Source: a virus
Strand: one strand, 5' to 3'
IMG/VR virus record: IMGVR_UViG_3300035670_011119
Location: 1-64,000 of that record
DNA: 64,000 nt
Shown piece after piece: positions 1 to 64,000 of the stretch; positions within the stretch are counted from its first letter, which is position 1; the number at the start of each line of letters is the position of its first letter. Under the pieces are notes generated by a model. The model was not told where the DNA came from. It saw nothing but the letters and a program-made list of their open reading frames with translations, and searched no databases. The translations under genes and the position numbers were made by a program.

Positions 1-2
1 AA

Positions 3-3000
3 AAACAACAAAGATCTCTTATTGATAAAAATAATGCGGCTATTAAAGCTGCAAAAGAATCTAGACTACAATCCGCAAACCAGAGTGGTCGTGGTAGCAT
101 TGGTATAGCAACCAATCCATTCAATACAAGTCAACGTCAAGATTATAGTATTTTGTATCATGAATTAACTCATCAACTTTTTAATAGTCTTAGAACTAAA
201 AACGCTCAATCGTTTGAAGCATACAAGGCAAAAGTTGCTAGTTTATTTGATGGAAATAATGATGATGTGGCCGATGCTTTTGATGCTTTGGTAGGAAATA
301 CTGGATATAATAGTGCTGATGTTGCTTATGGAAGAAGTTATAAACTTAGTGGACTAAGTAGTTTAATGATAGGCTCCGCTAAAAAAGAGTCGTTCGAAAA
401 ATATGTTAATAGTGATCCAGAATATGTTCCAGAATTAAGAAAAGCTTGGGCCGAAGCCACTTCCACCACAAATGCTAAAGCTTTCAAGCCACTGAATCCT
501 AGGGTTAATGATATTTTATTAAGAGGTAAAATAAGTCAAGATGTTATAGATAAATATGAAGATAATGGTAAAGAAGAGTTTTTAACAACACTAGTACAAA
601 AATTACCATTATTAGATGAAAATCTAAGCGGAGTTTTGGATAGTACTCTAAATGAGTTGTTGGGAGGTGCTGGAATAAGTAGACAAAAATTTGCTCTCGG
701 TGGATTAGCAGATTCTACAGAAGCTATGTCAGGATTAATGCAAGGATTATACGGAAATAGAAGCCAACAAACAGATAAAAAAGAAAAAGACTTTGGAAAA
801 ATAAGCGTTACAGAAGATGGAAACATGCTTAGTGTTGGATATCTTAAAAATGAGAGTAGATCAGGATATGTACAAGCAATGAAATATAAAGATAATCTAT
901 GGTATGTTGGATTATCAAAAGCTACTAAAGGATATGGACCAAGATTGTATGATGTGGCTATGGAGGCTGTTAGTGAAAAAGGAGGTATGCTAACTTCTGA
1001 CAGAAGCATGGTTAGCTCTGATGCTCAAAAGGTTTGGGCTTATTATTTTAAGAATAGAGGAGATGTTAAAAAAACACCATTAGAACCAGAAAATTGGACT
1101 AAAAACCAATCATTGATAGATCCGAAACTTTATGGAAGAAAAGAAACATGGCCACCACCAACAGATCCTGCTTGGATACTACAGAGTGGTTATAGTAAGA
1201 GTCCCACTTTACTTAATGATCCAGAACAAGTAAAAAGAAATAATAATAGAGCACAAAAACCCGTTGATTCTAGAAGTATGGCTCTATCATATTTTCAAAG
1301 AGCCGATGGCGGACCAATAAGCAGTTTTGCTGTGGGTGGCTTAGTACCTAAAATTCCAGAGATGGCATATTTTGACGAATTATTAGCTTATAAAAATTTA
1401 GAATTACCTTTTCCAACCCCTTTTGATAGTGTGACAAATAGATACAAGGATTTAATCAAAATCCAACATCCAGATAAAGGAGGAAATTCAGAAATATTTA
1501 AAAAGATACAACAAAGCTATATGACTTTGCTGAAGATAGAACAAATGAAGGAAGTTACTAAACTTTTAGCTAAAATTATGGATGATGGTATGGGATTAAG
1601 AACGTCTATGATCCGAGGCAAAAAAGGAACCGAACTTCAAAAATCTCACGAAGAGTGGATGGAACAATATAAAATAATGAGTCGGCCATACGAAGATTTA
1701 GCATCGAAATATTTTGGTAGTGTTGAAGGTTCTATTAAATTTGCAGAAATTCTTACTGAAAGACAAGTAGCATCCTTGACTGATAAAGACATAGCGGCAT
1801 TGAAACACCCAATATATCAGGACTATATGAAAAAGAACAATCCTGATCGTTTGGAAAACATAAATAATCAAATAAAAGAAATGGAAAAATCTAAAAGATT
1901 TCCTAAAGAGTTACCATTAAAAGCTGGTGGATATATTCGATCTTTTGCTGGAGGAGGAACTATACCAGCATTAGTAAGCAATGGTGAAGCTTATGTTCCT
2001 CCCAAACTTGCTAAACGTATTGGTTATGGAACATTAAATCGTATGAATCAAGCCGATAAAAATGGAATGGGGCGATTTAGTGATGGCGGAATTAGCGTAT
2101 TTAAGGGTCCGGGAAGTGGCACTAGTGATAGTATACCAACAAGTTTACCAGTAGGAAGTTTTATAATAAGAGAAAAGGCTACTAAAGCTTTGGGATTAAA
2201 TAAGGGTGGGAGCGTAGGCATTCAAAAATTTCAAGACGGAGGCGCCCCAACAAATAACGGAGATCTATATTTTACCACCTTGTCAGCTGCTCAAATACAA
2301 GATATAGTTGGTAAAGAATCATCTAGAACAGGAATAGATGCTGAATCTTTGGACTTATTAACAAGATATGCTCAAGATGCAGGCATGAGCATAGAAGATT
2401 TTTCTAGCGGACTAATAAGAGCTAGAGATACTGCAATTGAATCTGCTTTGGCACAAGGACAAAGTTTTAAAGAAGCAGCATTAGCTGGACAACAAGCTGC
2501 TATTGCGATGGCTAATATTCCAAACATGCAAGTTACAGGAGAGAATCCGTTAGATGTACTAAGATCATTAACGGCATCGTCCACTAGAGTACAAGCAAAT
2601 GTTGAACAGCGTAGAGAAATATTAAGTGATCCTGAAATTATTGCTGCTATTAATGAAACTAATGATCTAATGAGCAAACTAACTCCTGCTGAACAATTTT
2701 CTGTTCAAACAGGAACTGGGCCAATGACCCCAGAAATGGAAGCGGCAGCAGCATCTAGAAGAAGACAAAAAAATATTGTTGGATATAAAATAGAAGAAAG
2801 ACAAACTCAAGCCAATCAACCAGGATTTGTACCACCAACTATACAACAACCAACTAATTTAATGGATATTGATGGTATTAATAATCAATTGAAGGAAGCT
2901 CAAAATAATGCTACATTATATGCGTCATCTCTTAGAGATCAAGCTAATGCTATTCGCGCACAACAAGAAATTACCCCAGACCCAATAATCTTTGCTGCAT

Positions 3001-6000
3001 TAGAAGCTAAAGCACAAGCTCTAGAAGCAAAAGCAACAGCAGCAGACGACGCTTATAAGGATTTGGCAGATAGTACACAAGCTATTGTATTGTCGTTGAA
3101 TACAGACTATCAGATAGCTATAGATGATATGAGAACGAAAGCTAAAGATGTTGCAGACGCAACGACAAAAGTTAAGGAAGCTATGGTAACAAGAGCTAAA
3201 GAAATAGCTGCCGAAAATCCAGAATTAACAGCTGAAGAAATTGGACAAAAAATTAGCACAGAAAAAACAGGCATAGTAGCAGAAGCTAGGGCTCAACAAA
3301 CAGAAGCCGAAACAAAATTTGGTATGGCCCAAAGTAGAGTCGATACACTAGCGGGCAAAGCTGGTGCTGGAGCAGATATTTTATCTCAAGAAAAAGCTGC
3401 TGCCGACAAGGCTAGAGCAGAAGCACAAGCTAAAGCTGAAGCAGATGCTCAATTAGAAGCTCGTAAACAACAAGCGCGTGATCTTGGAGCGAAACGTGCG
3501 GCTATTGCTGTACCAGAAAAAAGAGAGTACGAAACAGAACAAGAATTTAACGATAGACGACAAAAGGCAACAGAAAGATTTACCAGACAATCAGCACAAG
3601 AATTGGGTCTTAGTAAAACTAGATTTGTTAGCTCAAGACAAAAAAAAGCTATAGAAGAAGAAGAAGCTAAAAAAACTAAAGTTGAGAGAGAAAAAACAGA
3701 TGTTGCTATTCAAAGCACAGATACTAAAGCTACGTTATTACTAGTACAAGCTATTAATGCAAATACTGTAGCACAAACTGGTTCGGCAGATTCTGTGAAA
3801 TCATTAACCGAACAAACAAATGGTCTCATTGCTACAAATGAACAACTAACTAATGCAAAAAATGCTGATATTGAACAGGCTAATGCTTCTCCTGACGATA
3901 GCGATCTATTTAAAGACACCCGCAGAGAAATTCCATTCTTAGACAAGCTTGAAACATTAGGATCAGCAGTTGGTGATTTTGCTAATAATTTTGCAGCATC
4001 TACTACTGATATTGATAGTAATATTACTAAATTTGGTAGTGTTCTTCAGGGCGGTGCTTCTAGATTAGAATCTGGTATCAAAAAACTAGCTGATGGTATC
4101 AGAAATGCTAATACGGCATTTGCAGATACTAAAATAGGAAAGTTTGCGGATTCATTTAGTCAATATGGCACAGCAATAGGTACTGGTGTAACAAGCGTAC
4201 TACAATATATGGCCGACCAATCTAATGGTTATGAAACACTAACAGGATCAATACTACAAGCAGGATCAACAATAGCTAGTACAGCAACCATATTCGGTAC
4301 TTTTGGTGCTCAATTCGGCCCACTTGGTGGATTATTAGGGGCCGTCGGTGGAGCAGCGGCGGGAGCGGTACAAAGTATAAGAGATTATGTAGAAGCTCAG
4401 TATAAAGCTGCGGCAGAATTATTAGAAATACAACGAACAGATGCTTTAGAAAAAGCATCATCAGATGTTGCTGTATTTTTAGATAATATCAATCCGTCTG
4501 CGAAAGATCTTGAAAGCGCTCTTAGTAATTTGGCTCAGGTAGTAAATATTGAAAAAGAACAAATGTCTACCAACACAGAAGCTAGTAGATATAAATCAAC
4601 TTATGGTGGATTATTTGTTGGTAAAAAAACAGAAGCTGAAATAAGAAAAGCAGATGCTGCTGCCGCTGCGGCTAATACCGGAGGAGCACAAGTATCCAAA
4701 CAATTAATATCTGGTATGGCAAATACCGGAATGAAAATGGAAGATATAGAAAAAAGTTTAGGAGCTGATGTTTTTGGTAATCTTAAATTACAAATAGCAG
4801 AAGCTGATGCTATATTTGTTAGAGAAGCAAGAGATGCCGCCGATCAACTTAAAGCTGGTAAGATTAGCGGTGAACAATACGTTACTGCTGTAGATAATGC
4901 TAAAAATGCAGCATTTGAACGAGCCACATCCGAATTACGAGTTAAAGAAGCTAATGAAGAATATAGACAAAGTGTTACGGATGTTAGAAAAAGATTAGAA
5001 AGTCAAGGAACAGGATTTCTTAAAGAATTAATAACATCTACTCCTAAACAAAGAACAGAAATGAGAAAGGACTTTGAATCTGCTGGAGGATTATTGGAAG
5101 GCGATTTTACAAAAAGTCGTGCTCAACAAGAAGAAGCCGCACAAAAAGCTTTTAGAGAAACTAGCGGTACGGTAAAAGAAAAGAGAGAAGCAGCCGACGC
5201 TGCAAGAGCTCAGGTTAGACAAAGAGTTCTTGAAAGAGGAGAACAAATTTTAAGTTTTGGAGATCAAAGCGATCCTAAGATTAGAGAGGCCAGGGCTCAA
5301 CTATATCAAAAAAGTCTTGAAGATCAAGGAATAGATCCTAATGATGGTATGGCAAAATTGGTACTTGATAGTTTAAGAGCGCCAGATCCTGAAAGAGCAG
5401 CTCAAGAAAATCTTAAAAAGGCCACAGAAGAAGCAGCAAAACAACTAGCTATTCAAACAGCGGCAACAAATGCGAATACTGACGCACTGAAAGGAGGAAA
5501 AATTACAACAGAGTATGCAACAACAGGTGGTGTTGCTGATGCCCAGACCGCTACGAATGCTGTATCTAATGAAGGAATGAGTAATTTGGGATGGAATGCA
5601 GCAAAGGTGGTTGGCGCAGGCGCTGTTACGTATGGTTTTGATAGAGCTACTGGGGGAGGAATAAGACGCAGCGTAAAGAAAGGTATTCAAAATTTTCGTA
5701 AAGATCCAAATACACCCGACACGGAATCAGTAGCGGCCGAACAACCAAAGCCTCAAAAAAGAAGTGGTAGTGAAGCTACCGATACTCCTAAACCAGCTGT
5801 CGCTACCGACCAAACACCCCGAACACCACCTCGTCGTCAACCAAATGCGCCTAAAGATAATGTTCGACAACCGCCGCGACGAGGCCAACCATCTGCTGAA
5901 GCGCCCCAACCCCAAGCAGCAGTACCAGGACGCAAAGCTAAAGTAAGCGCTAGTGCTAAAAAAGGAGTTGGCGGTTTGGTCGCGGCTGGTGTTGGTCTTT

Positions 6001-9000
6001 TTGCTATAGGTAGTAGTTATTTTGGCGGAGGCGCTCAACCAGAATCAGACTCTGGAACACAGCAACCAACAGAAGAAGACCAACCAATTATTGAAAGTTC
6101 TCCAGAAATTATTCAATTGTTATCTGCTATAGAAGCTAATACTAGAGAATGCTGCGCTGGAGGTGGGACTGGCGGAACCGCTAGTGGAGAAAGAGTAACA
6201 ACTAATACTGGTAGTATGGAAAATATTCCTACAACTAAAGAACCGGCAGTTGCTGTTGAGAAAAAAACCGATGCAATAGCTAAAGAAATAACAACTGCTG
6301 CTAGTGAACCAATAACAATGATGGAATCATTAAGTGATGAATTTGCAGCTTTTAGTAGTAGGGGCTATCAAAACGCTGAAGTAACAAATGCAAGTCTTAA
6401 TACGCTGGGATCTTTTGCTACCGATATAATGGGTACAACAGATGTTGCAAGAACTATGAGGAGTGGTGGAATAGTAGATACTACTGGTCAAAATAAATTT
6501 CTATCTAAACCAATGGGAGTGACGGGATACACCACAAGAGGAATGGGTGCTTATGGAGCAGTACAATCCGCTAGAGCTTTTGCAGAAACTGGGGCTATTG
6601 ATGATGCTTTGGGTATCGTTGCTGGGGCTGGTAATACTGCTGGTGGTAGATATGCTGGATTAGTTGGAGATACGGCTAGTGCTGCAAGAAACGCATATAG
6701 AACATTGAGTGGAAAATCTATACAAGAAGGAACATTGGCTCAAGATACGCTTGGCTTAGTTGCAGATGTAGGACAGATTGGCCTACAAGCTTCTCCAGAA
6801 ATTGCTAAATATGGACCACAAGCATTACAAACAGCTAAAAACTTTGTACCAAAATCAACACCAGCTCCGTCAACACCCGTGGCGGCCATAGACGATGCTG
6901 CAAAAGCAAAAGAAATATTCCGTTTACAAAATGCTGGTTTTACATCCGATGAGATTGCTAAGGTAGTCGGTGGCGGTATAGATGATACGGCCGCAGCAGC
7001 AGGGAAATTTGGTGGTTTATTAAGGATACCTGGTCTAGGAACAGCCGCTAGACTTGGCGGCGGAGTTCTTGGCGGTTTGGGTGTTGCTATGGGAGGAGTA
7101 AGCGGATACTCGGCGGATACCGAAGCAACAGGTAGAAATAAATACGTAAATACAGCTTTGGGTGCTTTATCTGGTACGGGAACGACAATGGGCGATGTTG
7201 GACAACAATCTACTATCGGAGGATTATTGGGGGTTGAAAAGGGCAGTGAGACTGATCAGATGATCGGTAATGCGTCTAGCCTTGCTGCGGGTACACTAGG
7301 AGTTGCTGGCGCTATTGGTGGTGCCGCAGCACTAGGTGTGGGTGCCGCAGCAGCAGCTCCTGCTCTTGCTATTGGCGCTACTGTAGCAGGAGGCGCGCTT
7401 TTAACGCAAGAATCTATAGGATTATATAACGATAGAAGTGTTCTAGCAGAAAAAGAAAAACAAACAGCAGCTATGGAAGAAGCTTCACGAAGAACTAAAT
7501 TAGTTAAAAATGACCAAGGAGAATATGTAAGACAAGCTAAGACAGCACAAGACTTTGATTTTGGATATAATTTTACTGCTGATGAAAGTAATGCAGTAAG
7601 AGCATATGCTAAAAATCAAGCAGAATCCAATAGAGCAAAAGAATTAGCTTCCAAAACAAGTCTAACTCAAGATGAAACATCTGAATTAGCAAATATTAAA
7701 AAATCTTTTGGTATGGAAGAAGGTGCATCTAATCAGGATATTTTAGCAGAAGCTCAAAGAAGATCGGACACAGCAGCTAGTGACCTAGCAGCTAAAGCTA
7801 GAACAAGAGCCACAACAACAAAAGTTGGATGGTTTGGGGATAGATATGATCAACTTGATGAGAAAAAACAAACAGAAAATATGCAAAAATATTTATCTGC
7901 TGCTAAACAGTATCAACCTGAAACATTTGTGCAACCAGAAGAAATGCCGGCTCCTCAAACCGCTGTTGCTACCAAAGAACCGACATGGTTTCAAGAAGAA
8001 CAAAAACAAATGCTAACCATTTCTGCACAAGCACCCCAAGGAACAGCTGCTGTTCAAGCTACAAGCGCAGCATTACAGCAACAACAAGCTGTTCCGGTTC
8101 CCGAAACCATAACAGGTCAGGGAGGAAAAGTAATTCCGGTTGTTGGAGATGCTGTTTCCAATGCCGCTATAACAAGAGGTAGTTCTTTTATGGCACAAGT
8201 TGAGGCTATGGACGCTGCTGCGGCAAAAAAAGAAACAGTTATAACCCCAACGATTCAAACAGAACAACAACCATCGGTATCTGTTCCAGCTCCCGAAGGC
8301 ACAGCTGCTGTTCAAGCTACAGCAGCAAGTCTAGAACAAACTACACAAGAAAAATTAAATAATGTTCCAACTTATGGTCTTAGTGAAAAAGAACAAAACC
8401 TAGTAAAAAGTCAAGATGTTTTGAAAAAAGCAAAAGAAAAAGCTTTGTCTTTGGGAACTTCAGAAGGTAATATGGAAGCAACTAGATTAGATGCAGAAAT
8501 CCAATCTAAGAGCAAAGAACTATTAGCATCACGACAAGCCGGTGCTGTTGGAACTGGCGGAGATGTTATGAAAGATGTTAATCTTTATAGACAAGCAAGA
8601 GAACAAGCCATGGCTAGCGGATTACCCACCGCAACACCACAAGGAGCAACACAACCATCTGTAGTATCAGCAAGCGCAATTGATGCTGCTATGGCAACCC
8701 AATTACAGCCCGCACCAGCAGAAACAGATAATTGGTTCAAAAATGCTCAAGCTGATTTGACTCGTATTCAAGCATCTCCTGATGCTAATATTACAGGAAA
8801 TGCTCAACCCGCTAATGGTGTAATTAATACTAGCACAACTCAGCAGCAACCAACAGCCGCAGGAATGTCTCAATTATTTGACACAGCAGCTATTGGAAAT
8901 ACTTTGCAAACTGTATTTGGTCAATTTGTTTCGGATTTACAAAATATTCAACTACCAAAAATACCGGATATGGTTACTATGGAAGGCAAACATACTGTTG

Positions 9001-9128
9001 AGGTTATTATTAATGGGGCGGATGTATTAAAATCATTAGAACCAATGCTACAAGATCTAATAAAAACGAAATTAACCGAATTTAATAATAAACTTAATAG
9101 TGCCACAGAGGGTGGATTTGGAGCATAG
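3..9128 (+). CDS. Giant tape-measure-like polyvalent virion protein, 5'-truncated by the window edge (>3040 aa), with HExxH peptidase, GNAT-like and J-domain inserts
   Basis: The frame has no stop from nt 3 (KQQRSLIDK...ILYHELTHQLF), so the TTG at 153 is not the true start. It contains tape-measure signature motifs (FAGGG-IPALVSNGEAYV; FSDGG..FKGPGSGTSDSIP), long Ala/Gln/Glu-rich coiled-coil stretches and Gly-rich hydrophobic segments, and it lies upstream of tail genes. Confidence 0.8.
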   Translation, partial: KQQRSLIDKNNAAIKAAKESRLQSANQSGRGSIGIATNPFNTSQRQDYSILYHELTHQLFNSLRTKNAQSFEAYKAKVASLFDGNNDDVADAFDALVGNTGYNSADVAYGRSYKLSGLSSLMIGSAKKESFEKYVNSDPEYVPELRKAWAEATSTTNAKAFKPLNPRVNDILLRGKISQDVIDKYEDNGKEEFLTTLVQKLPLLDENLSGVLDSTLNELLGGAGISRQKFALGGLADSTEAMSGLMQGLYGNRSQQTDKKEKDFGKISVTEDGNMLSVGYLKNESRSGYVQAMKYKDNLWYVGLSKATKGYGPRLYDVAMEAVSEKGGMLTSDRSMVSSDAQKVWAYYFKNRGDVKKTPLEPENWTKNQSLIDPKLYGRKETWPPPTDPAWILQSGYSKSPTLLNDPEQVKRNNNRAQKPVDSRSMALSYFQRADGGPISSFAVGGLVPKIPEMAYFDELLAYKNLELPFPTPFDSVTNRYKDLIKIQHPDKGGNSEIFKKIQQSYMTLLKIEQMKEVTKLLAKIMDDGMGLRTSMIRGKKGTELQKSHEEWMEQYKIMSRPYEDLASKYFGSVEGSIKFAEILTERQVASLTDKDIAALKHPIYQDYMKKNNPDRLENINNQIKEMEKSKRFPKELPLKAGGYIRSFAGGGTIPALVSNGEAYVPPKLAKRIGYGTLNRMNQADKNGMGRFSDGGISVFKGPGSGTSDSIPTSLPVGSFIIREKATKALGLNKGGSVGIQKFQDGGAPTNNGDLYFTTLSAAQIQDIVGKESSRTGIDAESLDLLTRYAQDAGMSIEDFSSGLIRARDTAIESALAQGQSFKEAALAGQQAAIAMANIPNMQVTGENPLDVLRSLTASSTRVQANVEQRREILSDPEIIAAINETNDLMSKLTPAEQFSVQTGTGPMTPEMEAAAASRRRQKNIVGYKIEERQTQANQPGFVPPTIQQPTNLMDIDGINNQLKEAQNNATLYASSLRDQANAIRAQQEITPDPIIFAALEAKAQALEAKATAADDAYKDLADSTQAIVLSLNTDYQIAIDDMRTKAKDVADATTKVKEAMVTRAKEIAAENPELTAEEIGQKISTEKTGIVAEARAQQTEAETKFGMAQSRVDTLAGKAGAGADILSQEKAAADKARAEAQAKAEADAQLEARKQQARDLGAKRAAIAVPEKREYETEQEFNDRRQKATERFTRQSAQELGLSKTRFVSSRQKKAIEEEEAKKTKVEREKTDVAIQSTDTKATLLLVQAINANTVAQTGSADSVKSLTEQTNGLIATNEQLTNAKNADIEQANASPDDSDLFKDTRREIPFLDKLETLGSAVGDFANNFAASTTDIDSNITKFGSVLQGGASRLESGIKKLADGIRNANTAFADTKIGKFADSFSQYGTAIGTGVTSVLQYMADQSNGYETLTGSILQAGSTIASTATIFGTFGAQFGPLGGLLGAVGGAAAGAVQSIRDYVEAQYKAAAELLEIQRTDALEKASSDVAVFLDNINPSAKDLESALSNLAQVVNIEKEQMSTNTEASRYKSTYGGLFVGKKTEAEIRKADAAAAAANTGGAQVSKQLISGMANTGMKMEDIEKSLGADVFGNLKLQIAEADAIFVREARDAADQLKAGKISGEQYVTAVDNAKNAAFERATSELRVKEANEEYRQSVTDVRKRLESQGTGFLKELITSTPKQRTEMRKDFESAGGLLEGDFTKSRAQQEEAAQKAFRETSGTVKEKREAADAARAQVRQRVLERGEQILSFGDQSDPKIREARAQLYQKSLEDQGIDPNDGMAKLVLDSLRAPDPERAAQENLKKATEEAAKQLAIQTAATNANTDALKGGKITTEYATTGGVADAQTATNAVSNEGMSNLGWNAAKVVGAGAVTYGFDRATGGGIRRSVKKGIQNFRKDPNTPDTESVAAEQPKPQKRSGSEATDTPKPAVATDQTPRTPPRRQPNAPKDNVRQPPRRGQPSAEAPQPQAAVPGRKAKVSASAKKGVGGLVAAGVGLFAIGSSYFGGGAQPESDSGTQQPTEEDQPIIESSPEIIQLLSAIEANTRECCAGGGTGGTASGERVTTNTGSMENIPTTKEPAVAVEKKTDAIAKEITTAASEPITMMESLSDEFAAFSSRGYQNAEVTNASLNTLGSFATDIMGTTDVARTMRSGGIVDTTGQNKFLSKPMGVTGYTTRGMGAYGAVQSARAFAETGAIDDALGIVAGAGNTAGGRYAGLVGDTASAARNAYRTLSGKSIQEGTLAQDTLGLVADVGQIGLQASPEIAKYGPQALQTAKNFVPKSTPAPSTPVAAIDDAAKAKEIFRLQNAGFTSDEIAKVVGGGIDDTAAAAGKFGGLLRIPGLGTAARLGGGVLGGLGVAMGGVSGYSADTEATGRNKYVNTALGALSGTGTTMGDVGQQSTIGGLLGVEKGSETDQMIGNASSLAAGTLGVAGAIGGAAALGVGAAAAAPALAIGATVAGGALLTQESIGLYNDRSVLAEKEKQTAAMEEASRRTKLVKNDQGEYVRQAKTAQDFDFGYNFTADESNAVRAYAKNQAESNRAKELASKTSLTQDETSELANIKKSFGMEEGASNQDILAEAQRRSDTAASDLAAKARTRATTTKVGWFGDRYDQLDEKKQTENMQKYLSAAKQYQPETFVQPEEMPAPQTAVATKEPTWFQEEQKQMLTISAQAPQGTAAVQATSAALQQQQAVPVPETITGQGGKVIPVVGDAVSNAAITRGSSFMAQVEAMDAAAAKKETVITPTIQTEQQPSVSVPAPEGTAAVQATAASLEQTTQEKLNNVPTYGLSEKEQNLVKSQDVLKKAKEKALSLGTSEGNMEATRLDAEIQSKSKELLASRQAGAVGTGGDVMKDVNLYRQAREQAMASGLPTATPQGATQPSVVSASAIDAAMATQLQPAPAETDNWFKNAQADLTRIQASPDANITGNAQPANGVINTSTTQQQPTAAGMSQLFDTAAIGNTLQTVFGQFVSDLQNIQLPKIPDMVTMEGKHTVEVIINGADVLKSLEPMLQDLIKTKLTEFNNKLNSATEGGFGA
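690..2243 (+). repeat. Eight copies of a short peptide motif (F/R/L)-x-x-GG in the tape-measure-like protein
   Basis: FALGG 690-704, RADGG 1299-1313, FAVGG 1326-1340, LKAGG 1917-1931, FAGGG 1944-1958, FSDGG 2076-2090, LNKGG 2196-2210, FQDGG 2229-2243. Six of them form three tandem pairs (xxxGG-x4-6-FxxGG). Confidence 0.8.
8043..8321 (+). repeat. 21-bp exact direct repeat (acagctgctgttcaagctaca; TAAVQAT) within the tape-measure C-terminal region
   Basis: Copies at 8043-8063 and 8301-8321, in the peptides APQGTAAVQATSAA and APEGTAAVQATAAS. Confidence 0.85.
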
Positions 9129-9160
9129 ATATTTATTAATTAAAATAAGGAATAATTTAT

Positions 9161-12100
9161 ATGACAACATATGTTACTGATTATAGCATAAGTGGTAGCA
9201 CAATTATTGATTCTACCGGTAATTTTAATGCTCTAACTATTAATAATACTGGTATTAGTTTAAGTGGTCATATTCATACCTTTGCTGATATATCTAATTT
9301 TAGTAATGGTTTGAGCGGATTATCGAATTTGGGCAATATTCCTAGTGGAGTTTATATATATACTACAGGATTAAATCAATTCGGAACAGGAGTACTAACA
9401 TCTTTTGCACGAACACTTTTGGATGATTCTGGAGTAGCAGACGCTAGAACAACTTTAGGATTAAATGCGCTATCAACAGTTAGCGGCGTTTTGGTTCTTG
9501 GTTCGGATGTTGCTCAAGATATTATTCTTTCTAATATTCCTGGTTCTGGTACAATATTTAATAATCTGAAAAAAGATATTGATTTTTACGTCCAAGGAAC
9601 TGGTAACAATAGCGCATTTTATTATGATGCTTCATTGGGCAGATTAGGTATAAATACAACATCACCAGATACCTTATTGCATATTGTTAGTGATTGCACA
9701 TTAGACGGCTTGAAAATAGAAAGTACCACAAATTGTTCAACCGGCGTACATTTGCTGTTACAACATAATCCTGGAACATCACCAGTTACTGGTAGTTTCC
9801 CCGCTACCATATCATTGGCCGGTAGAGATGATAATGCTAATATTATTTATTATGCACAATTAAGATCAAAAGCAGTTTATACAGATGGTGATGGTGCTAA
9901 TGGTACTCAGGGCGAATTATTGGCTTATATAGATCATGATGGCACGGGCAATTTGGTGTTAAAACTAGCTAATTCTGGAACATATATCGGCCCCCATAAT
10001 ACTGTAAATGGTACGGCTAATTTTTACAACCTATTAGGTAGTGGCAATAATATTAATGGTAATAGTTTTATTGTGGTGGGTAATGCTAATACCCTGGATC
10101 CTGCAACAAATAATATAATGGTTGGTTCGTCTAATGACTCATTCGGATCGTCTAATCAAATAGTTGGTAGACTAGTAGAAGTTAATGGTACTGGCAATAT
10201 TGTTAATGGATATAATATTTATCAAAATGGAAATAGTAATTATTTATATGCTACTAATATTTTATATACTGGAAATAATAATATTATTGCTGGCAATTTA
10301 ACTAATGGTAGTGGACTAAGCAATATTTTACTTGGTAATAATATTTATAATTCTGGAAATGTTAATATATTAATTGGCTCAGGATTAAATAATATTGGCA
10401 ACTCTTTAATGGTTGTTGGCCAAAACTTGTACCTTAGAGGAAATAGTGGAGTATTATTGGGGAATAATAGTGCTGTTACTGGAAATAGTAATATTTTAAT
10501 AGGTAATAATTTAAATGTTGTATCAACAGGATTATTTATTTGTGGAGATAATATAACCGTAACAAATGTTGCTGATTCGTTAATACTAGAAAAAAATGTT
10601 AGTGTTAGTAGTTCTTCTGGTATAGTAATTGTTGGACGCGGTAATGATATTACTTCAAATAATAATACATTAGGTATTTATGGATATAAAAATACTACAC
10701 GCAATACTATAAGAAATTCTAATATATTAGGAGATTCTAATAGTCTTAGTAATGCGTCAGGATCATTGGTGCTTGGCACAATGAATATTGCTAGTGGTAC
10801 TCTTAATAATGATATTTTAATTGGTAAACAAAATTATCTTATTAATGCTAGTAATAATAATATTTTTATCGGCAATATTAATAATCAGTCTGGTTTAAGA
10901 TTAAATAGTGACGGATCGATTACAGGAACACTAAGTAATAATGGATCAAGATTTGTAAATACTGTTGCGCTCGGTAATCAGAATGTTTTTCAATCTTCTG
11001 GTAATCTACAAATTGCAATTGGTAATAAAAATGATATCGATGGTTTATATAGTATGGTAATTGGTAGTATAAATACTCTGCGTAATGGAGACTATAATAT
11101 TTTATTAGGCAAATCAAATTATGTTGGTGGGCCTAGTAATATAGTATTAGCTAATGATGGTAGAGTATTTGGGAATAATAATATTGTGTTGTCTCCTGCT
11201 GATAGTGTTAGAGTTTTTGGAGAAGATACTATTTCTGTAGGATCGAACAACGGACAACAATCTAATGGTATTGTTGTAGGATATAACAATAATTTATATG
11301 GCGATAATATTAATATTTATGGTAGTAATAATACTGCCGGAGACCAAAAGTATTTGTATACTGCTACAATAAGTAGTAATGGATTTGCTAGTTCACAAAT
11401 AAATTTTAATAGTAATATTACGAGCGATATTAAAGTTGGCGATAATATTTTAGTATATGTGTATAATCCTACTCCCACAGATATTAATGATACTTATGTA
11501 TTTGCTAGAACCGTTATTAGTAGCATTTGGGACGGCTCCACTACGCAAATAATTCTTAGTAGTAATATTACTTTACAAACCAATAATCCACAAAGTAATC
11601 CGAATAATTTTAACGATGCTTTCTCAGCAGCTGTTCCAACACTAGCATCAGGATATATAACTAAACAAAATTTAGGATCTAATAACTATATTTATGGTGA
11701 TAATAATACCATATTAGGTACTGGTAATACTGTTTTGGGTTTTGATAATAGCTTATCATCATATACTACTGGCGCAATAATATTAGGTCATGGATTATCT
11801 CATAATTATGGTAACAACTATATGGCCATTGGTCCAGCAGATGGTACCAAAATTGTTATTGGTCCAAAATTAGTACTTAACACTGGACTAGCTACCACAC
11901 AAATGTATGTTGTTAATACTAGTAATCAGTCTTATGTATATTTTAATAATACTAATAGTAGAATTGGTCTTGGCGCTAGTAATAATGCTCCAAGATCTTT
12001 ATTAGATGTTAGTGGTACTATCACAGCATCAGCACTAAGAATCGGATTGTCTGGTAATAATGGAGATCTTTTAAGTACAGATAGTGATGGTAATATATCT

Positions 12101-13855
12101 TATACTACTCCTACTAGAGTTAGTGGATACTATAATGGTTTAACATATGGTATTTCTAGTACATTAAGTAGTGGTATCGATTATCTTAGATGGAATAAGA
12201 ATACAAATACTTTGGAAATGTACAATTGGGACGATCCGGATAGTCCAAGTACTAATCCTGGCGATTGGCAACCTGGATTAATTATACGTCCTAATTCTGG
12301 TATGATTGTTAATTCTAATCATAGTTATAATGATGATGTTTTTAATTTTATAGTATATGGTAGTGGAGATTTTGAAGAGTTTCCAACGCTAATAAGTACA
12401 GATGTTGCTAAAAATATAGTATCTTTACATCATACTTATTTAGTTAGTGGTATTTTCTCTGGCGGAGTTAGAGTAACAGGATCTTTAGCTTTACCAGGAT
12501 TGAGTAGCGATGGTACAATTGTTGCTTTGGATAGTAATAAAAATATTACACACAATCAGATATCACCAAACACAATCATTTTGTCCGCATCAGATTCTAA
12601 ACCAACAGGATATAAAAATTTTCGTTGGTTTGAAGATGACAAGAGATTTTGTATGGGAAATAGTGTTCCTCATACTGATATTAGTAATAGCTTTGTAGAG
12701 AGTAATTATAATACTATTATTAGTAATGCTGTTGATGATGCTGCTGGAGCTGCTGGTAAAAACTATACAGTATTTAATAGAGATGGTATTGGAAGTTGGC
12801 CAGGTAGCGGTTTTGTGGTGCTTTATTCTGGCCAAGCTGGTAATGGACTAGGATTTAGAATAGATTATACTAATGCTAAAGTTGGTGTGAATACTAATCA
12901 TACTCATTTAACTGGTATAAATAGTTCTTTAATAGTTAATGGTGGTATTTACAGTACTGGATTAAGAATAGGTCCAACCGCCACATCTGGCTATGTATTA
13001 ATGGCTGTGGATAACAATGGTAATTTAGGATATAGACCAGTAAATTTAAATTTAACATCTAATACTATTCAATATCCATTTGTATTAGAAACATTGAATA
13101 ATATAACTAAATTAAAATTAGCTAATACTGATGAAAATAGTGTTGCTTTAGATAATGATGGACATTATAATGATTTGGGTAGAGTATTAGCTTGGAATGG
13201 AAATTCCGATAAATGGTATATGCCCAAACACTTTAAGTTGTATGAAGGCACAACATCACAAAAACATAATATTCTATTTGGTCAATATGCATCAAACTAT
13301 TATCTTACAACACAAAATTTACATGCTTTTAGTGCTGGCAGTTTTCATAGTACCGAACCAACATACGAAGGGTCAAGTCAATACTTACAGTTTTATTTAA
13401 GAGGATCAGGTAATGCTGCAAATCCATGCGATCTTACTACAGACTGGTCATACGATGATCCAGAAACTCCATCATCAACTAATGCTAATGTTATTAGAAT
13501 GCCAAGTACCGATCAAAATTACCATGCATGGATGTATGAAGCTATGATTTCAGTATTAGGTATTAATAGCACAGGAATAGATGATCCCACCTCTTATGCT
13601 GCTGGCGCTATTAAATTGGTTGGTGCTGTGCGTAGACTAGGTGGTTCAGCATCTCTTGTAAATATTGGAAATCCGCAACAAACCGTTTTCTCCGATTCTG
13701 TTCTAAATGGTATTGGCGCTAATATGGTTTTTAGTCCAGGAACCGCTGGTGCCGGAACAATGACAATTAGGTGTACCGGTGTTGCTAATTATATAACAGC
13801 TTGGAGTGCTACTGTAAAAATTAATCAATTATCTTTACCACAAGTTAAACGATAA
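9161..13855 (+). CDS. Tail fibre / receptor-binding protein with GxxN beta-roll repeats
   Basis: AAGGA RBS. Has SGHIH, LTSFARTLLDD..ARTTLGL and GRLGINTTSPDTLLHI / RIGLG..APRSLLDVSG fibre motifs, plus a long array of ~14-aa (I/V)GxxN repeats typical of trimeric beta-roll/beta-helix fibres. Confidence 0.75.
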   Translation: MTTYVTDYSISGSTIIDSTGNFNALTINNTGISLSGHIHTFADISNFSNGLSGLSNLGNIPSGVYIYTTGLNQFGTGVLTSFARTLLDDSGVADARTTLGLNALSTVSGVLVLGSDVAQDIILSNIPGSGTIFNNLKKDIDFYVQGTGNNSAFYYDASLGRLGINTTSPDTLLHIVSDCTLDGLKIESTTNCSTGVHLLLQHNPGTSPVTGSFPATISLAGRDDNANIIYYAQLRSKAVYTDGDGANGTQGELLAYIDHDGTGNLVLKLANSGTYIGPHNTVNGTANFYNLLGSGNNINGNSFIVVGNANTLDPATNNIMVGSSNDSFGSSNQIVGRLVEVNGTGNIVNGYNIYQNGNSNYLYATNILYTGNNNIIAGNLTNGSGLSNILLGNNIYNSGNVNILIGSGLNNIGNSLMVVGQNLYLRGNSGVLLGNNSAVTGNSNILIGNNLNVVSTGLFICGDNITVTNVADSLILEKNVSVSSSSGIVIVGRGNDITSNNNTLGIYGYKNTTRNTIRNSNILGDSNSLSNASGSLVLGTMNIASGTLNNDILIGKQNYLINASNNNIFIGNINNQSGLRLNSDGSITGTLSNNGSRFVNTVALGNQNVFQSSGNLQIAIGNKNDIDGLYSMVIGSINTLRNGDYNILLGKSNYVGGPSNIVLANDGRVFGNNNIVLSPADSVRVFGEDTISVGSNNGQQSNGIVVGYNNNLYGDNINIYGSNNTAGDQKYLYTATISSNGFASSQINFNSNITSDIKVGDNILVYVYNPTPTDINDTYVFARTVISSIWDGSTTQIILSSNITLQTNNPQSNPNNFNDAFSAAVPTLASGYITKQNLGSNNYIYGDNNTILGTGNTVLGFDNSLSSYTTGAIILGHGLSHNYGNNYMAIGPADGTKIVIGPKLVLNTGLATTQMYVVNTSNQSYVYFNNTNSRIGLGASNNAPRSLLDVSGTITASALRIGLSGNNGDLLSTDSDGNISYTTPTRVSGYYNGLTYGISSTLSSGIDYLRWNKNTNTLEMYNWDDPDSPSTNPGDWQPGLIIRPNSGMIVNSNHSYNDDVFNFIVYGSGDFEEFPTLISTDVAKNIVSLHHTYLVSGIFSGGVRVTGSLALPGLSSDGTIVALDSNKNITHNQISPNTIILSASDSKPTGYKNFRWFEDDKRFCMGNSVPHTDISNSFVESNYNTIISNAVDDAAGAAGKNYTVFNRDGIGSWPGSGFVVLYSGQAGNGLGFRIDYTNAKVGVNTNHTHLTGINSSLIVNGGIYSTGLRIGPTATSGYVLMAVDNNGNLGYRPVNLNLTSNTIQYPFVLETLNNITKLKLANTDENSVALDNDGHYNDLGRVLAWNGNSDKWYMPKHFKLYEGTTSQKHNILFGQYASNYYLTTQNLHAFSAGSFHSTEPTYEGSSQYLQFYLRGSGNAANPCDLTTDWSYDDPETPSSTNANVIRMPSTDQNYHAWMYEAMISVLGINSTGIDDPTSYAAGAIKLVGAVRRLGGSASLVNIGNPQQTVFSDSVLNGIGANMVFSPGTAGAGTMTIRCTGVANYITAWSATVKINQLSLPQVKR

Positions 13856-13880
13856 TTTTATTACTTATTAAGGACATACT

Positions 13881-15944
13881 ATGGCAAAATGCGTTTGCAT
13901 AAAATATAATGGCAAATTACTAGCACCAACGCCAATGATTAGTCTGACGCGTTCTTTTCAGGATGTTGCTGGTCGTCATGTTGGATCAACACTTTCTGTA
14001 CAATTACAGGGTAAAATAGTTCGTGGAACAACTCCTGGAGCTACTCAAAGAGCTAACTATATAGCTTCGTATCCTTGTGTTGGAGTAACTCATAATGATA
14101 TTATTGGATTAGCAGGAGATGAAATTAATGGCTTATTATACGAAGAAGATAGATTAAGACAAGTATTTATAGCCACAACAGGACAATTATATACAGATTA
14201 TACTCTACAACAAAATTTAGGAGTAACTCCAGCTAATAATTTAACTCCTGATATTCAAACTAATAAATTTGAATTAAGTATTGTTAGTAATGAACCTGGC
14301 GTGACTAGTCCGGTTATTGTTATAGAAGGTTATGGTAGAGTAACAAATTATAGTAGTACTTCTGAATCATATATTAATACTATAGACTATACAGTAGATA
14401 TTGATATTGAAGAGCATAAAAGTTTATTTAATAATAATGATACTAGATATTTACTTAGCAGTTATACTGATACTCTGAATATAGAACCACTAAGCGATTT
14501 TGCGCCATTCGACGCTAATGATCCGGCATTAAATGCCTACTTTGGCGTAGCATATAATAATAGTAATAGAGATTATAAAGCTGATCAAAGTCATCCAAAA
14601 TTTAATATTTCTAGAACCATATCAGCAGTGGGCAAACATTCTAATAATCCGTATAGTAATAATAAAGTTCAAAATCAGGGCAGAACATTGGGTGTTGGAA
14701 TAGGTAGTGCTTTTAGTAATGCTAGATACTATGTGTTAGATAGACTAAAGCATTTGCCTACCGAACTCTTTATGACCAATGGTTATATTACAACAAATAG
14801 GGTTAAGGTTATAAATGCTGATGAAAGTGGCGGATCTTTTAGTATAACAGAAACTAGTTTAGCCGTTCATGCTGATTTTCATCCTCGATTTATTGATGAT
14901 TGGACAGCGGAAGTTAGTTTTGACGGATCATTTTTACAAACCATAAGAATTAATGGCACAATAAAAGGATTAGAAACTTATGGTGATAATATTAGAAATG
15001 AAAATGCTAGCATTATGGACGGTTCTCAGCCTGGATCTTGGGCTAATACACTGGGTGGAGCTAGTCCAGGAGGATTAGATGAAATTCATAGCTATGCTCG
15101 TTCATTACCAGATTTTATACGACCACAAGATCTTAGTGCTTCATATATTGGCTCGCCTACTACTAATCCGTCAAATACTACGAATGCTGTTATGAATAAT
15201 ATATCTCCAGTACCAGTTGCTAATAATCCTACAATACCTAATGCTCCCGGAGAATTTAAAATTGGTAAATATCAAAATGCTATTCAGGGTATGTTTTGGC
15301 TAAAAAATAGTGATCATCCTTATAGAAGTCCAATCTTTAGAAGAGCAGAATTATTTGCATACTCTAGTAATATAAATAATCAAATTACTAATCCCTATAA
15401 ATGGCTTAATAGCGCCCAAGCTATAAGCGAAAGAAGTAGTTTTCCACCATCAGTCGCAAATGTTCTACAATTAAATCCTATACCGATTAGTATGACAGAA
15501 AGTCATAGAAAAAGTGTTGGAGAAATTGATTATAGTTTTGAATTTAATAATAGACCACTAAATTTAATACAGGGCTCTATTAGCGAATCTCTAACAGTAA
15601 ATGATACATTTCCAACTCAACAAATAGCAGAAATCTTTGTTTTGGGTCGAAAACTTGGTCCGGTACTACAAGATTTAGGAACAGTAACATCATCATCAAG
15701 AGAAGTAACTTTAGAGGTTGTTATTCCTAGACCACGCATGATTGGCCAAAGATTAATTTTTCCAACTAATATTTTTACAGCAGCAACAGGCTTGGTTGAA
15801 CAATTAAATCCAAAGTATACTTTTGGAACACTATCGCCACCCACAAGCATTAAAAGTTATGTTAAGAACGATACTCACAACTATAATCCGCTAGAAGGAA
15901 GACTTAGTATTAGTAAATCATGGATATGGCAAAGAGCTAAATAG
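13881..15944 (+). CDS. Putative tail/baseplate structural protein (687 aa)
   Basis: AAGGA RBS, beta-rich composition and position between fibre and hub-like genes; no recognisable catalytic motif. Confidence 0.5.
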   Translation: MAKCVCIKYNGKLLAPTPMISLTRSFQDVAGRHVGSTLSVQLQGKIVRGTTPGATQRANYIASYPCVGVTHNDIIGLAGDEINGLLYEEDRLRQVFIATTGQLYTDYTLQQNLGVTPANNLTPDIQTNKFELSIVSNEPGVTSPVIVIEGYGRVTNYSSTSESYINTIDYTVDIDIEEHKSLFNNNDTRYLLSSYTDTLNIEPLSDFAPFDANDPALNAYFGVAYNNSNRDYKADQSHPKFNISRTISAVGKHSNNPYSNNKVQNQGRTLGVGIGSAFSNARYYVLDRLKHLPTELFMTNGYITTNRVKVINADESGGSFSITETSLAVHADFHPRFIDDWTAEVSFDGSFLQTIRINGTIKGLETYGDNIRNENASIMDGSQPGSWANTLGGASPGGLDEIHSYARSLPDFIRPQDLSASYIGSPTTNPSNTTNAVMNNISPVPVANNPTIPNAPGEFKIGKYQNAIQGMFWLKNSDHPYRSPIFRRAELFAYSSNINNQITNPYKWLNSAQAISERSSFPPSVANVLQLNPIPISMTESHRKSVGEIDYSFEFNNRPLNLIQGSISESLTVNDTFPTQQIAEIFVLGRKLGPVLQDLGTVTSSSREVTLEVVIPRPRMIGQRLIFPTNIFTAATGLVEQLNPKYTFGTLSPPTSIKSYVKNDTHNYNPLEGRLSISKSWIWQRAK

Positions 15945-15952
15945 GATATTTT

Positions 15953-18900
15953 ATGAGTGATAATGTTTATAATTTTCCAGTAGAAAAAAGAGAATCCACA
16001 ATAGTACCGCCGCAGCCTTCTGTTCCATTAAATAATGGTACCACACAATTAACATCTCAGTTACCGCGAGGGACCATTACTGATGAAGCTTTATTATATA
16101 CTGATCAAGCTATTTATCAATATGGTCAACACGGACCTTTTAATCAAACATTATTTTTAGGATGTAGCGTTGTTAATTTTAATGCTAATTTAGGTTGGGG
16201 AGGAGAAGCTAGTTCACTAACAGTTAGCTTAGTAGAAGATGATACTCCTCATCCTAATAGTCCAACATGGGATCAGAATAATAATGCCGCGGTGGTGAGC
16301 AATGCTTTGGCTCGTACCCAACCATTTTACGATCTTGCTGCTAGAAGTACTTTTCGAACTGTACCACCCACAACAGATTTTTTAACAGCTGCTGGCGCCG
16401 CTCCCGGCATTCAACACATTCCAACAACTGTACCAGACTTAGCAATAAATGATCCTAATATTAGTCCTGATTTACACAGAAATATACTATTACAAGAAGA
16501 GCATAAAAAAGAACATAATGATATTACAAATGCTAGACTAAGTGTTGCAACACCGAACAGAGCCGACTTTGGTAAAGTATATTATGATCTTCAGCCAACT
16601 GGCGATATTATTAAAAGATACTGGACCGGCAGAGATCCAGGATTTGTTGGTGAAAGCTATGATATATTAGGTGTTGCTGTAAGATTTATTTTTAATGATT
16701 TTGAATTTGCCGGCATTGTAACATCATGGAAAAATAATGGTGGATCAGGAGGTAAAAATTTATATACTGTAGAAATTAAGAGTTTTGCTACACTATTAAA
16801 AAATACCCAATTAATTATTGATTATTATCCAGGAACCATTTTTTCACAAGCAGATAGTATTCCTGGTCCTTTTACTCTATTAGATAAATTTGGTTTTCCT
16901 TGTAGTTTCATAGGAGATAGAGTTGGTCCGGCCCAGGGTGTCGAAGCCTTAGAATCAGAATACACAGATGATCATTTTCAGGGCAAAATTGCTGAAGGCG
17001 GCTTGCCAAATGTATTTAATATTTATGGATATTTACAAGCTGTTCGTGGTTGGGGCAAGAGCGATATTAGTGAAAATGGCACACTAGTTAAAGATGTATT
17101 GTTAGGTATAGAAAACTTAGTCAATAAATCAGAACCACCATCGAATAATATTGTTGATAAGCCATTAATAATAGATGCTAGATTTAGTCCATATGGTAGA
17201 ATTGTTGGCAAAGCGCCGGCACTAATTAAACAAGATGGTATTTATAAGGATATTCCATCTGCTACAATTAGATTTTTAAAAGACAAATACGAGATTGTGG
17301 ACCCATTAACTCACGCATTTAAAGGTCTAAAAGAAAGAGATATCGCTCAAGCACAACTACAATCTGGTAGCGTAACAGTTGCGGAACAGTTTTTACAGGA
17401 TCCTCAGTATGCTGAGAATAGATTTAATAGTACCGGCGGCACAATGACCCTATCTAAAATGGGCATCATACCAACATCCAATCATGTGGATACTATACAT
17501 AGACAATACTATACTTTAGATTTATCAGCACTACCATCTGTTCCTGATGACTATACTATTAATGGTCCTATTATTAGTGTTATAGATTTAATACAAAATG
17601 TTTGTGATGCAAATAATTTTGATTATTTTATTGATTTTGATCCTCAAACCAGAAATACTATTAAAGTTAGAACAATTTCTCGACAAAAACAGCCACCAAA
17701 TAATTATATTGCAGAACTAATTAAAAATACAGAAAATAATAACATACTAACTAGTTATGACTATGGTATAGAATTTAATGACGAAGCTACTCTTAGATCA
17801 ATGTATATTGGAGCCAAGCAAAAAAGATTATTACAACTAAATTCAAACTTCTTGTCTCGTAAAAATAATAGTTTATTATTTGATCCTAAGGTTGGAGATA
17901 TTTTCTTTCATACGGTTGATGATGTTAGAAATACACTAAGATCTCCGGATCATATATTATATAGAAATCCAGCATATTCTTATTATAATGAATTTAATAA
18001 TATACCACCCACTCTTGGTAGTGGCACAGGATGTTTTGTGTCTACAACTCTGGGTACAACTTATTCATATTCTGATTCAACAACCGCATGGAATTGGGGC
18101 ACTAATGTTGGCAGAGGAAATTATGGTCATGAAATAAAGTATGTTAATAATTCACAAGATCTTAATATCAAAAATAGTAGTGAGGATGTTTTTAAAGATT
18201 TAGCACGATCTTTATTTCAGGTTACTGGGTCAGAGCCGATAATAGTGGGCTCAGAATCCGAAGAGAATATAGGAAATCGTCCTATTCTAACTAATTATGC
18301 ACTATGGGATGATTTTATTTGTCCATATTTTGGTCTAGATATCGACGGAACTGCTAGAAAAGTATATTTTGATAATACGATGCAGCAAATTCAAGTTTTA
18401 TGTAGTGTTGGAGATATACAAAATATTCTGGGTTTTGCTATAACTCAAGCGCTAAACTTGAATACTGTTACTACTAAACAAGAGGATGATGCTAGACTAC
18501 CATCGGATCCATTAGTTAGTGGTACTGATCCTAGTACTTTTACTGGAAACGATCCTCGAAGAACAAATAGAGAAATTCTTACTAATTTACAACAAGGTGA
18601 AACTGTTGCTACTTTTCATACCAAATGGAATGTTAGAGATAGATCATATTATGATGTTAGTAGTAAGTTTTTAATTTTAGAAAATGAAATTAGAGCCGCT
18701 ATGGCAGGATTTGAATCTTGGGTATATTATACCTTTAATAAAAACTTTACTACAGATTTGGGAGTAATGTTAAGATACACAATGGTTAGTCCAACAGGAT
18801 TAATAGTTAGGGAGAGTACTGTACAAGAGAATCCGCCCATTTCTAGTATAACAAACAAAGGCGAACCTGTTGTTAGCATGGTATTTCATGGTCCTGATCC

Positions 18901-21900
18901 GCATTTAATAGGAGACAACGCTGGTGATAGTCCAAATAGTAGTGCGTCGTTGATGAACGATAGAGTAAGTGATATGTTACAAAAAGTACATTCTTATGTT
19001 AAGAATATTGGAGACACTTATTATGGTAAACAATTTATGGTTAAAATACCAGGATTAAGTATTTCTAGAGACAGACCATCTACAAGTAATAAACAATTCG
19101 ACGCTATTTATAGGGGAGTAACTGCAAATGTAGAAGAATTTCGTGGAGTAGGAACATTATATAGTAACTATAAACCAGCAACAGATGGAGCCTGGGAAGA
19201 GCCCGGAAATATTATTGATAATACTATACTAATAGGTTCTGTTACAGGAGATTTTTTTACAAATGAGGATGGTAGATTCGGAGCAATATTGGGTTACAAG
19301 GCTAGTTATGAATTTTTAAATGATACTATTCCCGACGAAACAATATATAATGCTACAAAGCCGGATAATTCTCAATCGTCTCCGCCGCCAATATCGCAAA
19401 GATCAGTAGTATTAGATAAAAATAATAAGGTTACTAACTATACATCATTTTCTAGTGGAAATATTCCAGAAGGTGTCAGATTTAGTAAAGTAGAAGATAT
19501 AAAGAACGCCATAAACTCAACTTTATCAGCTTCCGACCAAAACGAACAATCTCCATCAGCAAATCCTCCATCTATGGCTATTATATTGGCTCAATCGTCC
19601 CAGCCAGCTACTGGTATTGATGTTATACCAAATGAATGGTATCCATCATTAATTACCTCACTATCTAATAGTGAATTTTTATATTATCCATATAATTTTG
19701 GAGACTCTTATCCAAGCGTATCACAATTGGCAGATGTTACATTTGCAAATATTAATCATATGCAGAAAACTGCTTATGGTTATACCGTACCAGCATCAAA
19801 CACTACACTACATGAACATTTACAGTATAAATTGTATGCAAAAGCATCAATAGAAGATAATTTTATTTTTATCAGAACTGATGAGTGGTTATATAATTCA
19901 TCTAGCACAAATAACAATCCAAACTATAGAGAACCAAGAGCAATTGTGACTCTCTCATCTCCTGTAGAATGTAATCCTGTACACATAGCTAGCAAATATG
20001 TGCATCATTGTTTAATGTTAGATAGTACTCTTTTTAAGGTTAGAGCAGCACAGGTTTCTATACCGATTGAAGTAGCGTCTCCATCCAGAATAACGGGTAC
20101 TCTTGTTGGCGGACTATTGCCATATAATGGTGGTTTTTCTAAAGCTGGTGATATTATTACTAATGCAACAGATCATTTTTTGGATGCGTTAAATGCTGTT
20201 GATAAAGATGCTAATAAAGCAGTTACTATGCCAATAGCTCCCAAGGCTGCTATGCCAGGTTTTGCTGCTGTGCCACTAGAAAGCCAAGCGGCTGTTTATG
20301 GGCCATGGATCAATTATCCTTGGATGGTACGAAAAGATATTTTTACTCATCCTGACATATCAGAAAATCCTAATTATATTAAAGATGCTATAGAAAATCT
20401 TATTGGTGGACTAAAAGTTCAGGTAGTAGAAGAACTATGTCCTTGGAAATATGGTAGTGTTAAAAATCTTGATATGGAAGCAATAGCTAGAGTAGAAAAT
20501 GATTCTAATTATCAGATAACACAAGAATATGGTAATGTTAGCATACCAGGATCTCCAATATATAAACTGGGAGATTTTTTGGATAGAGTTTCAGAAAGAA
20601 CTAGTGGGCCAATTATTAATTCTATAAGATCAAATATTGGTGATGGTGGAGTAAGTACAGAATATAGTTTAAGAACATTTACCAGAAAATTTGGATTATT
20701 TAATAAGGAAAATGCCAGTAGAGCTGCTCAAGTAGGAGCAGAAAGAATATCTAGAAGACGAGCAATAGCATTACAAGCAGCAGAGGTAACTAATAGAAGA
20801 GCTGCTGGATTAAGATCTCAAAATTTAAATGATGCTCCAACAAGAGATTATAATAATCCCCCATTACCAGAGTCCTGGAGAAGCTCTAGCGAATTATTGG
20901 TTGGGCATAACGACATTAATGTTAGAATGCCATTAAATTTGAGAAATTCTCCTGATCAAGGTGTTCTTGCTATGAGTGGTATGTTAAATTATGATGCTAG
21001 ATGGGGTTTTACTCCAACAACTACTGGCGCATATAATATTATAGATTATCCTAAAATATTTAGCAATACACAAATCTTAGACAATAGAGAAGCATTAAAC
21101 CAATTAGAAAGTTCTTATGAGAATACTTCTTTTATGAGTTTAGATGGCTTATTATCTCCAATTTCATTTTATCCCACAGAAAATTTTAGAACGTATCATA
21201 TAAGTAAATATCCTAGAAAATCTTGTAGATATTGTTTTGGTAAAGGTAAATTAAAATATAATTTTGGCATGGCGGGATTATATAATACTATTACCGGATT
21301 AAATGCGGGAGGTTTATCTGGAGTTACTCCAGCACAATCACAAGCGTCTAGTGAAAGTAGTATAGATTGTCCATTTTGCGAAGCAGAAGAAGGTAAAATT
21401 GCTAGATTGCTAACCGGAACAAAAAGAGGACGAGTTACTCCACCATTTATAATGACAACTGGTCTAGATCCATCCGGCGGAGTTGCTGGGTCTAATGTAC
21501 ATAGAACATTAGGAACTGTTATTAATTATTCTACTTTAAATCCAGTAGTTTTAACATATGGTGAATTTAGTAATTTTCAAAATAGGCAGAGTGATGACAA
21601 TACAGCCAATAGTATAAGAATGGTTGGCTTGAGTACTGTGCCTCCAAATAAGGCTTCTGATAGTTTAAATCAAATGTATGCTAGTGATAATCGTTTATAT
21701 AAGTCTCATCTAGATTATGATCAATTATATTTAGATAAAATTAAAGAACTACACGCTATACCACCAAATAAAAGATCATCAAATATTAATAAGCTTATTC
21801 AAAAATTACCAGAGAATATAACCCCATTTTCTAATAATGCTAGGTTTTTTGGTTTGCGCGGCCCTATTATGGTTCATGGTTGGGGATACGATACCGAAGG

Positions 21901-22702
21901 ATATCCTGTACCAAATGCTTCCGGAGAGATACAAACCATTAATGGTAGAGCGGTTAGAGCAACAGGACAGACAAATCAAAACTATGTGGTTCCTGTTTAT
22001 AAAAATCAAATTTTTGTTAGAACAGACGAAGAGTCTGGTAATGAAAATAATCCTAATAATGTTTTAAATACTAATAATAAAGTTATTGTTAATAATCCCA
22101 CCGGAGAAGGATATGGATATTATACTGATCCGTATAGAGAAAGGACATTTGCTAAAGGATGGGCTCAAATGCCATCAACATGGCCTGTTGGTCCCATAGA
22201 TTTAAGATGGGATAGTTCCGCTAAAGTTTGGACTTTTGCTAGTGAATATAAAAATGTTTATATTTTATTAGAAGAAGATCTTACTACTAAAAATACTGTG
22301 GCCAGAGGAGAAATTATAGACAATGCTCAGGATATTGATAATAAAATACTAGCATTAAATTTTAGAAAAGCTGTGTTTGTTAAAGATAATATGGGAATTT
22401 ATGCTGCTCCAAAATCATCTATTATATATTGTGCTTACGATGAAGATGGTGGTTTTTATGAACCAGTATCTCAAAATTCTTTTGTCTCATCAGGTAATAT
22501 CATTAGTTCTAATACTGCAAATATGTATAAGCTATTTTATAGAAAGCGTCAATCTTTAGGTAATAATTTAGGATTAGCTAATGAACCAAATCAATATATT
22601 ACTAAATTTAGTAATCCATTAGGATTTAGGGCCGATCCTGGAAATATGGGATTATTTGCTTTTACTAAAGATGGATGGATATTACAATCTAATGGGAGAT
22701 AA
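15953..22702 (+). CDS. Large putative baseplate hub / central tail protein (2249 aa)
   Basis: AGGA RBS. Begins like a hub protein (FLGCSV..F.ANLGWGGEASSLTVSLVED, FEFAGIV.SW...YTVEI), contains CRYCFGKG...CPFC, and lies in the tail operon. Confidence 0.55.
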   Translation: MSDNVYNFPVEKRESTIVPPQPSVPLNNGTTQLTSQLPRGTITDEALLYTDQAIYQYGQHGPFNQTLFLGCSVVNFNANLGWGGEASSLTVSLVEDDTPHPNSPTWDQNNNAAVVSNALARTQPFYDLAARSTFRTVPPTTDFLTAAGAAPGIQHIPTTVPDLAINDPNISPDLHRNILLQEEHKKEHNDITNARLSVATPNRADFGKVYYDLQPTGDIIKRYWTGRDPGFVGESYDILGVAVRFIFNDFEFAGIVTSWKNNGGSGGKNLYTVEIKSFATLLKNTQLIIDYYPGTIFSQADSIPGPFTLLDKFGFPCSFIGDRVGPAQGVEALESEYTDDHFQGKIAEGGLPNVFNIYGYLQAVRGWGKSDISENGTLVKDVLLGIENLVNKSEPPSNNIVDKPLIIDARFSPYGRIVGKAPALIKQDGIYKDIPSATIRFLKDKYEIVDPLTHAFKGLKERDIAQAQLQSGSVTVAEQFLQDPQYAENRFNSTGGTMTLSKMGIIPTSNHVDTIHRQYYTLDLSALPSVPDDYTINGPIISVIDLIQNVCDANNFDYFIDFDPQTRNTIKVRTISRQKQPPNNYIAELIKNTENNNILTSYDYGIEFNDEATLRSMYIGAKQKRLLQLNSNFLSRKNNSLLFDPKVGDIFFHTVDDVRNTLRSPDHILYRNPAYSYYNEFNNIPPTLGSGTGCFVSTTLGTTYSYSDSTTAWNWGTNVGRGNYGHEIKYVNNSQDLNIKNSSEDVFKDLARSLFQVTGSEPIIVGSESEENIGNRPILTNYALWDDFICPYFGLDIDGTARKVYFDNTMQQIQVLCSVGDIQNILGFAITQALNLNTVTTKQEDDARLPSDPLVSGTDPSTFTGNDPRRTNREILTNLQQGETVATFHTKWNVRDRSYYDVSSKFLILENEIRAAMAGFESWVYYTFNKNFTTDLGVMLRYTMVSPTGLIVRESTVQENPPISSITNKGEPVVSMVFHGPDPHLIGDNAGDSPNSSASLMNDRVSDMLQKVHSYVKNIGDTYYGKQFMVKIPGLSISRDRPSTSNKQFDAIYRGVTANVEEFRGVGTLYSNYKPATDGAWEEPGNIIDNTILIGSVTGDFFTNEDGRFGAILGYKASYEFLNDTIPDETIYNATKPDNSQSSPPPISQRSVVLDKNNKVTNYTSFSSGNIPEGVRFSKVEDIKNAINSTLSASDQNEQSPSANPPSMAIILAQSSQPATGIDVIPNEWYPSLITSLSNSEFLYYPYNFGDSYPSVSQLADVTFANINHMQKTAYGYTVPASNTTLHEHLQYKLYAKASIEDNFIFIRTDEWLYNSSSTNNNPNYREPRAIVTLSSPVECNPVHIASKYVHHCLMLDSTLFKVRAAQVSIPIEVASPSRITGTLVGGLLPYNGGFSKAGDIITNATDHFLDALNAVDKDANKAVTMPIAPKAAMPGFAAVPLESQAAVYGPWINYPWMVRKDIFTHPDISENPNYIKDAIENLIGGLKVQVVEELCPWKYGSVKNLDMEAIARVENDSNYQITQEYGNVSIPGSPIYKLGDFLDRVSERTSGPIINSIRSNIGDGGVSTEYSLRTFTRKFGLFNKENASRAAQVGAERISRRRAIALQAAEVTNRRAAGLRSQNLNDAPTRDYNNPPLPESWRSSSELLVGHNDINVRMPLNLRNSPDQGVLAMSGMLNYDARWGFTPTTTGAYNIIDYPKIFSNTQILDNREALNQLESSYENTSFMSLDGLLSPISFYPTENFRTYHISKYPRKSCRYCFGKGKLKYNFGMAGLYNTITGLNAGGLSGVTPAQSQASSESSIDCPFCEAEEGKIARLLTGTKRGRVTPPFIMTTGLDPSGGVAGSNVHRTLGTVINYSTLNPVVLTYGEFSNFQNRQSDDNTANSIRMVGLSTVPPNKASDSLNQMYASDNRLYKSHLDYDQLYLDKIKELHAIPPNKRSSNINKLIQKLPENITPFSNNARFFGLRGPIMVHGWGYDTEGYPVPNASGEIQTINGRAVRATGQTNQNYVVPVYKNQIFVRTDEESGNENNPNNVLNTNNKVIVNNPTGEGYGYYTDPYRERTFAKGWAQMPSTWPVGPIDLRWDSSAKVWTFASEYKNVYILLEEDLTTKNTVARGEIIDNAQDIDNKILALNFRKAVFVKDNMGIYAAPKSSIIYCAYDEDGGFYEPVSQNSFVSSGNIISSNTANMYKLFYRKRQSLGNNLGLANEPNQYITKFSNPLGFRADPGNMGLFAFTKDGWILQSNGR

Positions 22703-22704
22703 TA

Positions 22705-25700
22705 ATGTCAAATTTAGACTGTAATATATTTCAGGCATCCTTTGTCCAAAAAGCTCCGGAAATTGACAAATGGAATCTACAGTTAGGCTGGCTAAAATCT
22801 TTAATTCCAGCTTTCAATAATAAAACTAGTGGAGTTTGGCAGCCAATCGTAATATCTAGGAGTAATAGTAATTCTATAGAATATGGTAAATTATTAAGTA
22901 ATCCATATAATACTGAAGATCAACGAATGGTTCCGTGCAATTGTAGTACCGGCACCGCCGTTGTAGCAAGGAATGTTCAGCAAAAAATTGCTTTATTCGG
23001 AACCTATTTGGGTAACGAACCAGAAGATGGTATTTTTTGTAATTATTGCGAAAGCATTCGTGTAGAAGATCCAAAATATAATAATTGTATTGTGTATGTT
23101 GATTATATTCCCAGAGAGCCAGGCATAGCTCGTAAAAGACTAACATGGCCAATAGATGAGGAAGCGGCCGAATCCGACGGCGATCCTACGATTTTTCAAC
23201 CTAGTTGTTGTAAAGGAGGCTGTGATACCAGAGCGCTAACAGATGATCTAACTCCAAAAATTCCTTATCTATATACTAATTATCATTATAATTTTAGAGA
23301 TTTTAAGCATCATAAACAATTTCCAGCTATTATTAATCCTGGTCTTGGATATGAAAAATTTGGTACATATAATGGTAAATATGATGATATTACTGTAAAT
23401 AATATGAATTTACATATAGACTGGGTTTTGGAGCCTAGAATAGGAGAAATACAACCACCTCAAAACCATGCGAATACTCATCATGATAACATGTATTCTC
23501 ATAAAAAATCTTATAAAAACTATCTAATGCAGAATAAAACATGTGGTAATTTCATTTTAACAAAAGTTAATACGTCCGATCCTGGCTCAATATCAGAATT
23601 ACAATCACAAAAAATGCCTAAAATTAGTGGTATCCATTTGGGCTCTGGCATTTCCGCTCATCCGTCTATGCCGATAACAAAATTGATACCAGCGGTAGAT
23701 AAATTTACAATACCGTATGGTATCAGAGATTCTACTCACTGGAATATTTTCTTAAAAGAACCATTTGATAAAGAGGGTGGTTTATGGAAATGGAATATTA
23801 GTTCCGGAATTATAGGTTGGTATAGATATTATGACAAAGACCGAACAAATGATACCAGACCTATTCCTCAAATAGATCTATATATTAGTGACGGAGATGT
23901 GTTCTTTGCTACTAATGATGGACCAGAACCACTCGCCATGCCGGGATCGGATAGTAATTGTTCGCCAAAGTCATGTCCATCCGGTTTAAAACTAACTAAT
24001 TATACTAATTTAAGCGCATCTGGTATGACTGTTGTGCCTAGTGGATCAGAGTTTATATATATATCACAAAATTTATATGCTCAAACATATAAATATATGA
24101 ATAAAATTATGAATATATATAAAAAACAATCCTCGTCTTTAATATATAAAGATATATTATATTCTGCTGCTATTTTATCAACAGGCCCTGTGTTTGATGA
24201 TATTACAGTAGATTTATATACTACTGGTAATTATTCTCAAGAAGCAAGAGAAGAATTTGTTAATCTTATAAATACAAGACCTGAAAATACAGGCACAATA
24301 ACACTACAACAAGTTAACTCCTACTATTCCAGTGATCAGCCAAGAGATATCTATGGTAGAAATGCTGATTTGGTAATGAAACTTACTAATAAGCCTATGC
24401 CATCATATAATGATTTAAATATTATACAAACTACAGGCGATCTAGTAAATACCTTAATTCATAAGTATGGAGGATATTTATGGTTAAATAAAGATTCAAC
24501 AGGTAGCGTATCGATTAATAAAAAAGTTTATCCGAATCTTGCAATGGATATTAATTTTGAACCAGTTATCAAACATAGTGATACATTTAATGCTGCTGCA
24601 CCACGTAACAGGCTAGATTGTTCATCCACTATTAGAGGAACTACTAAAGTATTTTCTTATGATCAAAAATTTAATATTAGCAATGCTACGATAAGTAGTC
24701 GTATTTTAGATCAGGGATTAGTTTATAATGCACTATGCGATACTGGGACGGGAAGACCAGTATCCACAATTACTGATGTTGCTAATACCATGAGCGTTTT
24801 TGCTAATGATCAAAGAATACACACCCAAGCTATGTGGGAGTCTCAAACAAGATTTGAAGATATTTATTCCAGATTCCCTTCTGTATCATCTACTTTGGAT
24901 CCAACATTTCAAAATTTACAATTTGCCCAAGATTCGTGGGATGATGCTAATGTATACTTTTTGGCTCCAGATAGGCAATATAGACATAAAAGAACCTACA
25001 ATGCTATCATAGGACATCCGGCCATAGATCTTGTAGCATTTCATAGAGATGGTGGGTTTTACTACGACAGCTCGGCCCTTAATAAATATCCTGGTACTGG
25101 TACTGTTGCTTTTATTAAAAATTTTCGCATAAATAATAGAAAAACATCACCATTTGTGGAATTTAAAACATATGATGTTGGATTAAAATTTTATGATATA
25201 GATATATATAAACTTAGAGATCCAGATAATTTATCTTGTAGCACTATGCCATTAGATCAGTCTTGTAAGTGCTGGGATTTGGATATAGTACAAAGCTATC
25301 CATATAAATGTAATAATAATGGTCCTGTTGTTTTAGAAACACCAGACTTATACACTCCTTACTTATCAACAGCTTCCAATCCTATAAAAGCATATGGAGG
25401 ATTTCCAGCTGAAAAGGTTCAAGATCTTTTGGGAGATTTTAGATTTCCAAATCATCCTGGTATTGGTTCTAATTTAAATTTTACTAATAAAGTTCTTGAT
25501 CCTGTGAATAGTTTTGGTTGTAAATATACTGCTGGTATCACACTATATACTCTTACAAATACCACATGGGAAGTTAGATTGCCCGATTGGGATTTAAATG
25601 ATGCTGATGTATGGGTTTATGCTTCTGATGGAGATATTTTTAGTAATAGAAATGCTACATTATTAATTATTAATGGAATAGAAGTTCATCCTAATACTCA

Positions 25701-28700
25701 GGTTAATCTTGGTAAAATTAGTAGAGACTTAACTATTGTAGCTAGAAATATTTTTCTAGATGCTATTTTTAGAGATAATCATCCTTCTTTATATAGTCCT
25801 AATATTTTTCCATGCTCTCGCGAAAGAGGATCAGTATCCAGTATTTTAGGTCAAGTTAGATTAACTACCGTTATATTTGGTAGAGTTCCATCACAATCTA
25901 AAGTAGTCTTCTCTTTGCCCTCTATATCTAAAATGACCAGTATAAGTGCCGCTAAGTTTGATCCAAATAGTGGAATCATAGGAGGTGAACAAGGATCTAC
26001 TCTGGAACTTAAAAATAATGGAATGTTTACTTTTGGATATGACGATAGGACATTTAATGGATCTGTTGACTATAATACTTCCCATAAAACTTATTCCGGA
26101 GTAATATCTTTAAATGAAGCATTTAGACTACAAACATTATTAGAATTATTAGATAATACTAAAAAATTAAGATTATATGTTAAATTAAATAATAGTTGGT
26201 ATGAATATCAAGATCATAGAACATTTGGTTATTATAACAAAAATATTGATGAACAGTATATAGGCTGGCCATCTATATTTTCCGAAAATCATCTGACAAA
26301 TGTTGAGCAGTCTATTGGTCCTTTTATACCAGCAATTCCAAAAGTTCCTCTGGAAATGGTATATGTGTTTAACGATCTTGGTGCTCAGTCAGCAAGTATA
26401 CCTAAAGATTACTATCCATATTTATCGTTTGCTTTTTTTAGAAATACACAAGATAAGAAAACTATCTATATACCAGGATCAAGAGCCTATTTTGCATTAC
26501 TAGATAATGATAGTAAAGATACTATAAATAATGAAGATTTTATAGACTATACACACGAATCTTATTCTAGTTATATTGCACATTCGTTAAAAGTTTCTAT
26601 ACCAATAGAGATTAAACAAGATAATAATTCTCCCTTACAACCCAATAATATTATAGAAAAAAGTATAGTTGTTAATCCTAAACTATTTGTTAGTGGACAA
26701 ATTAATCTTCCATTAATAAATAATGTATATAATAATATTTATACAAAGTTAAAATTGTCTACTGATTTACCGGGTAGTGTCATCAATGGCTCTTTTTCTG
26801 TCACTGGGGTTAATAGTGATCAACAATTATATAGTTTGACTTCTTTTGCATCTGTTCCTGTTATAAATGCGCAAGATACCAATATTATTAGTTTATTCGG
26901 TAATACTGGCTCTATAGATATTAGCGCATTGTCTAAGTTTTCTTCTTTGTGGTCAGATAAGTATTATTTATCAAATATAGATATACTAAATAGTCCATTT
27001 ATAAGTAATGCTATTAATCAAGCATATGCTCCATATATATATGATAATCTTTTATCTCATTTAATAGCAAATAATTTGGTAAAATCACAATATAGAATTA
27101 GTAACAGTGGAACGAGCGTACCATCTGGCACAATGATGTGGCGCGTTCAAGCTCAAGGAAACAACAGTCCTTCACCAGCTGCAACAAAAATAATTTCGAC
27201 TACTGGAACCGGACTATCCTACTATATTCATAGACCATTTAGTCTTAATGATAATTTTAATTTTGATCACATAGCTAGAGTTAATGATAAATATGATGGT
27301 TCGGCATCAAAATATAATCTATATAAAAATCAAAATGGACTTATAGATATAAATTTAGTTTCGCCATTAGTTAGTAACGAGGAAGAAGAAGAAGAACCAG
27401 ATACTTTTATCGATGCTTTAACACTATATAATAGTACAAGTAATATTAGATACCCTTTTGGTATTTTACAAATTAGCGGTCTTCATAAGCCAACATATTT
27501 TACTCCTCCAACAGGAGTCGTTTTTGATAAAGTTCCTTTCTTTTTGGATTTGAATCCTAAGTTTTTCTTAAAGCCAGTACCGGTACCAGCTGATGATAAT
27601 ATTTCTATTTATAGTAATAATTTTGCAATAAATGATCCTTATGATGTTTATGCTGGAATCAGAATAGAGTCCAGCATAGATCCTAATGCGGATATATCAG
27701 AATGTACAAATATTATTACTCCAAATATTGGAGTGCCGCCAATATTAGATGGTGGTGGTCCTTTTGATTGGTCAAAATTTAGTAGAGCTATAACTTATGG
27801 TAATCCTTATACAACTTATGATATTATTTGCGATATTGATAAAGGAGAACCTTGTTACAAACCTCCGCTTGGCAGCGCGGGATTGAAAACCACATCAATA
27901 GGTAAATTTAATATCATTTCTAAATACTATAATTATAGCTATAAATATAAAAATATAAGCGAATTACCAAATGAAAATATAGAAATAGCATTTGGAATCG
28001 ATGCTGGAATATATACTAGTATAGGATCTAATAAAAGCATACCTCAGGTTGTAAGAGCCAAGTTTGAAACCTATTCGCCATTATTTCCTGATATTAATTT
28101 ATTGGGGAATACTTCTTGTATTGCTGGTCAGTCGTTTGTTCCGTTAGAAAGAAATTTACGATCTTGGGACAGTACGTTTCAATCTGAAATATCAAGTCAT
28201 TTAATTGATAATCTTACTATAGATACTTGGGCAAATGAACTAATATTTAGAACACTATATGGATCAAAAGAAGATGTTGGATTTAATGATATTTCTAAAA
28301 AATCATCTCAGAATCTTATTAGTAGAACTAGTATTTTAGATAATCTTATAAATAATGCTGATAGTAGTTTACAATATTTATATGATAGTATTCCTATGGA
28401 TTATGATACTGCATCTACAGCAGAAAATATTACAATCAATGGAGCTATTAGTATTTATGGTAAGGGTACTGTTGGAGATAACATCCAGTTCTATTATAAT
28501 GATGAATTATTTAATATAAGAATAACAGAAGATGACCAGGCCGTATATGCAGAATGTAGAGAGTTGGAAGCTAAGGGGATGCTATTTGAAAAATTTAGTA
28601 GAAGCGTTTCATATTTTCTAAGAGAGGCTGGCTCTAATGCTAGCAGTATTATAGGAGACGGAACTTCTGAAAATGTTGTGGGAACCTGTAGAAGTGCGGG

Positions 28701-30756
28701 AAGTACTAGCGTTGGTGTTCAGTGTGCTTGTGGAGGAGAAAATACTTTTACTCAGCTTCTTGGACCAACATGTAATCCTGGTGCTTTATTTGTGGAGTGT
28801 CCTATAAACTGTTTAGATGTTTCTAATGATTTTTATCCACCTCCAATAGCTGGTGGATTGCCATCTTTTTCTACAGAGCCGTGTACGGCATTTCCTATTA
28901 AAGATAAAAATTCTAATGAACATAGCGGACCAGTAGATAATGGATGGACAAGATATGGTATTAGTAATGGTTTTAATAATCCTGTCGGTGGAGAAAGTGT
29001 AGGGCTTGAGTGTGGCGCATGGGATGCTAGTTTTGGTAGAGGAACTTCCTGTTGCGGAGATGCTGATACTGGACGAGCAGTTATTAGTTATAGTATAACA
29101 AATTGTCATTATACATTCACTATGATAGGCCGAGTATTAAATGGCATAATAGGAGGTGCGACTCTTAATTTTACAAATTCTCCGGTTGGAGGATGTTATA
29201 TTCCACAATATGATAATGTAGTAATACCGTTTAATCCTGGGATTAGTGCTCCAGCACTATGCGATTGTAATCGTCCGGATTCGGAGCCATGCTCTCTTGG
29301 AATGAGACAAGTTGATTGCGAAGCATACTCTACACAATGTGCTATTGTAGGGCCAGAAAACCCAGATCTTTATGCAGCATGTGCATTTGCTGCATATGAT
29401 CCATGCTGCAAACAATGGTGCGGCGGGGCTACTTTTCCACAAAGACAATGTTTGTGTCTCTATCAAAATGAAGAAAAACAAACAGAATATTTTACATTTA
29501 CAACCACAAGCAATCCCGGAGTTACATACGAAGTTGTAGAAACAACTAATACTGGACCTTCTGATAGCGGATACACTGCTGATTGTAATAAAATGATAGC
29601 TACTATTGTTTATGATAATGAAATACTAAGAATTAATGTTGGTGCTAAAATTGTTAGAAATAATGTCATTTTAACTAATGGTGGTAACTGTGGAGCGAGA
29701 CCCATCTCTTCTTGCCCTAAAATTAAGATAGTTTTGCCAGATGATACATATGGAGCATATCAAAACACAGATTCGTCGTGTGAAAAATGTTCTAAAAAAA
29801 GAAATATTATTGAAATTACAGAATCTCCTTCTTTTGAAACAACAACAGAAACTAAATATTGCATATTAGGTATATTTTCTTGGGTATCTCCAGTACAAAA
29901 TGATATCACTTCTGGATTTTCTTGTGGAGAATTCGGATTGGCAAGTATTTGGGTATCTACTAGTGAATTTACTCCAGAATTTATGGCCAGGTCTAGCCAA
30001 CCACACTATATAAGTAGTAGAATAAGAGAATGTGGTAAGCCCTTAGATAATTATCAGCTAGGAGGAACGTCTTATTCTGCATGGAGTTATTTTTTACCAT
30101 CAGCAGCTGTTGCTAGAAACTCTTTAGAAACTCCGGAAGGATCGGCTTGTGCAATAAATCCAGCATTATCTGATGTTAAGCTGGTGAGTGTGGATCCGGT
30201 TATGAGTAATGGTGAGTCAGCATCTGCTGCTATAGAAGCATGGAAAGCTAATATGGCAGAAGCATTCGCAACACAACATTTCTGTTTTAATAGCGATAAC
30301 TTTAATGAAGATGATTTAATAGAAGGACCAATTCCTGGTTCTTGCTCTCTTAATTTTGCTGGAGGTAGTTGGCCAGCATATGCTGTGAGAACTAGCAGAA
30401 CCTATAAACAGGAAGGTAATAATAATGCATCCTGGGAATATGATTCCGAGGCTAGACAAACTAGTGCAAATTTTCAGGTAGCTTATGTTTCATATTCATA
30501 TAAAAGGCCAGTTAGTGTACAAGATAAATTTATAGAAGTATATTCTCCAGAGATTACTGTTGGAGAGTGCAATACTTTTTTTGGAGCTACTCCAAAAAAT
30601 GCGTTATGTGCATCAACAGCATATAATATTAAAGAAATATTTAAGAGCACAGAAACTATTGATAGTAATTGCCCAACCGATCCTCAGTGCTATGATAGTA
30701 CTAGAGGATGCGCTCCAAGGAACTATTGTTGTGGGACACCATACGCAAGAGGTTAG
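22705..30756 (+). CDS. Very large virion-associated protein with Cys-rich N- and C-terminal regions (2683 aa)
   Basis: Uninterrupted ORF starting 2 nt after the previous stop. Dense Cys clusters (CNC, CNYC, CCKGGC; C-terminal CAC, CC, CDC, CLC, YCCG) and a poly-Glu linker at 27379-27396. Confidence 0.5.
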   Translation: MSNLDCNIFQASFVQKAPEIDKWNLQLGWLKSLIPAFNNKTSGVWQPIVISRSNSNSIEYGKLLSNPYNTEDQRMVPCNCSTGTAVVARNVQQKIALFGTYLGNEPEDGIFCNYCESIRVEDPKYNNCIVYVDYIPREPGIARKRLTWPIDEEAAESDGDPTIFQPSCCKGGCDTRALTDDLTPKIPYLYTNYHYNFRDFKHHKQFPAIINPGLGYEKFGTYNGKYDDITVNNMNLHIDWVLEPRIGEIQPPQNHANTHHDNMYSHKKSYKNYLMQNKTCGNFILTKVNTSDPGSISELQSQKMPKISGIHLGSGISAHPSMPITKLIPAVDKFTIPYGIRDSTHWNIFLKEPFDKEGGLWKWNISSGIIGWYRYYDKDRTNDTRPIPQIDLYISDGDVFFATNDGPEPLAMPGSDSNCSPKSCPSGLKLTNYTNLSASGMTVVPSGSEFIYISQNLYAQTYKYMNKIMNIYKKQSSSLIYKDILYSAAILSTGPVFDDITVDLYTTGNYSQEAREEFVNLINTRPENTGTITLQQVNSYYSSDQPRDIYGRNADLVMKLTNKPMPSYNDLNIIQTTGDLVNTLIHKYGGYLWLNKDSTGSVSINKKVYPNLAMDINFEPVIKHSDTFNAAAPRNRLDCSSTIRGTTKVFSYDQKFNISNATISSRILDQGLVYNALCDTGTGRPVSTITDVANTMSVFANDQRIHTQAMWESQTRFEDIYSRFPSVSSTLDPTFQNLQFAQDSWDDANVYFLAPDRQYRHKRTYNAIIGHPAIDLVAFHRDGGFYYDSSALNKYPGTGTVAFIKNFRINNRKTSPFVEFKTYDVGLKFYDIDIYKLRDPDNLSCSTMPLDQSCKCWDLDIVQSYPYKCNNNGPVVLETPDLYTPYLSTASNPIKAYGGFPAEKVQDLLGDFRFPNHPGIGSNLNFTNKVLDPVNSFGCKYTAGITLYTLTNTTWEVRLPDWDLNDADVWVYASDGDIFSNRNATLLIINGIEVHPNTQVNLGKISRDLTIVARNIFLDAIFRDNHPSLYSPNIFPCSRERGSVSSILGQVRLTTVIFGRVPSQSKVVFSLPSISKMTSISAAKFDPNSGIIGGEQGSTLELKNNGMFTFGYDDRTFNGSVDYNTSHKTYSGVISLNEAFRLQTLLELLDNTKKLRLYVKLNNSWYEYQDHRTFGYYNKNIDEQYIGWPSIFSENHLTNVEQSIGPFIPAIPKVPLEMVYVFNDLGAQSASIPKDYYPYLSFAFFRNTQDKKTIYIPGSRAYFALLDNDSKDTINNEDFIDYTHESYSSYIAHSLKVSIPIEIKQDNNSPLQPNNIIEKSIVVNPKLFVSGQINLPLINNVYNNIYTKLKLSTDLPGSVINGSFSVTGVNSDQQLYSLTSFASVPVINAQDTNIISLFGNTGSIDISALSKFSSLWSDKYYLSNIDILNSPFISNAINQAYAPYIYDNLLSHLIANNLVKSQYRISNSGTSVPSGTMMWRVQAQGNNSPSPAATKIISTTGTGLSYYIHRPFSLNDNFNFDHIARVNDKYDGSASKYNLYKNQNGLIDINLVSPLVSNEEEEEEPDTFIDALTLYNSTSNIRYPFGILQISGLHKPTYFTPPTGVVFDKVPFFLDLNPKFFLKPVPVPADDNISIYSNNFAINDPYDVYAGIRIESSIDPNADISECTNIITPNIGVPPILDGGGPFDWSKFSRAITYGNPYTTYDIICDIDKGEPCYKPPLGSAGLKTTSIGKFNIISKYYNYSYKYKNISELPNENIEIAFGIDAGIYTSIGSNKSIPQVVRAKFETYSPLFPDINLLGNTSCIAGQSFVPLERNLRSWDSTFQSEISSHLIDNLTIDTWANELIFRTLYGSKEDVGFNDISKKSSQNLISRTSILDNLINNADSSLQYLYDSIPMDYDTASTAENITINGAISIYGKGTVGDNIQFYYNDELFNIRITEDDQAVYAECRELEAKGMLFEKFSRSVSYFLREAGSNASSIIGDGTSENVVGTCRSAGSTSVGVQCACGGENTFTQLLGPTCNPGALFVECPINCLDVSNDFYPPPIAGGLPSFSTEPCTAFPIKDKNSNEHSGPVDNGWTRYGISNGFNNPVGGESVGLECGAWDASFGRGTSCCGDADTGRAVISYSITNCHYTFTMIGRVLNGIIGGATLNFTNSPVGGCYIPQYDNVVIPFNPGISAPALCDCNRPDSEPCSLGMRQVDCEAYSTQCAIVGPENPDLYAACAFAAYDPCCKQWCGGATFPQRQCLCLYQNEEKQTEYFTFTTTSNPGVTYEVVETTNTGPSDSGYTADCNKMIATIVYDNEILRINVGAKIVRNNVILTNGGNCGARPISSCPKIKIVLPDDTYGAYQNTDSSCEKCSKKRNIIEITESPSFETTTETKYCILGIFSWVSPVQNDITSGFSCGEFGLASIWVSTSEFTPEFMARSSQPHYISSRIRECGKPLDNYQLGGTSYSAWSYFLPSAAVARNSLETPEGSACAINPALSDVKLVSVDPVMSNGESASAAIEAWKANMAEAFATQHFCFNSDNFNEDDLIEGPIPGSCSLNFAGGSWPAYAVRTSRTYKQEGNNNASWEYDSEARQTSANFQVAYVSYSYKRPVSVQDKFIEVYSPEITVGECNTFFGATPKNALCASTAYNIKEIFKSTETIDSNCPTDPQCYDSTRGCAPRNYCCGTPYARG

Positions 30757-30758
30757 TT

Positions 30759-31226
30759 ATGAACATGTTTTGTGAGTTTCAAGATACTAATTTAACCTAT
30801 AATAATAAAAAAATATATCAATGTAAATATTGTAATATAAAATTAACTCTAGATAATATTGATACTAGAGTTTTATGTTTTAAAAAACAAGAAGCTTTAT
30901 CAGATTTTGTTAATCCGCATCTATCAAAACCAATAGATAATATAGATAGTATTGAAAGTGTTTTAGAAATAGCTAGACAACAAGCTTATGACAAAGCTAA
31001 TATAGACAACTCTATATTTGCTAATTCTGGACAACCACAGCAAGATAATCTGTGTTCAAAAGAACAAATAGAATATAGAATGTCTATATGTAACAGTTGC
31101 GAATACTTTAAAGAAAACTCTTGCTTACTGTGCGGCTGCACAGTAGTAAGAGAAAGAAACTACAACAATAAGTTGGCCCAAAAGAATCAACATTGTCCAA
31201 TTATGAAATGGAAAGAAATTAAATAG
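30759..31226 (+). CDS. Small Cys-rich protein, DUF6171-like C-terminal domain
   Basis: The likely start is the ATG at 30759 after AGAGGT. Motif R..IC..CEYF..NSCLLCGC...KL......CP..KW, plus an N-terminal CKYC. Confidence 0.6.
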   Translation: MNMFCEFQDTNLTYNNKKIYQCKYCNIKLTLDNIDTRVLCFKKQEALSDFVNPHLSKPIDNIDSIESVLEIARQQAYDKANIDNSIFANSGQPQQDNLCSKEQIEYRMSICNSCEYFKENSCLLCGCTVVRERNYNNKLAQKNQHCPIMKWKEIK

Positions 31227-31231
31227 TACTT

Positions 31232-31558
31232 TTACTGTTTATCCTTGCCAGTCCATTTATGCCAACCCTTATTGGGTAGATAAGCATTGTTATCATCTTT
31301 TCGTTTGGGAAATAGTGTGCCGCCCTTTTTATGTTGACCAAAAGATAATATGGCGCCACAGTCACCGCACCTTAGTTCAAAATAGTCATTGTCCTCAACC
31401 GTACGCACAATAAATCGTATATTCTTTTTATTGCACAACTGACAGGATTCTTCTCCAAATATTTCTTGTAGAGTAGCCAATTCTTTAAACATTTCCTTTT
31501 GGCCATTAGCTTCTACTTCAAATTCTAACCTATCATTAACGCGATAATTAGCTTTCAT
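31232..31558 (-). CDS. Hypothetical zinc-ribbon protein
   Basis: CQLC...CGDC pairs, AGGTG RBS; last gene of the - strand arm. Confidence 0.7.
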   Translation of the reverse strand: MKANYRVNDRLEFEVEANGQKEMFKELATLQEIFGEESCQLCNKKNIRFIVRTVEDNDYFELRCGDCGAILSFGQHKKGGTLFPKRKDDNNAYLPNKGWHKWTGKDKQ

Positions 31559-31565
31559 ACTTCAC

Positions 31566-32249
31566 CTATTTCCAATTTTGATCGTATGTTTTAATACTAT
31601 CCGGAATACTATCAACACTTTGTTGTAGTTTAGATAGCTCCCTTATAATAGACACAGCATTATCATGAGTCAAGTTTTTAATATTATCTATAGATAGAGA
31701 CATTGAGTCTATTAATTTAGCCACATTAACATTAAGTCTTTTAGCAATAACATCTATAAAACTAATTTGATTAGAAGTGATTTTACCAACACTGTCCGCG
31801 GTAACATCATCTTCAACATTTGTGGCCAATTCTTCTGCTGCCACCACTTTGCGTAGTCTTAGTCCTCTTCTTAGGGCTCGACCTTCTGCTCTAGTTTCTG
31901 CAACCGCAACCGGATGATTACGATATACCTTGTCACAGTTTCCCCAATAAACGTCGGCGGCGCCGCTTACGGACCTAAATTTAGTGTCGGCATCCTTCTT
32001 GTCTATATTTTTTAATGCATAGCTTATAGAGTGTACCACGGTTGCTCTTTTTTCATTTGATGGATCAGGAGATTGTACCACTGTGGTATCTGTTGAAGTA
32101 ATAACACAATCTAGCGCTATTTCGAATATTCTTCTTAAACCATCTGTTGTGGGATTCCCGCTTATTTTTTCATCATCTGTTAACAATCCAAGCACATAAT
32201 CATTCCATTCTAAACTATTAATGCTTGGCTTTTCTGTTGACTCGCTCAT
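31566..32249 (-). CDS. Putative single-strand annealing protein (Rad52/Sak/ERF-like)
   Basis: The GAADV...VAVAETRAEGRALRR motif resembles the AETxAxGRAL helix of phage SSAPs; short helical C-terminal domain (ITSNQISFI). Confidence 0.5.
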   Translation of the reverse strand: MSESTEKPSINSLEWNDYVLGLLTDDEKISGNPTTDGLRRIFEIALDCVITSTDTTVVQSPDPSNEKRATVVHSISYALKNIDKKDADTKFRSVSGAADVYWGNCDKVYRNHPVAVAETRAEGRALRRGLRLRKVVAAEELATNVEDDVTADSVGKITSNQISFIDVIAKRLNVNVAKLIDSMSLSIDNIKNLTHDNAVSIIRELSKLQQSVDSIPDSIKTYDQNWK

Positions 32250-33052
32250 TAATTATCTCCTATTTTAATTTCTCTATGTCCTGGTTGTGGAAAGTCTTTT
32301 TGTACTTTTTGTAATATCTCTACCAATTTAGTATAGATTAACGACGCTCTGGCTCTAGAAAAATCCATCGTTTGTTTAATTCTGATTAATACTAATCCTT
32401 TTCCTAGAATCAATCCTGTTTTTTTATTATCATATCTAATATTCTTTTTTAGGGTATCTTTTCCCCATACCTCTTTAAAATGAGATGGCCCATCCACCTC
32501 TATGGCTACATTTATACTAGGTAGAAAAAGGTCTATTTGCAACTTTGTGTTTGATAGTATTTGTTCTTTGTGAAAATCTACTTTATAGCCACCAGATATC
32601 AGATTATACAATAAGTATTTTTCTAATTTAGATCCGGTTTTACTACTTTGTCTAACAGCCTGATTAGCTGCTTTTAATATAAAATCTTTTTTATTATCAG
32701 ACAAACTATTCCAATTTTTTCTGGCCTTATCTTGTCTTTTTTGTTTTTCTTTTGATGACAACTCATCCCAATTTTCCATAACAGCTTGTCCTATTTTTGC
32801 CTTAGTTTCATCATCCCTTTTGGTCCCTTTGGTAGGATGCTTGTGTCTACCAGATTTTAAAGCTGTTTTTTGAGCTACGCTTTTATCTCTCAAATTTATT
32901 CCATATTTAACAGCATCTCGTCTAATTTTATTAGCATATGTTGATAGTTTTTGTGCAATTATAGCTAGGCTTTCTTTGTTATCGACATATAACTTATTTA
33001 TTATACTCTTTTTTTCCGTTTCTGATAAACTATCATAATTTTTGTATAACAT
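32249..33052 (-). CDS. HTH/NUMOD3-like DNA-binding region plus DUF559/Vsr-like endonuclease (possible homing endonuclease)
   Basis: KGTKRDDETKAKIG (NUMOD3-like), SKLEK, IDLFLP..NVAIEVDGPSHF...D..K...G..LIRI. Confidence 0.65.
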   Translation of the reverse strand: MLYKNYDSLSETEKKSIINKLYVDNKESLAIIAQKLSTYANKIRRDAVKYGINLRDKSVAQKTALKSGRHKHPTKGTKRDDETKAKIGQAVMENWDELSSKEKQKRQDKARKNWNSLSDNKKDFILKAANQAVRQSSKTGSKLEKYLLYNLISGGYKVDFHKEQILSNTKLQIDLFLPSINVAIEVDGPSHFKEVWGKDTLKKNIRYDNKKTGLILGKGLVLIRIKQTMDFSRARASLIYTKLVEILQKVQKDFPQPGHREIKIGDN

Positions 33053-33494
33053 TTTTACAACCTTCTAAACTAAAACCGTCTACCATATTTGAGATAGGTT
33101 CTTTAAAGCACATCTTATATAGATCATAGTTTTTTTGGTCTAATGTTACAATATGCACATTTGACTCTAATAGATTTTGCCATAGTGTTGTTGGAGTATG
33201 TTTATTTTGCCAAATAATATCACTGGCTATAAATACTTTATGTGATGGTCCTGGAAATTGACTAATTACAGACAAAGAATCAGGATCAAAACAAAATAAA
33301 ATTCCATAAAAATATCTAGCATTAACAGATGGTAACAAGCAAAACTTGCGATTGTTATCTGTTTGTTGATATATTGTATTAAACATAATAGTATTATCTG
33401 CTTGATCCGTTAAACCATTAAGCACTTGAGTGATAGTCAAGTGTTGAGGAATATTAGAAATATGTGGACAATAAAAGCCTATTTGTTGGATCAT
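33033..33494 (-). CDS. Hypothetical protein (possible degenerate glycosyltransferase subdomain)
   Basis: The likely start is the ATG at 33494 (MIQQIGFY), which overlaps the upstream TGA (ATGA); the longer start in the ORF track lies inside the previous gene. Confidence 0.55.
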   Translation of the reverse strand: MIQQIGFYCPHISNIPQHLTITQVLNGLTDQADNTIMFNTIYQQTDNNRKFCLLPSVNARYFYGILFCFDPDSLSVISQFPGPSHKVFIASDIIWQNKHTPTTLWQNLLESNVHIVTLDQKNYDLYKMCFKEPISNMVDGFSLEGCKNVIQKL

Positions 33495-34270
33495 TGCAAA
33501 TATCCTATTATATTTTGAATAAAATTTGTTACAGGAGTAATGTCTTTCTCGTATGGTTTGGGCGTTGTGTCTATCCAATCTACTATTTTTTGATATGCTG
33601 GCGTCCCGCACACCATAATTTCTGCATCATACGATCCTGATAGATCCAAAACGCCATTACACTCATTTAATAGCTTGCTCATATCTTCATCGAAAGCCAA
33701 GCCTACATTTTGATCATATTCAATTTCTGGATTATTAACCATAATAATATTATGTTTTGTATTTGGATACAAGTATTGTTTTACTAAGTCTACACATGCT
33801 GGATCTTTATCTAGAATACATAGTATCTTGTCGTTGCGTGTTTTATTTTCATTCCTAAATATTAAATCATTATATAGTCTATTGTATCCGATTAACTTGG
33901 AGGCTGCTACGCCACTACTAACTAGTGTCGCATATATTTCTGCTGGAACAATATATTTAGCTCCCAAAGCCTGTTTATTAAATAAATCTTGTATAATACT
34001 CACATATTTTTGATATAAAGATGGATTATCATCTATAGTAATAATACTAGTTATATTTATTGATGGGTCATTAACAAACTGATGTATTTCTTGGGTATAT
34101 TCCTCCATTTGAAATACGATAGCTTGTGGCTTTATACTAAGCGCAGTATCATACAGATTATTATGAATATTTAATAGTCTAATATTAGGAAATAATGATA
34201 AAAATCCTCTGGTTATGGCGCTATGTGTTTTGGAATAAGAGTTTTTATGAATTAAAATGGAATTATTCAT
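33491..34270 (-). CDS. Hypothetical protein, degenerate GT-B glycosyltransferase-like
   Basis: C-terminal QNVGL..EDMSKLLNEC...YDAEIMVCGTP resembles the GT4 ExxACGxP motif; sits in the glycosyltransferase block. Confidence 0.45.
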   Translation of the reverse strand: MNNSILIHKNSYSKTHSAITRGFLSLFPNIRLLNIHNNLYDTALSIKPQAIVFQMEEYTQEIHQFVNDPSINITSIITIDDNPSLYQKYVSIIQDLFNKQALGAKYIVPAEIYATLVSSGVAASKLIGYNRLYNDLIFRNENKTRNDKILCILDKDPACVDLVKQYLYPNTKHNIIMVNNPEIEYDQNVGLAFDEDMSKLLNECNGVLDLSGSYDAEIMVCGTPAYQKIVDWIDTTPKPYEKDITPVTNFIQNIIGYLQ

Positions 34271-34955
34271 TACAAACCTTGTGTGTTTTTAAGGTATTAT
34301 TATTAACATAAGTATATTGTTTATTTTTAATCGGCATATGCGTAAATACAACTCCATGATCTTTAAGATAATTAATAATTTCTAATAAAAATAATGGATC
34401 TGTAAACTTTATTCGATTAAAATGCTTTAATAGTCTTATAGTTTCATTATTTATATAGCACATACCATTCCAATAATAGTCTGAACTATTATAGGATAAA
34501 TACTCTACATTATCATCTATAACATTGCATGTAATATCTGTATTGGTAATATCTTTTGATGTTGTAAATATATAGTTTTTATGAGGATTCAATTTCAAAG
34601 GTTCGGTAATAATAAAACTAATATCTGATATCAAAAATATTCCATTATAATTGACTGGGCTATATTTAAGTAATATGTCTTTGATAATTCTACCATGATT
34701 GGTGTTTTTATAATCTAGCACAACGCTATAATTCAGATTATTATTTGGCTTCAAACACTTTAACACCTTATCTGATTCAAAACCAACAACCACATGATTA
34801 TATACATTACCGAAGAGTTTTTCAGTATAGTTGATACTATGATTAATTAGATAATTTTTTTCCTTTTTGATCGGTACTGTGACCGATGATTTTGGACCAA
34901 TATATTTCATATTTTTAGTAGGTTGATAACAAAAATAAATAGTATATATTGACAT
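34263..34955 (-). CDS. Degenerate sugar/choline-phosphate nucleotidyltransferase-like protein (LicC/NTP_transferase fold)
   Basis: MKYIGPKS, VVVGFESDKV, DYKNTNHG, FLISDI and LFLLEIIN follow the family pattern, but the N-terminal AAGxGxR motif is missing. Confidence 0.5.
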   Translation of the reverse strand: MSIYTIYFCYQPTKNMKYIGPKSSVTVPIKKEKNYLINHSINYTEKLFGNVYNHVVVGFESDKVLKCLKPNNNLNYSVVLDYKNTNHGRIIKDILLKYSPVNYNGIFLISDISFIITEPLKLNPHKNYIFTTSKDITNTDITCNVIDDNVEYLSYNSSDYYWNGMCYINNETIRLLKHFNRIKFTDPLFLLEIINYLKDHGVVFTHMPIKNKQYTYVNNNTLKTHKVCNE

Positions 34956-34971
34956 ATATTATCCTAATCTA

Positions 34972-35382
34972 CTATTGAATAGCTTTACGGAGATGTAATA
35001 TTAATTTATAATTATGAGAATATCTGTGTTCAACATAATACTGAGGAAAATTTCCAATTAATTCCATAATATCAAATTCATACTGAACAGAAACAATATC
35101 TTGTAATAATTCAGAGACTGTTTTTGATGAGACCGATCCATTGGACATGTCTTTACCAAGAGACATAGTATCTAATACTTCAATAATTAATAATCCAGTA
35201 TATTTAATTTTACTAAGAATATTAGATAGCAATGATCCTCTGTCAGCATGAGATATACTGTCTAATTGCTTAAATAGGATTTCTGATACGGAGCCGTTAA
35301 CCAAATTATTTATTTGATCTATTGCAATATTATTATATCCCTGAATAGTATCTTTTTCAGATAAACATATATTAATTTTCAT
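34972..35382 (-). CDS. Degenerate class I SAM methyltransferase-like protein
   Basis: KINI....GYNNI...NGSVSEI...LDSI....L..I.SKIK.TGLLIIEVLD parallels phage Methyltransf_11 proteins (LNLGCG..GYINID..DNSVDEI..LEH..RVLK.GG.L.I.VPD) but lacks the GxG motif. Confidence 0.45.
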   Translation of the reverse strand: MKINICLSEKDTIQGYNNIAIDQINNLVNGSVSEILFKQLDSISHADRGSLLSNILSKIKYTGLLIIEVLDTMSLGKDMSNGSVSSKTVSELLQDIVSVQYEFDIMELIGNFPQYYVEHRYSHNYKLILHLRKAIQ

Positions 35383-36287
35383 ATTATGAAAGCCTTAGAA
35401 AGAGAATTGTTTAATATTGTATTTATTTCTTTGCTAGTTTCTTCGAAGCTACCGACGATTTCATGATCGATTGGCACATCAGAATAAACAGGATTAGTAC
35501 GCAATAGTTCTGCTAAATTACCAATAGAATTAATAATATACAAATTGGGTATGTTTTGATACTGACTCAAAGAATTATTCGTATCAATAATAACGGCAAC
35601 ACATCCGCAAGCAATGGCCCATAGGGCATTTACTATAGATGCTGGATCTAGTTCGATGACTATCTTATAATTATTTAATATATTGCAAGCGTCTTTAGTT
35701 GTTGATGGAATCTTACTAAGATTTATAGTCTTAATTCCTATTGTATTTTCCAAATAATTATCATCTATTTTTTTATTATAGCAAAATAGAGCTATTTCTT
35801 TTCTATTCCCTATATCGTTATTTATTTGTAATGTTGGTGGTATCCCATATTTGATTTGTTTACTTACGATTTTATTACAGTTAAATTTGGACATGGCGCT
35901 TGGAAAATATAATAAAGTATCATTTGGTCTAATAGTATTATTACAGATTAAAAATACATCTTCTTTTTTAAGATCTAAAATTCTACTATCGTGTGATACG
36001 AAGATAGAATTAAGATGCATTGCTGTAGCACTATTATTTTTTATGCTTAGTAGGGGATTATTAGTTAAAAATATAGAGTATGATTTTAAGCATAAAGACT
36101 GTTCATCTAGTCCGATGATAGGAGAATCTTCATTAAAAAATTCTTTAGTATTTGGATCTATAGTATACAGCGATAATCCGAGATCCATCATCATCACATC
36201 AAACAAACTAAAGTGTGGTTGATATAAAATATTGTCGTGATTCTGAATAGATTGCAGAATATTACTTAATTGGAATCCTGGATACAT
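35379..36287 (-). CDS. Hypothetical protein, degenerate GT-B glycosyltransferase-like
   Basis: C-terminal LNNYKIVI......NALWAIACGCVAVI resembles the GT4 E..A.G motif with the acidic residue replaced. Confidence 0.45.
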   Translation of the reverse strand: MYPGFQLSNILQSIQNHDNILYQPHFSLFDVMMMDLGLSLYTIDPNTKEFFNEDSPIIGLDEQSLCLKSYSIFLTNNPLLSIKNNSATAMHLNSIFVSHDSRILDLKKEDVFLICNNTIRPNDTLLYFPSAMSKFNCNKIVSKQIKYGIPPTLQINNDIGNRKEIALFCYNKKIDDNYLENTIGIKTINLSKIPSTTKDACNILNNYKIVIELDPASIVNALWAIACGCVAVIIDTNNSLSQYQNIPNLYIINSIGNLAELLRTNPVYSDVPIDHEIVGSFEETSKEINTILNNSLSKAFII

Positions 36288-37390
36288 AATTTTTTGCCTA
36301 TTGTAGAATAACTAAATGATTCTTTTTGTGATATACCTAGATTTGATTTTTCATCCCAAGCTTTTTTATCTTTCTTGTAAAGACCGTATGCCTTTTGCAT
36401 TTGTTTGATAAGATCGTATATATCTATTTTATACCAATGCTGGTTAGCATTATAATAGTCTGTGTTTCCGGCTATCGGATGATGAGGCATAATAACCGGA
36501 GTTTTATGACTATTGACTAAAAATCCATTATCATTATTTATGAAGTCTTTCATGCCAGAATTTTTGTTCACAATCGGATTTTTTCCTAGACACAAAGCCT
36601 CTGCTGCTGGACGACAAAACGCCTCTCCATATGAAGGCATAACAAAACAATCACAGCTAGAATGAATTCTTAAAATATCGTCATAAGATATTCTTTGTGT
36701 CATCCAAACTTCATTTTTAAATGGTTTGTTTAGATGTAGAGATTGTTTTATTTCGTTAGCAAAAGTAGTAAGCTCTTTTATATCTCCATTAGTTTTTATT
36801 ACCAAGGATACAGGATCGCCTAGATCAAAAGCTAGATTAAATGCTATTATAAGATCTTGTAAATTTTTTCTAAAATTATTCTCACATATTGTATAAAACC
36901 TAAAATGATTTGCGATAGCGGGATTGAGTATAGCCCTAGGATATATCTTGAGTATATCTATATCTAAAGCTTCACTAATAGCCCTTATAGTTTTTGTACA
37001 TCCACTAGACTGTAAAGATTCTTTTTCTAGACTTGACGGTACCCAAATCTCATCCATTCTGTTAATATTTGATATAACCTTAGTTTTACTAAAATTATTT
37101 ATTTCTAATGTAAATAAACCAATATTTTTACCATATCTACTATCATAGTAGAAATATTCTGGTAAAGTATTTTGTATTACATAATGATATTTATCAGCTT
37201 TATTATTTTCATATGATATAATTTGTTCATCATTAAAAGATGCATCAGTATTACCAGGAGCCAAATATATTGGGCGTGTGGTTAAATTAATATTAGGCAA
37301 TGAAGATATTGCTCGTATATAGTCTCTAGCGGCTAATCCCCAGCCGTCGTGCTGTCTATATGGTCCAACAAATAATATATTTGTACTCAT
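36266..37390 (-). CDS. Glycosyltransferase family 4 (GT-B)
   Basis: GWGLAARDY, DEIWVPS, RKNLQDLI.AF, CDCFVMPSYGEAFCRPAAEALCLGK. Confidence 0.85.
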   Translation of the reverse strand: MSTNILFVGPYRQHDGWGLAARDYIRAISSLPNINLTTRPIYLAPGNTDASFNDEQIISYENNKADKYHYVIQNTLPEYFYYDSRYGKNIGLFTLEINNFSKTKVISNINRMDEIWVPSSLEKESLQSSGCTKTIRAISEALDIDILKIYPRAILNPAIANHFRFYTICENNFRKNLQDLIIAFNLAFDLGDPVSLVIKTNGDIKELTTFANEIKQSLHLNKPFKNEVWMTQRISYDDILRIHSSCDCFVMPSYGEAFCRPAAEALCLGKNPIVNKNSGMKDFINNDNGFLVNSHKTPVIMPHHPIAGNTDYYNANQHWYKIDIYDLIKQMQKAYGLYKKDKKAWDEKSNLGISQKESFSYSTIGKKLCIQDSN

Positions 37391-39060
37391 GATACTGATC
37401 CTAAATTAGCTTTAAGATGAGCATATTTAATATAATCTTCACTACTTAATTTATCTTTATTCACAATGGCTTGTTGAGCAAAATTATGATTAGATATAAT
37501 GGTTTGGATAGTGTCTATTACATTTTGTCTGGTAAACGGTTGAATTTGCATTCCGTTTTGTGTATATCCATACTCTAGATCTCTAATCATCTGTAAAGGA
37601 ATAATACTATGAATGATGGGATGGTTTGGTAAAAATTGTTTCATAATATTATATACAAAATTATAATTAGTCATTCCTTTTGTAATCTCCATTATGTCGG
37701 GAGGTAATGGCTGAAAAGGATTCATAGGTTGGTCCCATTGACCTTGTAATCCAACAAGTTTAACATTATCAAAATATTTTTCCCACTTTTTTGCTATGTC
37801 ATCCCAATTATAATATAGTTCTGTTAATTTTCTAGTTTCCTGTCTTTTTTGTAGTCTTAATATTGGTGGTAGCTTATAAAGATTTTCTACTATTTCTATA
37901 AAATGATTATTATCAGGATAAACTCTAATAGCTTGTGTTTCTAGTTCCTTAAAGGCTCTTTGTACTCTAACTGGATATCCATTTAGTTTATGAACCACAT
38001 CGTTCATAGCACTATAATCAACAGAGGCCAGAGGTATACCACATGCCCCAGCTTCAACTTGAGGCATACCAAAACCTTCGCATATAGCATACTGTACATA
38101 AAGATCGAATGTATTTATAATATGTGCTAGCCTATGTGAATCTATACCATTATTAACACTAGGTAATTGCATAGACTTTTGTCCACACCTAGGACATCCA
38201 GCAACAACATGACTAAATAGCATAGAGCATATGTGTCCACAATGACGACACGCATATGTAAAAAATACCTTGTTAGATATATTATATTCTTTTAGTAATT
38301 GCGGAATATCCCAGCCAGCATCAGGGTAGCTAGTATGAATATATAAATATGTTTTTTTATACAGCTCGGGATTCTTTTCTTGTAGAAGCTTTAGAGCATC
38401 AAAAAGATCAGGAATTAATTTTCTCTTTTGGTTCCTAACAACGGTGCCAATAATAAAACTGTCTTCTGGAAGACCGAGGGCTATCCTAATATCTCTTTGC
38501 TCATTAATCATTGGATGAAAACATGCGAGATCAACACCAGGAGATGCTGTATCTATATAATTAGCATGATTATTACTTTGCTGTAACAATACATCTCTAC
38601 CAAAATCAGAATATGTAAATAAAGCATCTGCTGATATATAAGTGTCTATCCAGGTTTCTTGTTGTGGCGACGAGTCTATTGTTGGCATTACAACCCAATG
38701 ATAGTATGGTCGTAATGGAGAGTATTGTTGATATGAATTCATCCAATAGTCGCGTATATCAAATACTATATCTGGTTTAAAGTCTAGTAATACTCTATCA
38801 AATCTCCATTTTCCAAATTGATTTTCTGTACTATTATTATATTCTCTGGCTCTTGGATCATTGTCTGCTGGGGCATTTGCATACAACATCCAAGGAATAT
38901 TAATATCTCTTGGATCATTAACCTTAGCATAAGAAGCAAACTCTGCTACTTCATATTTATTAGTAGCATATAGTCTCTTTAATAACTCTCTACTATAGCC
39001 AGAAAATCCAGAGCTAAGATAACTAGCTTCTGAGCACATTAGTAATCTTAATTTTTTCAT
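37387..39060 (-). CDS. Glycosyltransferase family 4 with an inserted Zn-finger
   Basis: Likely start ATG 39060 after AGGA. Motifs SSGFS.Y, RNQKRK, FDLYVQYAICEGFGMPQVEAGACGIP, and an insert CRHC...CPRC. Confidence 0.85.
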   Translation of the reverse strand: MKKLRLLMCSEASYLSSGFSGYSRELLKRLYATNKYEVAEFASYAKVNDPRDINIPWMLYANAPADNDPRAREYNNSTENQFGKWRFDRVLLDFKPDIVFDIRDYWMNSYQQYSPLRPYYHWVVMPTIDSSPQQETWIDTYISADALFTYSDFGRDVLLQQSNNHANYIDTASPGVDLACFHPMINEQRDIRIALGLPEDSFIIGTVVRNQKRKLIPDLFDALKLLQEKNPELYKKTYLYIHTSYPDAGWDIPQLLKEYNISNKVFFTYACRHCGHICSMLFSHVVAGCPRCGQKSMQLPSVNNGIDSHRLAHIINTFDLYVQYAICEGFGMPQVEAGACGIPLASVDYSAMNDVVHKLNGYPVRVQRAFKELETQAIRVYPDNNHFIEIVENLYKLPPILRLQKRQETRKLTELYYNWDDIAKKWEKYFDNVKLVGLQGQWDQPMNPFQPLPPDIMEITKGMTNYNFVYNIMKQFLPNHPIIHSIIPLQMIRDLEYGYTQNGMQIQPFTRQNVIDTIQTIISNHNFAQQAIVNKDKLSSEDYIKYAHLKANLGSVS

Positions 39061-39083
39061 TTTTAATCCTAGAACTACCCAAA

Positions 39084-39113
39084 AAGACACAAGCCCATAT
39101 GGGCTTGTGTCTT
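39084..39113 (-). terminator. Perfect 30-bp palindrome; probable intrinsic terminator downstream of ssb
   Basis: AAGACACAAGCCCATATGGGCTTGTGTCTT is its own reverse complement. On the - strand it lies 13 nt after the ssb stop and ends in a 5-T run. Confidence 0.75.
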
Positions 39114-39126
39114 CTCGGATAATAAA

Positions 39127-39501
39127 TCAGAAAGCTACAGATTCTTCCTTATTGGCATCCTTATCCTTTTTTGATAAGCGAGTAATCTTGGAAAAATTAT
39201 TAACTCTAACCTTTAGGGTGCTATGCTTAACACCATCTTTTTCCCATGTATCGTTTCTAAGAGAACCTTCAACCATCACAGGATCTCCCTTTCTAAACGA
39301 TTCTCCTATTACCTCGGCCCCGCTATCCCAAGCTTCGCAATTAACAAATGTTGTAATCTTATCTCGATCACCATTAGCCTTAGTATACTCTCTAGAAACA
39401 GCAACTGTAAAATTAACAACAGCAGTTTCTTTACCGCCTGAATTAATATGCCTAAGTTCTGGATCGCGAGCTAGATTACCCTTGAGTAAAGTGATATTCA
39501 T
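39127..39501 (-). CDS. ssb: Single-stranded DNA-binding protein
   Basis: MN...L.GNLARDPELR, FTVAV, FVNCEAW..GAE....FRKGD.V.VEG.LR...WE, acidic tail ending EESVAF; GAGGAG RBS. Confidence 0.95.
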   Translation of the reverse strand: MNITLLKGNLARDPELRHINSGGKETAVVNFTVAVSREYTKANGDRDKITTFVNCEAWDSGAEVIGESFRKGDPVMVEGSLRNDTWEKDGVKHSTLKVRVNNFSKITRLSKKDKDANKEESVAF

Positions 39502-39546
39502 AATTTTTTATGTTCTCCTCGGAAAAAAGTAAACTCAATACAATGT

Positions 39547-39574
39547 ATTATACGTCCAGGCTTTGTTTTGTCAA
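39547..39574 (-). promoter_or_regulatory. Consensus sigma70-type promoter for ssb
   Basis: On the - strand, TTGACA (39574-39569) - 16 nt - TATAAT (39552-39547); the -35 overlaps the stop codon of the dnaE C-terminal half. Confidence 0.8.
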
Positions 39575-41178
39575 GTGGTAGGTAAAAAGATCTTTTCTAC
39601 TATGATTCCATCTTTAGTATTAGACTTTTTCCCTTTGATAATAATAATATTGCCTTCGAATAAAACGTGTCGAAATTGTTTGTATTGTTCAGCAAAACAA
39701 ACCACAGAATCTAAACAGCCCGTATTATCTACTACAGATAGAAATGCCATATCTTGACCTTTGCTTTTGCCACTTTTAGTCTTTACTACATGTATTCTAT
39801 CAATTTCAGCCGCTAATAGTATATTAGTAATACCGATATTATTTTTTATATCTCTGCAAGTAGCATTTGTCATAGTAATATCATACATATCAATTTTTGA
39901 ACATGTAATTGGACAACCTAGCAATTCATTTTCCGTATCAGAAATCCATTCGGCACTATCTTCTAAACTAAATGGAGGATGTAGCATTGTGTACATTATT
40001 TCTTTGATAGTTGAATTTCTATTTTTAGTAATTTTACTATTATTTAGTAGATTTTCTAACGCTTTGTATAAATCTTGATTAATATTTTGTCTAAGTAATT
40101 CTAATTCTCTTTTAGTTAGTTGACTAACTGTAGACAAATCGAATAACATAGTATTTCTTGATCTGCCAAAAATATCTAACGCTCCAGAACCTATTAGAGC
40201 CTTAGCGGCGATACTATTAATTTTTAGTAATACATCTATCAAAAAAGCATACCATCCATTCTTATTATATTCTATTGTTACAGATGATACTATCTTGATT
40301 AGTTTATCAAAAACAGATTTACCAACGCCCTTAATATCTGTTAATCCAAAATATATAGTATTATTATCTAAACAAAAGAATTCATTTAGCAGTCTAATGT
40401 CTGGTGGCTTAACAGAAATATCCATTTCGTTTGCATTTTGAATTAACTCTTTTATTTCTTGCTGAGGATCAATTTTATCTTTAGCAAATCTAAGATATGA
40501 AGCAAAAAAGATTTTAGGAAAATGGGCTTTTGTATATGCTGATAAATATGCATTAATAGCATAAGATACGCTATGACTCTTATTAAACGAATATCTTTGA
40601 CTTTTTTCGATCCAACTAAAAATTTCTTCTGCTTGATCCTCATTAAGAATTTTTGTAGTCTTAGATCCTTCTAAAAATTTTAATTTAACCTTTGCCATTT
40701 CTTCCGGTTTTTTCTTGCCAATTGCTTTTCTTAACAAGTCAGCTTCTTGTAGATTAAATCCTGCTATAACCCTAGTAATGTCCATAGCCTGTTCTTGATA
40801 AACCATCTCCCCATATGTTGGTTTTAATATAGGCTCTAAAGCAGTATGAAAATAGTCAACAGCTTCCTGACCATTTTTTTTGTCTATGTAGTGATTACTA
40901 ACGCTTTTACCATCCCTCATAGCCTCTAGACATCCTGGCCTAACTATACTAATTAGAGCAGATAATTGCTCTATATTTTCTGGTTTAAGTTTTTTAGCCA
41001 TAGTACGTCCGAGTCTGCTTTCCAACTGAAAACAGCCCTTAGTATTTCCGGACGAAATAAGATCCCAGGTTTTGTCACAATCAAGAGATATATGCTCGAT
41101 AGTAGCATCAAAACCAATAGAATTATTATCAGAATCGATAGGAAATTTACATCCACAATCAAATGTAAAATATTTCAT
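39571..41178 (-). CDS. dnaE: DNA polymerase III alpha, C-terminal half (fingers, HhH, OB fold)
   Basis: ISLDCDKTW.LI..GNTKGCFQLES, LISIVRPG, YQEQ.M, ADLLRKAIGKK, YSFNKSHSVSY, PPDI, FGL..IKGVG, MAFL.V.D.TG. Confidence 0.9.
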   Translation of the reverse strand: MKYFTFDCGCKFPIDSDNNSIGFDATIEHISLDCDKTWDLISSGNTKGCFQLESRLGRTMAKKLKPENIEQLSALISIVRPGCLEAMRDGKSVSNHYIDKKNGQEAVDYFHTALEPILKPTYGEMVYQEQAMDITRVIAGFNLQEADLLRKAIGKKKPEEMAKVKLKFLEGSKTTKILNEDQAEEIFSWIEKSQRYSFNKSHSVSYAINAYLSAYTKAHFPKIFFASYLRFAKDKIDPQQEIKELIQNANEMDISVKPPDIRLLNEFFCLDNNTIYFGLTDIKGVGKSVFDKLIKIVSSVTIEYNKNGWYAFLIDVLLKINSIAAKALIGSGALDIFGRSRNTMLFDLSTVSQLTKRELELLRQNINQDLYKALENLLNNSKITKNRNSTIKEIMYTMLHPPFSLEDSAEWISDTENELLGCPITCSKIDMYDITMTNATCRDIKNNIGITNILLAAEIDRIHVVKTKSGKSKGQDMAFLSVVDNTGCLDSVVCFAEQYKQFRHVLFEGNIIIIKGKKSNTKDGIIVEKIFLPTT

Positions 41179-41876
41179 ACTGTAGTTTTACCAAAAGAGT
41201 CCTTAAAAAGAATTTTACGAGATAATTTACGATGTAATTTCATAAATCTGATTAAAATTTCTGCACTATCTTTAACATCTTTAATCGCATCATGTGCGCC
41301 GTCTTTAGAAATACCCAAATATTCTCTTAAAGAATCTAATGAATAGCTGGATAGGTCTTGATTATTCTCGAACCATAAAAATACAATATTCATTATATCC
41401 AGAACATCTCGCATATAAAAGATATTGCTACGATTTTCTTTATTTAGATTATTATATTTTTTACTTAATCTATCTACTATGATCAAATCAAATCTATGAA
41501 TATTATAGCCAGCAGCAATAGGAGCAGTAAATTGGCTCTTTTTACTTCCTGATCTACAGTGATACTTCGATAAATATTCGGTAAATAAATTCCAAGATTG
41601 TTTTTGCGATGGATACTCCTTCCATTCTGCCAAAACTTGTTCTTTGGAAGAACCTTTAACTTTAGCATGAAAATCTAATATATCACCTTCGTATATATGG
41701 TTAGGATTGTTTTCTAATACTTCTGGTTTAAAATTTATATTAAATTCAGAATCAGGAATAATAGATAATTGTAATGGATCAACCATAACCGCAGCTATTT
41801 GTACAGGACTGCAAGATAGAGGGTCCGACCCATCTGTTTCAAAATCAAATACACAAATTTTGTTATAATTAATCAT
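41175..41876 (-). CDS. DEDDh 3'-5' exonuclease (DnaQ/epsilon-like)
   Basis: ExoI VFDFETDG, ExoII AGYNIHRFD, ExoIII HDAIKDV; ATGA overlap with the dnaE C-half. Confidence 0.85.
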   Translation of the reverse strand: MINYNKICVFDFETDGSDPLSCSPVQIAAVMVDPLQLSIIPDSEFNINFKPEVLENNPNHIYEGDILDFHAKVKGSSKEQVLAEWKEYPSQKQSWNLFTEYLSKYHCRSGSKKSQFTAPIAAGYNIHRFDLIIVDRLSKKYNNLNKENRSNIFYMRDVLDIMNIVFLWFENNQDLSSYSLDSLREYLGISKDGAHDAIKDVKDSAEILIRFMKLHRKLSRKILFKDSFGKTTV

Positions 41877-42054
41877 TAACTTCTACTTGTTGTACGGGAG
41901 TGATAAACTGTTTAACTTCTGGATGATTTACTTGCGCAGCATTAAGTGCGGTGCAACAACTAACCCTAATAGTTTCTATCTTAGTATAATCTATGCCCTG
42001 AAACTTAAAAGTACTACCCACAGCTAACTCATGAAACGGTACAAGTTTTGACAT
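41869..42054 (-). CDS. Small hypothetical protein (61 aa) inside the split dnaE locus
   Basis: GGAG RBS 6 nt before ATG 42054 (MSKLVPFHELAVGSTF...RVSCC...); overlaps both neighbours. Confidence 0.65.
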   Translation of the reverse strand: MSKLVPFHELAVGSTFKFQGIDYTKIETIRVSCCTALNAAQVNHPEVKQFITPVQQVEVND

Positions 42055-43930
42055 TATATTCTCCATTTTTTAAAAGATCTCTTATTGTCATAATTTTATC
42101 TAACATTGCTATGCCTAAAATATCAAATTTAATCACGCCGATACTTTCTAAATCTTGCATCTCCATACCAGCAATAAGTTGCTCATTTTTTGCATCATAG
42201 ACCATCGGACATATTTCTGCTAAAGGTTGTTCAGCAATAACTACGCCAGCAGCGTGTTTGGACTGATTTGACTTGGTCCCTTCTAATCTAATAGCTTGCT
42301 CAAACCTTTTGGCAAGTGGCCCCTTTAATTCTTGAGTATCGCTATCCAAATAACACCAGTCTCTTAATTTATCTGGATTATTTTCTAGAGCCCATTGTAT
42401 TATGGAAGCTTCTCCATATTCTTCTTTCATTTCTTGAAGTTCATCTGCTATTTTTGCCTCATCAGGAATATTTTTGGTAATTTTATTCATTTCATCAAAT
42501 GATATATTGCCGTATACTCTTAGTACATCTTTTAATGCGCCACGACCCTTCATTGTATTAAACGTTATCATTTGAGATACTTTATTGGTTCCATATTTTT
42601 CTTTAATATAGTTGATAATATTTTCTCTTTTATTAATAGGAACATCTACATCTATATCTGGCATAGATACTCTATCTTTAGTATTTCGACCAGCATTATA
42701 AAATCTATCAAAGATGAGGTTGTATTTTATTGGATCAATTGAAGTAATACCTATTAGATAAGATACTAGACAACCAGCAGCACTTCCTCTACCGGGACCG
42801 GGTAGCCAATTATTAGATCTTACATAGTTCACAATATCTTGCACAATCAAAAAATAACTAGACAGATTAGCTCCTTGTAGAACATCTAACTCATATTTAA
42901 TCCTATCTACATATTCTTGTTGATTTTCTTTCGATATTGTATTTGCTATTTTGTCTCTCCAGCCATCTCTACATAATTGTCGTAAATATTCTGCGTCGTC
43001 GTACCCTGCTGGGCATTTAAAATTTGGTAGCATGGGCTTGTGTGTGATATCATAACTTTCACATAAAGAATCAACATATCTTGTATTTTCTATCTCTTCT
43101 TCTGTATGTAGAGATCTAATTTCTTCTTGCGAAAGAATATGAAAATTATCAGATGTAAAAAAACAAGATAGTCCAACATCTTCATTGTTATTTAGTTTAT
43201 TTTGTATGCTTTGAAAAGTAGTTTTTAAATTATTACATAATAATACCCTTTGATCAACAGCATCTTCTTTAGTACAATAATGAGCATCTGGTGTGCATAT
43301 AACTTTTGTATTGCTTAATTGTCCAAGTGTTCTAATTTTTTCGGTTAAAATATCCTGAATAGGAGTATTAATACGATCCATTAATTGCGCTTCTAAAAAT
43401 AAATTATCTCCAAATACTTCTTTTAGTTCAGATATATGATTTAGACCCATATTTTGCCAATTATCAACTATATCGTCATTCACCATAATTTTATCCGCAA
43501 GTGTTGATCCAAGATGACCGCAAATACCTATCATGTGTGGGCCACAGATCTCTTTGAGTGTATTTATATCGAGCCTGGGCTTGCGATAAAAAAAATCTGG
43601 TCTGTTGGCGCAAGAAACTAAACGAATAAGATTTTTCCATCCTTCCAAATTTTTTGCTAAAACTATGAAATGCGATAGTTTTCCGTTTTCTTTAGACTGA
43701 TCTCTTGGGTCATTATTACAGATATATAATTCGCACCCTAAAATAGGTTTAATATTTTTATTCTTCATGGCTGTAAAAAACTGCACAGCACCGGCTATAT
43801 TTCCATGGTCGGTTAGTGCGCAGGATTCTGCGCCTATATCATGGCACCTTTGTGCCATTTGTTCTGGTTTGCTAAGACCGTCCAATAAAGAAAAATGACT
43901 ATGGGTATGAAGAGGTATATAATTATTCAT
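42029..43930 (-). CDS. dnaE: DNA polymerase III alpha, N-terminal half (PHP, palm, thumb)
   Basis: PHP motifs LHTHSHFSLLDG, LTDHG, GCE, DAHY; GPGRGSAAG; catalytic SMPDIDVD; HAAGVVI; KFDILG, after which the ORF ends. Confidence 0.92.
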   Translation of the reverse strand: MNNYIPLHTHSHFSLLDGLSKPEQMAQRCHDIGAESCALTDHGNIAGAVQFFTAMKNKNIKPILGCELYICNNDPRDQSKENGKLSHFIVLAKNLEGWKNLIRLVSCANRPDFFYRKPRLDINTLKEICGPHMIGICGHLGSTLADKIMVNDDIVDNWQNMGLNHISELKEVFGDNLFLEAQLMDRINTPIQDILTEKIRTLGQLSNTKVICTPDAHYCTKEDAVDQRVLLCNNLKTTFQSIQNKLNNNEDVGLSCFFTSDNFHILSQEEIRSLHTEEEIENTRYVDSLCESYDITHKPMLPNFKCPAGYDDAEYLRQLCRDGWRDKIANTISKENQQEYVDRIKYELDVLQGANLSSYFLIVQDIVNYVRSNNWLPGPGRGSAAGCLVSYLIGITSIDPIKYNLIFDRFYNAGRNTKDRVSMPDIDVDVPINKRENIINYIKEKYGTNKVSQMITFNTMKGRGALKDVLRVYGNISFDEMNKITKNIPDEAKIADELQEMKEEYGEASIIQWALENNPDKLRDWCYLDSDTQELKGPLAKRFEQAIRLEGTKSNQSKHAAGVVIAEQPLAEICPMVYDAKNEQLIAGMEMQDLESIGVIKFDILGIAMLDKIMTIRDLLKNGEYNVKTCTVS

Positions 43931-44970
43931 TCTACGCTACCTGGGGCTTTGTACTTTCCAACAGTATAACCGGGCATTGTGTATTGGTCAACTACTTCTT
44001 TCATGCCCTTGAGTTCAATATCGTGTTTCACTTGTTCGCATTTTGTCATATGATTATTAATAGGTGTTAATTGATTATCTCTATATTCTAGTATTGGTAA
44101 TACATGACTATTTTCAAATGTGGTTTTACCAAAATGACATAACTTATTGCAGATCCAGCTTTTATTTAGTTTGGGTTTTTTGGTCTTTTTAATATATTCA
44201 AATTTATCTCTTAGCATTTGTTCGGTCTTGCTTAAATCAGACTCGTTAAAACAGACAGAAAATGGACCACCATCATTAATAAAATAAATAGTAACTATTA
44301 TGTTTTTAACATTTGGGTATATTTTTTTAATAGCATAATGATAAATACTTAATTGGGGATCTGTTTCTAGTTTTTCTTGTGTTTTTTCTGCTCCGGTAGC
44401 CCAATCTAATCTTCTGCCGGTTTTCCAGTCTATCAACTCATAAGTATCATCATCTATTTTGGTAATTAGATCGATAGTTCCCTTAATTGCTAAATTACCC
44501 TCTAAAACTCCTTCGTTTGTTTCGTATTTATAGTATGACCATGGTTGTTCGATAGTAATATCGAATCTTTGTTCTGGACATACTATTGTTCGGTTTCTAG
44601 GATCGAACATTCCATTATGATAATTAATTGCTTTATAAACCCAACTATAACAATCTTTATAGTCTTTTTTCTCCCATTCGTGATGAGAAAACTGTTTGGT
44701 ATAATATTGATATACCTGTTCTATAATATGATCTAGATTATATTTATGGGTGTCTATTTTTCCTATGGTATCATCATCGACTATTTTTTTATTATCTTGT
44801 AATCCTTGTTTAATAACGGCTAATATCTCAAGTACTTTATGTACAATCGTACCTTTATCGGCTTTTTTATTGGATGGACCTCTCCATCCTAGCACATATT
44901 CAAAAAAATATTGTTGTTCACACATATTATGTGCATTGTAAGAAGAACTACGAAAATATGTAATTATCAT
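43927..44970 (-). CDS. PD-(D/E)XK exonuclease, Cas4/AddB-like with putative Fe-S cysteines
   Basis: N-terminal MCEQQY, GTIVH, KGTIDLI..ELIDWKTG, QLSIY, C-terminal C..LC.F...C. Confidence 0.8.
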   Translation of the reverse strand: MIITYFRSSSYNAHNMCEQQYFFEYVLGWRGPSNKKADKGTIVHKVLEILAVIKQGLQDNKKIVDDDTIGKIDTHKYNLDHIIEQVYQYYTKQFSHHEWEKKDYKDCYSWVYKAINYHNGMFDPRNRTIVCPEQRFDITIEQPWSYYKYETNEGVLEGNLAIKGTIDLITKIDDDTYELIDWKTGRRLDWATGAEKTQEKLETDPQLSIYHYAIKKIYPNVKNIIVTIYFINDGGPFSVCFNESDLSKTEQMLRDKFEYIKKTKKPKLNKSWICNKLCHFGKTTFENSHVLPILEYRDNQLTPINNHMTKCEQVKHDIELKGMKEVVDQYTMPGYTVGKYKAPGSVE

Positions 44971-45569
44971 AAAGCCTCAGAGTATGGTAAAATATTAAAT
45001 TGTAGCACTAGTCTTTTGAGATACTCAAACTGTTCTCTAACTGTCATATTGTCGTTGTTTATAATGGCACTAAAGTTTTTCCAGTTATAGTTAGCTTTAT
45101 CTAAACAAGATTCGCTAGTGTGTTCTGAATTAAATGGATTTCTACTTAATCTAAATACTAATCCATTATTATTTTTAATAGCTTCTATTTCATTAGGAAA
45201 TCTACAATCTGACACTATGACCATTTGATGATTATTCTTTTTAATTCTATTTATAAGAGCATTTACCCAAACATTATTATTTAATTTTCTAAATAGGTCG
45301 GTACCTATTAGTTGCATCAGATCTCTTGCTGTTAATTGTTTATTGTCCCAGTATGCATCTATGAGTTCGTTTTTACTATCGTCACTACCATAACATTGTT
45401 CGTAAGTTAATCCAAACATATTCATACAAATATCTTCTTTTAGAGGATCTGCAAAATTATATATAGGAACATCGCTGTATCCATTGGATAATAATAGTTG
45501 TTGCAAAAAATCTGAGCATACTGTTTTGCCAGATTGTTTTCTGCCGGAAAAAGCAATAATATTTACCAT
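44967..45569 (-). CDS. Deoxynucleoside monophosphate kinase
   Basis: IIAFSGRKQSGKT, FADPLKE, RDLMQLIGTD.FR, VSDCRFPNE, H.SE. Confidence 0.88.
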   Translation of the reverse strand: MVNIIAFSGRKQSGKTVCSDFLQQLLLSNGYSDVPIYNFADPLKEDICMNMFGLTYEQCYGSDDSKNELIDAYWDNKQLTARDLMQLIGTDLFRKLNNNVWVNALINRIKKNNHQMVIVSDCRFPNEIEAIKNNNGLVFRLSRNPFNSEHTSESCLDKANYNWKNFSAIINNDNMTVREQFEYLKRLVLQFNILPYSEAL

Positions 45570-46726
45570 TTAATTTGCTCCAGATAATTTTTAATTTCTA
45601 TTGTAATTTCGTCGGATGTCATTTCGCCAATATCATTTTTTGATATTTTAGGTATTAATATATTATATGTTTTTGAACATTTGTTTTGTATTTGTTCAGC
45701 AGCTTTTTTACCAGCATCGTCATTATCTGTTAAGATAATAATATTCATTGCTCCAGAAGAGTCTAGTATTAGTTTTTGTCTATCACTAAGAGAACATCCA
45801 AAAAGACCAACACTATTGTGTATTCCATTTTCTTCTAATTTCCATACGTTGCCGGGGCTTTCAACAAGTATCACGCTTCCTGTTTCTAAAATGTGTTCTT
45901 TAGCAAACCAAAAATTATACAAATAATTTTGAGATTTAAATCCATTACTATGTTTCCATTTAGAATATTTCCAAGAATCTTGCTGTGATGGACAAGATGT
46001 TTCAGGATTATGAAAACTGCCACACCCATTGCATTTATTAAATATGGATCTACCAGTACATCCGACTACAAATCTGTGATTATCATCATAAATTGGTGCC
46101 ACAACTCTATTGTACATTTCTTTACCAGCAGTAGAACATAGTCCAACATCATACTTTTCTAGTATTTCGTTAGTATATCCTCTATCTATATAATATTTAG
46201 CAGGGATAGATAGGGCGGATCTAACGTATTGCCTGTTTACCTTGGTGCTATCAAATGTAGTTAATGGTTTAATTTTTTCTACTATTTGGGTAAATTTATT
46301 TTTTTCTTGGGTTTTCTTTGAGACTTTAAAATCTTTCACATCTTTATTTAAAAACTCTAGTGCAAATTCTACTGCTTGATTAAAAGGATATATCTTATCT
46401 CCATCTTGTTTCCATTCATATTTTTCTACAGACAACAAGCCCCTAATAAAACCAATAATGGATGGTTGAAATATCTTCTCGCATTGATGAGTTCTACAGG
46501 CCCAATTTCCTCTGTAATGATCTCCCAAGTGATAAATGTTTAATGCAGACTGGTTATCTCCGCCATGTATTGGACATGACATTGTAAACATTTTGTGATT
46601 TTCTTTGTAGTCTAATTGAAATAAATCAAATAGAGTCTCAATATTATCACATAAATTATCACAAACTAATTTCAGTTCAGACTGACTATAGGAACGGGAT
46701 TTGCTCATCGTTTTCGTCTGTTTCAT
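45563..46726 (-). CDS. dnaG: DNA primase (CHC2 Zn finger + Toprim)
   Basis: CPIHGGDN...WAC.THQC, RVVAPI, VGCTGR, LYN, ILVESPGNVW, LTDNDDAG. The start may instead be 46708. Confidence 0.8.
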   Translation of the reverse strand: MKQTKTMSKSRSYSQSELKLVCDNLCDNIETLFDLFQLDYKENHKMFTMSCPIHGGDNQSALNIYHLGDHYRGNWACRTHQCEKIFQPSIIGFIRGLLSVEKYEWKQDGDKIYPFNQAVEFALEFLNKDVKDFKVSKKTQEKNKFTQIVEKIKPLTTFDSTKVNRQYVRSALSIPAKYYIDRGYTNEILEKYDVGLCSTAGKEMYNRVVAPIYDDNHRFVVGCTGRSIFNKCNGCGSFHNPETSCPSQQDSWKYSKWKHSNGFKSQNYLYNFWFAKEHILETGSVILVESPGNVWKLEENGIHNSVGLFGCSLSDRQKLILDSSGAMNIIILTDNDDAGKKAAEQIQNKCSKTYNILIPKISKNDIGEMTSDEITIEIKNYLEQIKW

Positions 46727-48149
46727 CTGTTATAAAGCCTTCTGATTTTGCATTGGAATTATGACTTATTTCTAATTTGGTTTTACCTTCTGTAATTTTA
46801 GCGCACCAACCCTTCATGTGACAATTAATATAGTCATTATCGTCTAATCCCCCACCATGACGACTGATAATAGGTACTAATTTTCTATTGCCATTATTTG
46901 GACCATCTTCTGCAATTTCTTCATCTGATTTTCGTTTGAAAATAGTAAAGTTACTACACAGCCATATAATTCTATCCGAACCGCTAGCCGTGTCCGTACT
47001 TTCTTTGGTTATCCCATCCCTATTGAGCTGTACAAAAGCTACTATTGGTATTCCAAATTTGGTAGCAAAATTATGTAATTGTGTCATCATAAATCCTAAT
47101 AATTGATATTCTTTAAGATCTTGACTCATACCCTGAGTATCCATCAATTTTAGGTAGTCGTAAAATACAACACACTCTTTAGCTGTGCCATCATCATTAA
47201 GTCCAACATGCTTGAGAATCCAGCGTCTCATTATGGATAACTGTTCGTCAAATGGCTTACCAGCAATAGACTTATAATAGATAGGAATATTTGATAATTC
47301 TTGGGTAGCTTTTTCTATTTTTTGTTTTGCGGCCGATGACTGTGCAAACTTTCCTGTTTCTATATCTCTTAATTCTGTTTCCGTCATCATTCCCAGCAAT
47401 CTATGTACATGGTCTTCTTTTGTCATCTCGGTATCAAGATTAAGTACTGGAATATTAAGATTTCTGGCAATGTGAAAACCCATATTATCTACTAATAATG
47501 TTTTTCCAGTTTTGGGCCTTGCAGCAATTACATTAACAGTACTTTTTCGTAGTCCTCCTCCTATGGCCTGATCATATATTGGAAATCCAGTTGGAATACC
47601 AACTTGATCCACAGGATTAGAAGACAAATATTCTATATATTCAACAATACCCTTACCCATCAGTATAGGACTGTTGTCATTATCTGTTAATGAATTTGTA
47701 AAACCTAAAATGGATTCTTCTGCTATTCCTACAATATGGCCAACAGATTCACTACCATTAATGTCTAAAATCTTTTCTTGTACAACCTCTAATTCTTTAT
47801 GCAAAGATCTAGCAATTTCTAGCTTTTTGATTTTTGCAGCAAATTTTCTAATATTATCTTTTCCGACAGGAAAATCAACAATCGCCCTAAGATGTTGTGC
47901 TTCATCTTTTGAAGATATTAAATGAGAAACTCCTATTTCGCTAGCAGCAGAATATATTGATGGTATATCAATGTTTAGAGTAGCATCTTTATCATAAAGA
48001 TGCTTGATACATTTATATATTAGACTATTACTATCTATAGTGAAACATTTCTCATCTATAAGATCAGCAATATCTAGATAAACCTCTTCACCAAATCTAC
48101 ATATTCCAGCTAAAACGGCTCTCTCAGCCGCTGTATCACTTAATATCAT
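46686..48149 (-). CDS. dnaB: Replicative DNA helicase
   Basis: AERAVLAG, GIPTGF..YD, Walker A AARPKTGKT, LDTEM, FYDYLKLM, VQLNR. Confidence 0.92.
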   Translation of the reverse strand: MILSDTAAERAVLAGICRFGEEVYLDIADLIDEKCFTIDSNSLIYKCIKHLYDKDATLNIDIPSIYSAASEIGVSHLISSKDEAQHLRAIVDFPVGKDNIRKFAAKIKKLEIARSLHKELEVVQEKILDINGSESVGHIVGIAEESILGFTNSLTDNDNSPILMGKGIVEYIEYLSSNPVDQVGIPTGFPIYDQAIGGGLRKSTVNVIAARPKTGKTLLVDNMGFHIARNLNIPVLNLDTEMTKEDHVHRLLGMMTETELRDIETGKFAQSSAAKQKIEKATQELSNIPIYYKSIAGKPFDEQLSIMRRWILKHVGLNDDGTAKECVVFYDYLKLMDTQGMSQDLKEYQLLGFMMTQLHNFATKFGIPIVAFVQLNRDGITKESTDTASGSDRIIWLCSNFTIFKRKSDEEIAEDGPNNGNRKLVPIISRHGGGLDDNDYINCHMKGWCAKITEGKTKLEISHNSNAKSEGFITDETDENDEQIPFL

Positions 48150-48151
48150 AA

Positions 48152-48649
48152 TTAATTTCTAATACTAATTTTGGACTTATAAACCATTGTTAAGATATCT
48201 GCTAAATTTTTTATATTTCCAGACAAATATGATAGTCTATCGGATCTCTGTTTGGCGTACTTCTTTATTTTATTGAGCGCGGACGCCTTGTCATTGTGTT
48301 TGATCGCTTGCAAGGATTTTTCCAAAAAACCATATCCTTTGTAGTTATTGATATCGTCAGCTATCACTTCTTTGATTGTTTCTTCAGCCCAATTATATCT
48401 AGCTATTTCTCTATTGGATGTGCGCTGAATATGTAAAGCTAATTGACTAAGTCTATAAGATATTTGTAAACAATCTTCTGGTGATAGTTTTTCTATATGA
48501 TCTCTATTCATAGAAAAGTACAAACTAACTTCAGATTCTGGAATAAGTGTATTTTCATATTTTGGTAGACCAGTACTAGTTTCGTATTCATCTAGTATTC
48601 TATCCCATTCTTCTAGTTGGTCTTTTGCTGTCTTAATCTGTTCAGCCAT
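48152..48649 (-). CDS. Hypothetical alpha-helical protein (possibly a UvsY-like recombination mediator)
   Basis: Coiled-coil character and position between recA and dnaB; the function is inferred from context only. Confidence 0.4.
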   Translation of the reverse strand: MAEQIKTAKDQLEEWDRILDEYETSTGLPKYENTLIPESEVSLYFSMNRDHIEKLSPEDCLQISYRLSQLALHIQRTSNREIARYNWAEETIKEVIADDINNYKGYGFLEKSLQAIKHNDKASALNKIKKYAKQRSDRLSYLSGNIKNLADILTMVYKSKISIRN

Positions 48650-49026
48650 TGTTCATAACTTTCATTAAAGGGAAGTTCTATAAAACCTATACCATTCAGA
48701 TTGCACCATTCTTTTTTTAGCTTATCTCGTTTTTGATGACGTAAAAAGCCTAGTGCATTACCATGATAGTGAGCAATAAATTTATAATGTTGTTCGCCAT
48801 GGGTTTCTATGCATAGTCTTTTTAATGGAATATAAAAATCTAAATATAGAGTATCATTCCTAGTAATTTTAATCGGCACTTCTTCTAAAATTTGTAACGT
48901 AGGAAATATTTCTGTAATCATTTCCCTAGCCTTCATGTGAAGACCAGATTTTTTTATATTTGGATTAGCTTGATATCCAACTAATTGCCAATTATAGATA
49001 TTTCCATCTAGATCATGCACTTCCAT
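48613..49026 (-). CDS. Vsr/DUF559-like endonuclease
   Basis: LDFYIP...LCIETHGEQHY...F.....RDKLK.EWC..NGI..IE; likely start ATG 49026. Confidence 0.7.
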   Translation of the reverse strand: MEVHDLDGNIYNWQLVGYQANPNIKKSGLHMKAREMITEIFPTLQILEEVPIKITRNDTLYLDFYIPLKRLCIETHGEQHYKFIAHYHGNALGFLRHQKRDKLKKEWCNLNGIGFIELPFNESYEQWLNRLRQQKTN

Positions 49027-50038
49027 TATTAATACCAACAGTATTTTTTACAGCCTGATATAGTTCTTCGTATCGTGTAGGATTGTCTATTAAGAACTGT
49101 CTTACTTTTTCAGAACCTTGAAATTTAAGTTTTTCATCGGTAATAAAATCTAACGTATACCAAGCTCCTCCTTTATTAATTAGTCCCATATCTGTAGCTA
49201 TCATAACTAATTCTGTAAATTTATCGATACCTTGTCCATATCTTAAATATGATGTGATTGTTCCGCCGGGCGGTCCAAGAGCAGAACATAAAACTTGCCA
49301 TTCTACTTCTTGACCTATTTGAGCACCATCTGTGCCTAAAACCCATGGTTTATGAAATTTTGCCTTTAATTTTACATCTGTTTGATATGCAATAGCTTGT
49401 CCGCTTTTTTCTTTCCATTCAACATTGCCATATCCTGGATTACCCATAAGATGTGTAATACCAATTACTATATTCTTATTTACTGGTATAACATTTGCAA
49501 CCTTACGACAAAATTTAGCTAATAGTTTTGCTCCATCTGCTCTTTGCATTTTATCCATATCACTTGTAATCTCGGCCTCGGTACATAATGCAGAATAGGA
49601 GTCTATGATTATGATTGATCCTGGTTCTTCATTGATAAGTTTTTCTGCAATTTGTAAATATTCTTCAGCATGTAAAATCTTTCCTTGCTGAGAACCTATT
49701 ACATCAAATCTATCTAGATCTAATTCTTTTATACCTTCTAAGTCTCTCTTTTTTAGTCTACCTTCTATGTTAAGGTAGTACACATGTCTTGGGCTTTTCA
49801 GATCTCCACGATATGCTTCCTTTTGGGCTGTTGCAGCAAAATCAAGAGATGTGGTGGTTTTGCCACATTTTGGCTGACCAGTAAAAATAACGAAACTACC
49901 TTCTGGTATACCTCCTTGAAGCACAAGATCCAATGCTGGACTAACCGGTATAATTATAGATTTTCTGTCTACTATGGAATTACCAGACAGAATGATATCC
50001 GTACCAAAGTTTTTCTTTACGTCTTCTTTAACTGTCAT
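49013..50038 (-). CDS. recA: RecA/UvsX recombinase
   Basis: SPALDLVL.GGIPEG, GQPKCGKTT, IIIIDS.SAL, KAGAWY-like NKGGAWY, KFQG; likely start ATG 50038 after AAGGA. Confidence 0.88.
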   Translation of the reverse strand: MTVKEDVKKNFGTDIILSGNSIVDRKSIIIPVSPALDLVLQGGIPEGSFVIFTGQPKCGKTTTSLDFAATAQKEAYRGDLKSPRHVYYLNIEGRLKKRDLEGIKELDLDRFDVIGSQQGKILHAEEYLQIAEKLINEEPGSIIIIDSYSALCTEAEITSDMDKMQRADGAKLLAKFCRKVANVIPVNKNIVIGITHLMGNPGYGNVEWKEKSGQAIAYQTDVKLKAKFHKPWVLGTDGAQIGQEVEWQVLCSALGPPGGTITSYLRYGQGIDKFTELVMIATDMGLINKGGAWYTLDFITDEKLKFQGSEKVRQFLIDNPTRYEELYQAVKNTVGINNGSA

Positions 50039-50447
50039 TGTCAATTTCCTTTAGTTTTGATAAGATATTTTTTTGTGGTTGTGGTGCTTTGCGATGATCT
50101 ATTATTTCTTTTCGATTAAACTTTTGTTTCAATGTTTTATTGCTTGTTTCTAGTATTTTTTGTTTATCTACTATAATAGGTTTGAGAAATGGAGCCCTTA
50201 GAGAATATATATTCTTAGCTTTGGGATCATTTAAAGCTTTGATAATAGCTAGTGGTTCGTATTCTTTTACTAATTTATTTGCTGTGGCTATTTGATCTCT
50301 AAAAAATTTACTCCATTTAGGAGATGTCCAAAATCTATAGTGTAAATCTAATTTATCTTTTTGGGCTTTTTTTTCGCATATCATTTCCGTAATAAACTGA
50401 GCCGGAGTAACAGTTTTATTATTGGAATATTTCGAAATAAACTGCAT
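50028..50447 (-). CDS. Hypothetical phage protein
   Basis: 139-aa ORF that overlaps both neighbours in the operon. Confidence 0.65.
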   Translation of the reverse strand: MQFISKYSNNKTVTPAQFITEMICEKKAQKDKLDLHYRFWTSPKWSKFFRDQIATANKLVKEYEPLAIIKALNDPKAKNIYSLRAPFLKPIIVDKQKILETSNKTLKQKFNRKEIIDHRKAPQPQKNILSKLKEIDNDS

Positions 50448-50788
50448 TATATTTTTTCGATATACTCTAGTACAGAATTAACTTTTTCTACAGGATCTTC
50501 GCCTATCATTACTTTTTTTAAGAAGGACTTATTATAATGATTAATTAGCTCAATCCTTTGTCCTATCTGATTATCTCTAAATATTTTTATTCCAAGCATA
50601 ATCTCTATATCATATGGATATTTGATTTCTTTTTCCGTTGTTACATCTGTTTGTTGATTATTTTGTTCATCTTTGATTAGAGATAATCTATCATTCATTG
50701 ATTTAAATAAATCTATAAAATTAGCATATTCTTCAACAGTTAATAACTGTTTTGCCATTATATCTAATCTATCTATAATATCATGCAT
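50447..50788 (-). CDS. Hypothetical phage protein
   Basis: 113-aa ORF with start/stop overlaps on both sides. Confidence 0.6.
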   Translation of the reverse strand: MHDIIDRLDIMAKQLLTVEEYANFIDLFKSMNDRLSLIKDEQNNQQTDVTTEKEIKYPYDIEIMLGIKIFRDNQIGQRIELINHYNKSFLKKVMIGEDPVEKVNSVLEYIEKI

Positions 50789-51365
50789 TATGATACTCTA
50801 ATAAATAATTTTTCCAAGCACTCGGTATATCTACACCTATAGTAGATAGTTGCGCGCTCACTGGCAAGTATCTAAAATCATACTTTGGCTGATAAGGAAA
50901 AGATAATAGCTCCATATTAGCCTGCTCTGGTGTTTTATTTTTCTTCTTTCTGTTGCACAAAGTACAAGCCGTTATGATATTTGACCAACTTGTAGCTTTA
51001 TGCTTATCGTGTATAAATTTACTTTTTGGTATTACATGATCGTATGTTAATTGATTATATGGAAAACTTTCTCCACAATATTGACATGTATAATTATCTC
51101 TAATAAAAAGATTTTTTCTAGAAAATTTTAAAGACCTATCGTATAGATTAAAATATTTTACAGTTTTAGCTACAGATGGAACAGGATAGGTTTTATTAGT
51201 TCCTTGTATATATTTATCACTATAATAGTCTATAATTTGGATAGCGTAATTGTGATTCTCATTATATCTTAATGACCATACAATTGCCTTTTGCCAACTG
51301 ATAATTTTTAATGGGCAATAGTTGGCATTTAGTAATAAACATTTACTATTTTCTGCCTTGTTCAT
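50781..51365 (-). CDS. HNH endonuclease
   Basis: LLLNANY.PL..ISWQKA, NLFIRDNYTCQYCG, LTYDHVIPKS, W.NI.TAC..CN.KK.NKTP. Confidence 0.9.
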   Translation of the reverse strand: MNKAENSKCLLLNANYCPLKIISWQKAIVWSLRYNENHNYAIQIIDYYSDKYIQGTNKTYPVPSVAKTVKYFNLYDRSLKFSRKNLFIRDNYTCQYCGESFPYNQLTYDHVIPKSKFIHDKHKATSWSNIITACTLCNRKKKNKTPEQANMELLSFPYQPKYDFRYLPVSAQLSTIGVDIPSAWKNYLLEYHNA

Positions 51366-52086
51366 AATTGTCTAATTTAGCTAAAATTTTTGCTATGATA
51401 GGATTACGAATAATGTCATGATCGGTTAGTGTTGAGATGCCAATTCCTTCTACATCAGATAAATTTTTAATCATCTCATAAAAACCGCCCTGTAAATGTC
51501 TAGCCAAGTCTGATTGGGAAACATCTCCAGTTAATACCATTCTACTGTTTTGACCAATTCTTGTCAACAACATTTTTAATTGTTCGTATGACGCATTTTG
51601 ACACTCGTCCGCTACAATAAAACAATCATGAAAATTTCGACCTCTCATAAATCCTAGTGGTACAATTTCAATTTTATTATTGAGCTTAAGAGTTGCATTT
51701 AATGCTGGACCGATAAAATAATTTATTTCATCTTCTATGGGCAATAGATAAGGAAATAACTTTTCTTCATATTTACCTGGAAGATATCCTATTTTTTCTC
51801 CAGCTTCAACAACAGGTCTGGTTATAATAATTTTTTTAATCTTTTCGTCTAATAAATATTCTAAGGCTAATCCAACAGCACAATGAGTTTTACCACTACC
51901 AGCGCTGCCTTGACAAAAGGTAATGGTGTTCTCAATTATAGAACGTATATATTCTTTTTGATTATCTGTTCTAGGTTTTAACCTATTGCGATAAACTATT
52001 CTATTTTCATTATTAAGGGTAACATTTGTAAGATCGATAAGTTTGTCTTTTTTGTTATTAACGTTAGCATTTTTTTTCTTTCTCAA
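51346..52086 (-). CDS. phoH: PhoH-family ATPase
   Basis: GSAGSGKT, ITRPVVEAGEKIGYLPG, FMRGRNF, ADECQN, LTRIG, GDVSQSDL, RNPII; TTG start. Confidence 0.93.
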   Translation of the reverse strand: MRKKKNANVNNKKDKLIDLTNVTLNNENRIVYRNRLKPRTDNQKEYIRSIIENTITFCQGSAGSGKTHCAVGLALEYLLDEKIKKIIITRPVVEAGEKIGYLPGKYEEKLFPYLLPIEDEINYFIGPALNATLKLNNKIEIVPLGFMRGRNFHDCFIVADECQNASYEQLKMLLTRIGQNSRMVLTGDVSQSDLARHLQGGFYEMIKNLSDVEGIGISTLTDHDIIRNPIIAKILAKLDNYEQGRK

Positions 52087-52143
52087 AGATGTACCCTTTA
52101 ATATGTAGGTAAATAATATATTCGTATATTAATATACACCATA

Positions 52144-52506
52144 CTATATAAATGATTTAAGATTGGGTGGCTGCCAATTTTGTGGTTTGAGCACTTTACC
52201 ATCTTCTCTTTTTTTTACTTTGCCTGTAGCGCTATCTACTTTAGCAAAATTAGTCTTCATTACTTCATCCCATGCTCCTTGAGCATTTGCCCCCATACTA
52301 TTAATAGCCCCTGCCGTAACAACTATAATGTCTATTAAAGCATCTAATATTTCAACGCGATCATTAGCATCAAAAGCTTCTTGTAGTTCTGACACCTCTT
52401 CCTTAATCAAGGTATGATACATATTTAATTGAGGTATGTTCCATTCGCATACACTCTGATCGCAAGCTATCATAAATTTTGTTTGATCTTCGAATACATT
52501 TCCCAT
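52144..52506 (-). CDS. All-alpha NTP pyrophosphohydrolase (MazG-like / PRA-PH family)
   Basis: LIKEEVSEL, EILDALIDIIVV..G, WDEVM.TNFAK, KREDGKVLKP..W.PP; likely start ATG 52506 after GAGGA. Confidence 0.85.
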   Translation of the reverse strand: MGNVFEDQTKFMIACDQSVCEWNIPQLNMYHTLIKEEVSELQEAFDANDRVEILDALIDIIVVTAGAINSMGANAQGAWDEVMKTNFAKVDSATGKVKKREDGKVLKPQNWQPPNLKSFI

Positions 52507-52522
52507 TTCTAATCCTCTTGTA

Positions 52523-54175
52523 TTAAGACTCACAACTAGAACATGATAAAATATTACGAGCTAATTCTTGTGCAGGATTAGCACTTCTTTGATAATAAAA
52601 GGTTTTGACTCCTAATTGCCATCCTTCTATAAGAAGGTCGCTAACTTGCTTAGGAGGAATATCTGGACCTATCATTATATTTAATGACTGAGATTGATCA
52701 ATATATTTTTGTCTTTGAGACGCTTGTATAATTATTTCTTTTTGACTAATCTCACCAAATGTTTTAAATACCTCTTTTTCATTATCGGTTAAAAACTTTA
52801 AGTGTTGCACGGAGCCGCCTTTTACTAATATGCTTTTCCAAGTAGATTCATCATTTTTTTCATACTTTTTAAGTATATCTTTTAGATAAGGATTTTTGTA
52901 TGTAAATTTACCTTTTGCTAAATTCTTAACAAAGTAATTACTATTTAATGGTTCTATACTAGGACTAACTTGTCCCAATATAAAACTACTACTTGTTGTT
53001 GGTGCTATAGCAAGAGTTGTCACATTTCTACGACCATATCCTTCTAATATTGGTGCTTCACCAAATTTATCTGCTAATTCTTTAGTTGCCTTATCAGATC
53101 TGTCTCTTATAGTTTGCCACATATTACTATTAATAAGCTTAGCCTGCATACTTTCAAAGCTTACCATTTTACTTTGTAAATAAGAGTGCCATCCTAATAC
53201 GCCCATACCTAATGCTCTTTGATTTAAAGCAAAATTTCTGGCACTTTTCATAAATCTAGTATTTTGTGTTTTATTAACAAATTCTTCGTTAACACTATCT
53301 AAAAAGTATATTAATGTTTCAATAGCATCTGTTTTTACAATATCATCCCAATGCAAAAGATTCAAAGAACTTAATACGCATACAAAACTATTATTCTCAT
53401 CCGAACTCAATGCTATTTCACTGCATAAATTACTAGAGTTGATTTTTAGTTGTTTATCTTTATAGACCTGTGGAGCATTGTTATTAACAGTATCGCTAAA
53501 GAAAATATAAGGATAGCCACTTTCGAATCTTTTTTGTATTATCTTTGCCCAAATTTTTCTTTTATTTTTATCGCCATTAATCATACTATTCATCCAGTCG
53601 TCAGTAATGGTAACACCAATACTCATATTTTGAATAGGATGTCCTTCATTTCGTATTTGTAAAAATTCTTCTATATCAGGATGTTCAACAGGTAAATAAG
53701 CAGCAAAAGATCCTCTACGAGCAGATCCTTGACTAATAACATCAGCTACTTTATCAAATAGTTCCATAAAATGAACAGGACCACTACTTTCTCCACCAAC
53801 ACTTATAGATGATCCTCTGCTTCTTAAATCTCCAAAATAACCACTTGTTCCTCCGCCCAATTTACTCATCATTCCAACTTCCGCCACTTTGTATAAAATA
53901 CTATCCATTCTATCGCTAATATGACTATTAAAACAACTTACTGGTAATCCTCGTGAGTTACCATAGTTTGTCCAAACTGGGGTGGATAACGAATAAAATC
54001 CTAGACTCATATAGTGTTCAAATTTTTCTGCAAAGCCGGGAATATTTAATAGTTTCTCGGCGTGTTGAGAAATATCTCTAATTCTATCTTCTGGACTTTG
54101 GTCTTTTTGTAAATAGCCTCTTTCCAGAAAAATACGACTATGAGAATTAAGCCAATAGTAAGACTTGTTGTTCAT
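52523..54175 (-). CDS. nrdA: Class I ribonucleotide reductase large subunit, compact form without an ATP cone
   Basis: GLPVSC, GGGTS, QGSARRG, SNLCSEI, VCVLSSLNL, IAPTTSSS, IDQSQSLN, KTFYY, C-terminal CSSCES. Confidence 0.93.
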   Translation of the reverse strand: MNNKSYYWLNSHSRIFLERGYLQKDQSPEDRIRDISQHAEKLLNIPGFAEKFEHYMSLGFYSLSTPVWTNYGNSRGLPVSCFNSHISDRMDSILYKVAEVGMMSKLGGGTSGYFGDLRSRGSSISVGGESSGPVHFMELFDKVADVISQGSARRGSFAAYLPVEHPDIEEFLQIRNEGHPIQNMSIGVTITDDWMNSMINGDKNKRKIWAKIIQKRFESGYPYIFFSDTVNNNAPQVYKDKQLKINSSNLCSEIALSSDENNSFVCVLSSLNLLHWDDIVKTDAIETLIYFLDSVNEEFVNKTQNTRFMKSARNFALNQRALGMGVLGWHSYLQSKMVSFESMQAKLINSNMWQTIRDRSDKATKELADKFGEAPILEGYGRRNVTTLAIAPTTSSSFILGQVSPSIEPLNSNYFVKNLAKGKFTYKNPYLKDILKKYEKNDESTWKSILVKGGSVQHLKFLTDNEKEVFKTFGEISQKEIIIQASQRQKYIDQSQSLNIMIGPDIPPKQVSDLLIEGWQLGVKTFYYQRSANPAQELARNILSCSSCES

Positions 54176-54204
54176 TTAAAATCCTGTTGTAGAGCTTGAT
54201 AAAA

Positions 54205-55176
54205 TTAAAATAGCGCTTCTATGTCGAACGATAGAGCCTTTTTGGAGTACTCAACAGGACGAGAATGAAAGAAGTCGGTCATATTATTGCCCAATATCTG
54301 TTCGTCGAACCATGAGGTTTTCTTCAATAGTTCGTTATCTATATCAAATATTGGATCGTAACCAATTTCTTGCAAGGATTCGTTTAGCCTATTTTTAATA
54401 AACTCTTTTAAGATCTGTGAATCTAGATTGGCCTCTTTATATCCGTTAACTATCCAGTCTATAATTTCGCATTCGTATTTCACAGCTTCTTGGGACTCAT
54501 ATATAATTTTTTCTTCTAGTTCTTTATCGAATAGTTCAGGATATTCCTGTTTAATAGTATTGATTATTTTGATACCAATCATAGCGTGAAGATTTTCTTC
54601 TCTGCTAGTATATTCTACTTGCTTGTTGGTGTCTTTGAGAAGATTAAGGAATCTACCAAAATAACTGATGGTATAAAACTGAGAAAATAAAGCTATATTC
54701 TCAACAAATAATGTAAATAAAATTAAAGAATATATAAATTGTTTTTTATTATCGTTATGAAATTTATGTAGATGTTTGCGTAGATAATTGACTCGTCCCT
54801 TTATAATATCTAGTTCTAATATTTTTTCGAAATTATCATCTATACCAAGAACCTCTAAGAGTCTTTCATAAGCATCTCCATGAATAACTTCAACATGAGC
54901 CATTGTATAACCCAAATCGTTAAGCGATGGATGTGGAAGATTATCTCCTAGTTTAGCCCAAAATTTCTTAACACTAATTTCTAATTGACCAATTGTGGAT
55001 AATGCTCTAATAATAATTTGTTTTTGTTGTTCTGTTAAATTTACTCTAAAATCTTGAACATCACTACTAAAAGTAAATTCTCTATGAGTCCAAAAACCAT
55101 TATGCATAGCTTCTATAAAATCTTGTGTCCATGAATAGTGGTCAGGTTTTCTAGAAATTTGTTCATCAAAAATCAT
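54205..55176 (-). CDS. nrdB: Class I ribonucleotide reductase small subunit
   Basis: FW...E, QLE, EVIHGDAY (radical Tyr), VENIALFSQF, REENLH, DFF..RPVEY; GGAG RBS. Confidence 0.93.
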   Translation of the reverse strand: MIFDEQISRKPDHYSWTQDFIEAMHNGFWTHREFTFSSDVQDFRVNLTEQQKQIIIRALSTIGQLEISVKKFWAKLGDNLPHPSLNDLGYTMAHVEVIHGDAYERLLEVLGIDDNFEKILELDIIKGRVNYLRKHLHKFHNDNKKQFIYSLILFTLFVENIALFSQFYTISYFGRFLNLLKDTNKQVEYTSREENLHAMIGIKIINTIKQEYPELFDKELEEKIIYESQEAVKYECEIIDWIVNGYKEANLDSQILKEFIKNRLNESLQEIGYDPIFDIDNELLKKTSWFDEQILGNNMTDFFHSRPVEYSKKALSFDIEALF

Positions 55177-55187
55177 AATAGACTCCG

Positions 55188-55325
55188 TTATTTTTTGTTT
55201 AAGATAGCAAGTAGGCCCAATATTATAACACAGACAAGTTCATTACCTATAGGATTAAAGGTTGGTCTAAAAAAATAGTTTAAATAGTAATTACCTATCA
55301 TTATATAAAAAAGGATACTTGTCAT
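55188..55325 (-). CDS. 45-aa hydrophobic microprotein absent from the ORF track
   Basis: MTSILFYIMIGNYYLNYFFRPTFNPIGNELVCVIILGLLAILNKK*. Its ATG overlaps the dCMP deaminase TGA (ATGA), and its stop lies just before the nrdB RBS, filling the gap. Confidence 0.6.
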   Translation of the reverse strand: MTSILFYIMIGNYYLNYFFRPTFNPIGNELVCVIILGLLAILNKK

Positions 55326-55792
55326 AGTACACCAATACTATGTCTCAGCCACTCAAGATTTGGATCAACATAAACTATATTGATCTTACTCATTGATACG
55401 AAAGTATCAAATATTTTTTGAGCTTTTTCATCAAACAAAACAGTACCGTGACTTTGTTTCATATATACCGTACCTATTCCTTCTTGCCACAATGCCATAA
55501 TACAATCGTTGCAGCATTGTCCAGTAACATATGCTATGCCATCATCTGGCCTAACAACACAATTAGCCAAAGCATTTCGTTCGGCATGAATCATCCAAGG
55601 ATATTTTTCTGGTCTTGTGGTTGGTAATTTTGTATCATCTAGTCCACGAGCAAAATCATTATAACCAACACCCAAAACTCTATGTTTTTGGTCTGTAATT
55701 ATACATCCATGTTGGGTTTGCTCGTCATGACTTTTTTTGGCCACGATATGAGCCAAACCAATATAGTAAGAAGTCCAGTCTTTTGGTCTCAT
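55322..55792 (-). CDS. dCMP deaminase
   Basis: KS.D..TQHGCII, GYN, HAERNAL, CCNDC zinc ligands. Confidence 0.9.
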   Translation of the reverse strand: MRPKDWTSYYIGLAHIVAKKSHDEQTQHGCIITDQKHRVLGVGYNDFARGLDDTKLPTTRPEKYPWMIHAERNALANCVVRPDDGIAYVTGQCCNDCIMALWQEGIGTVYMKQSHGTVLFDEKAQKIFDTFVSMSKINIVYVDPNLEWLRHSIGVL

Positions 55793-55797
55793 GATCT

Positions 55798-55825
55798 ATG
55801 ATATGAACTTTTGATCTCTTGTCAA
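55798..55825 (-). promoter_or_regulatory. Sigma70-type promoter, probably giving a leaderless dCMP deaminase mRNA
   Basis: TTGACA (55825-55820) - 16 nt - TATCAT (55803-55798); the ATG starts 5 nt later and has no SD. Confidence 0.6.
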
Positions 55826-57139
55826 CTACTCAAAAACAAATGCTTTGGAATTCAAAAGAAGATCATTGTTTTTTATTTTGGTGTATTGCTGTGCTAAGTT
55901 AGTTTTATTTTTGATTTCTATTTGAAACACATCGACATTATACAGCCCTGGGTTGTGTTTGTCAATCCAGTCATATATATTTTGTATAAATGCTGCTCTT
56001 TCTTTACCAAATCCATAAGCTAAATCCGAATATTTGGTTGTAATAATTATATCATGCTGTGAAATTTTATCTGATAGGTATTCAATATGATTGTCTAGTT
56101 CTGTCATATTAAATAGATGACGCACAGACTTCCAATGTTCGTCGCTATAATTCCATCGCAAATTAGCATAATATTCTGTATCAAATACTACTCTGCGCTT
56201 TAGCTCGTTTGCAATAAGAGAGTTATTTAAATACAAAACCTTACAATAGGTTTCCAAAAATTGCAACAATCCAAAGTCTACAAATTGATCAATATCAATA
56301 TATATGCCAAGATCAAATATTGGTTTGGCCTTATGGCCAAAAAATCCCCATTTTCTAATAAATTTTTTAAGTTCTTGATGATCAGCGATTTGTTGTAGAA
56401 GATTTTTTTGCTCTACTGTTCTATCGGATTCTGGTTTGAACCAGTTTTTGCCACGAGAAGAAACACAAGTAAAATGATAAACACTAGCATCCCATGTTTG
56501 TACCATATTTAAGCCAGCAAGACCCATTCTAATTATCATATCAGAATCTTCTCTAGAACATCTGAAATGAGTATCAAATCCACCAAGTTTCTCAAACCAT
56601 GTTTCTTTGTATACTACGAATGGTGCAAAATGTCCTTCCATGTTTGGTTTATTTTCTTTTTGTAATTCTAAAGTAAATTCTTGAAACTTTTCGTATTGAA
56701 AACTTTCTGGTGTCACACCAAAATCTTTTATGATTTTTTCTGGCGAAGCAGGGTGAAGTGGCGGTTCTATCCGAGAACAAGTTAAAACCATATCTTTATT
56801 AATCATATTTTTCAATATATGTTTATCAAAATTTTTACCTACTACCATATCAGATTGTAAATAACATACAATATGTTTTGTGGCAGCATCGAACATTAAG
56901 GAAACATTGCGTTGACTACCAATAGGCATAGACGTATTGTTTCTATATATTTTTATATTTGATAACGATTGTTTAATTTCTAATAAGTCTTCATATGTAT
57001 TTTGATTATCGCTATCAATAAATACTAATATTTCATGATTTTCAATTTTTGTGTTTTCTATTAGAGAACGAATCAATAATTTAGTATATTCTTTTTCATT
57101 TTTAGCAGATGCTATACAGAAACTGATACTATTGTCCAT
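55826..57139 (-). CDS. Glycosyltransferase family 2
   Basis: ISFCI, EILVFID, YLQSDMVV, LGGFD..F..SREDSD...R, VYHF. Confidence 0.85.
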   Translation of the reverse strand: MDNSISFCIASAKNEKEYTKLLIRSLIENTKIENHEILVFIDSDNQNTYEDLLEIKQSLSNIKIYRNNTSMPIGSQRNVSLMFDAATKHIVCYLQSDMVVGKNFDKHILKNMINKDMVLTCSRIEPPLHPASPEKIIKDFGVTPESFQYEKFQEFTLELQKENKPNMEGHFAPFVVYKETWFEKLGGFDTHFRCSREDSDMIIRMGLAGLNMVQTWDASVYHFTCVSSRGKNWFKPESDRTVEQKNLLQQIADHQELKKFIRKWGFFGHKAKPIFDLGIYIDIDQFVDFGLLQFLETYCKVLYLNNSLIANELKRRVVFDTEYYANLRWNYSDEHWKSVRHLFNMTELDNHIEYLSDKISQHDIIITTKYSDLAYGFGKERAAFIQNIYDWIDKHNPGLYNVDVFQIEIKNKTNLAQQYTKIKNNDLLLNSKAFVFE

Positions 57140-58001
57140 TTTTAGATTCCTTTTGATTTTTATGCTCTTTATAAATTAATTTAATAGCGTTTTCTAAACC
57201 TATATATTTTATGTGTGTTTCAACGTATTGGCCTGTATAGTCCTTGTTAGATAAGCCGATATTATTGGTGTTGTTCTCATAAATAATTTCTACTTTATGA
57301 TCATCTAAATTATTAATTATATTAGCTATTTCAGACAAATATACTTTATCTTTATAACAACAATCAAATCTTTTTGGTATATTCTGTGTTTGTATAAAAA
57401 AGTGTATAACTTGAGCCAAGTCTCCTACATAGAAAAAGTCCATTTTACGATCAGAATGAATGACCATATTTTCATAATTTAAATATTTAGTAATATTATT
57501 TCTTATCATTCTATCTGGTTGTTCATCATAACCAAAACAATTATAAATTCTAAAATTACACAATTTTGGTTCATCAGCAGTTATTTTATCTATTACGTTT
57601 TTACACAAACCATAAGGATCAATTGGATACCTATTAATAGATTTAGAGTTAATATTATATCTTCTGTCTAGTTCTGCTCCGGAACCGAAAGATATGATGC
57701 ACTGAAAATAATCTTGATAACTTAAAAGATTATATAGCATTAATAAATTATTATATACTATAATTGGATCATCTGGTTTATTTCTTCGTCCACCCTCAAT
57801 AGCGGTATGTATTAAGAGATCGAATGATTTGTTGTGTTTTTGAAAAAATGTTTTAACTTGTTCACTATCTAATAAATTAGCATCTTGTCTAGTTAATGTT
57901 GTTATATGATATAAGTATTGATTATCTTTTTTCATATTACCCAAATAAGTTTTTAGATTACGACCCAAAAATCCATTTGATCCAGTAATTAATATATTCA
58001 T
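57129..58001 (-). CDS. NAD-dependent epimerase/dehydratase
   Basis: Likely start 58001 (MNILITGSNGFLG) after AGAGG; GSGAE, YGLCK, R.MDFFYV.D. Confidence 0.85.
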   Translation of the reverse strand: MNILITGSNGFLGRNLKTYLGNMKKDNQYLYHITTLTRQDANLLDSEQVKTFFQKHNKSFDLLIHTAIEGGRRNKPDDPIIVYNNLLMLYNLLSYQDYFQCIISFGSGAELDRRYNINSKSINRYPIDPYGLCKNVIDKITADEPKLCNFRIYNCFGYDEQPDRMIRNNITKYLNYENMVIHSDRKMDFFYVGDLAQVIHFFIQTQNIPKRFDCCYKDKVYLSEIANIINNLDDHKVEIIYENNTNNIGLSNKDYTGQYVETHIKYIGLENAIKLIYKEHKNQKESKNGQ

Positions 58002-58153
58002 ATTATAGCCTCTTCTATCATAGAACATATATTATTCATAGAAAAATCATTAGACCATAGCATTTTTGCAGTTTTTTCATGATATCCCCAAACTTTACTT
58101 TCTATATTTTGTGGGTCACTCAAAGCTTCGAAAGCAATGTTTGGATTTGTGGT
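57998..58153 (-). pseudogene. Orphan 3' gene fragment (51 open codons)
   Basis: Frame TTNPNIAFEALSDPQNIESKVWGYHEKTAKMLWSNDFSMNNICSMIEEAII* fills the gap. Its TGA overlaps the epimerase ATG, but it has no convincing start. Confidence 0.35.
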
Positions 58154-58164
58154 TTAATTCCATA

Positions 58165-59172
58165 TTATTTTGCAGCATGATTATTTTCTCTATTTGCATG
58201 TTTTTTTATTCTTTTTGCTATACCAATAAATGTTTCGTCTATAGATTCAGACATGTGTGATATATTAGCATTTTTATATTTGTGTTGCATGTATTTAATA
58301 ATTATAGGAATCTTTCGTGGAATTCCACCAGTGAGCACAATCGTTTTATCATATGGAGTAAACAAAAATTCATCATATTGATCAATATAACATCTAATAA
58401 TAGAAGCTGTAAAATTTTTGACATTAAAAGAATTTTCATATATATTATTAATATTTCCACCACTAATTGTAAACTTATGTGCCTGATGAAATATATTTAA
58501 GTTTATATTAATATTGCTATCTAGTATATCTTGTAGAGATATTTGTTTTGTTAGTTTAAATAAGTCGGAACCAAGTTCAAGAAAAAAGTTTTGAAAAACA
58601 TTTAGTGCTCTGCCACTAGGTATATAGCTGTATCTATTATATTCTCTTCCATTTTGTATTTGTATAACTTGTGATCCTGTACCAAGATTAACAATTGATC
58701 CATAGTCTGGTATCATAGACCTAGCCGCTTCTATAACACAATTTGTGTCACCAAAAGAACTATAAACTGGTTTATTATTTATAAATCCAAGAACTGAACA
58801 ATCTTCTATAAATTTATATTTTGATGATGTTCTATAATGATCAGAATGCATATGAAAAGTTGGTAAACCATAAAACAAACCGCTAATCATACAACAATCT
58901 TTAATGTTTTTATCATATATTTTATTGCTTTGCCAAGAATGATAATAGTCATTTATATAATATCCGCCCAGAATTGAACAAATATAAATATTATCAATTT
59001 TATTATCATATATAGATACAATACTAGTAAGAATATTGATTAGATCTTTTTTATGTATAGATTTAGAACACAAAAATGGAGATTCTCTTATGGAATAATC
59101 AAAAAAATTTATACCATCATACAAAACACTTTTTATATTTGATGCACCGAAATCAATTAGTAAAGATTTCAT
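58165..59172 (-). CDS. FGGY/actin-fold carbohydrate kinase (sedoheptulokinase-like)
   Basis: LLIDFGASNIK, SFGDTNC, IVNLGTGSQV, PSGRALNV, IVLTGG. Confidence 0.6.
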   Translation of the reverse strand: MKSLLIDFGASNIKSVLYDGINFFDYSIRESPFLCSKSIHKKDLINILTSIVSIYDNKIDNIYICSILGGYYINDYYHSWQSNKIYDKNIKDCCMISGLFYGLPTFHMHSDHYRTSSKYKFIEDCSVLGFINNKPVYSSFGDTNCVIEAARSMIPDYGSIVNLGTGSQVIQIQNGREYNRYSYIPSGRALNVFQNFFLELGSDLFKLTKQISLQDILDSNININLNIFHQAHKFTISGGNINNIYENSFNVKNFTASIIRCYIDQYDEFLFTPYDKTIVLTGGIPRKIPIIIKYMQHKYKNANISHMSESIDETFIGIAKRIKKHANRENNHAAK

Positions 59173-60175
59173 TTAATTTATATGCTAGTTGTTGATCGAG
59201 TGTTGAATCAATAAAATTTGTTATGCCTATTTCTGAAGGCACAACCAATGTAATTTTATTTAGTTTAGTTTTTTTATCTTGCTTAAGCAGCTCAATTATA
59301 GTAGAGGTTTTTAGATTTTTAATTTTATCTAAAGAGGTATATTCTGATATGATTTTACTAATATTATTATTGTTAGTGAACAGCCTATTTATTATCTCAA
59401 TACCTAATAAAACAGCCTCTCCATGAGGTATTGTATAATTTGTTGCGGCTTCTATTGCGTGACCAAATGAATGTCCATAGTTTAGTGCTTTGCGTATATT
59501 TATTTCGAATTCATCATATTCTATAATAGATTTCTTGATAGCTAACCCATGAAAAATTCTTTCTTGCATAGAATATTGATTTATTTTTTCTATGTATGAT
59601 ATACCACCTAAAATAAAAAATTTAATAATTTCTCCCATTCCATTAATAATATCTTGAGAATTAAGAGTTTTTAAAAACTTAGGATCAATTATAACTAAAG
59701 ATGGTGCAGAAAAAAGCGCTAGTTGATTTTTGATACTATGAAAATTTAATGCTGTTTTACCTCCAATACAACTATCGCATTGAGACAATAGCGTTGTTGG
59801 AATATAAACCCAATTGATTCCTCTTTTGTAGATCGAGCCAACAAAAGCGCCTATGTCTTGTGTAATTCCTCCACCAATAACAAATAATCTATGTCCTTTA
59901 TTAAACCCTTTATCACAAAGCCATTGACAAACCTTCAAAACCGTCTCTATGTTTTTATTTGATTCTATAGGATTTATAATAAATGTATTCTTATGATTTA
60001 TATCATACAGTTTTTGTACATTATTATCTATTAATAGAAAATCATTTGTATCAAAACTATTATTAAAAGAATCAAATATAACACTATAATTTTTTGGATG
60101 TGAAATAATTTCTAAATTATTTGTAAAATTATGTAAGGGCTGCAAAGATACATTATCAATAATAAATTTATTCAT
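59153..60175 (-). CDS. 3-dehydroquinate synthase-family sugar-phosphate cyclase
   Basis: IGGGITQDI, IPTTLLSQCDSCIGGKT.LN, KNQL, E..K, LNYGHSFGHAIE, HGEAV. Confidence 0.88.
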   Translation of the reverse strand: MNKFIIDNVSLQPLHNFTNNLEIISHPKNYSVIFDSFNNSFDTNDFLLIDNNVQKLYDINHKNTFIINPIESNKNIETVLKVCQWLCDKGFNKGHRLFVIGGGITQDIGAFVGSIYKRGINWVYIPTTLLSQCDSCIGGKTALNFHSIKNQLALFSAPSLVIIDPKFLKTLNSQDIINGMGEIIKFFILGGISYIEKINQYSMQERIFHGLAIKKSIIEYDEFEINIRKALNYGHSFGHAIEAATNYTIPHGEAVLLGIEIINRLFTNNNNISKIISEYTSLDKIKNLKTSTIIELLKQDKKTKLNKITLVVPSEIGITNFIDSTLDQQLAYKLNEIFTN

Positions 60176-60176
60176 T

Positions 60177-60806
60177 TTAAATTCCTAGTAGACTATATCC
60201 ACCATCAATAATAATATTTTGTCCAGTTATACTTTTGTTTTGTTTGAGAAAAAAAACACAAATATCAGCTATATCTTGAGGTATTGTTATGCCAAGAGGT
60301 ATTTTTTCTTGTAGTTCATTAATTCTATTTTGTGTATTATTTTTTATTGTCATTGGCGTTAGAACAAAACCAGGAGAAATCATATTAACTTTAATTTTAT
60401 TTGATGCCATTTCTAATGCTAGTGTTTTAATAGCGCCGAGCATGGCATGTTTAGACATGGTATATGCTAGTCTACCTATTTTTGTAGATGTCGAATATAG
60501 TGATCCTATAGCTAAGATATTTGCTCCTTGATTGAAGCTTAGAGATTTGCATAAAGATACAAAACCAAAACAATTTATTTGCATTGTTTCTTTGATATTT
60601 TCTATACTTAAATTATTATATTCACAAGGATTATTAATTCCAGCACAATATATTAGTCCATTAATATTATTAGCATTAAAACAAATATCAGATTTAAGAT
60701 CGTGGATTTGTCTATTTAAAGATATTATGTCGAACCCAGCCGCAATACAAGAGGATTGTATACTTGATCCTATACCACCAGATGAGCCAGTAATAATTAT
60801 AGACAT
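60177..60806 (-). CDS. Short-chain dehydrogenase/reductase
   Basis: ITGSSGGIG, CAGIN, YTMSK, VNMISPGFV.T.M, ITGQNIIIDGG. Confidence 0.9.
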   Translation of the reverse strand: MSIIITGSSGGIGSSIQSSCIAAGFDIISLNRQIHDLKSDICFNANNINGLIYCAGINNPCEYNNLSIENIKETMQINCFGFVSLCKSLSFNQGANILAIGSLYSTSTKIGRLAYTMSKHAMLGAIKTLALEMASNKIKVNMISPGFVLTPMTIKNNTQNRINELQEKIPLGITIPQDIADICVFFLKQNKSITGQNIIIDGGYSLLGI

Positions 60807-62554
60807 TAAAAACTTTCAGAAATGAACATATCTGTCAAAGATCCAGGTATAATTTTGCCATCCTTGTCGATACCACGATGCGTTACTTTTGGTTCGTGTC
60901 TTTCTTTTGGGTGTGTGAACACCTCGATCACACACGGTTTATTATATTGTTTGGCTGCGGTTAGGCAATCAACAATTTCACTATTATCTGATATTGAGTA
61001 ATATTTGATATCAAAAGCATTAGCAATAGATTTTATATTAGGTATTGACACGCCATTTTCTGGACCACTCGCAAATTCTTGTCCTTTAAAAAAAGATTCC
61101 TGTGTTAGTTTTATAGATAGATATCCCTGATTATTTATTATTATTATCGCTATTGGTAGTTCATGATGCTTTATGGTTTGTAATTCTTGAAGATTCATCA
61201 TAATACTACCATCACCTTCTATGCATATGGTTTTGCTTTTATTTTTTGCTATACAAGCACCTATGCTCGATGGTAATCCGTATCCCATGCTTGCGCATCC
61301 GACATTTGTAAAAAGTTTTTGATTAGTATGTAGTCTATAGGACTGTAGTGTAATAACATGTGCGCTACCATTACTAGTAACTATTGTTTCAGTATCCCAT
61401 ATCTCTTTTGCTAGATGTATTAAATAGTAAAAACTAGCATAGTTTTGTATATTTTTATGTTTAATGTGATAATATTCTTGTTGTTTTCTAATATTATTTA
61501 TCTGAGATAGCCATTCGATATTTGTTTTTATCTTTCTAGAATCATTAGAAATCGAGTCGAAAAACACATTAAGATCAGACACTATTGCTAAATCTATATC
61601 AAATGGATGTTTTTTGATTTCGTTATGATCTATATCCACCATAATTTTTTTAGAATTTGGCGAGAATTCTTTTGTATTATATCCGGTCATTTTTACAGGA
61701 ATTCTTGTTCCTAAACAAATTAACAGATCGGACTGTTGTACAATTTGATTGGATGTTAATTGTCCTAGAATACCTATTCTACCCATATAATGTTTATAAT
61801 TATTATCAATACAATCTATACCAGAGTGTGGGCCTGTTACTATTGGTAAATTATATTTATTTAGAAATTCTAATAGTTTTGTAGAAGTATTTGATAAACA
61901 AATACCATTACCTGTTATCACTAATGGTTTTTCGGCATTGCTTAATAATGTTAGGAATTGTTCTATATCAGAAATAGTGATGGATTTTTGTATGTATTCC
62001 TCTGTATATCTTTTACATTTGTCACAATCTATTATGGCTCCTTGTATATCTAATGGAATATCTATCCATACTGGTCCGGGTCTACCAGACATGCTAATTG
62101 TATATGCTTTTTCTAATTCATAATATATGTCGTATGGATCTAAAATTATTGTTGAATATTTTGTAATTGGTTTTACTAGATTTACAATATCAAATTCTTG
62201 ATCTCCTATTTGTCTACAACCAGTATTTTTAGATAGTTGCGATCTAGGAACTTGTCCAGAAATAAATAATCCAGGAATACTATCTGTCCACATACCCATA
62301 AGACCAGTTATGGTATTTGTACCTCCAGGACCTGTGGTGACTATGTTGGCACAAAGCTTGTTTGACTGTCTGTAATATCCTTCAGCAGCCATTGCTATTG
62401 ACTGTTCGTGATGAAAACAATATGTATTTAATTTATCTGAATGCGTTCTTAGGCTATCTACAAGATGTATACAGCCACCACCAGATATAGTAAATGCATC
62501 AGTAATATTTTTTTCTATTAAAAATTCTATAACGATATCAGATATTTTTTTCAT
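60806..62554 (-). CDS. Thiamine-diphosphate-dependent enzyme (acetolactate synthase/YerE-like)
   Basis: GGGCIHL, HHEQ...MAAEGY, TTGPGGTN, RQIG.QE, GRPGPVWIDIPLD, ASMGYGLP, GDGS..MNLQEL, NNQGY. Confidence 0.9.
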   Translation of the reverse strand: MKKISDIVIEFLIEKNITDAFTISGGGCIHLVDSLRTHSDKLNTYCFHHEQSIAMAAEGYYRQSNKLCANIVTTGPGGTNTITGLMGMWTDSIPGLFISGQVPRSQLSKNTGCRQIGDQEFDIVNLVKPITKYSTIILDPYDIYYELEKAYTISMSGRPGPVWIDIPLDIQGAIIDCDKCKRYTEEYIQKSITISDIEQFLTLLSNAEKPLVITGNGICLSNTSTKLLEFLNKYNLPIVTGPHSGIDCIDNNYKHYMGRIGILGQLTSNQIVQQSDLLICLGTRIPVKMTGYNTKEFSPNSKKIMVDIDHNEIKKHPFDIDLAIVSDLNVFFDSISNDSRKIKTNIEWLSQINNIRKQQEYYHIKHKNIQNYASFYYLIHLAKEIWDTETIVTSNGSAHVITLQSYRLHTNQKLFTNVGCASMGYGLPSSIGACIAKNKSKTICIEGDGSIMMNLQELQTIKHHELPIAIIIINNQGYLSIKLTQESFFKGQEFASGPENGVSIPNIKSIANAFDIKYYSISDNSEIVDCLTAAKQYNKPCVIEVFTHPKERHEPKVTHRGIDKDGKIIPGSLTDMFISESF

Positions 62555-63624
62555 TGAATATCATTAACAGTGAGAGGTTGATCTTTTTTAAGGTCTCGTT
62601 TAGCGATACTATTGGTTTCTATAAAAGTTCTAGAAGATAGTTGATTAATTTCTGGCTGAAAAGGGATCGCACAATATAGATCAGATAGAGTGATACTATC
62701 TCCGGCACGAATATTTTTATTCAAATAAAGACCTCTATGTAATGATGTTAGATAATTCGTTTCTTTGTCGTCTATATTGCGTCTTTGTGATGAACTGACA
62801 CCACACATTTCTATTGCTTTACGATAAGCACAAAACCATTTATCTATTTGCTCGGGCAATGAGCAGTATTTACTAACTTCTTTTTGTTCATCATTTGGTC
62901 CATATGGTATATCTATATGTCTTTCCCATGTCCTAGCTCCTTTAGCATATGAAATCAGCATAGAAGAATACCAATCGCCATATTCATGAGTAGATAAGCC
63001 TATAATATGGTTAGGATATCTTTGTTTTAAATAATCGATTTGATGTAATTCTAGCTCATGATCTTCGCTTGGATATTTAGAAATACAGTGATTAATTGCT
63101 AAAGAAATATTTCTTTTTTCAAAGAATGTCACAACATCATCTATTTGTTTTTCGTTTGCTCCACCAGTTGATATTATAACGGGTTTTTTGGTTGATGCAA
63201 TTTTATTAAGTAAAACCCAGTCATTTATATCTGAACTAGCAACCTTTATTAAAGGTAAATCCATATCAACGCACCAATCGACAGAAGTCTCATCAAATGG
63301 CGTAGCCATTGGTAAACAATTTCTGTGTTTAATAAATTTTACTAATTCGTAAAATTTTTCATATGATAATTTAGTTCTGTTTGTTTTTTGAATGTATCTA
63401 GTTCTTTTGGAAAGATCAATAAGATTATTATCAATACCTTCCATAATAAAATTTTTATGTATAAACGTATCAATATCTCTAAACTGTAGTTTTATAGCTG
63501 CTTTAATATTATGTTTTCTAACAATGGCAGAGAATTGCTTAACTATATTTTTACCTCTTTCTAAGGAGCCCCAATGATTGTTTGCTAGCTCAAGCACGAA
63601 AAGATCATTAAATATATTATTCAT
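62551..63624 (-). CDS. NeuB-family PEP-dependent ulosonic acid synthase (with C-terminal SAF-like domain)
   Basis: ELANNHWGS, IKLQ, TPFD..SVD, KVASSD, KPVIISTGG, HC.S.YP, IGLSTHE, ERH. Confidence 0.88.
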   Translation of the reverse strand: MNNIFNDLFVLELANNHWGSLERGKNIVKQFSAIVRKHNIKAAIKLQFRDIDTFIHKNFIMEGIDNNLIDLSKRTRYIQKTNRTKLSYEKFYELVKFIKHRNCLPMATPFDETSVDWCVDMDLPLIKVASSDINDWVLLNKIASTKKPVIISTGGANEKQIDDVVTFFEKRNISLAINHCISKYPSEDHELELHQIDYLKQRYPNHIIGLSTHEYGDWYSSMLISYAKGARTWERHIDIPYGPNDEQKEVSKYCSLPEQIDKWFCAYRKAIEMCGVSSSQRRNIDDKETNYLTSLHRGLYLNKNIRAGDSITLSDLYCAIPFQPEINQLSSRTFIETNSIAKRDLKKDQPLTVNDIQ

Positions 63625-63920
63625 ATATGTTTCCAGTCTTTGGTATTAATATTTTTATCATCTATAAATAGATCATAATACGGCTTACCAAATTTAATTT
63701 GATGGTATTTAACACCCCATTTAGCAAATTGTTCTTTAGTAACTTCTGACCAATCTATACCACTCTTTGTTCCTCTTGCTGTCCAATATACAATAGTATG
63801 TCCGTCTTCATACAGAGCGTTGGCTTTTTTGATATTATCAACTATTGGTATACTATCATTATAGTCTGGCTTGTTAGGACTATAACAAATAGTATCATCT
63901 ATATCTATATATATTACCAT
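63621..63920 (-). CDS. Small HAD-superfamily phosphatase (capsule-biosynthesis type)
   Basis: DIDDTIC, YWTARG, GKP..DLFIDDK. Confidence 0.85.
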   Translation of the reverse strand: MVIYIDIDDTICYSPNKPDYNDSIPIVDNIKKANALYEDGHTIVYWTARGTKSGIDWSEVTKEQFAKWGVKYHQIKFGKPYYDLFIDDKNINTKDWKHI

Positions 63921-64000
63921 ATAAATTTATCTTTATAATAATTAACTATGTTAGACAATTCTAGATCAAAGTTTTTAGTTGGGGACCAACCCAAAGCTCT
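63914..64000 (-). CDS. C-terminal end of an NAD-dependent epimerase/dehydratase (RmlB-like), truncated by the window edge
   Basis: Translates RALGWSPTKNFDLELSNIVNYYKDKFIW*, the typical LGW.P...F...L...V..Y terminus; overlaps the HAD start. Confidence 0.6.
   Translation of the reverse strand, partial: RALGWSPTKNFDLELSNIVNYYKDKFIW

Follow-up and report, generated by a model that had tools for sequence, protein, structure and literature searches.

The window, the whole stretch of 64,000 nucleotides that was analysed, covers positions 1 to 64,000 of IMG/VR record IMGVR_UViG_3300035670_011119 and begins inside a giant gene on the plus strand (nt 3..9128), whose frame runs without a stop from the contig's first base through 3,041 codons. 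This ORF had been predicted to encode a tape measure protein (TMP), and it constitutes the 3' part of such a gene, the distal two thirds of a TMP of roughly 4,700 aa whose missing 5' ~5 kb lie beyond the contig start. Since the 75,597 bp contig is not self-closing, the 5' end of the gene is absent; the possibility that the missing part sits at the far end of a circular contig was rejected, as only 6 codons are open in the matching phase and a terminal repeat is absent. The encoded protein is 89-94% identical to P0003/L012 (4,706 aa). Because the N-terminal TMP domain would lie upstream of the contig start, it could not be scored on the window itself and was scored on the same-species relative L012. 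The N-terminal 630 aa of L012 matched PF10145 (E 3e-24; 86.3 bits, cut-off 33.2), TIGR01760 (E 1e-25; 90.1 bits, cut-off 28.8) and TMP families in PHROGs (phrog_4211, E 1.7e-22), which bears out the TMP identity of the ORF. Gene position was also considered, the pattern sought being a small overlapping pair of chaperone-like ORFs before the TMP gene and large distal-tail genes after it. Just 5' of its TMP gene, L012 carries a pair of overlapping ORFs (3762-4049 and 4036-4926), neither of which matches any family. PHROGs gave zero matches for the window's TMP ORF and its four giant neighbours, the four neighbours had no useful match among PDB sequences, and neither megablast nor tblastn matched the region to any of 50,697 records of cultured phages; aa 1-747 remained unmatched in tblastn against the phage records, P23-45 gp96 included. 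The source of the ORF is an uncultured aquatic phage lineage.

Most of the ORF is the ruler backbone (nt 2247..9128, plus strand), which by composition is rich in Ala/Thr/Gly/Gln with hydrophobic Gly-zipper stretches. In the part before the backbone, the original prediction placed three unrelated globular domains in series, each ending at an FxxGG motif or a tandem pair. The GG motifs were all found on the plus strand where predicted: FALGG at aa 230 (nt 690), the RADGG/FAVGG pair at aa 433/442 (nt 1299/1326) and the LKAGG/FAGGG pair at aa 639/648 (nt 1917/1944), with an SNGE / GPGSGTSDSIP unit following that itself contains FSDGG (nt 2076), LNKGG (nt 2196) and FQDGG (nt 2229). The joint is short and disordered and has the form [KR]-[FY]-x-x-G-G, a basic residue preceding the aromatic one, and it is often doubled as xxGG-x4-7-FxxGG. 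In aa 1-750 the composition predicts 0.44 [FY]xxGG motifs and five were counted (about 11-fold), a number reached by none of 2,000 shuffles, whereas the 2,293-aa backbone contains one against 0.7 expected, which is chance level. Among the related giants tabulated with the window's ORF, 22 of 24 carry 5-13 copies before the junction unit against 0.3-1.7 expected. Two short 5'-truncated fragments with 3 copies against 0.2-0.3 expected are still enriched, and L048, the most distant giant tabulated, has none there. The motif is invariant within variable flanks: F208, G211 and G212 in alignment A3, G211 and G212 also in alignment A4, and G426 and G427 in alignment A5.

The first module (module A, nt 3..704, plus strand) is the C-terminal 234 aa of an all-helical module 427 aa long (alignment A5) and was found in 32 of the 120 homologues that formed our set for module comparison. 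It contains an invariant YHE[LM]THQLF (HExxH at nt 159-173) and EDNGKEEFLTTL, and its C-terminal end is LLGG-x7-FALGG (nt 690-704). The HExxH does not vary among 12 sequences that are 43-96% identical, and downstream of it lie several invariant Asp/Glu residues; it is only these features that make the module a putative peptidase. The AF2 model from the 12-row alignment was poor (pLDDT 58, and 42-63 around the HExxH). With this model, Foldseek against pdb returned no matches and the wide VIA search matched only a helical hairpin (aa 115-224). A PDB profile search with module A gave no match, Pfam on all 12 members found only SprT-like in one of them (E 0.17), and the ESM Atlas search yielded weak leads and no peptidase match. 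Two candidate papain-like peptidase ORFs beyond the window (L001, 10353-11282 and 5568-7820) had no Pfam match.

The second module (module B, nt 705..1340, plus strand) has a folded core at about nt 786-1244 and closes with RADGG-PISS-FAVGG (nt 1299-1340); it was found in 86 of the 120 homologues. In the AF2 model (m5b62d4739e14), the core reached pLDDT 80-96, while the ends, which are disordered linkers, stayed below 50. The best Foldseek matches were GCN5 and AAC(6'), and ranks 1-10 were all GNATs with a probability of 0.98-1.0 (0.69 at rank 8) at E values of only 0.008-0.04. All 50 rows of the VIA search were GNAT/acyl-CoA N-acyltransferases (Z 5.7-7.4, 83-125 aligned residues, rmsd 2.6-7.7), BFVD matched phage 'NAT_SF' proteins, and a motif-A-like KGYGPRLYD precedes a helix. 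The GNAT-like domain of the original prediction was thus recovered by every structural comparison, and the modelled cassette shows a GNAT fold, for which acyl-CoA binding and transferase activity are predicted. Since no Pfam family was matched at E <= 0.1, the module can be classed by its GNAT fold but not assigned to any named GNAT family. It also has free-standing homologues of ~200 aa, and as none of 120 of these ends in FxxGG, the joint is part of the chassis and not of the domain.

The third module (module C, nt 1341..1958, plus strand) comprises a J-domain at about nt 1389-1544 followed by an extension of ~130 aa, and closes with LKAGG-YIRS-FAGGG (nt 1917-1958). The HPD tripeptide (nt 1467-1475) lies within IQHPDKGG (aa 487-494, nt 1461-1484). 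Pfam DnaJ (PF00226) matched the cassette alone with E 9e-5 at 22.9 bits, below the gathering cut-off of 27.8. With phmmer against 1.84 billion representatives, module C was matched over its full length by a single relative (P0123) and in the J-domain alone by 26 others; the matches (E 8e-6 to 1e-3) are proteins that themselves score 33-72 bits on PF00226. The HPD motif, the sub-threshold Pfam match and these DnaJ proteins together uphold the predicted J-domain at the sequence level, and stimulation of the DnaK ATPase is predicted from it. None of the 120 homologues contains module C. P0123 holds the sole other known J cassette, at a different position, between FVNGG and LKFGGLISKFAKGG. Known J-domain proteins of phages and other viruses, such as Rki of RB43, use an HPD J-domain to engage host Hsp70/DnaK and are free early proteins, whereas the J-domain described here is a tail-protein cassette with one other example in the 1.84 billion representatives.

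The cassettes are followed by a junction module (module D, nt 1959..2246, plus strand), made of two half-units (…PALVSNGEAYVPP…FSDGG…GPGSGTSDSIP…FQDGG), each opened and closed by FxxGG. It was found in 119 of the 120 homologues at 70-98% identity, and the junction unit FxxGG - PAxxxxGE… - FxxGG spans nt 1944-2243 of the window. The motif occurs also in the solved TMPs JBD30 gp46 (8rk3) and Douge gp16 (8zdo), with E 0.15-0.39 against PDB. In lambda gpH a weak likeness lies at aa 733-782, a 25-residue BLAST segment with E 0.003 from a single pairwise comparison, and the flanking FxxGG pattern is the other link between the two; the junction-unit HMM scored about 0 bits against gpH. The unit matched no family in NCBIfam, and a scan of genome contigs found no relative of the junction module, hence no prophage or host clue. 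The TMPs of JBD30, Douge and lambda share with the window's TMP the unit FxxGG - P-A-x-[IV]-x-x-G-E - … - [FY]xxGG / GPGTGTSDSIP, but these ordinary TMPs have one to three units with no cargo between them, and the similarity is short and statistically weak. As read from the sequences, the joint corresponds to the edge of a conserved junction module present in one to three copies in ordinary TMPs. Lambda gpH matures to gpH* and gpHC (PMC12617516); cutting takes place in a Gly-rich region immediately followed by the junction unit, the cut site not being mapped to the motif.

The cassettes behave as exchangeable units. When homologues were compared on the FxxGG motifs, the cargo between the motifs varied while motifs and backbone were conserved, and the modules appeared as separate units across the 120 homologues, as expected for unrelated domains in series. 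The window and L012 are 93.9% identical over nt 1-703 and 92-95% identical over nt 1953-9200, with 96.8% in the next gene. In contrast, nt 704-1952 of the window is unrelated to the L012 sequence, an exact replacement; the two phages thus show a clean swap of two cassettes between flanks of 92-97% nucleotide identity. The window and L019 are 92.6% identical over nt 1-1339 and the match resumes at nt 1943, nt 1340-1942 (the J cassette) being absent from L019, and the 15 nt coding FAxGG align to either side of the gap. Further cassettes had been expected upstream of the window, and L012 carries about five more before the residue that matches the window's first. Module maps of 29 giants gave 43 cassette clusters in variable order; relatives carry an ADP-ribosyltransferase (ART) above the Pfam cut-off as well as some 40 further types, again variably ordered, and most cassettes have no recognisable function. 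Of the HSP ends (>=70% identity), 37-50% fell <=10 aa from a motif, where 10-13% would do so at random, although in the wider family the majority of BLAST breakpoints are not at motifs. Relatives therefore differ by whole cassettes joined exactly at the GG motifs, which strongly supports the proposal that these motifs are cassette borders in the compared sequences. The mosaic might instead have arisen from chimeric contigs assembled across repeated joints, since every sequence is metagenomic and the joints are repeated. This is very improbable: each architecture was recovered several times, on independent contigs of different sample origin (L002/L003/L007; L005/L006; L009/L010/L011), the reading frames are all open over 3,000-6,300 codons, and the 8-15 nt that joints share are too short to mislead assemblers.

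The original prediction had also called the motifs recombination joints. Whole cassettes do join exactly there, but a DNA signal is lacking: codon use at the motif equals background, the commonest 15-mer accounts for 5 of 278 joint instances, and the microhomology flanking the J cassette is only about 8-15 nt. Codon use and 15-mer counts rule out the joint as a DNA-level recombination signal. Since the joint codons are not conserved, selection works on the peptide, and the joints would be places where recombinants survive.

The explanation we favour, and consider probable, is that this is a TMP with exchangeable FxxGG-bounded cassettes delivered at infection. In this giant TMP the edges of the junction module are reiterated and have globular domains between them, giving a 'cargo bay' between the N-terminal TMP domain and the ruler backbone, in which autonomous domains follow one another and each ends in a joint. 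Because the joints are interchangeable at the peptide level, recombination landing in two of them would yield an in-frame, correctly folded protein, and related phages accordingly gain, lose, replace and reorder cassettes. As whole domains are exchanged exactly at joints, the tail probably carries into the host a set of ready-made proteins whose members can be exchanged, and because the TMP exits the tail before the DNA, we infer that the cassettes arrive already made. Their targets at the onset of infection would be host proteins, through acetylation and ADP-ribosylation, and host DnaK, whether the cassettes stay tethered or are first cut free. The tail lumen is 3.5 nm wide and has no room for 20-25 kDa domains in the folded state, in three or six copies each (PMC13033339); the cassettes would therefore have to be stored unfolded, which counts against this explanation.

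Several known systems resemble parts of this arrangement. Thermus phage P23-45 gp96, a 5,002-aa TMP with a fused virion RNA polymerase, is a precedent for an active enzyme (PMC10770324). Like the window's TMP it is giant, enzyme-carrying and delivered at infection, with a metallopeptidase and transmembrane regions noted (PMC10770324), but its enzyme is single, fixed and N-terminal, and neither a row of interchangeable cassettes nor reiterated FxxGG joints are described. Polyvalent proteins (Iyer et al. 2017, PMC5512222) likewise combine 2-15 unrelated domains in one injected polypeptide with extensive mosaicism, include zincin-like peptidases, GNATs and ARTs, and are proposed to be processed by peptidase domains. 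A similar architecture is present here, with GNAT, J and HExxH modules in the window and ART in relatives, its virion delivery being suggested by the TMP chassis only. Polyvalent proteins differ in that their chassis are head-packaged or conjugation-delivered, TMPs are mentioned 0 times, no conserved inter-domain joint is described and no J-domain is listed (PMC5512222). The TMPs of mycobacteriophage TM4 (PMC1796659) and T5 (pb2, cited in PMC11445458 and PMC12617516) also hold functional domains within the ruler that act at infection. These are one or two peptidoglycan-directed motifs, and cytoplasm-type enzymes, cassette arrays or shared joints are not known from these TMPs.

Whether the joints are cut separates two further readings; cutting at some or all of them is a minority prospect, if a substantial one. 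The ORF may encode a true polyprotein, in which FxxGG joints are cut once the tail has assembled or during ejection, either in cis by the HExxH module or by a different protease, and GNAT, J-domain, ART and other units are freed in the host in the manner of MARTX toxins. In favour of this, the joints are short peptides that are disordered and strongly conserved, carry a basic residue ahead of the aromatic residue, and are conserved as peptide and not as codons. Lambda gpH and T5 pb2 are cut in a Gly-rich C-terminal region (PMC12617516), gpH has one FATGG…YATGG unit 20-40 residues downstream of the cut region, and metallopeptidase domains are proposed to process polyvalent proteins (PMC5512222). 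However, only 32 of 120 homologues have the HExxH module, which therefore cannot be the general protease, the lambda cut site is mapped approximately and upstream of the unit rather than at it, and the gpH similarity is weak (E 0.003, a single comparison). We hold this reading to be possible but doubtful. Slightly less likely still are uncut beads on a string, with the joints as hinges for packing and unfolding in the tube and the cassettes serving tail assembly or envelope penetration instead of acting as cytoplasmic effectors, e.g. a J-domain that recruits DnaK of the producing cell and keeps a 500-kDa chain soluble. The TMP-fused RNA polymerase of P23-45 is thought to be active while attached to the TMP pore (PMC10770324), known embedded domains in TM4 and T5 target the cell wall (PMC1796659, PMC12617516), and the rarity of the J cassette implies that it is dispensable. 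On the other hand, GNAT and ART enzymes require cytoplasmic cofactors (acyl-CoA, NAD+), and cassette turnover within a species resembles arms-race diversification more than a structural requirement.

The most far-reaching version of exchangeable, delivered cassettes is unlikely. Here FxxGG would be a cleavage code, the C-terminal backbone would form a channel across the envelope through which unfolded cargo is threaded into the cytoplasm, the in-chain J-domain with host DnaK would ratchet and refold it like mitochondrial import motors, and GNAT, ART and other enzymes would be set free by cuts at each joint. If true, phages would thereby possess an equivalent of MARTX toxins whose repertoire is reshuffled among phages that are otherwise identical. 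MARTX and polymorphic toxins carry variable effector domains between conserved elements, have their effector repertoires reshuffled when strains recombine and show conserved motifs at the swap point; these toxins are secreted by bacteria and possess either pre-toxin motifs or a cysteine protease domain dedicated to processing, and we know of no homology between them and the cassette TMP.

TMPs are usually viewed as passive rulers and channel formers. In hundreds of uncultured aquatic phages, the ruler would be a chassis for interchangeable enzymes, and near-identical phages (about 95%) that differ by a two-cassette swap offer a natural, sequence-defined system. This system bears on what phages deliver before their DNA, on how protein cargo survives a 3.5-nm tube, and on whether the conserved joint, common to the still unexplained processing region of lambda gpH, is a cutting site. 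The about 40 compact domain families of no known function are probably early host-takeover or anti-defence factors, and a domain followed by FxxGG may serve as a ready design rule for loading foreign cargo into phage tails.

The tape measure frame at 3..9128 (+) is open from base 1 and encodes 3,041 residues. The window covers the opening 64 kb of a single 75,597-bp contig. This contig lacks a terminal repeat, and at its opposite end no more than six codons stay open in the matching phase, so the start of the contig truncates the gene. Residues 1-760, used as query, retrieved 176 proteins of 1,900-5,300 aa, the majority with PF10145. The closest, P0003 (4,706 aa), is identical to locus L012 on an 88,908-bp IMG/VR contig and aligns to residues 1-234 (94%) and 640-3041 (89%) of the window protein. 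Its first 630 residues match PF10145 (86 bits, cut-off 33), TIGR01760 (90 bits, cut-off 29) and tape measure PHROGs (E 1.7e-22). By homology, we identify the window's giant ORF as a tape measure protein (TMP), whose copy here lacks ~1,665 N-terminal residues. The gene 3' of the TMP shares 96.8% nucleotide identity between L012 and the window, and the two belong to one species-level lineage.

Judged by gene content, the remainder of the contig is clearly phage, with a split DnaE-type polymerase, DnaB-like helicase, primase, ribonucleotide reductase and glycosyltransferases. The polymerase (phrog_405) is split over two ORFs at 39571-43930 (-), of 633 aa (profile positions 41-616) and 535 aa (positions 622-1076), with small genes between them. 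The phage also carries a large sugar-modification set (window 36266-39090 (-) and L001 956-5617 (-)), including several glycosyltransferases (GT2, GT11, phrog_2170), a DegT-type aminotransferase and an NAD-dependent epimerase/dehydratase. Directly 3' of the TMP gene, four consecutive large ORFs of 1,564, 687, 2,249 and 2,683 aa (9161-30756 (+)) are presumably tail-tip or fibre proteins; apart from a weak trimeric-autotransporter-like stretch in the 1,564-aa ORF, they have no Pfam, PHROG or PDB sequence match. In L012, the place usually occupied by the frameshifted tail assembly chaperone pair, directly 5' of the TMP gene, has an overlapping ORF pair of 95 and 296 aa (3762-4926, overlap 4036-4049) with no family match. 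Searches of 185,579 reference genomes and of 50,697 phage records found no relative; the relatives are all metagenomic.

The original prediction placed three unrelated domains in series in this ORF, with GG motifs as cassette boundaries, and its motif coordinates all proved exact on recheck. FALGG (aa 230, nt 690) closes the HExxH module A (nt 3..704 (+)), RADGG/FAVGG (aa 433/442, nt 1299/1326) the GNAT-fold module B (nt 705..1340 (+)) and LKAGG/FAGGG (aa 639/648, nt 1917/1944) the J-domain module C (nt 1341..1958 (+)). The conserved unit after the last cassette joint, junction unit D (nt 1959..2246 (+)), reads TIPALVSNGEAYVPP…FSDGG…GPGSGTSDSIP…LNKGG…FQDGG. Residues 1-750 hold five [FY]xxGG motifs against 0.44 expected, a number reached by none of 2,000 shuffles, and the 2,293-residue backbone (nt 2247..9128 (+)) holds one against 0.7. 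The region before the junction unit has 5-13 copies in 22 of the 24 related giant TMPs tabulated alongside the window's ORF (0.3-1.7 expected); two short 5'-truncated fragments have three (0.2-0.3 expected) and are still enriched, and L048, the most distant giant tabulated, has zero. The consensus of 171 distinct joints is GG-x3-[KR]-[FY]-[AS]-x-G-G-x-V, and 40% carry an additional GG five to six residues upstream. The cassette region (window 3-1958, aa 1-652) has no cysteine; the backbone has two, adjacent, in ECCAGGG.

The strongest result of the analysis, drawn from sequence comparison, is that these joints are cassette borders. Nucleotide identity between the window and L012 is 93.9% over 1-703 and 92-95% over 1953-9200, with no match between; the replacement starts at the base that follows FALGG and ends at the bases that follow FAGGG, and L012 has in its place two unrelated cassettes, 227 and 162 aa long. 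L019 matches the window at 92.6% over 1-1339 and again from 1943, the J cassette being missing, and its 15 nt for F-A-x-G-G align to both flanks of that cassette. The L019 protein reads …RADGGPIDRFADGG|SVPALVSNGE across the junction, and the window protein …RADGGPISSFAVGG|LVPKIP…[J]…LKAGGYIRSFAGGG|TIPALVSNGE. In L009-L011, module A is joined straight to D via LSVGGLISKLKGGG, without any cassette between. In the giant P0123, the J cassette has module A on one side and a different cassette on the other, with borders FVNGG| and LKFGGLISKFAKGG|, so the same cassette is seen at two different positions. The window, too, is a mosaic, with an A+B side like L019, a D+backbone side like L012 and a J cassette from elsewhere.

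When 29 IMG/VR giants were cut at [FY]xxGG and the pieces clustered, 43 cassette clusters resulted (23 of them singletons), whose combinations and orders vary between the conserved N-terminal domain and D. Among 120 homologues, 37-50% of cargo-region HSP ends (at least 70% identity) fall within 10 residues of a motif, compared with 10-13% of random positions (maximum 17-21% in 200 trials); the enrichment of breakpoints at motifs is real, though not absolute. BLAST of four pieces of the window protein against the same 120 homologues found D (residues 653-747) in 119, at 70-98% identity, module B (residues 235-446) in 86, module A (residues 1-234) in 32 and module C (residues 447-652) in none. 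The predicted boundaries are borne out by the swap, the indel, the cassette-free loci, P0123 and the module map alike, and the cargo between motifs varies as expected while the motifs and backbone are conserved.

The GNAT-like and HPD J-domain assignments also held. The core of the module B model (13-row alignment) has pLDDT 80-96, and its ends (residues 1-27 and 181-212), which contain the joints, are below 50. All top ten Foldseek matches in the PDB are GNATs (GCN5, AAC(6')-type, Bacteroides GNAT), with probability 0.98-1.0 for nine and 0.69 for rank 8, at E of only 0.008-0.04. In an independent all-against-all structural search, 50 of 50 rows belong to the GNAT/acyl-CoA N-acyltransferase superfamily (Z 5.7-7.4, 83-125 aligned residues). 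No Pfam model matches, and we call the predicted structure GNAT-fold, with no named GNAT family. The best viral matches are ~200-aa uncultured-phage proteins, some labelled NAT_SF. About 120 free-standing module B homologues of ~200 aa start with Met and none ends in FxxGG, so the joint is part of the chassis. A large free-standing ~200-aa family from marine and freshwater metagenomes (P0155-P0269), without annotation, has in common with module B the core GWGP[ML]LYDVAMEWA…SDR..VS..A..VWDYY..R.DV.

In module C, HPD lies within IQHPDKGG, and Pfam DnaJ matches with 22.9 bits (E 9e-5), short of its 27.8 cut-off. Exhaustive phmmer over 1.84 billion representatives gave 26 short matches to the first ~75 residues, and all eight tested score 33-72 bits on PF00226; the sole full-length relative is P0123 (5,991 aa, 64% identity). 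Module A, 427 aa at full length in relatives, keeps YHE[LM]THQLF and EDNGKEEFLTTL invariant in sequences down to 43% identity. Its model is poor (pLDDT 58), and no peptidase match was found by Foldseek or VIA, both run on that model, or by PDB profile search, Pfam or Atlas; 'peptidase' is a motif-level hypothesis.

Related TMPs carry further candidate effectors. Two cassette clusters between FxxGG joints (L025:4172-4705 and L034:7337-8623) match the ADP-ribosyltransferase (ART) exoenzyme family PF03496 above the Pfam cut-off (31.7 and 28.9 bits vs 23.4), and fragment P0154 has an ART, a double joint and a GNAT-fold module in succession. Existing annotation of other giants includes PF03496, EF-hand and HTH_3; twenty-odd further cassettes gave no match. 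The paper on 'polyvalent proteins', which have GNAT, ART and a zincin-like motif as their signature repertoire, never mentions tape measure proteins (PMC5512222). P23-45 gp96, a giant TMP of 5,002 aa that carries a virion RNA polymerase, is a direct precedent for active enzymes on such a chassis (PMC10770324).

D is built from two half-units, and each has FxxGG at both its start and its end. A profile of D gives weak matches (E 0.15 and 0.39) to two TMPs, those of mycobacteriophage Douge and of Pseudomonas phage JBD30, the second of which contains FASGGHIKGPGTGTSDSIP. Lambda gpH residues 733-782 read FATGG-FTGTGGKYEPAGIVHRGEFVFTKEATSRIGVGNLYRLMRG-YATGG, with short pairwise similarity to the junction unit (E 0.003), and directly follow the Gly-rich region where gpH is processed to gpH* and gpHC, by a mechanism still unexplained (PMC12617516). 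The joints are therefore the edges of a module that ordinary TMPs also have, here reiterated. A second half-unit copy (…FAKGGTVPGSGKGDKVPALLEPGEVVMSNRAV…YFKGG) lies directly after the N-terminal TMP domain (L012:6830-7050 and equivalents), so the entire cargo bay is bracketed by junction units. Codon use at the motif does not differ from the gene background, and the J cassette flanks have in common only TTTTGCTG plus scattered G, so it is the peptide that is conserved. The joints are places where recombinants stay functional, and the joint peptide must have a role as hinge, docking site or cutting site; that the chain is cut seems to us less likely than not.

Together, the comparisons establish a TMP chassis with a cargo bay of autonomous domains and conserved disordered joints, at which cassettes are exchanged between co-circulating phages. 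Because three or six chains occupy a tail lumen of ~3.5 nm (PMC13033339, PMC12617516), the domains would have to be stored unfolded. Scaled by Douge (1,699 aa per 269.6 nm), 4,706 residues would give a ~750 nm tail, by inference only, if the whole chain rules length. TMPs exit the tail ahead of the DNA and form a trans-envelope conduit (PMC11445458, PMC13033339, PMC12617516), so that the cassettes would arrive in the host pre-made, delivered with the TMP at infection. There, the GNAT and ART cassettes may modify host proteins and the J-domain cassette may engage DnaK.
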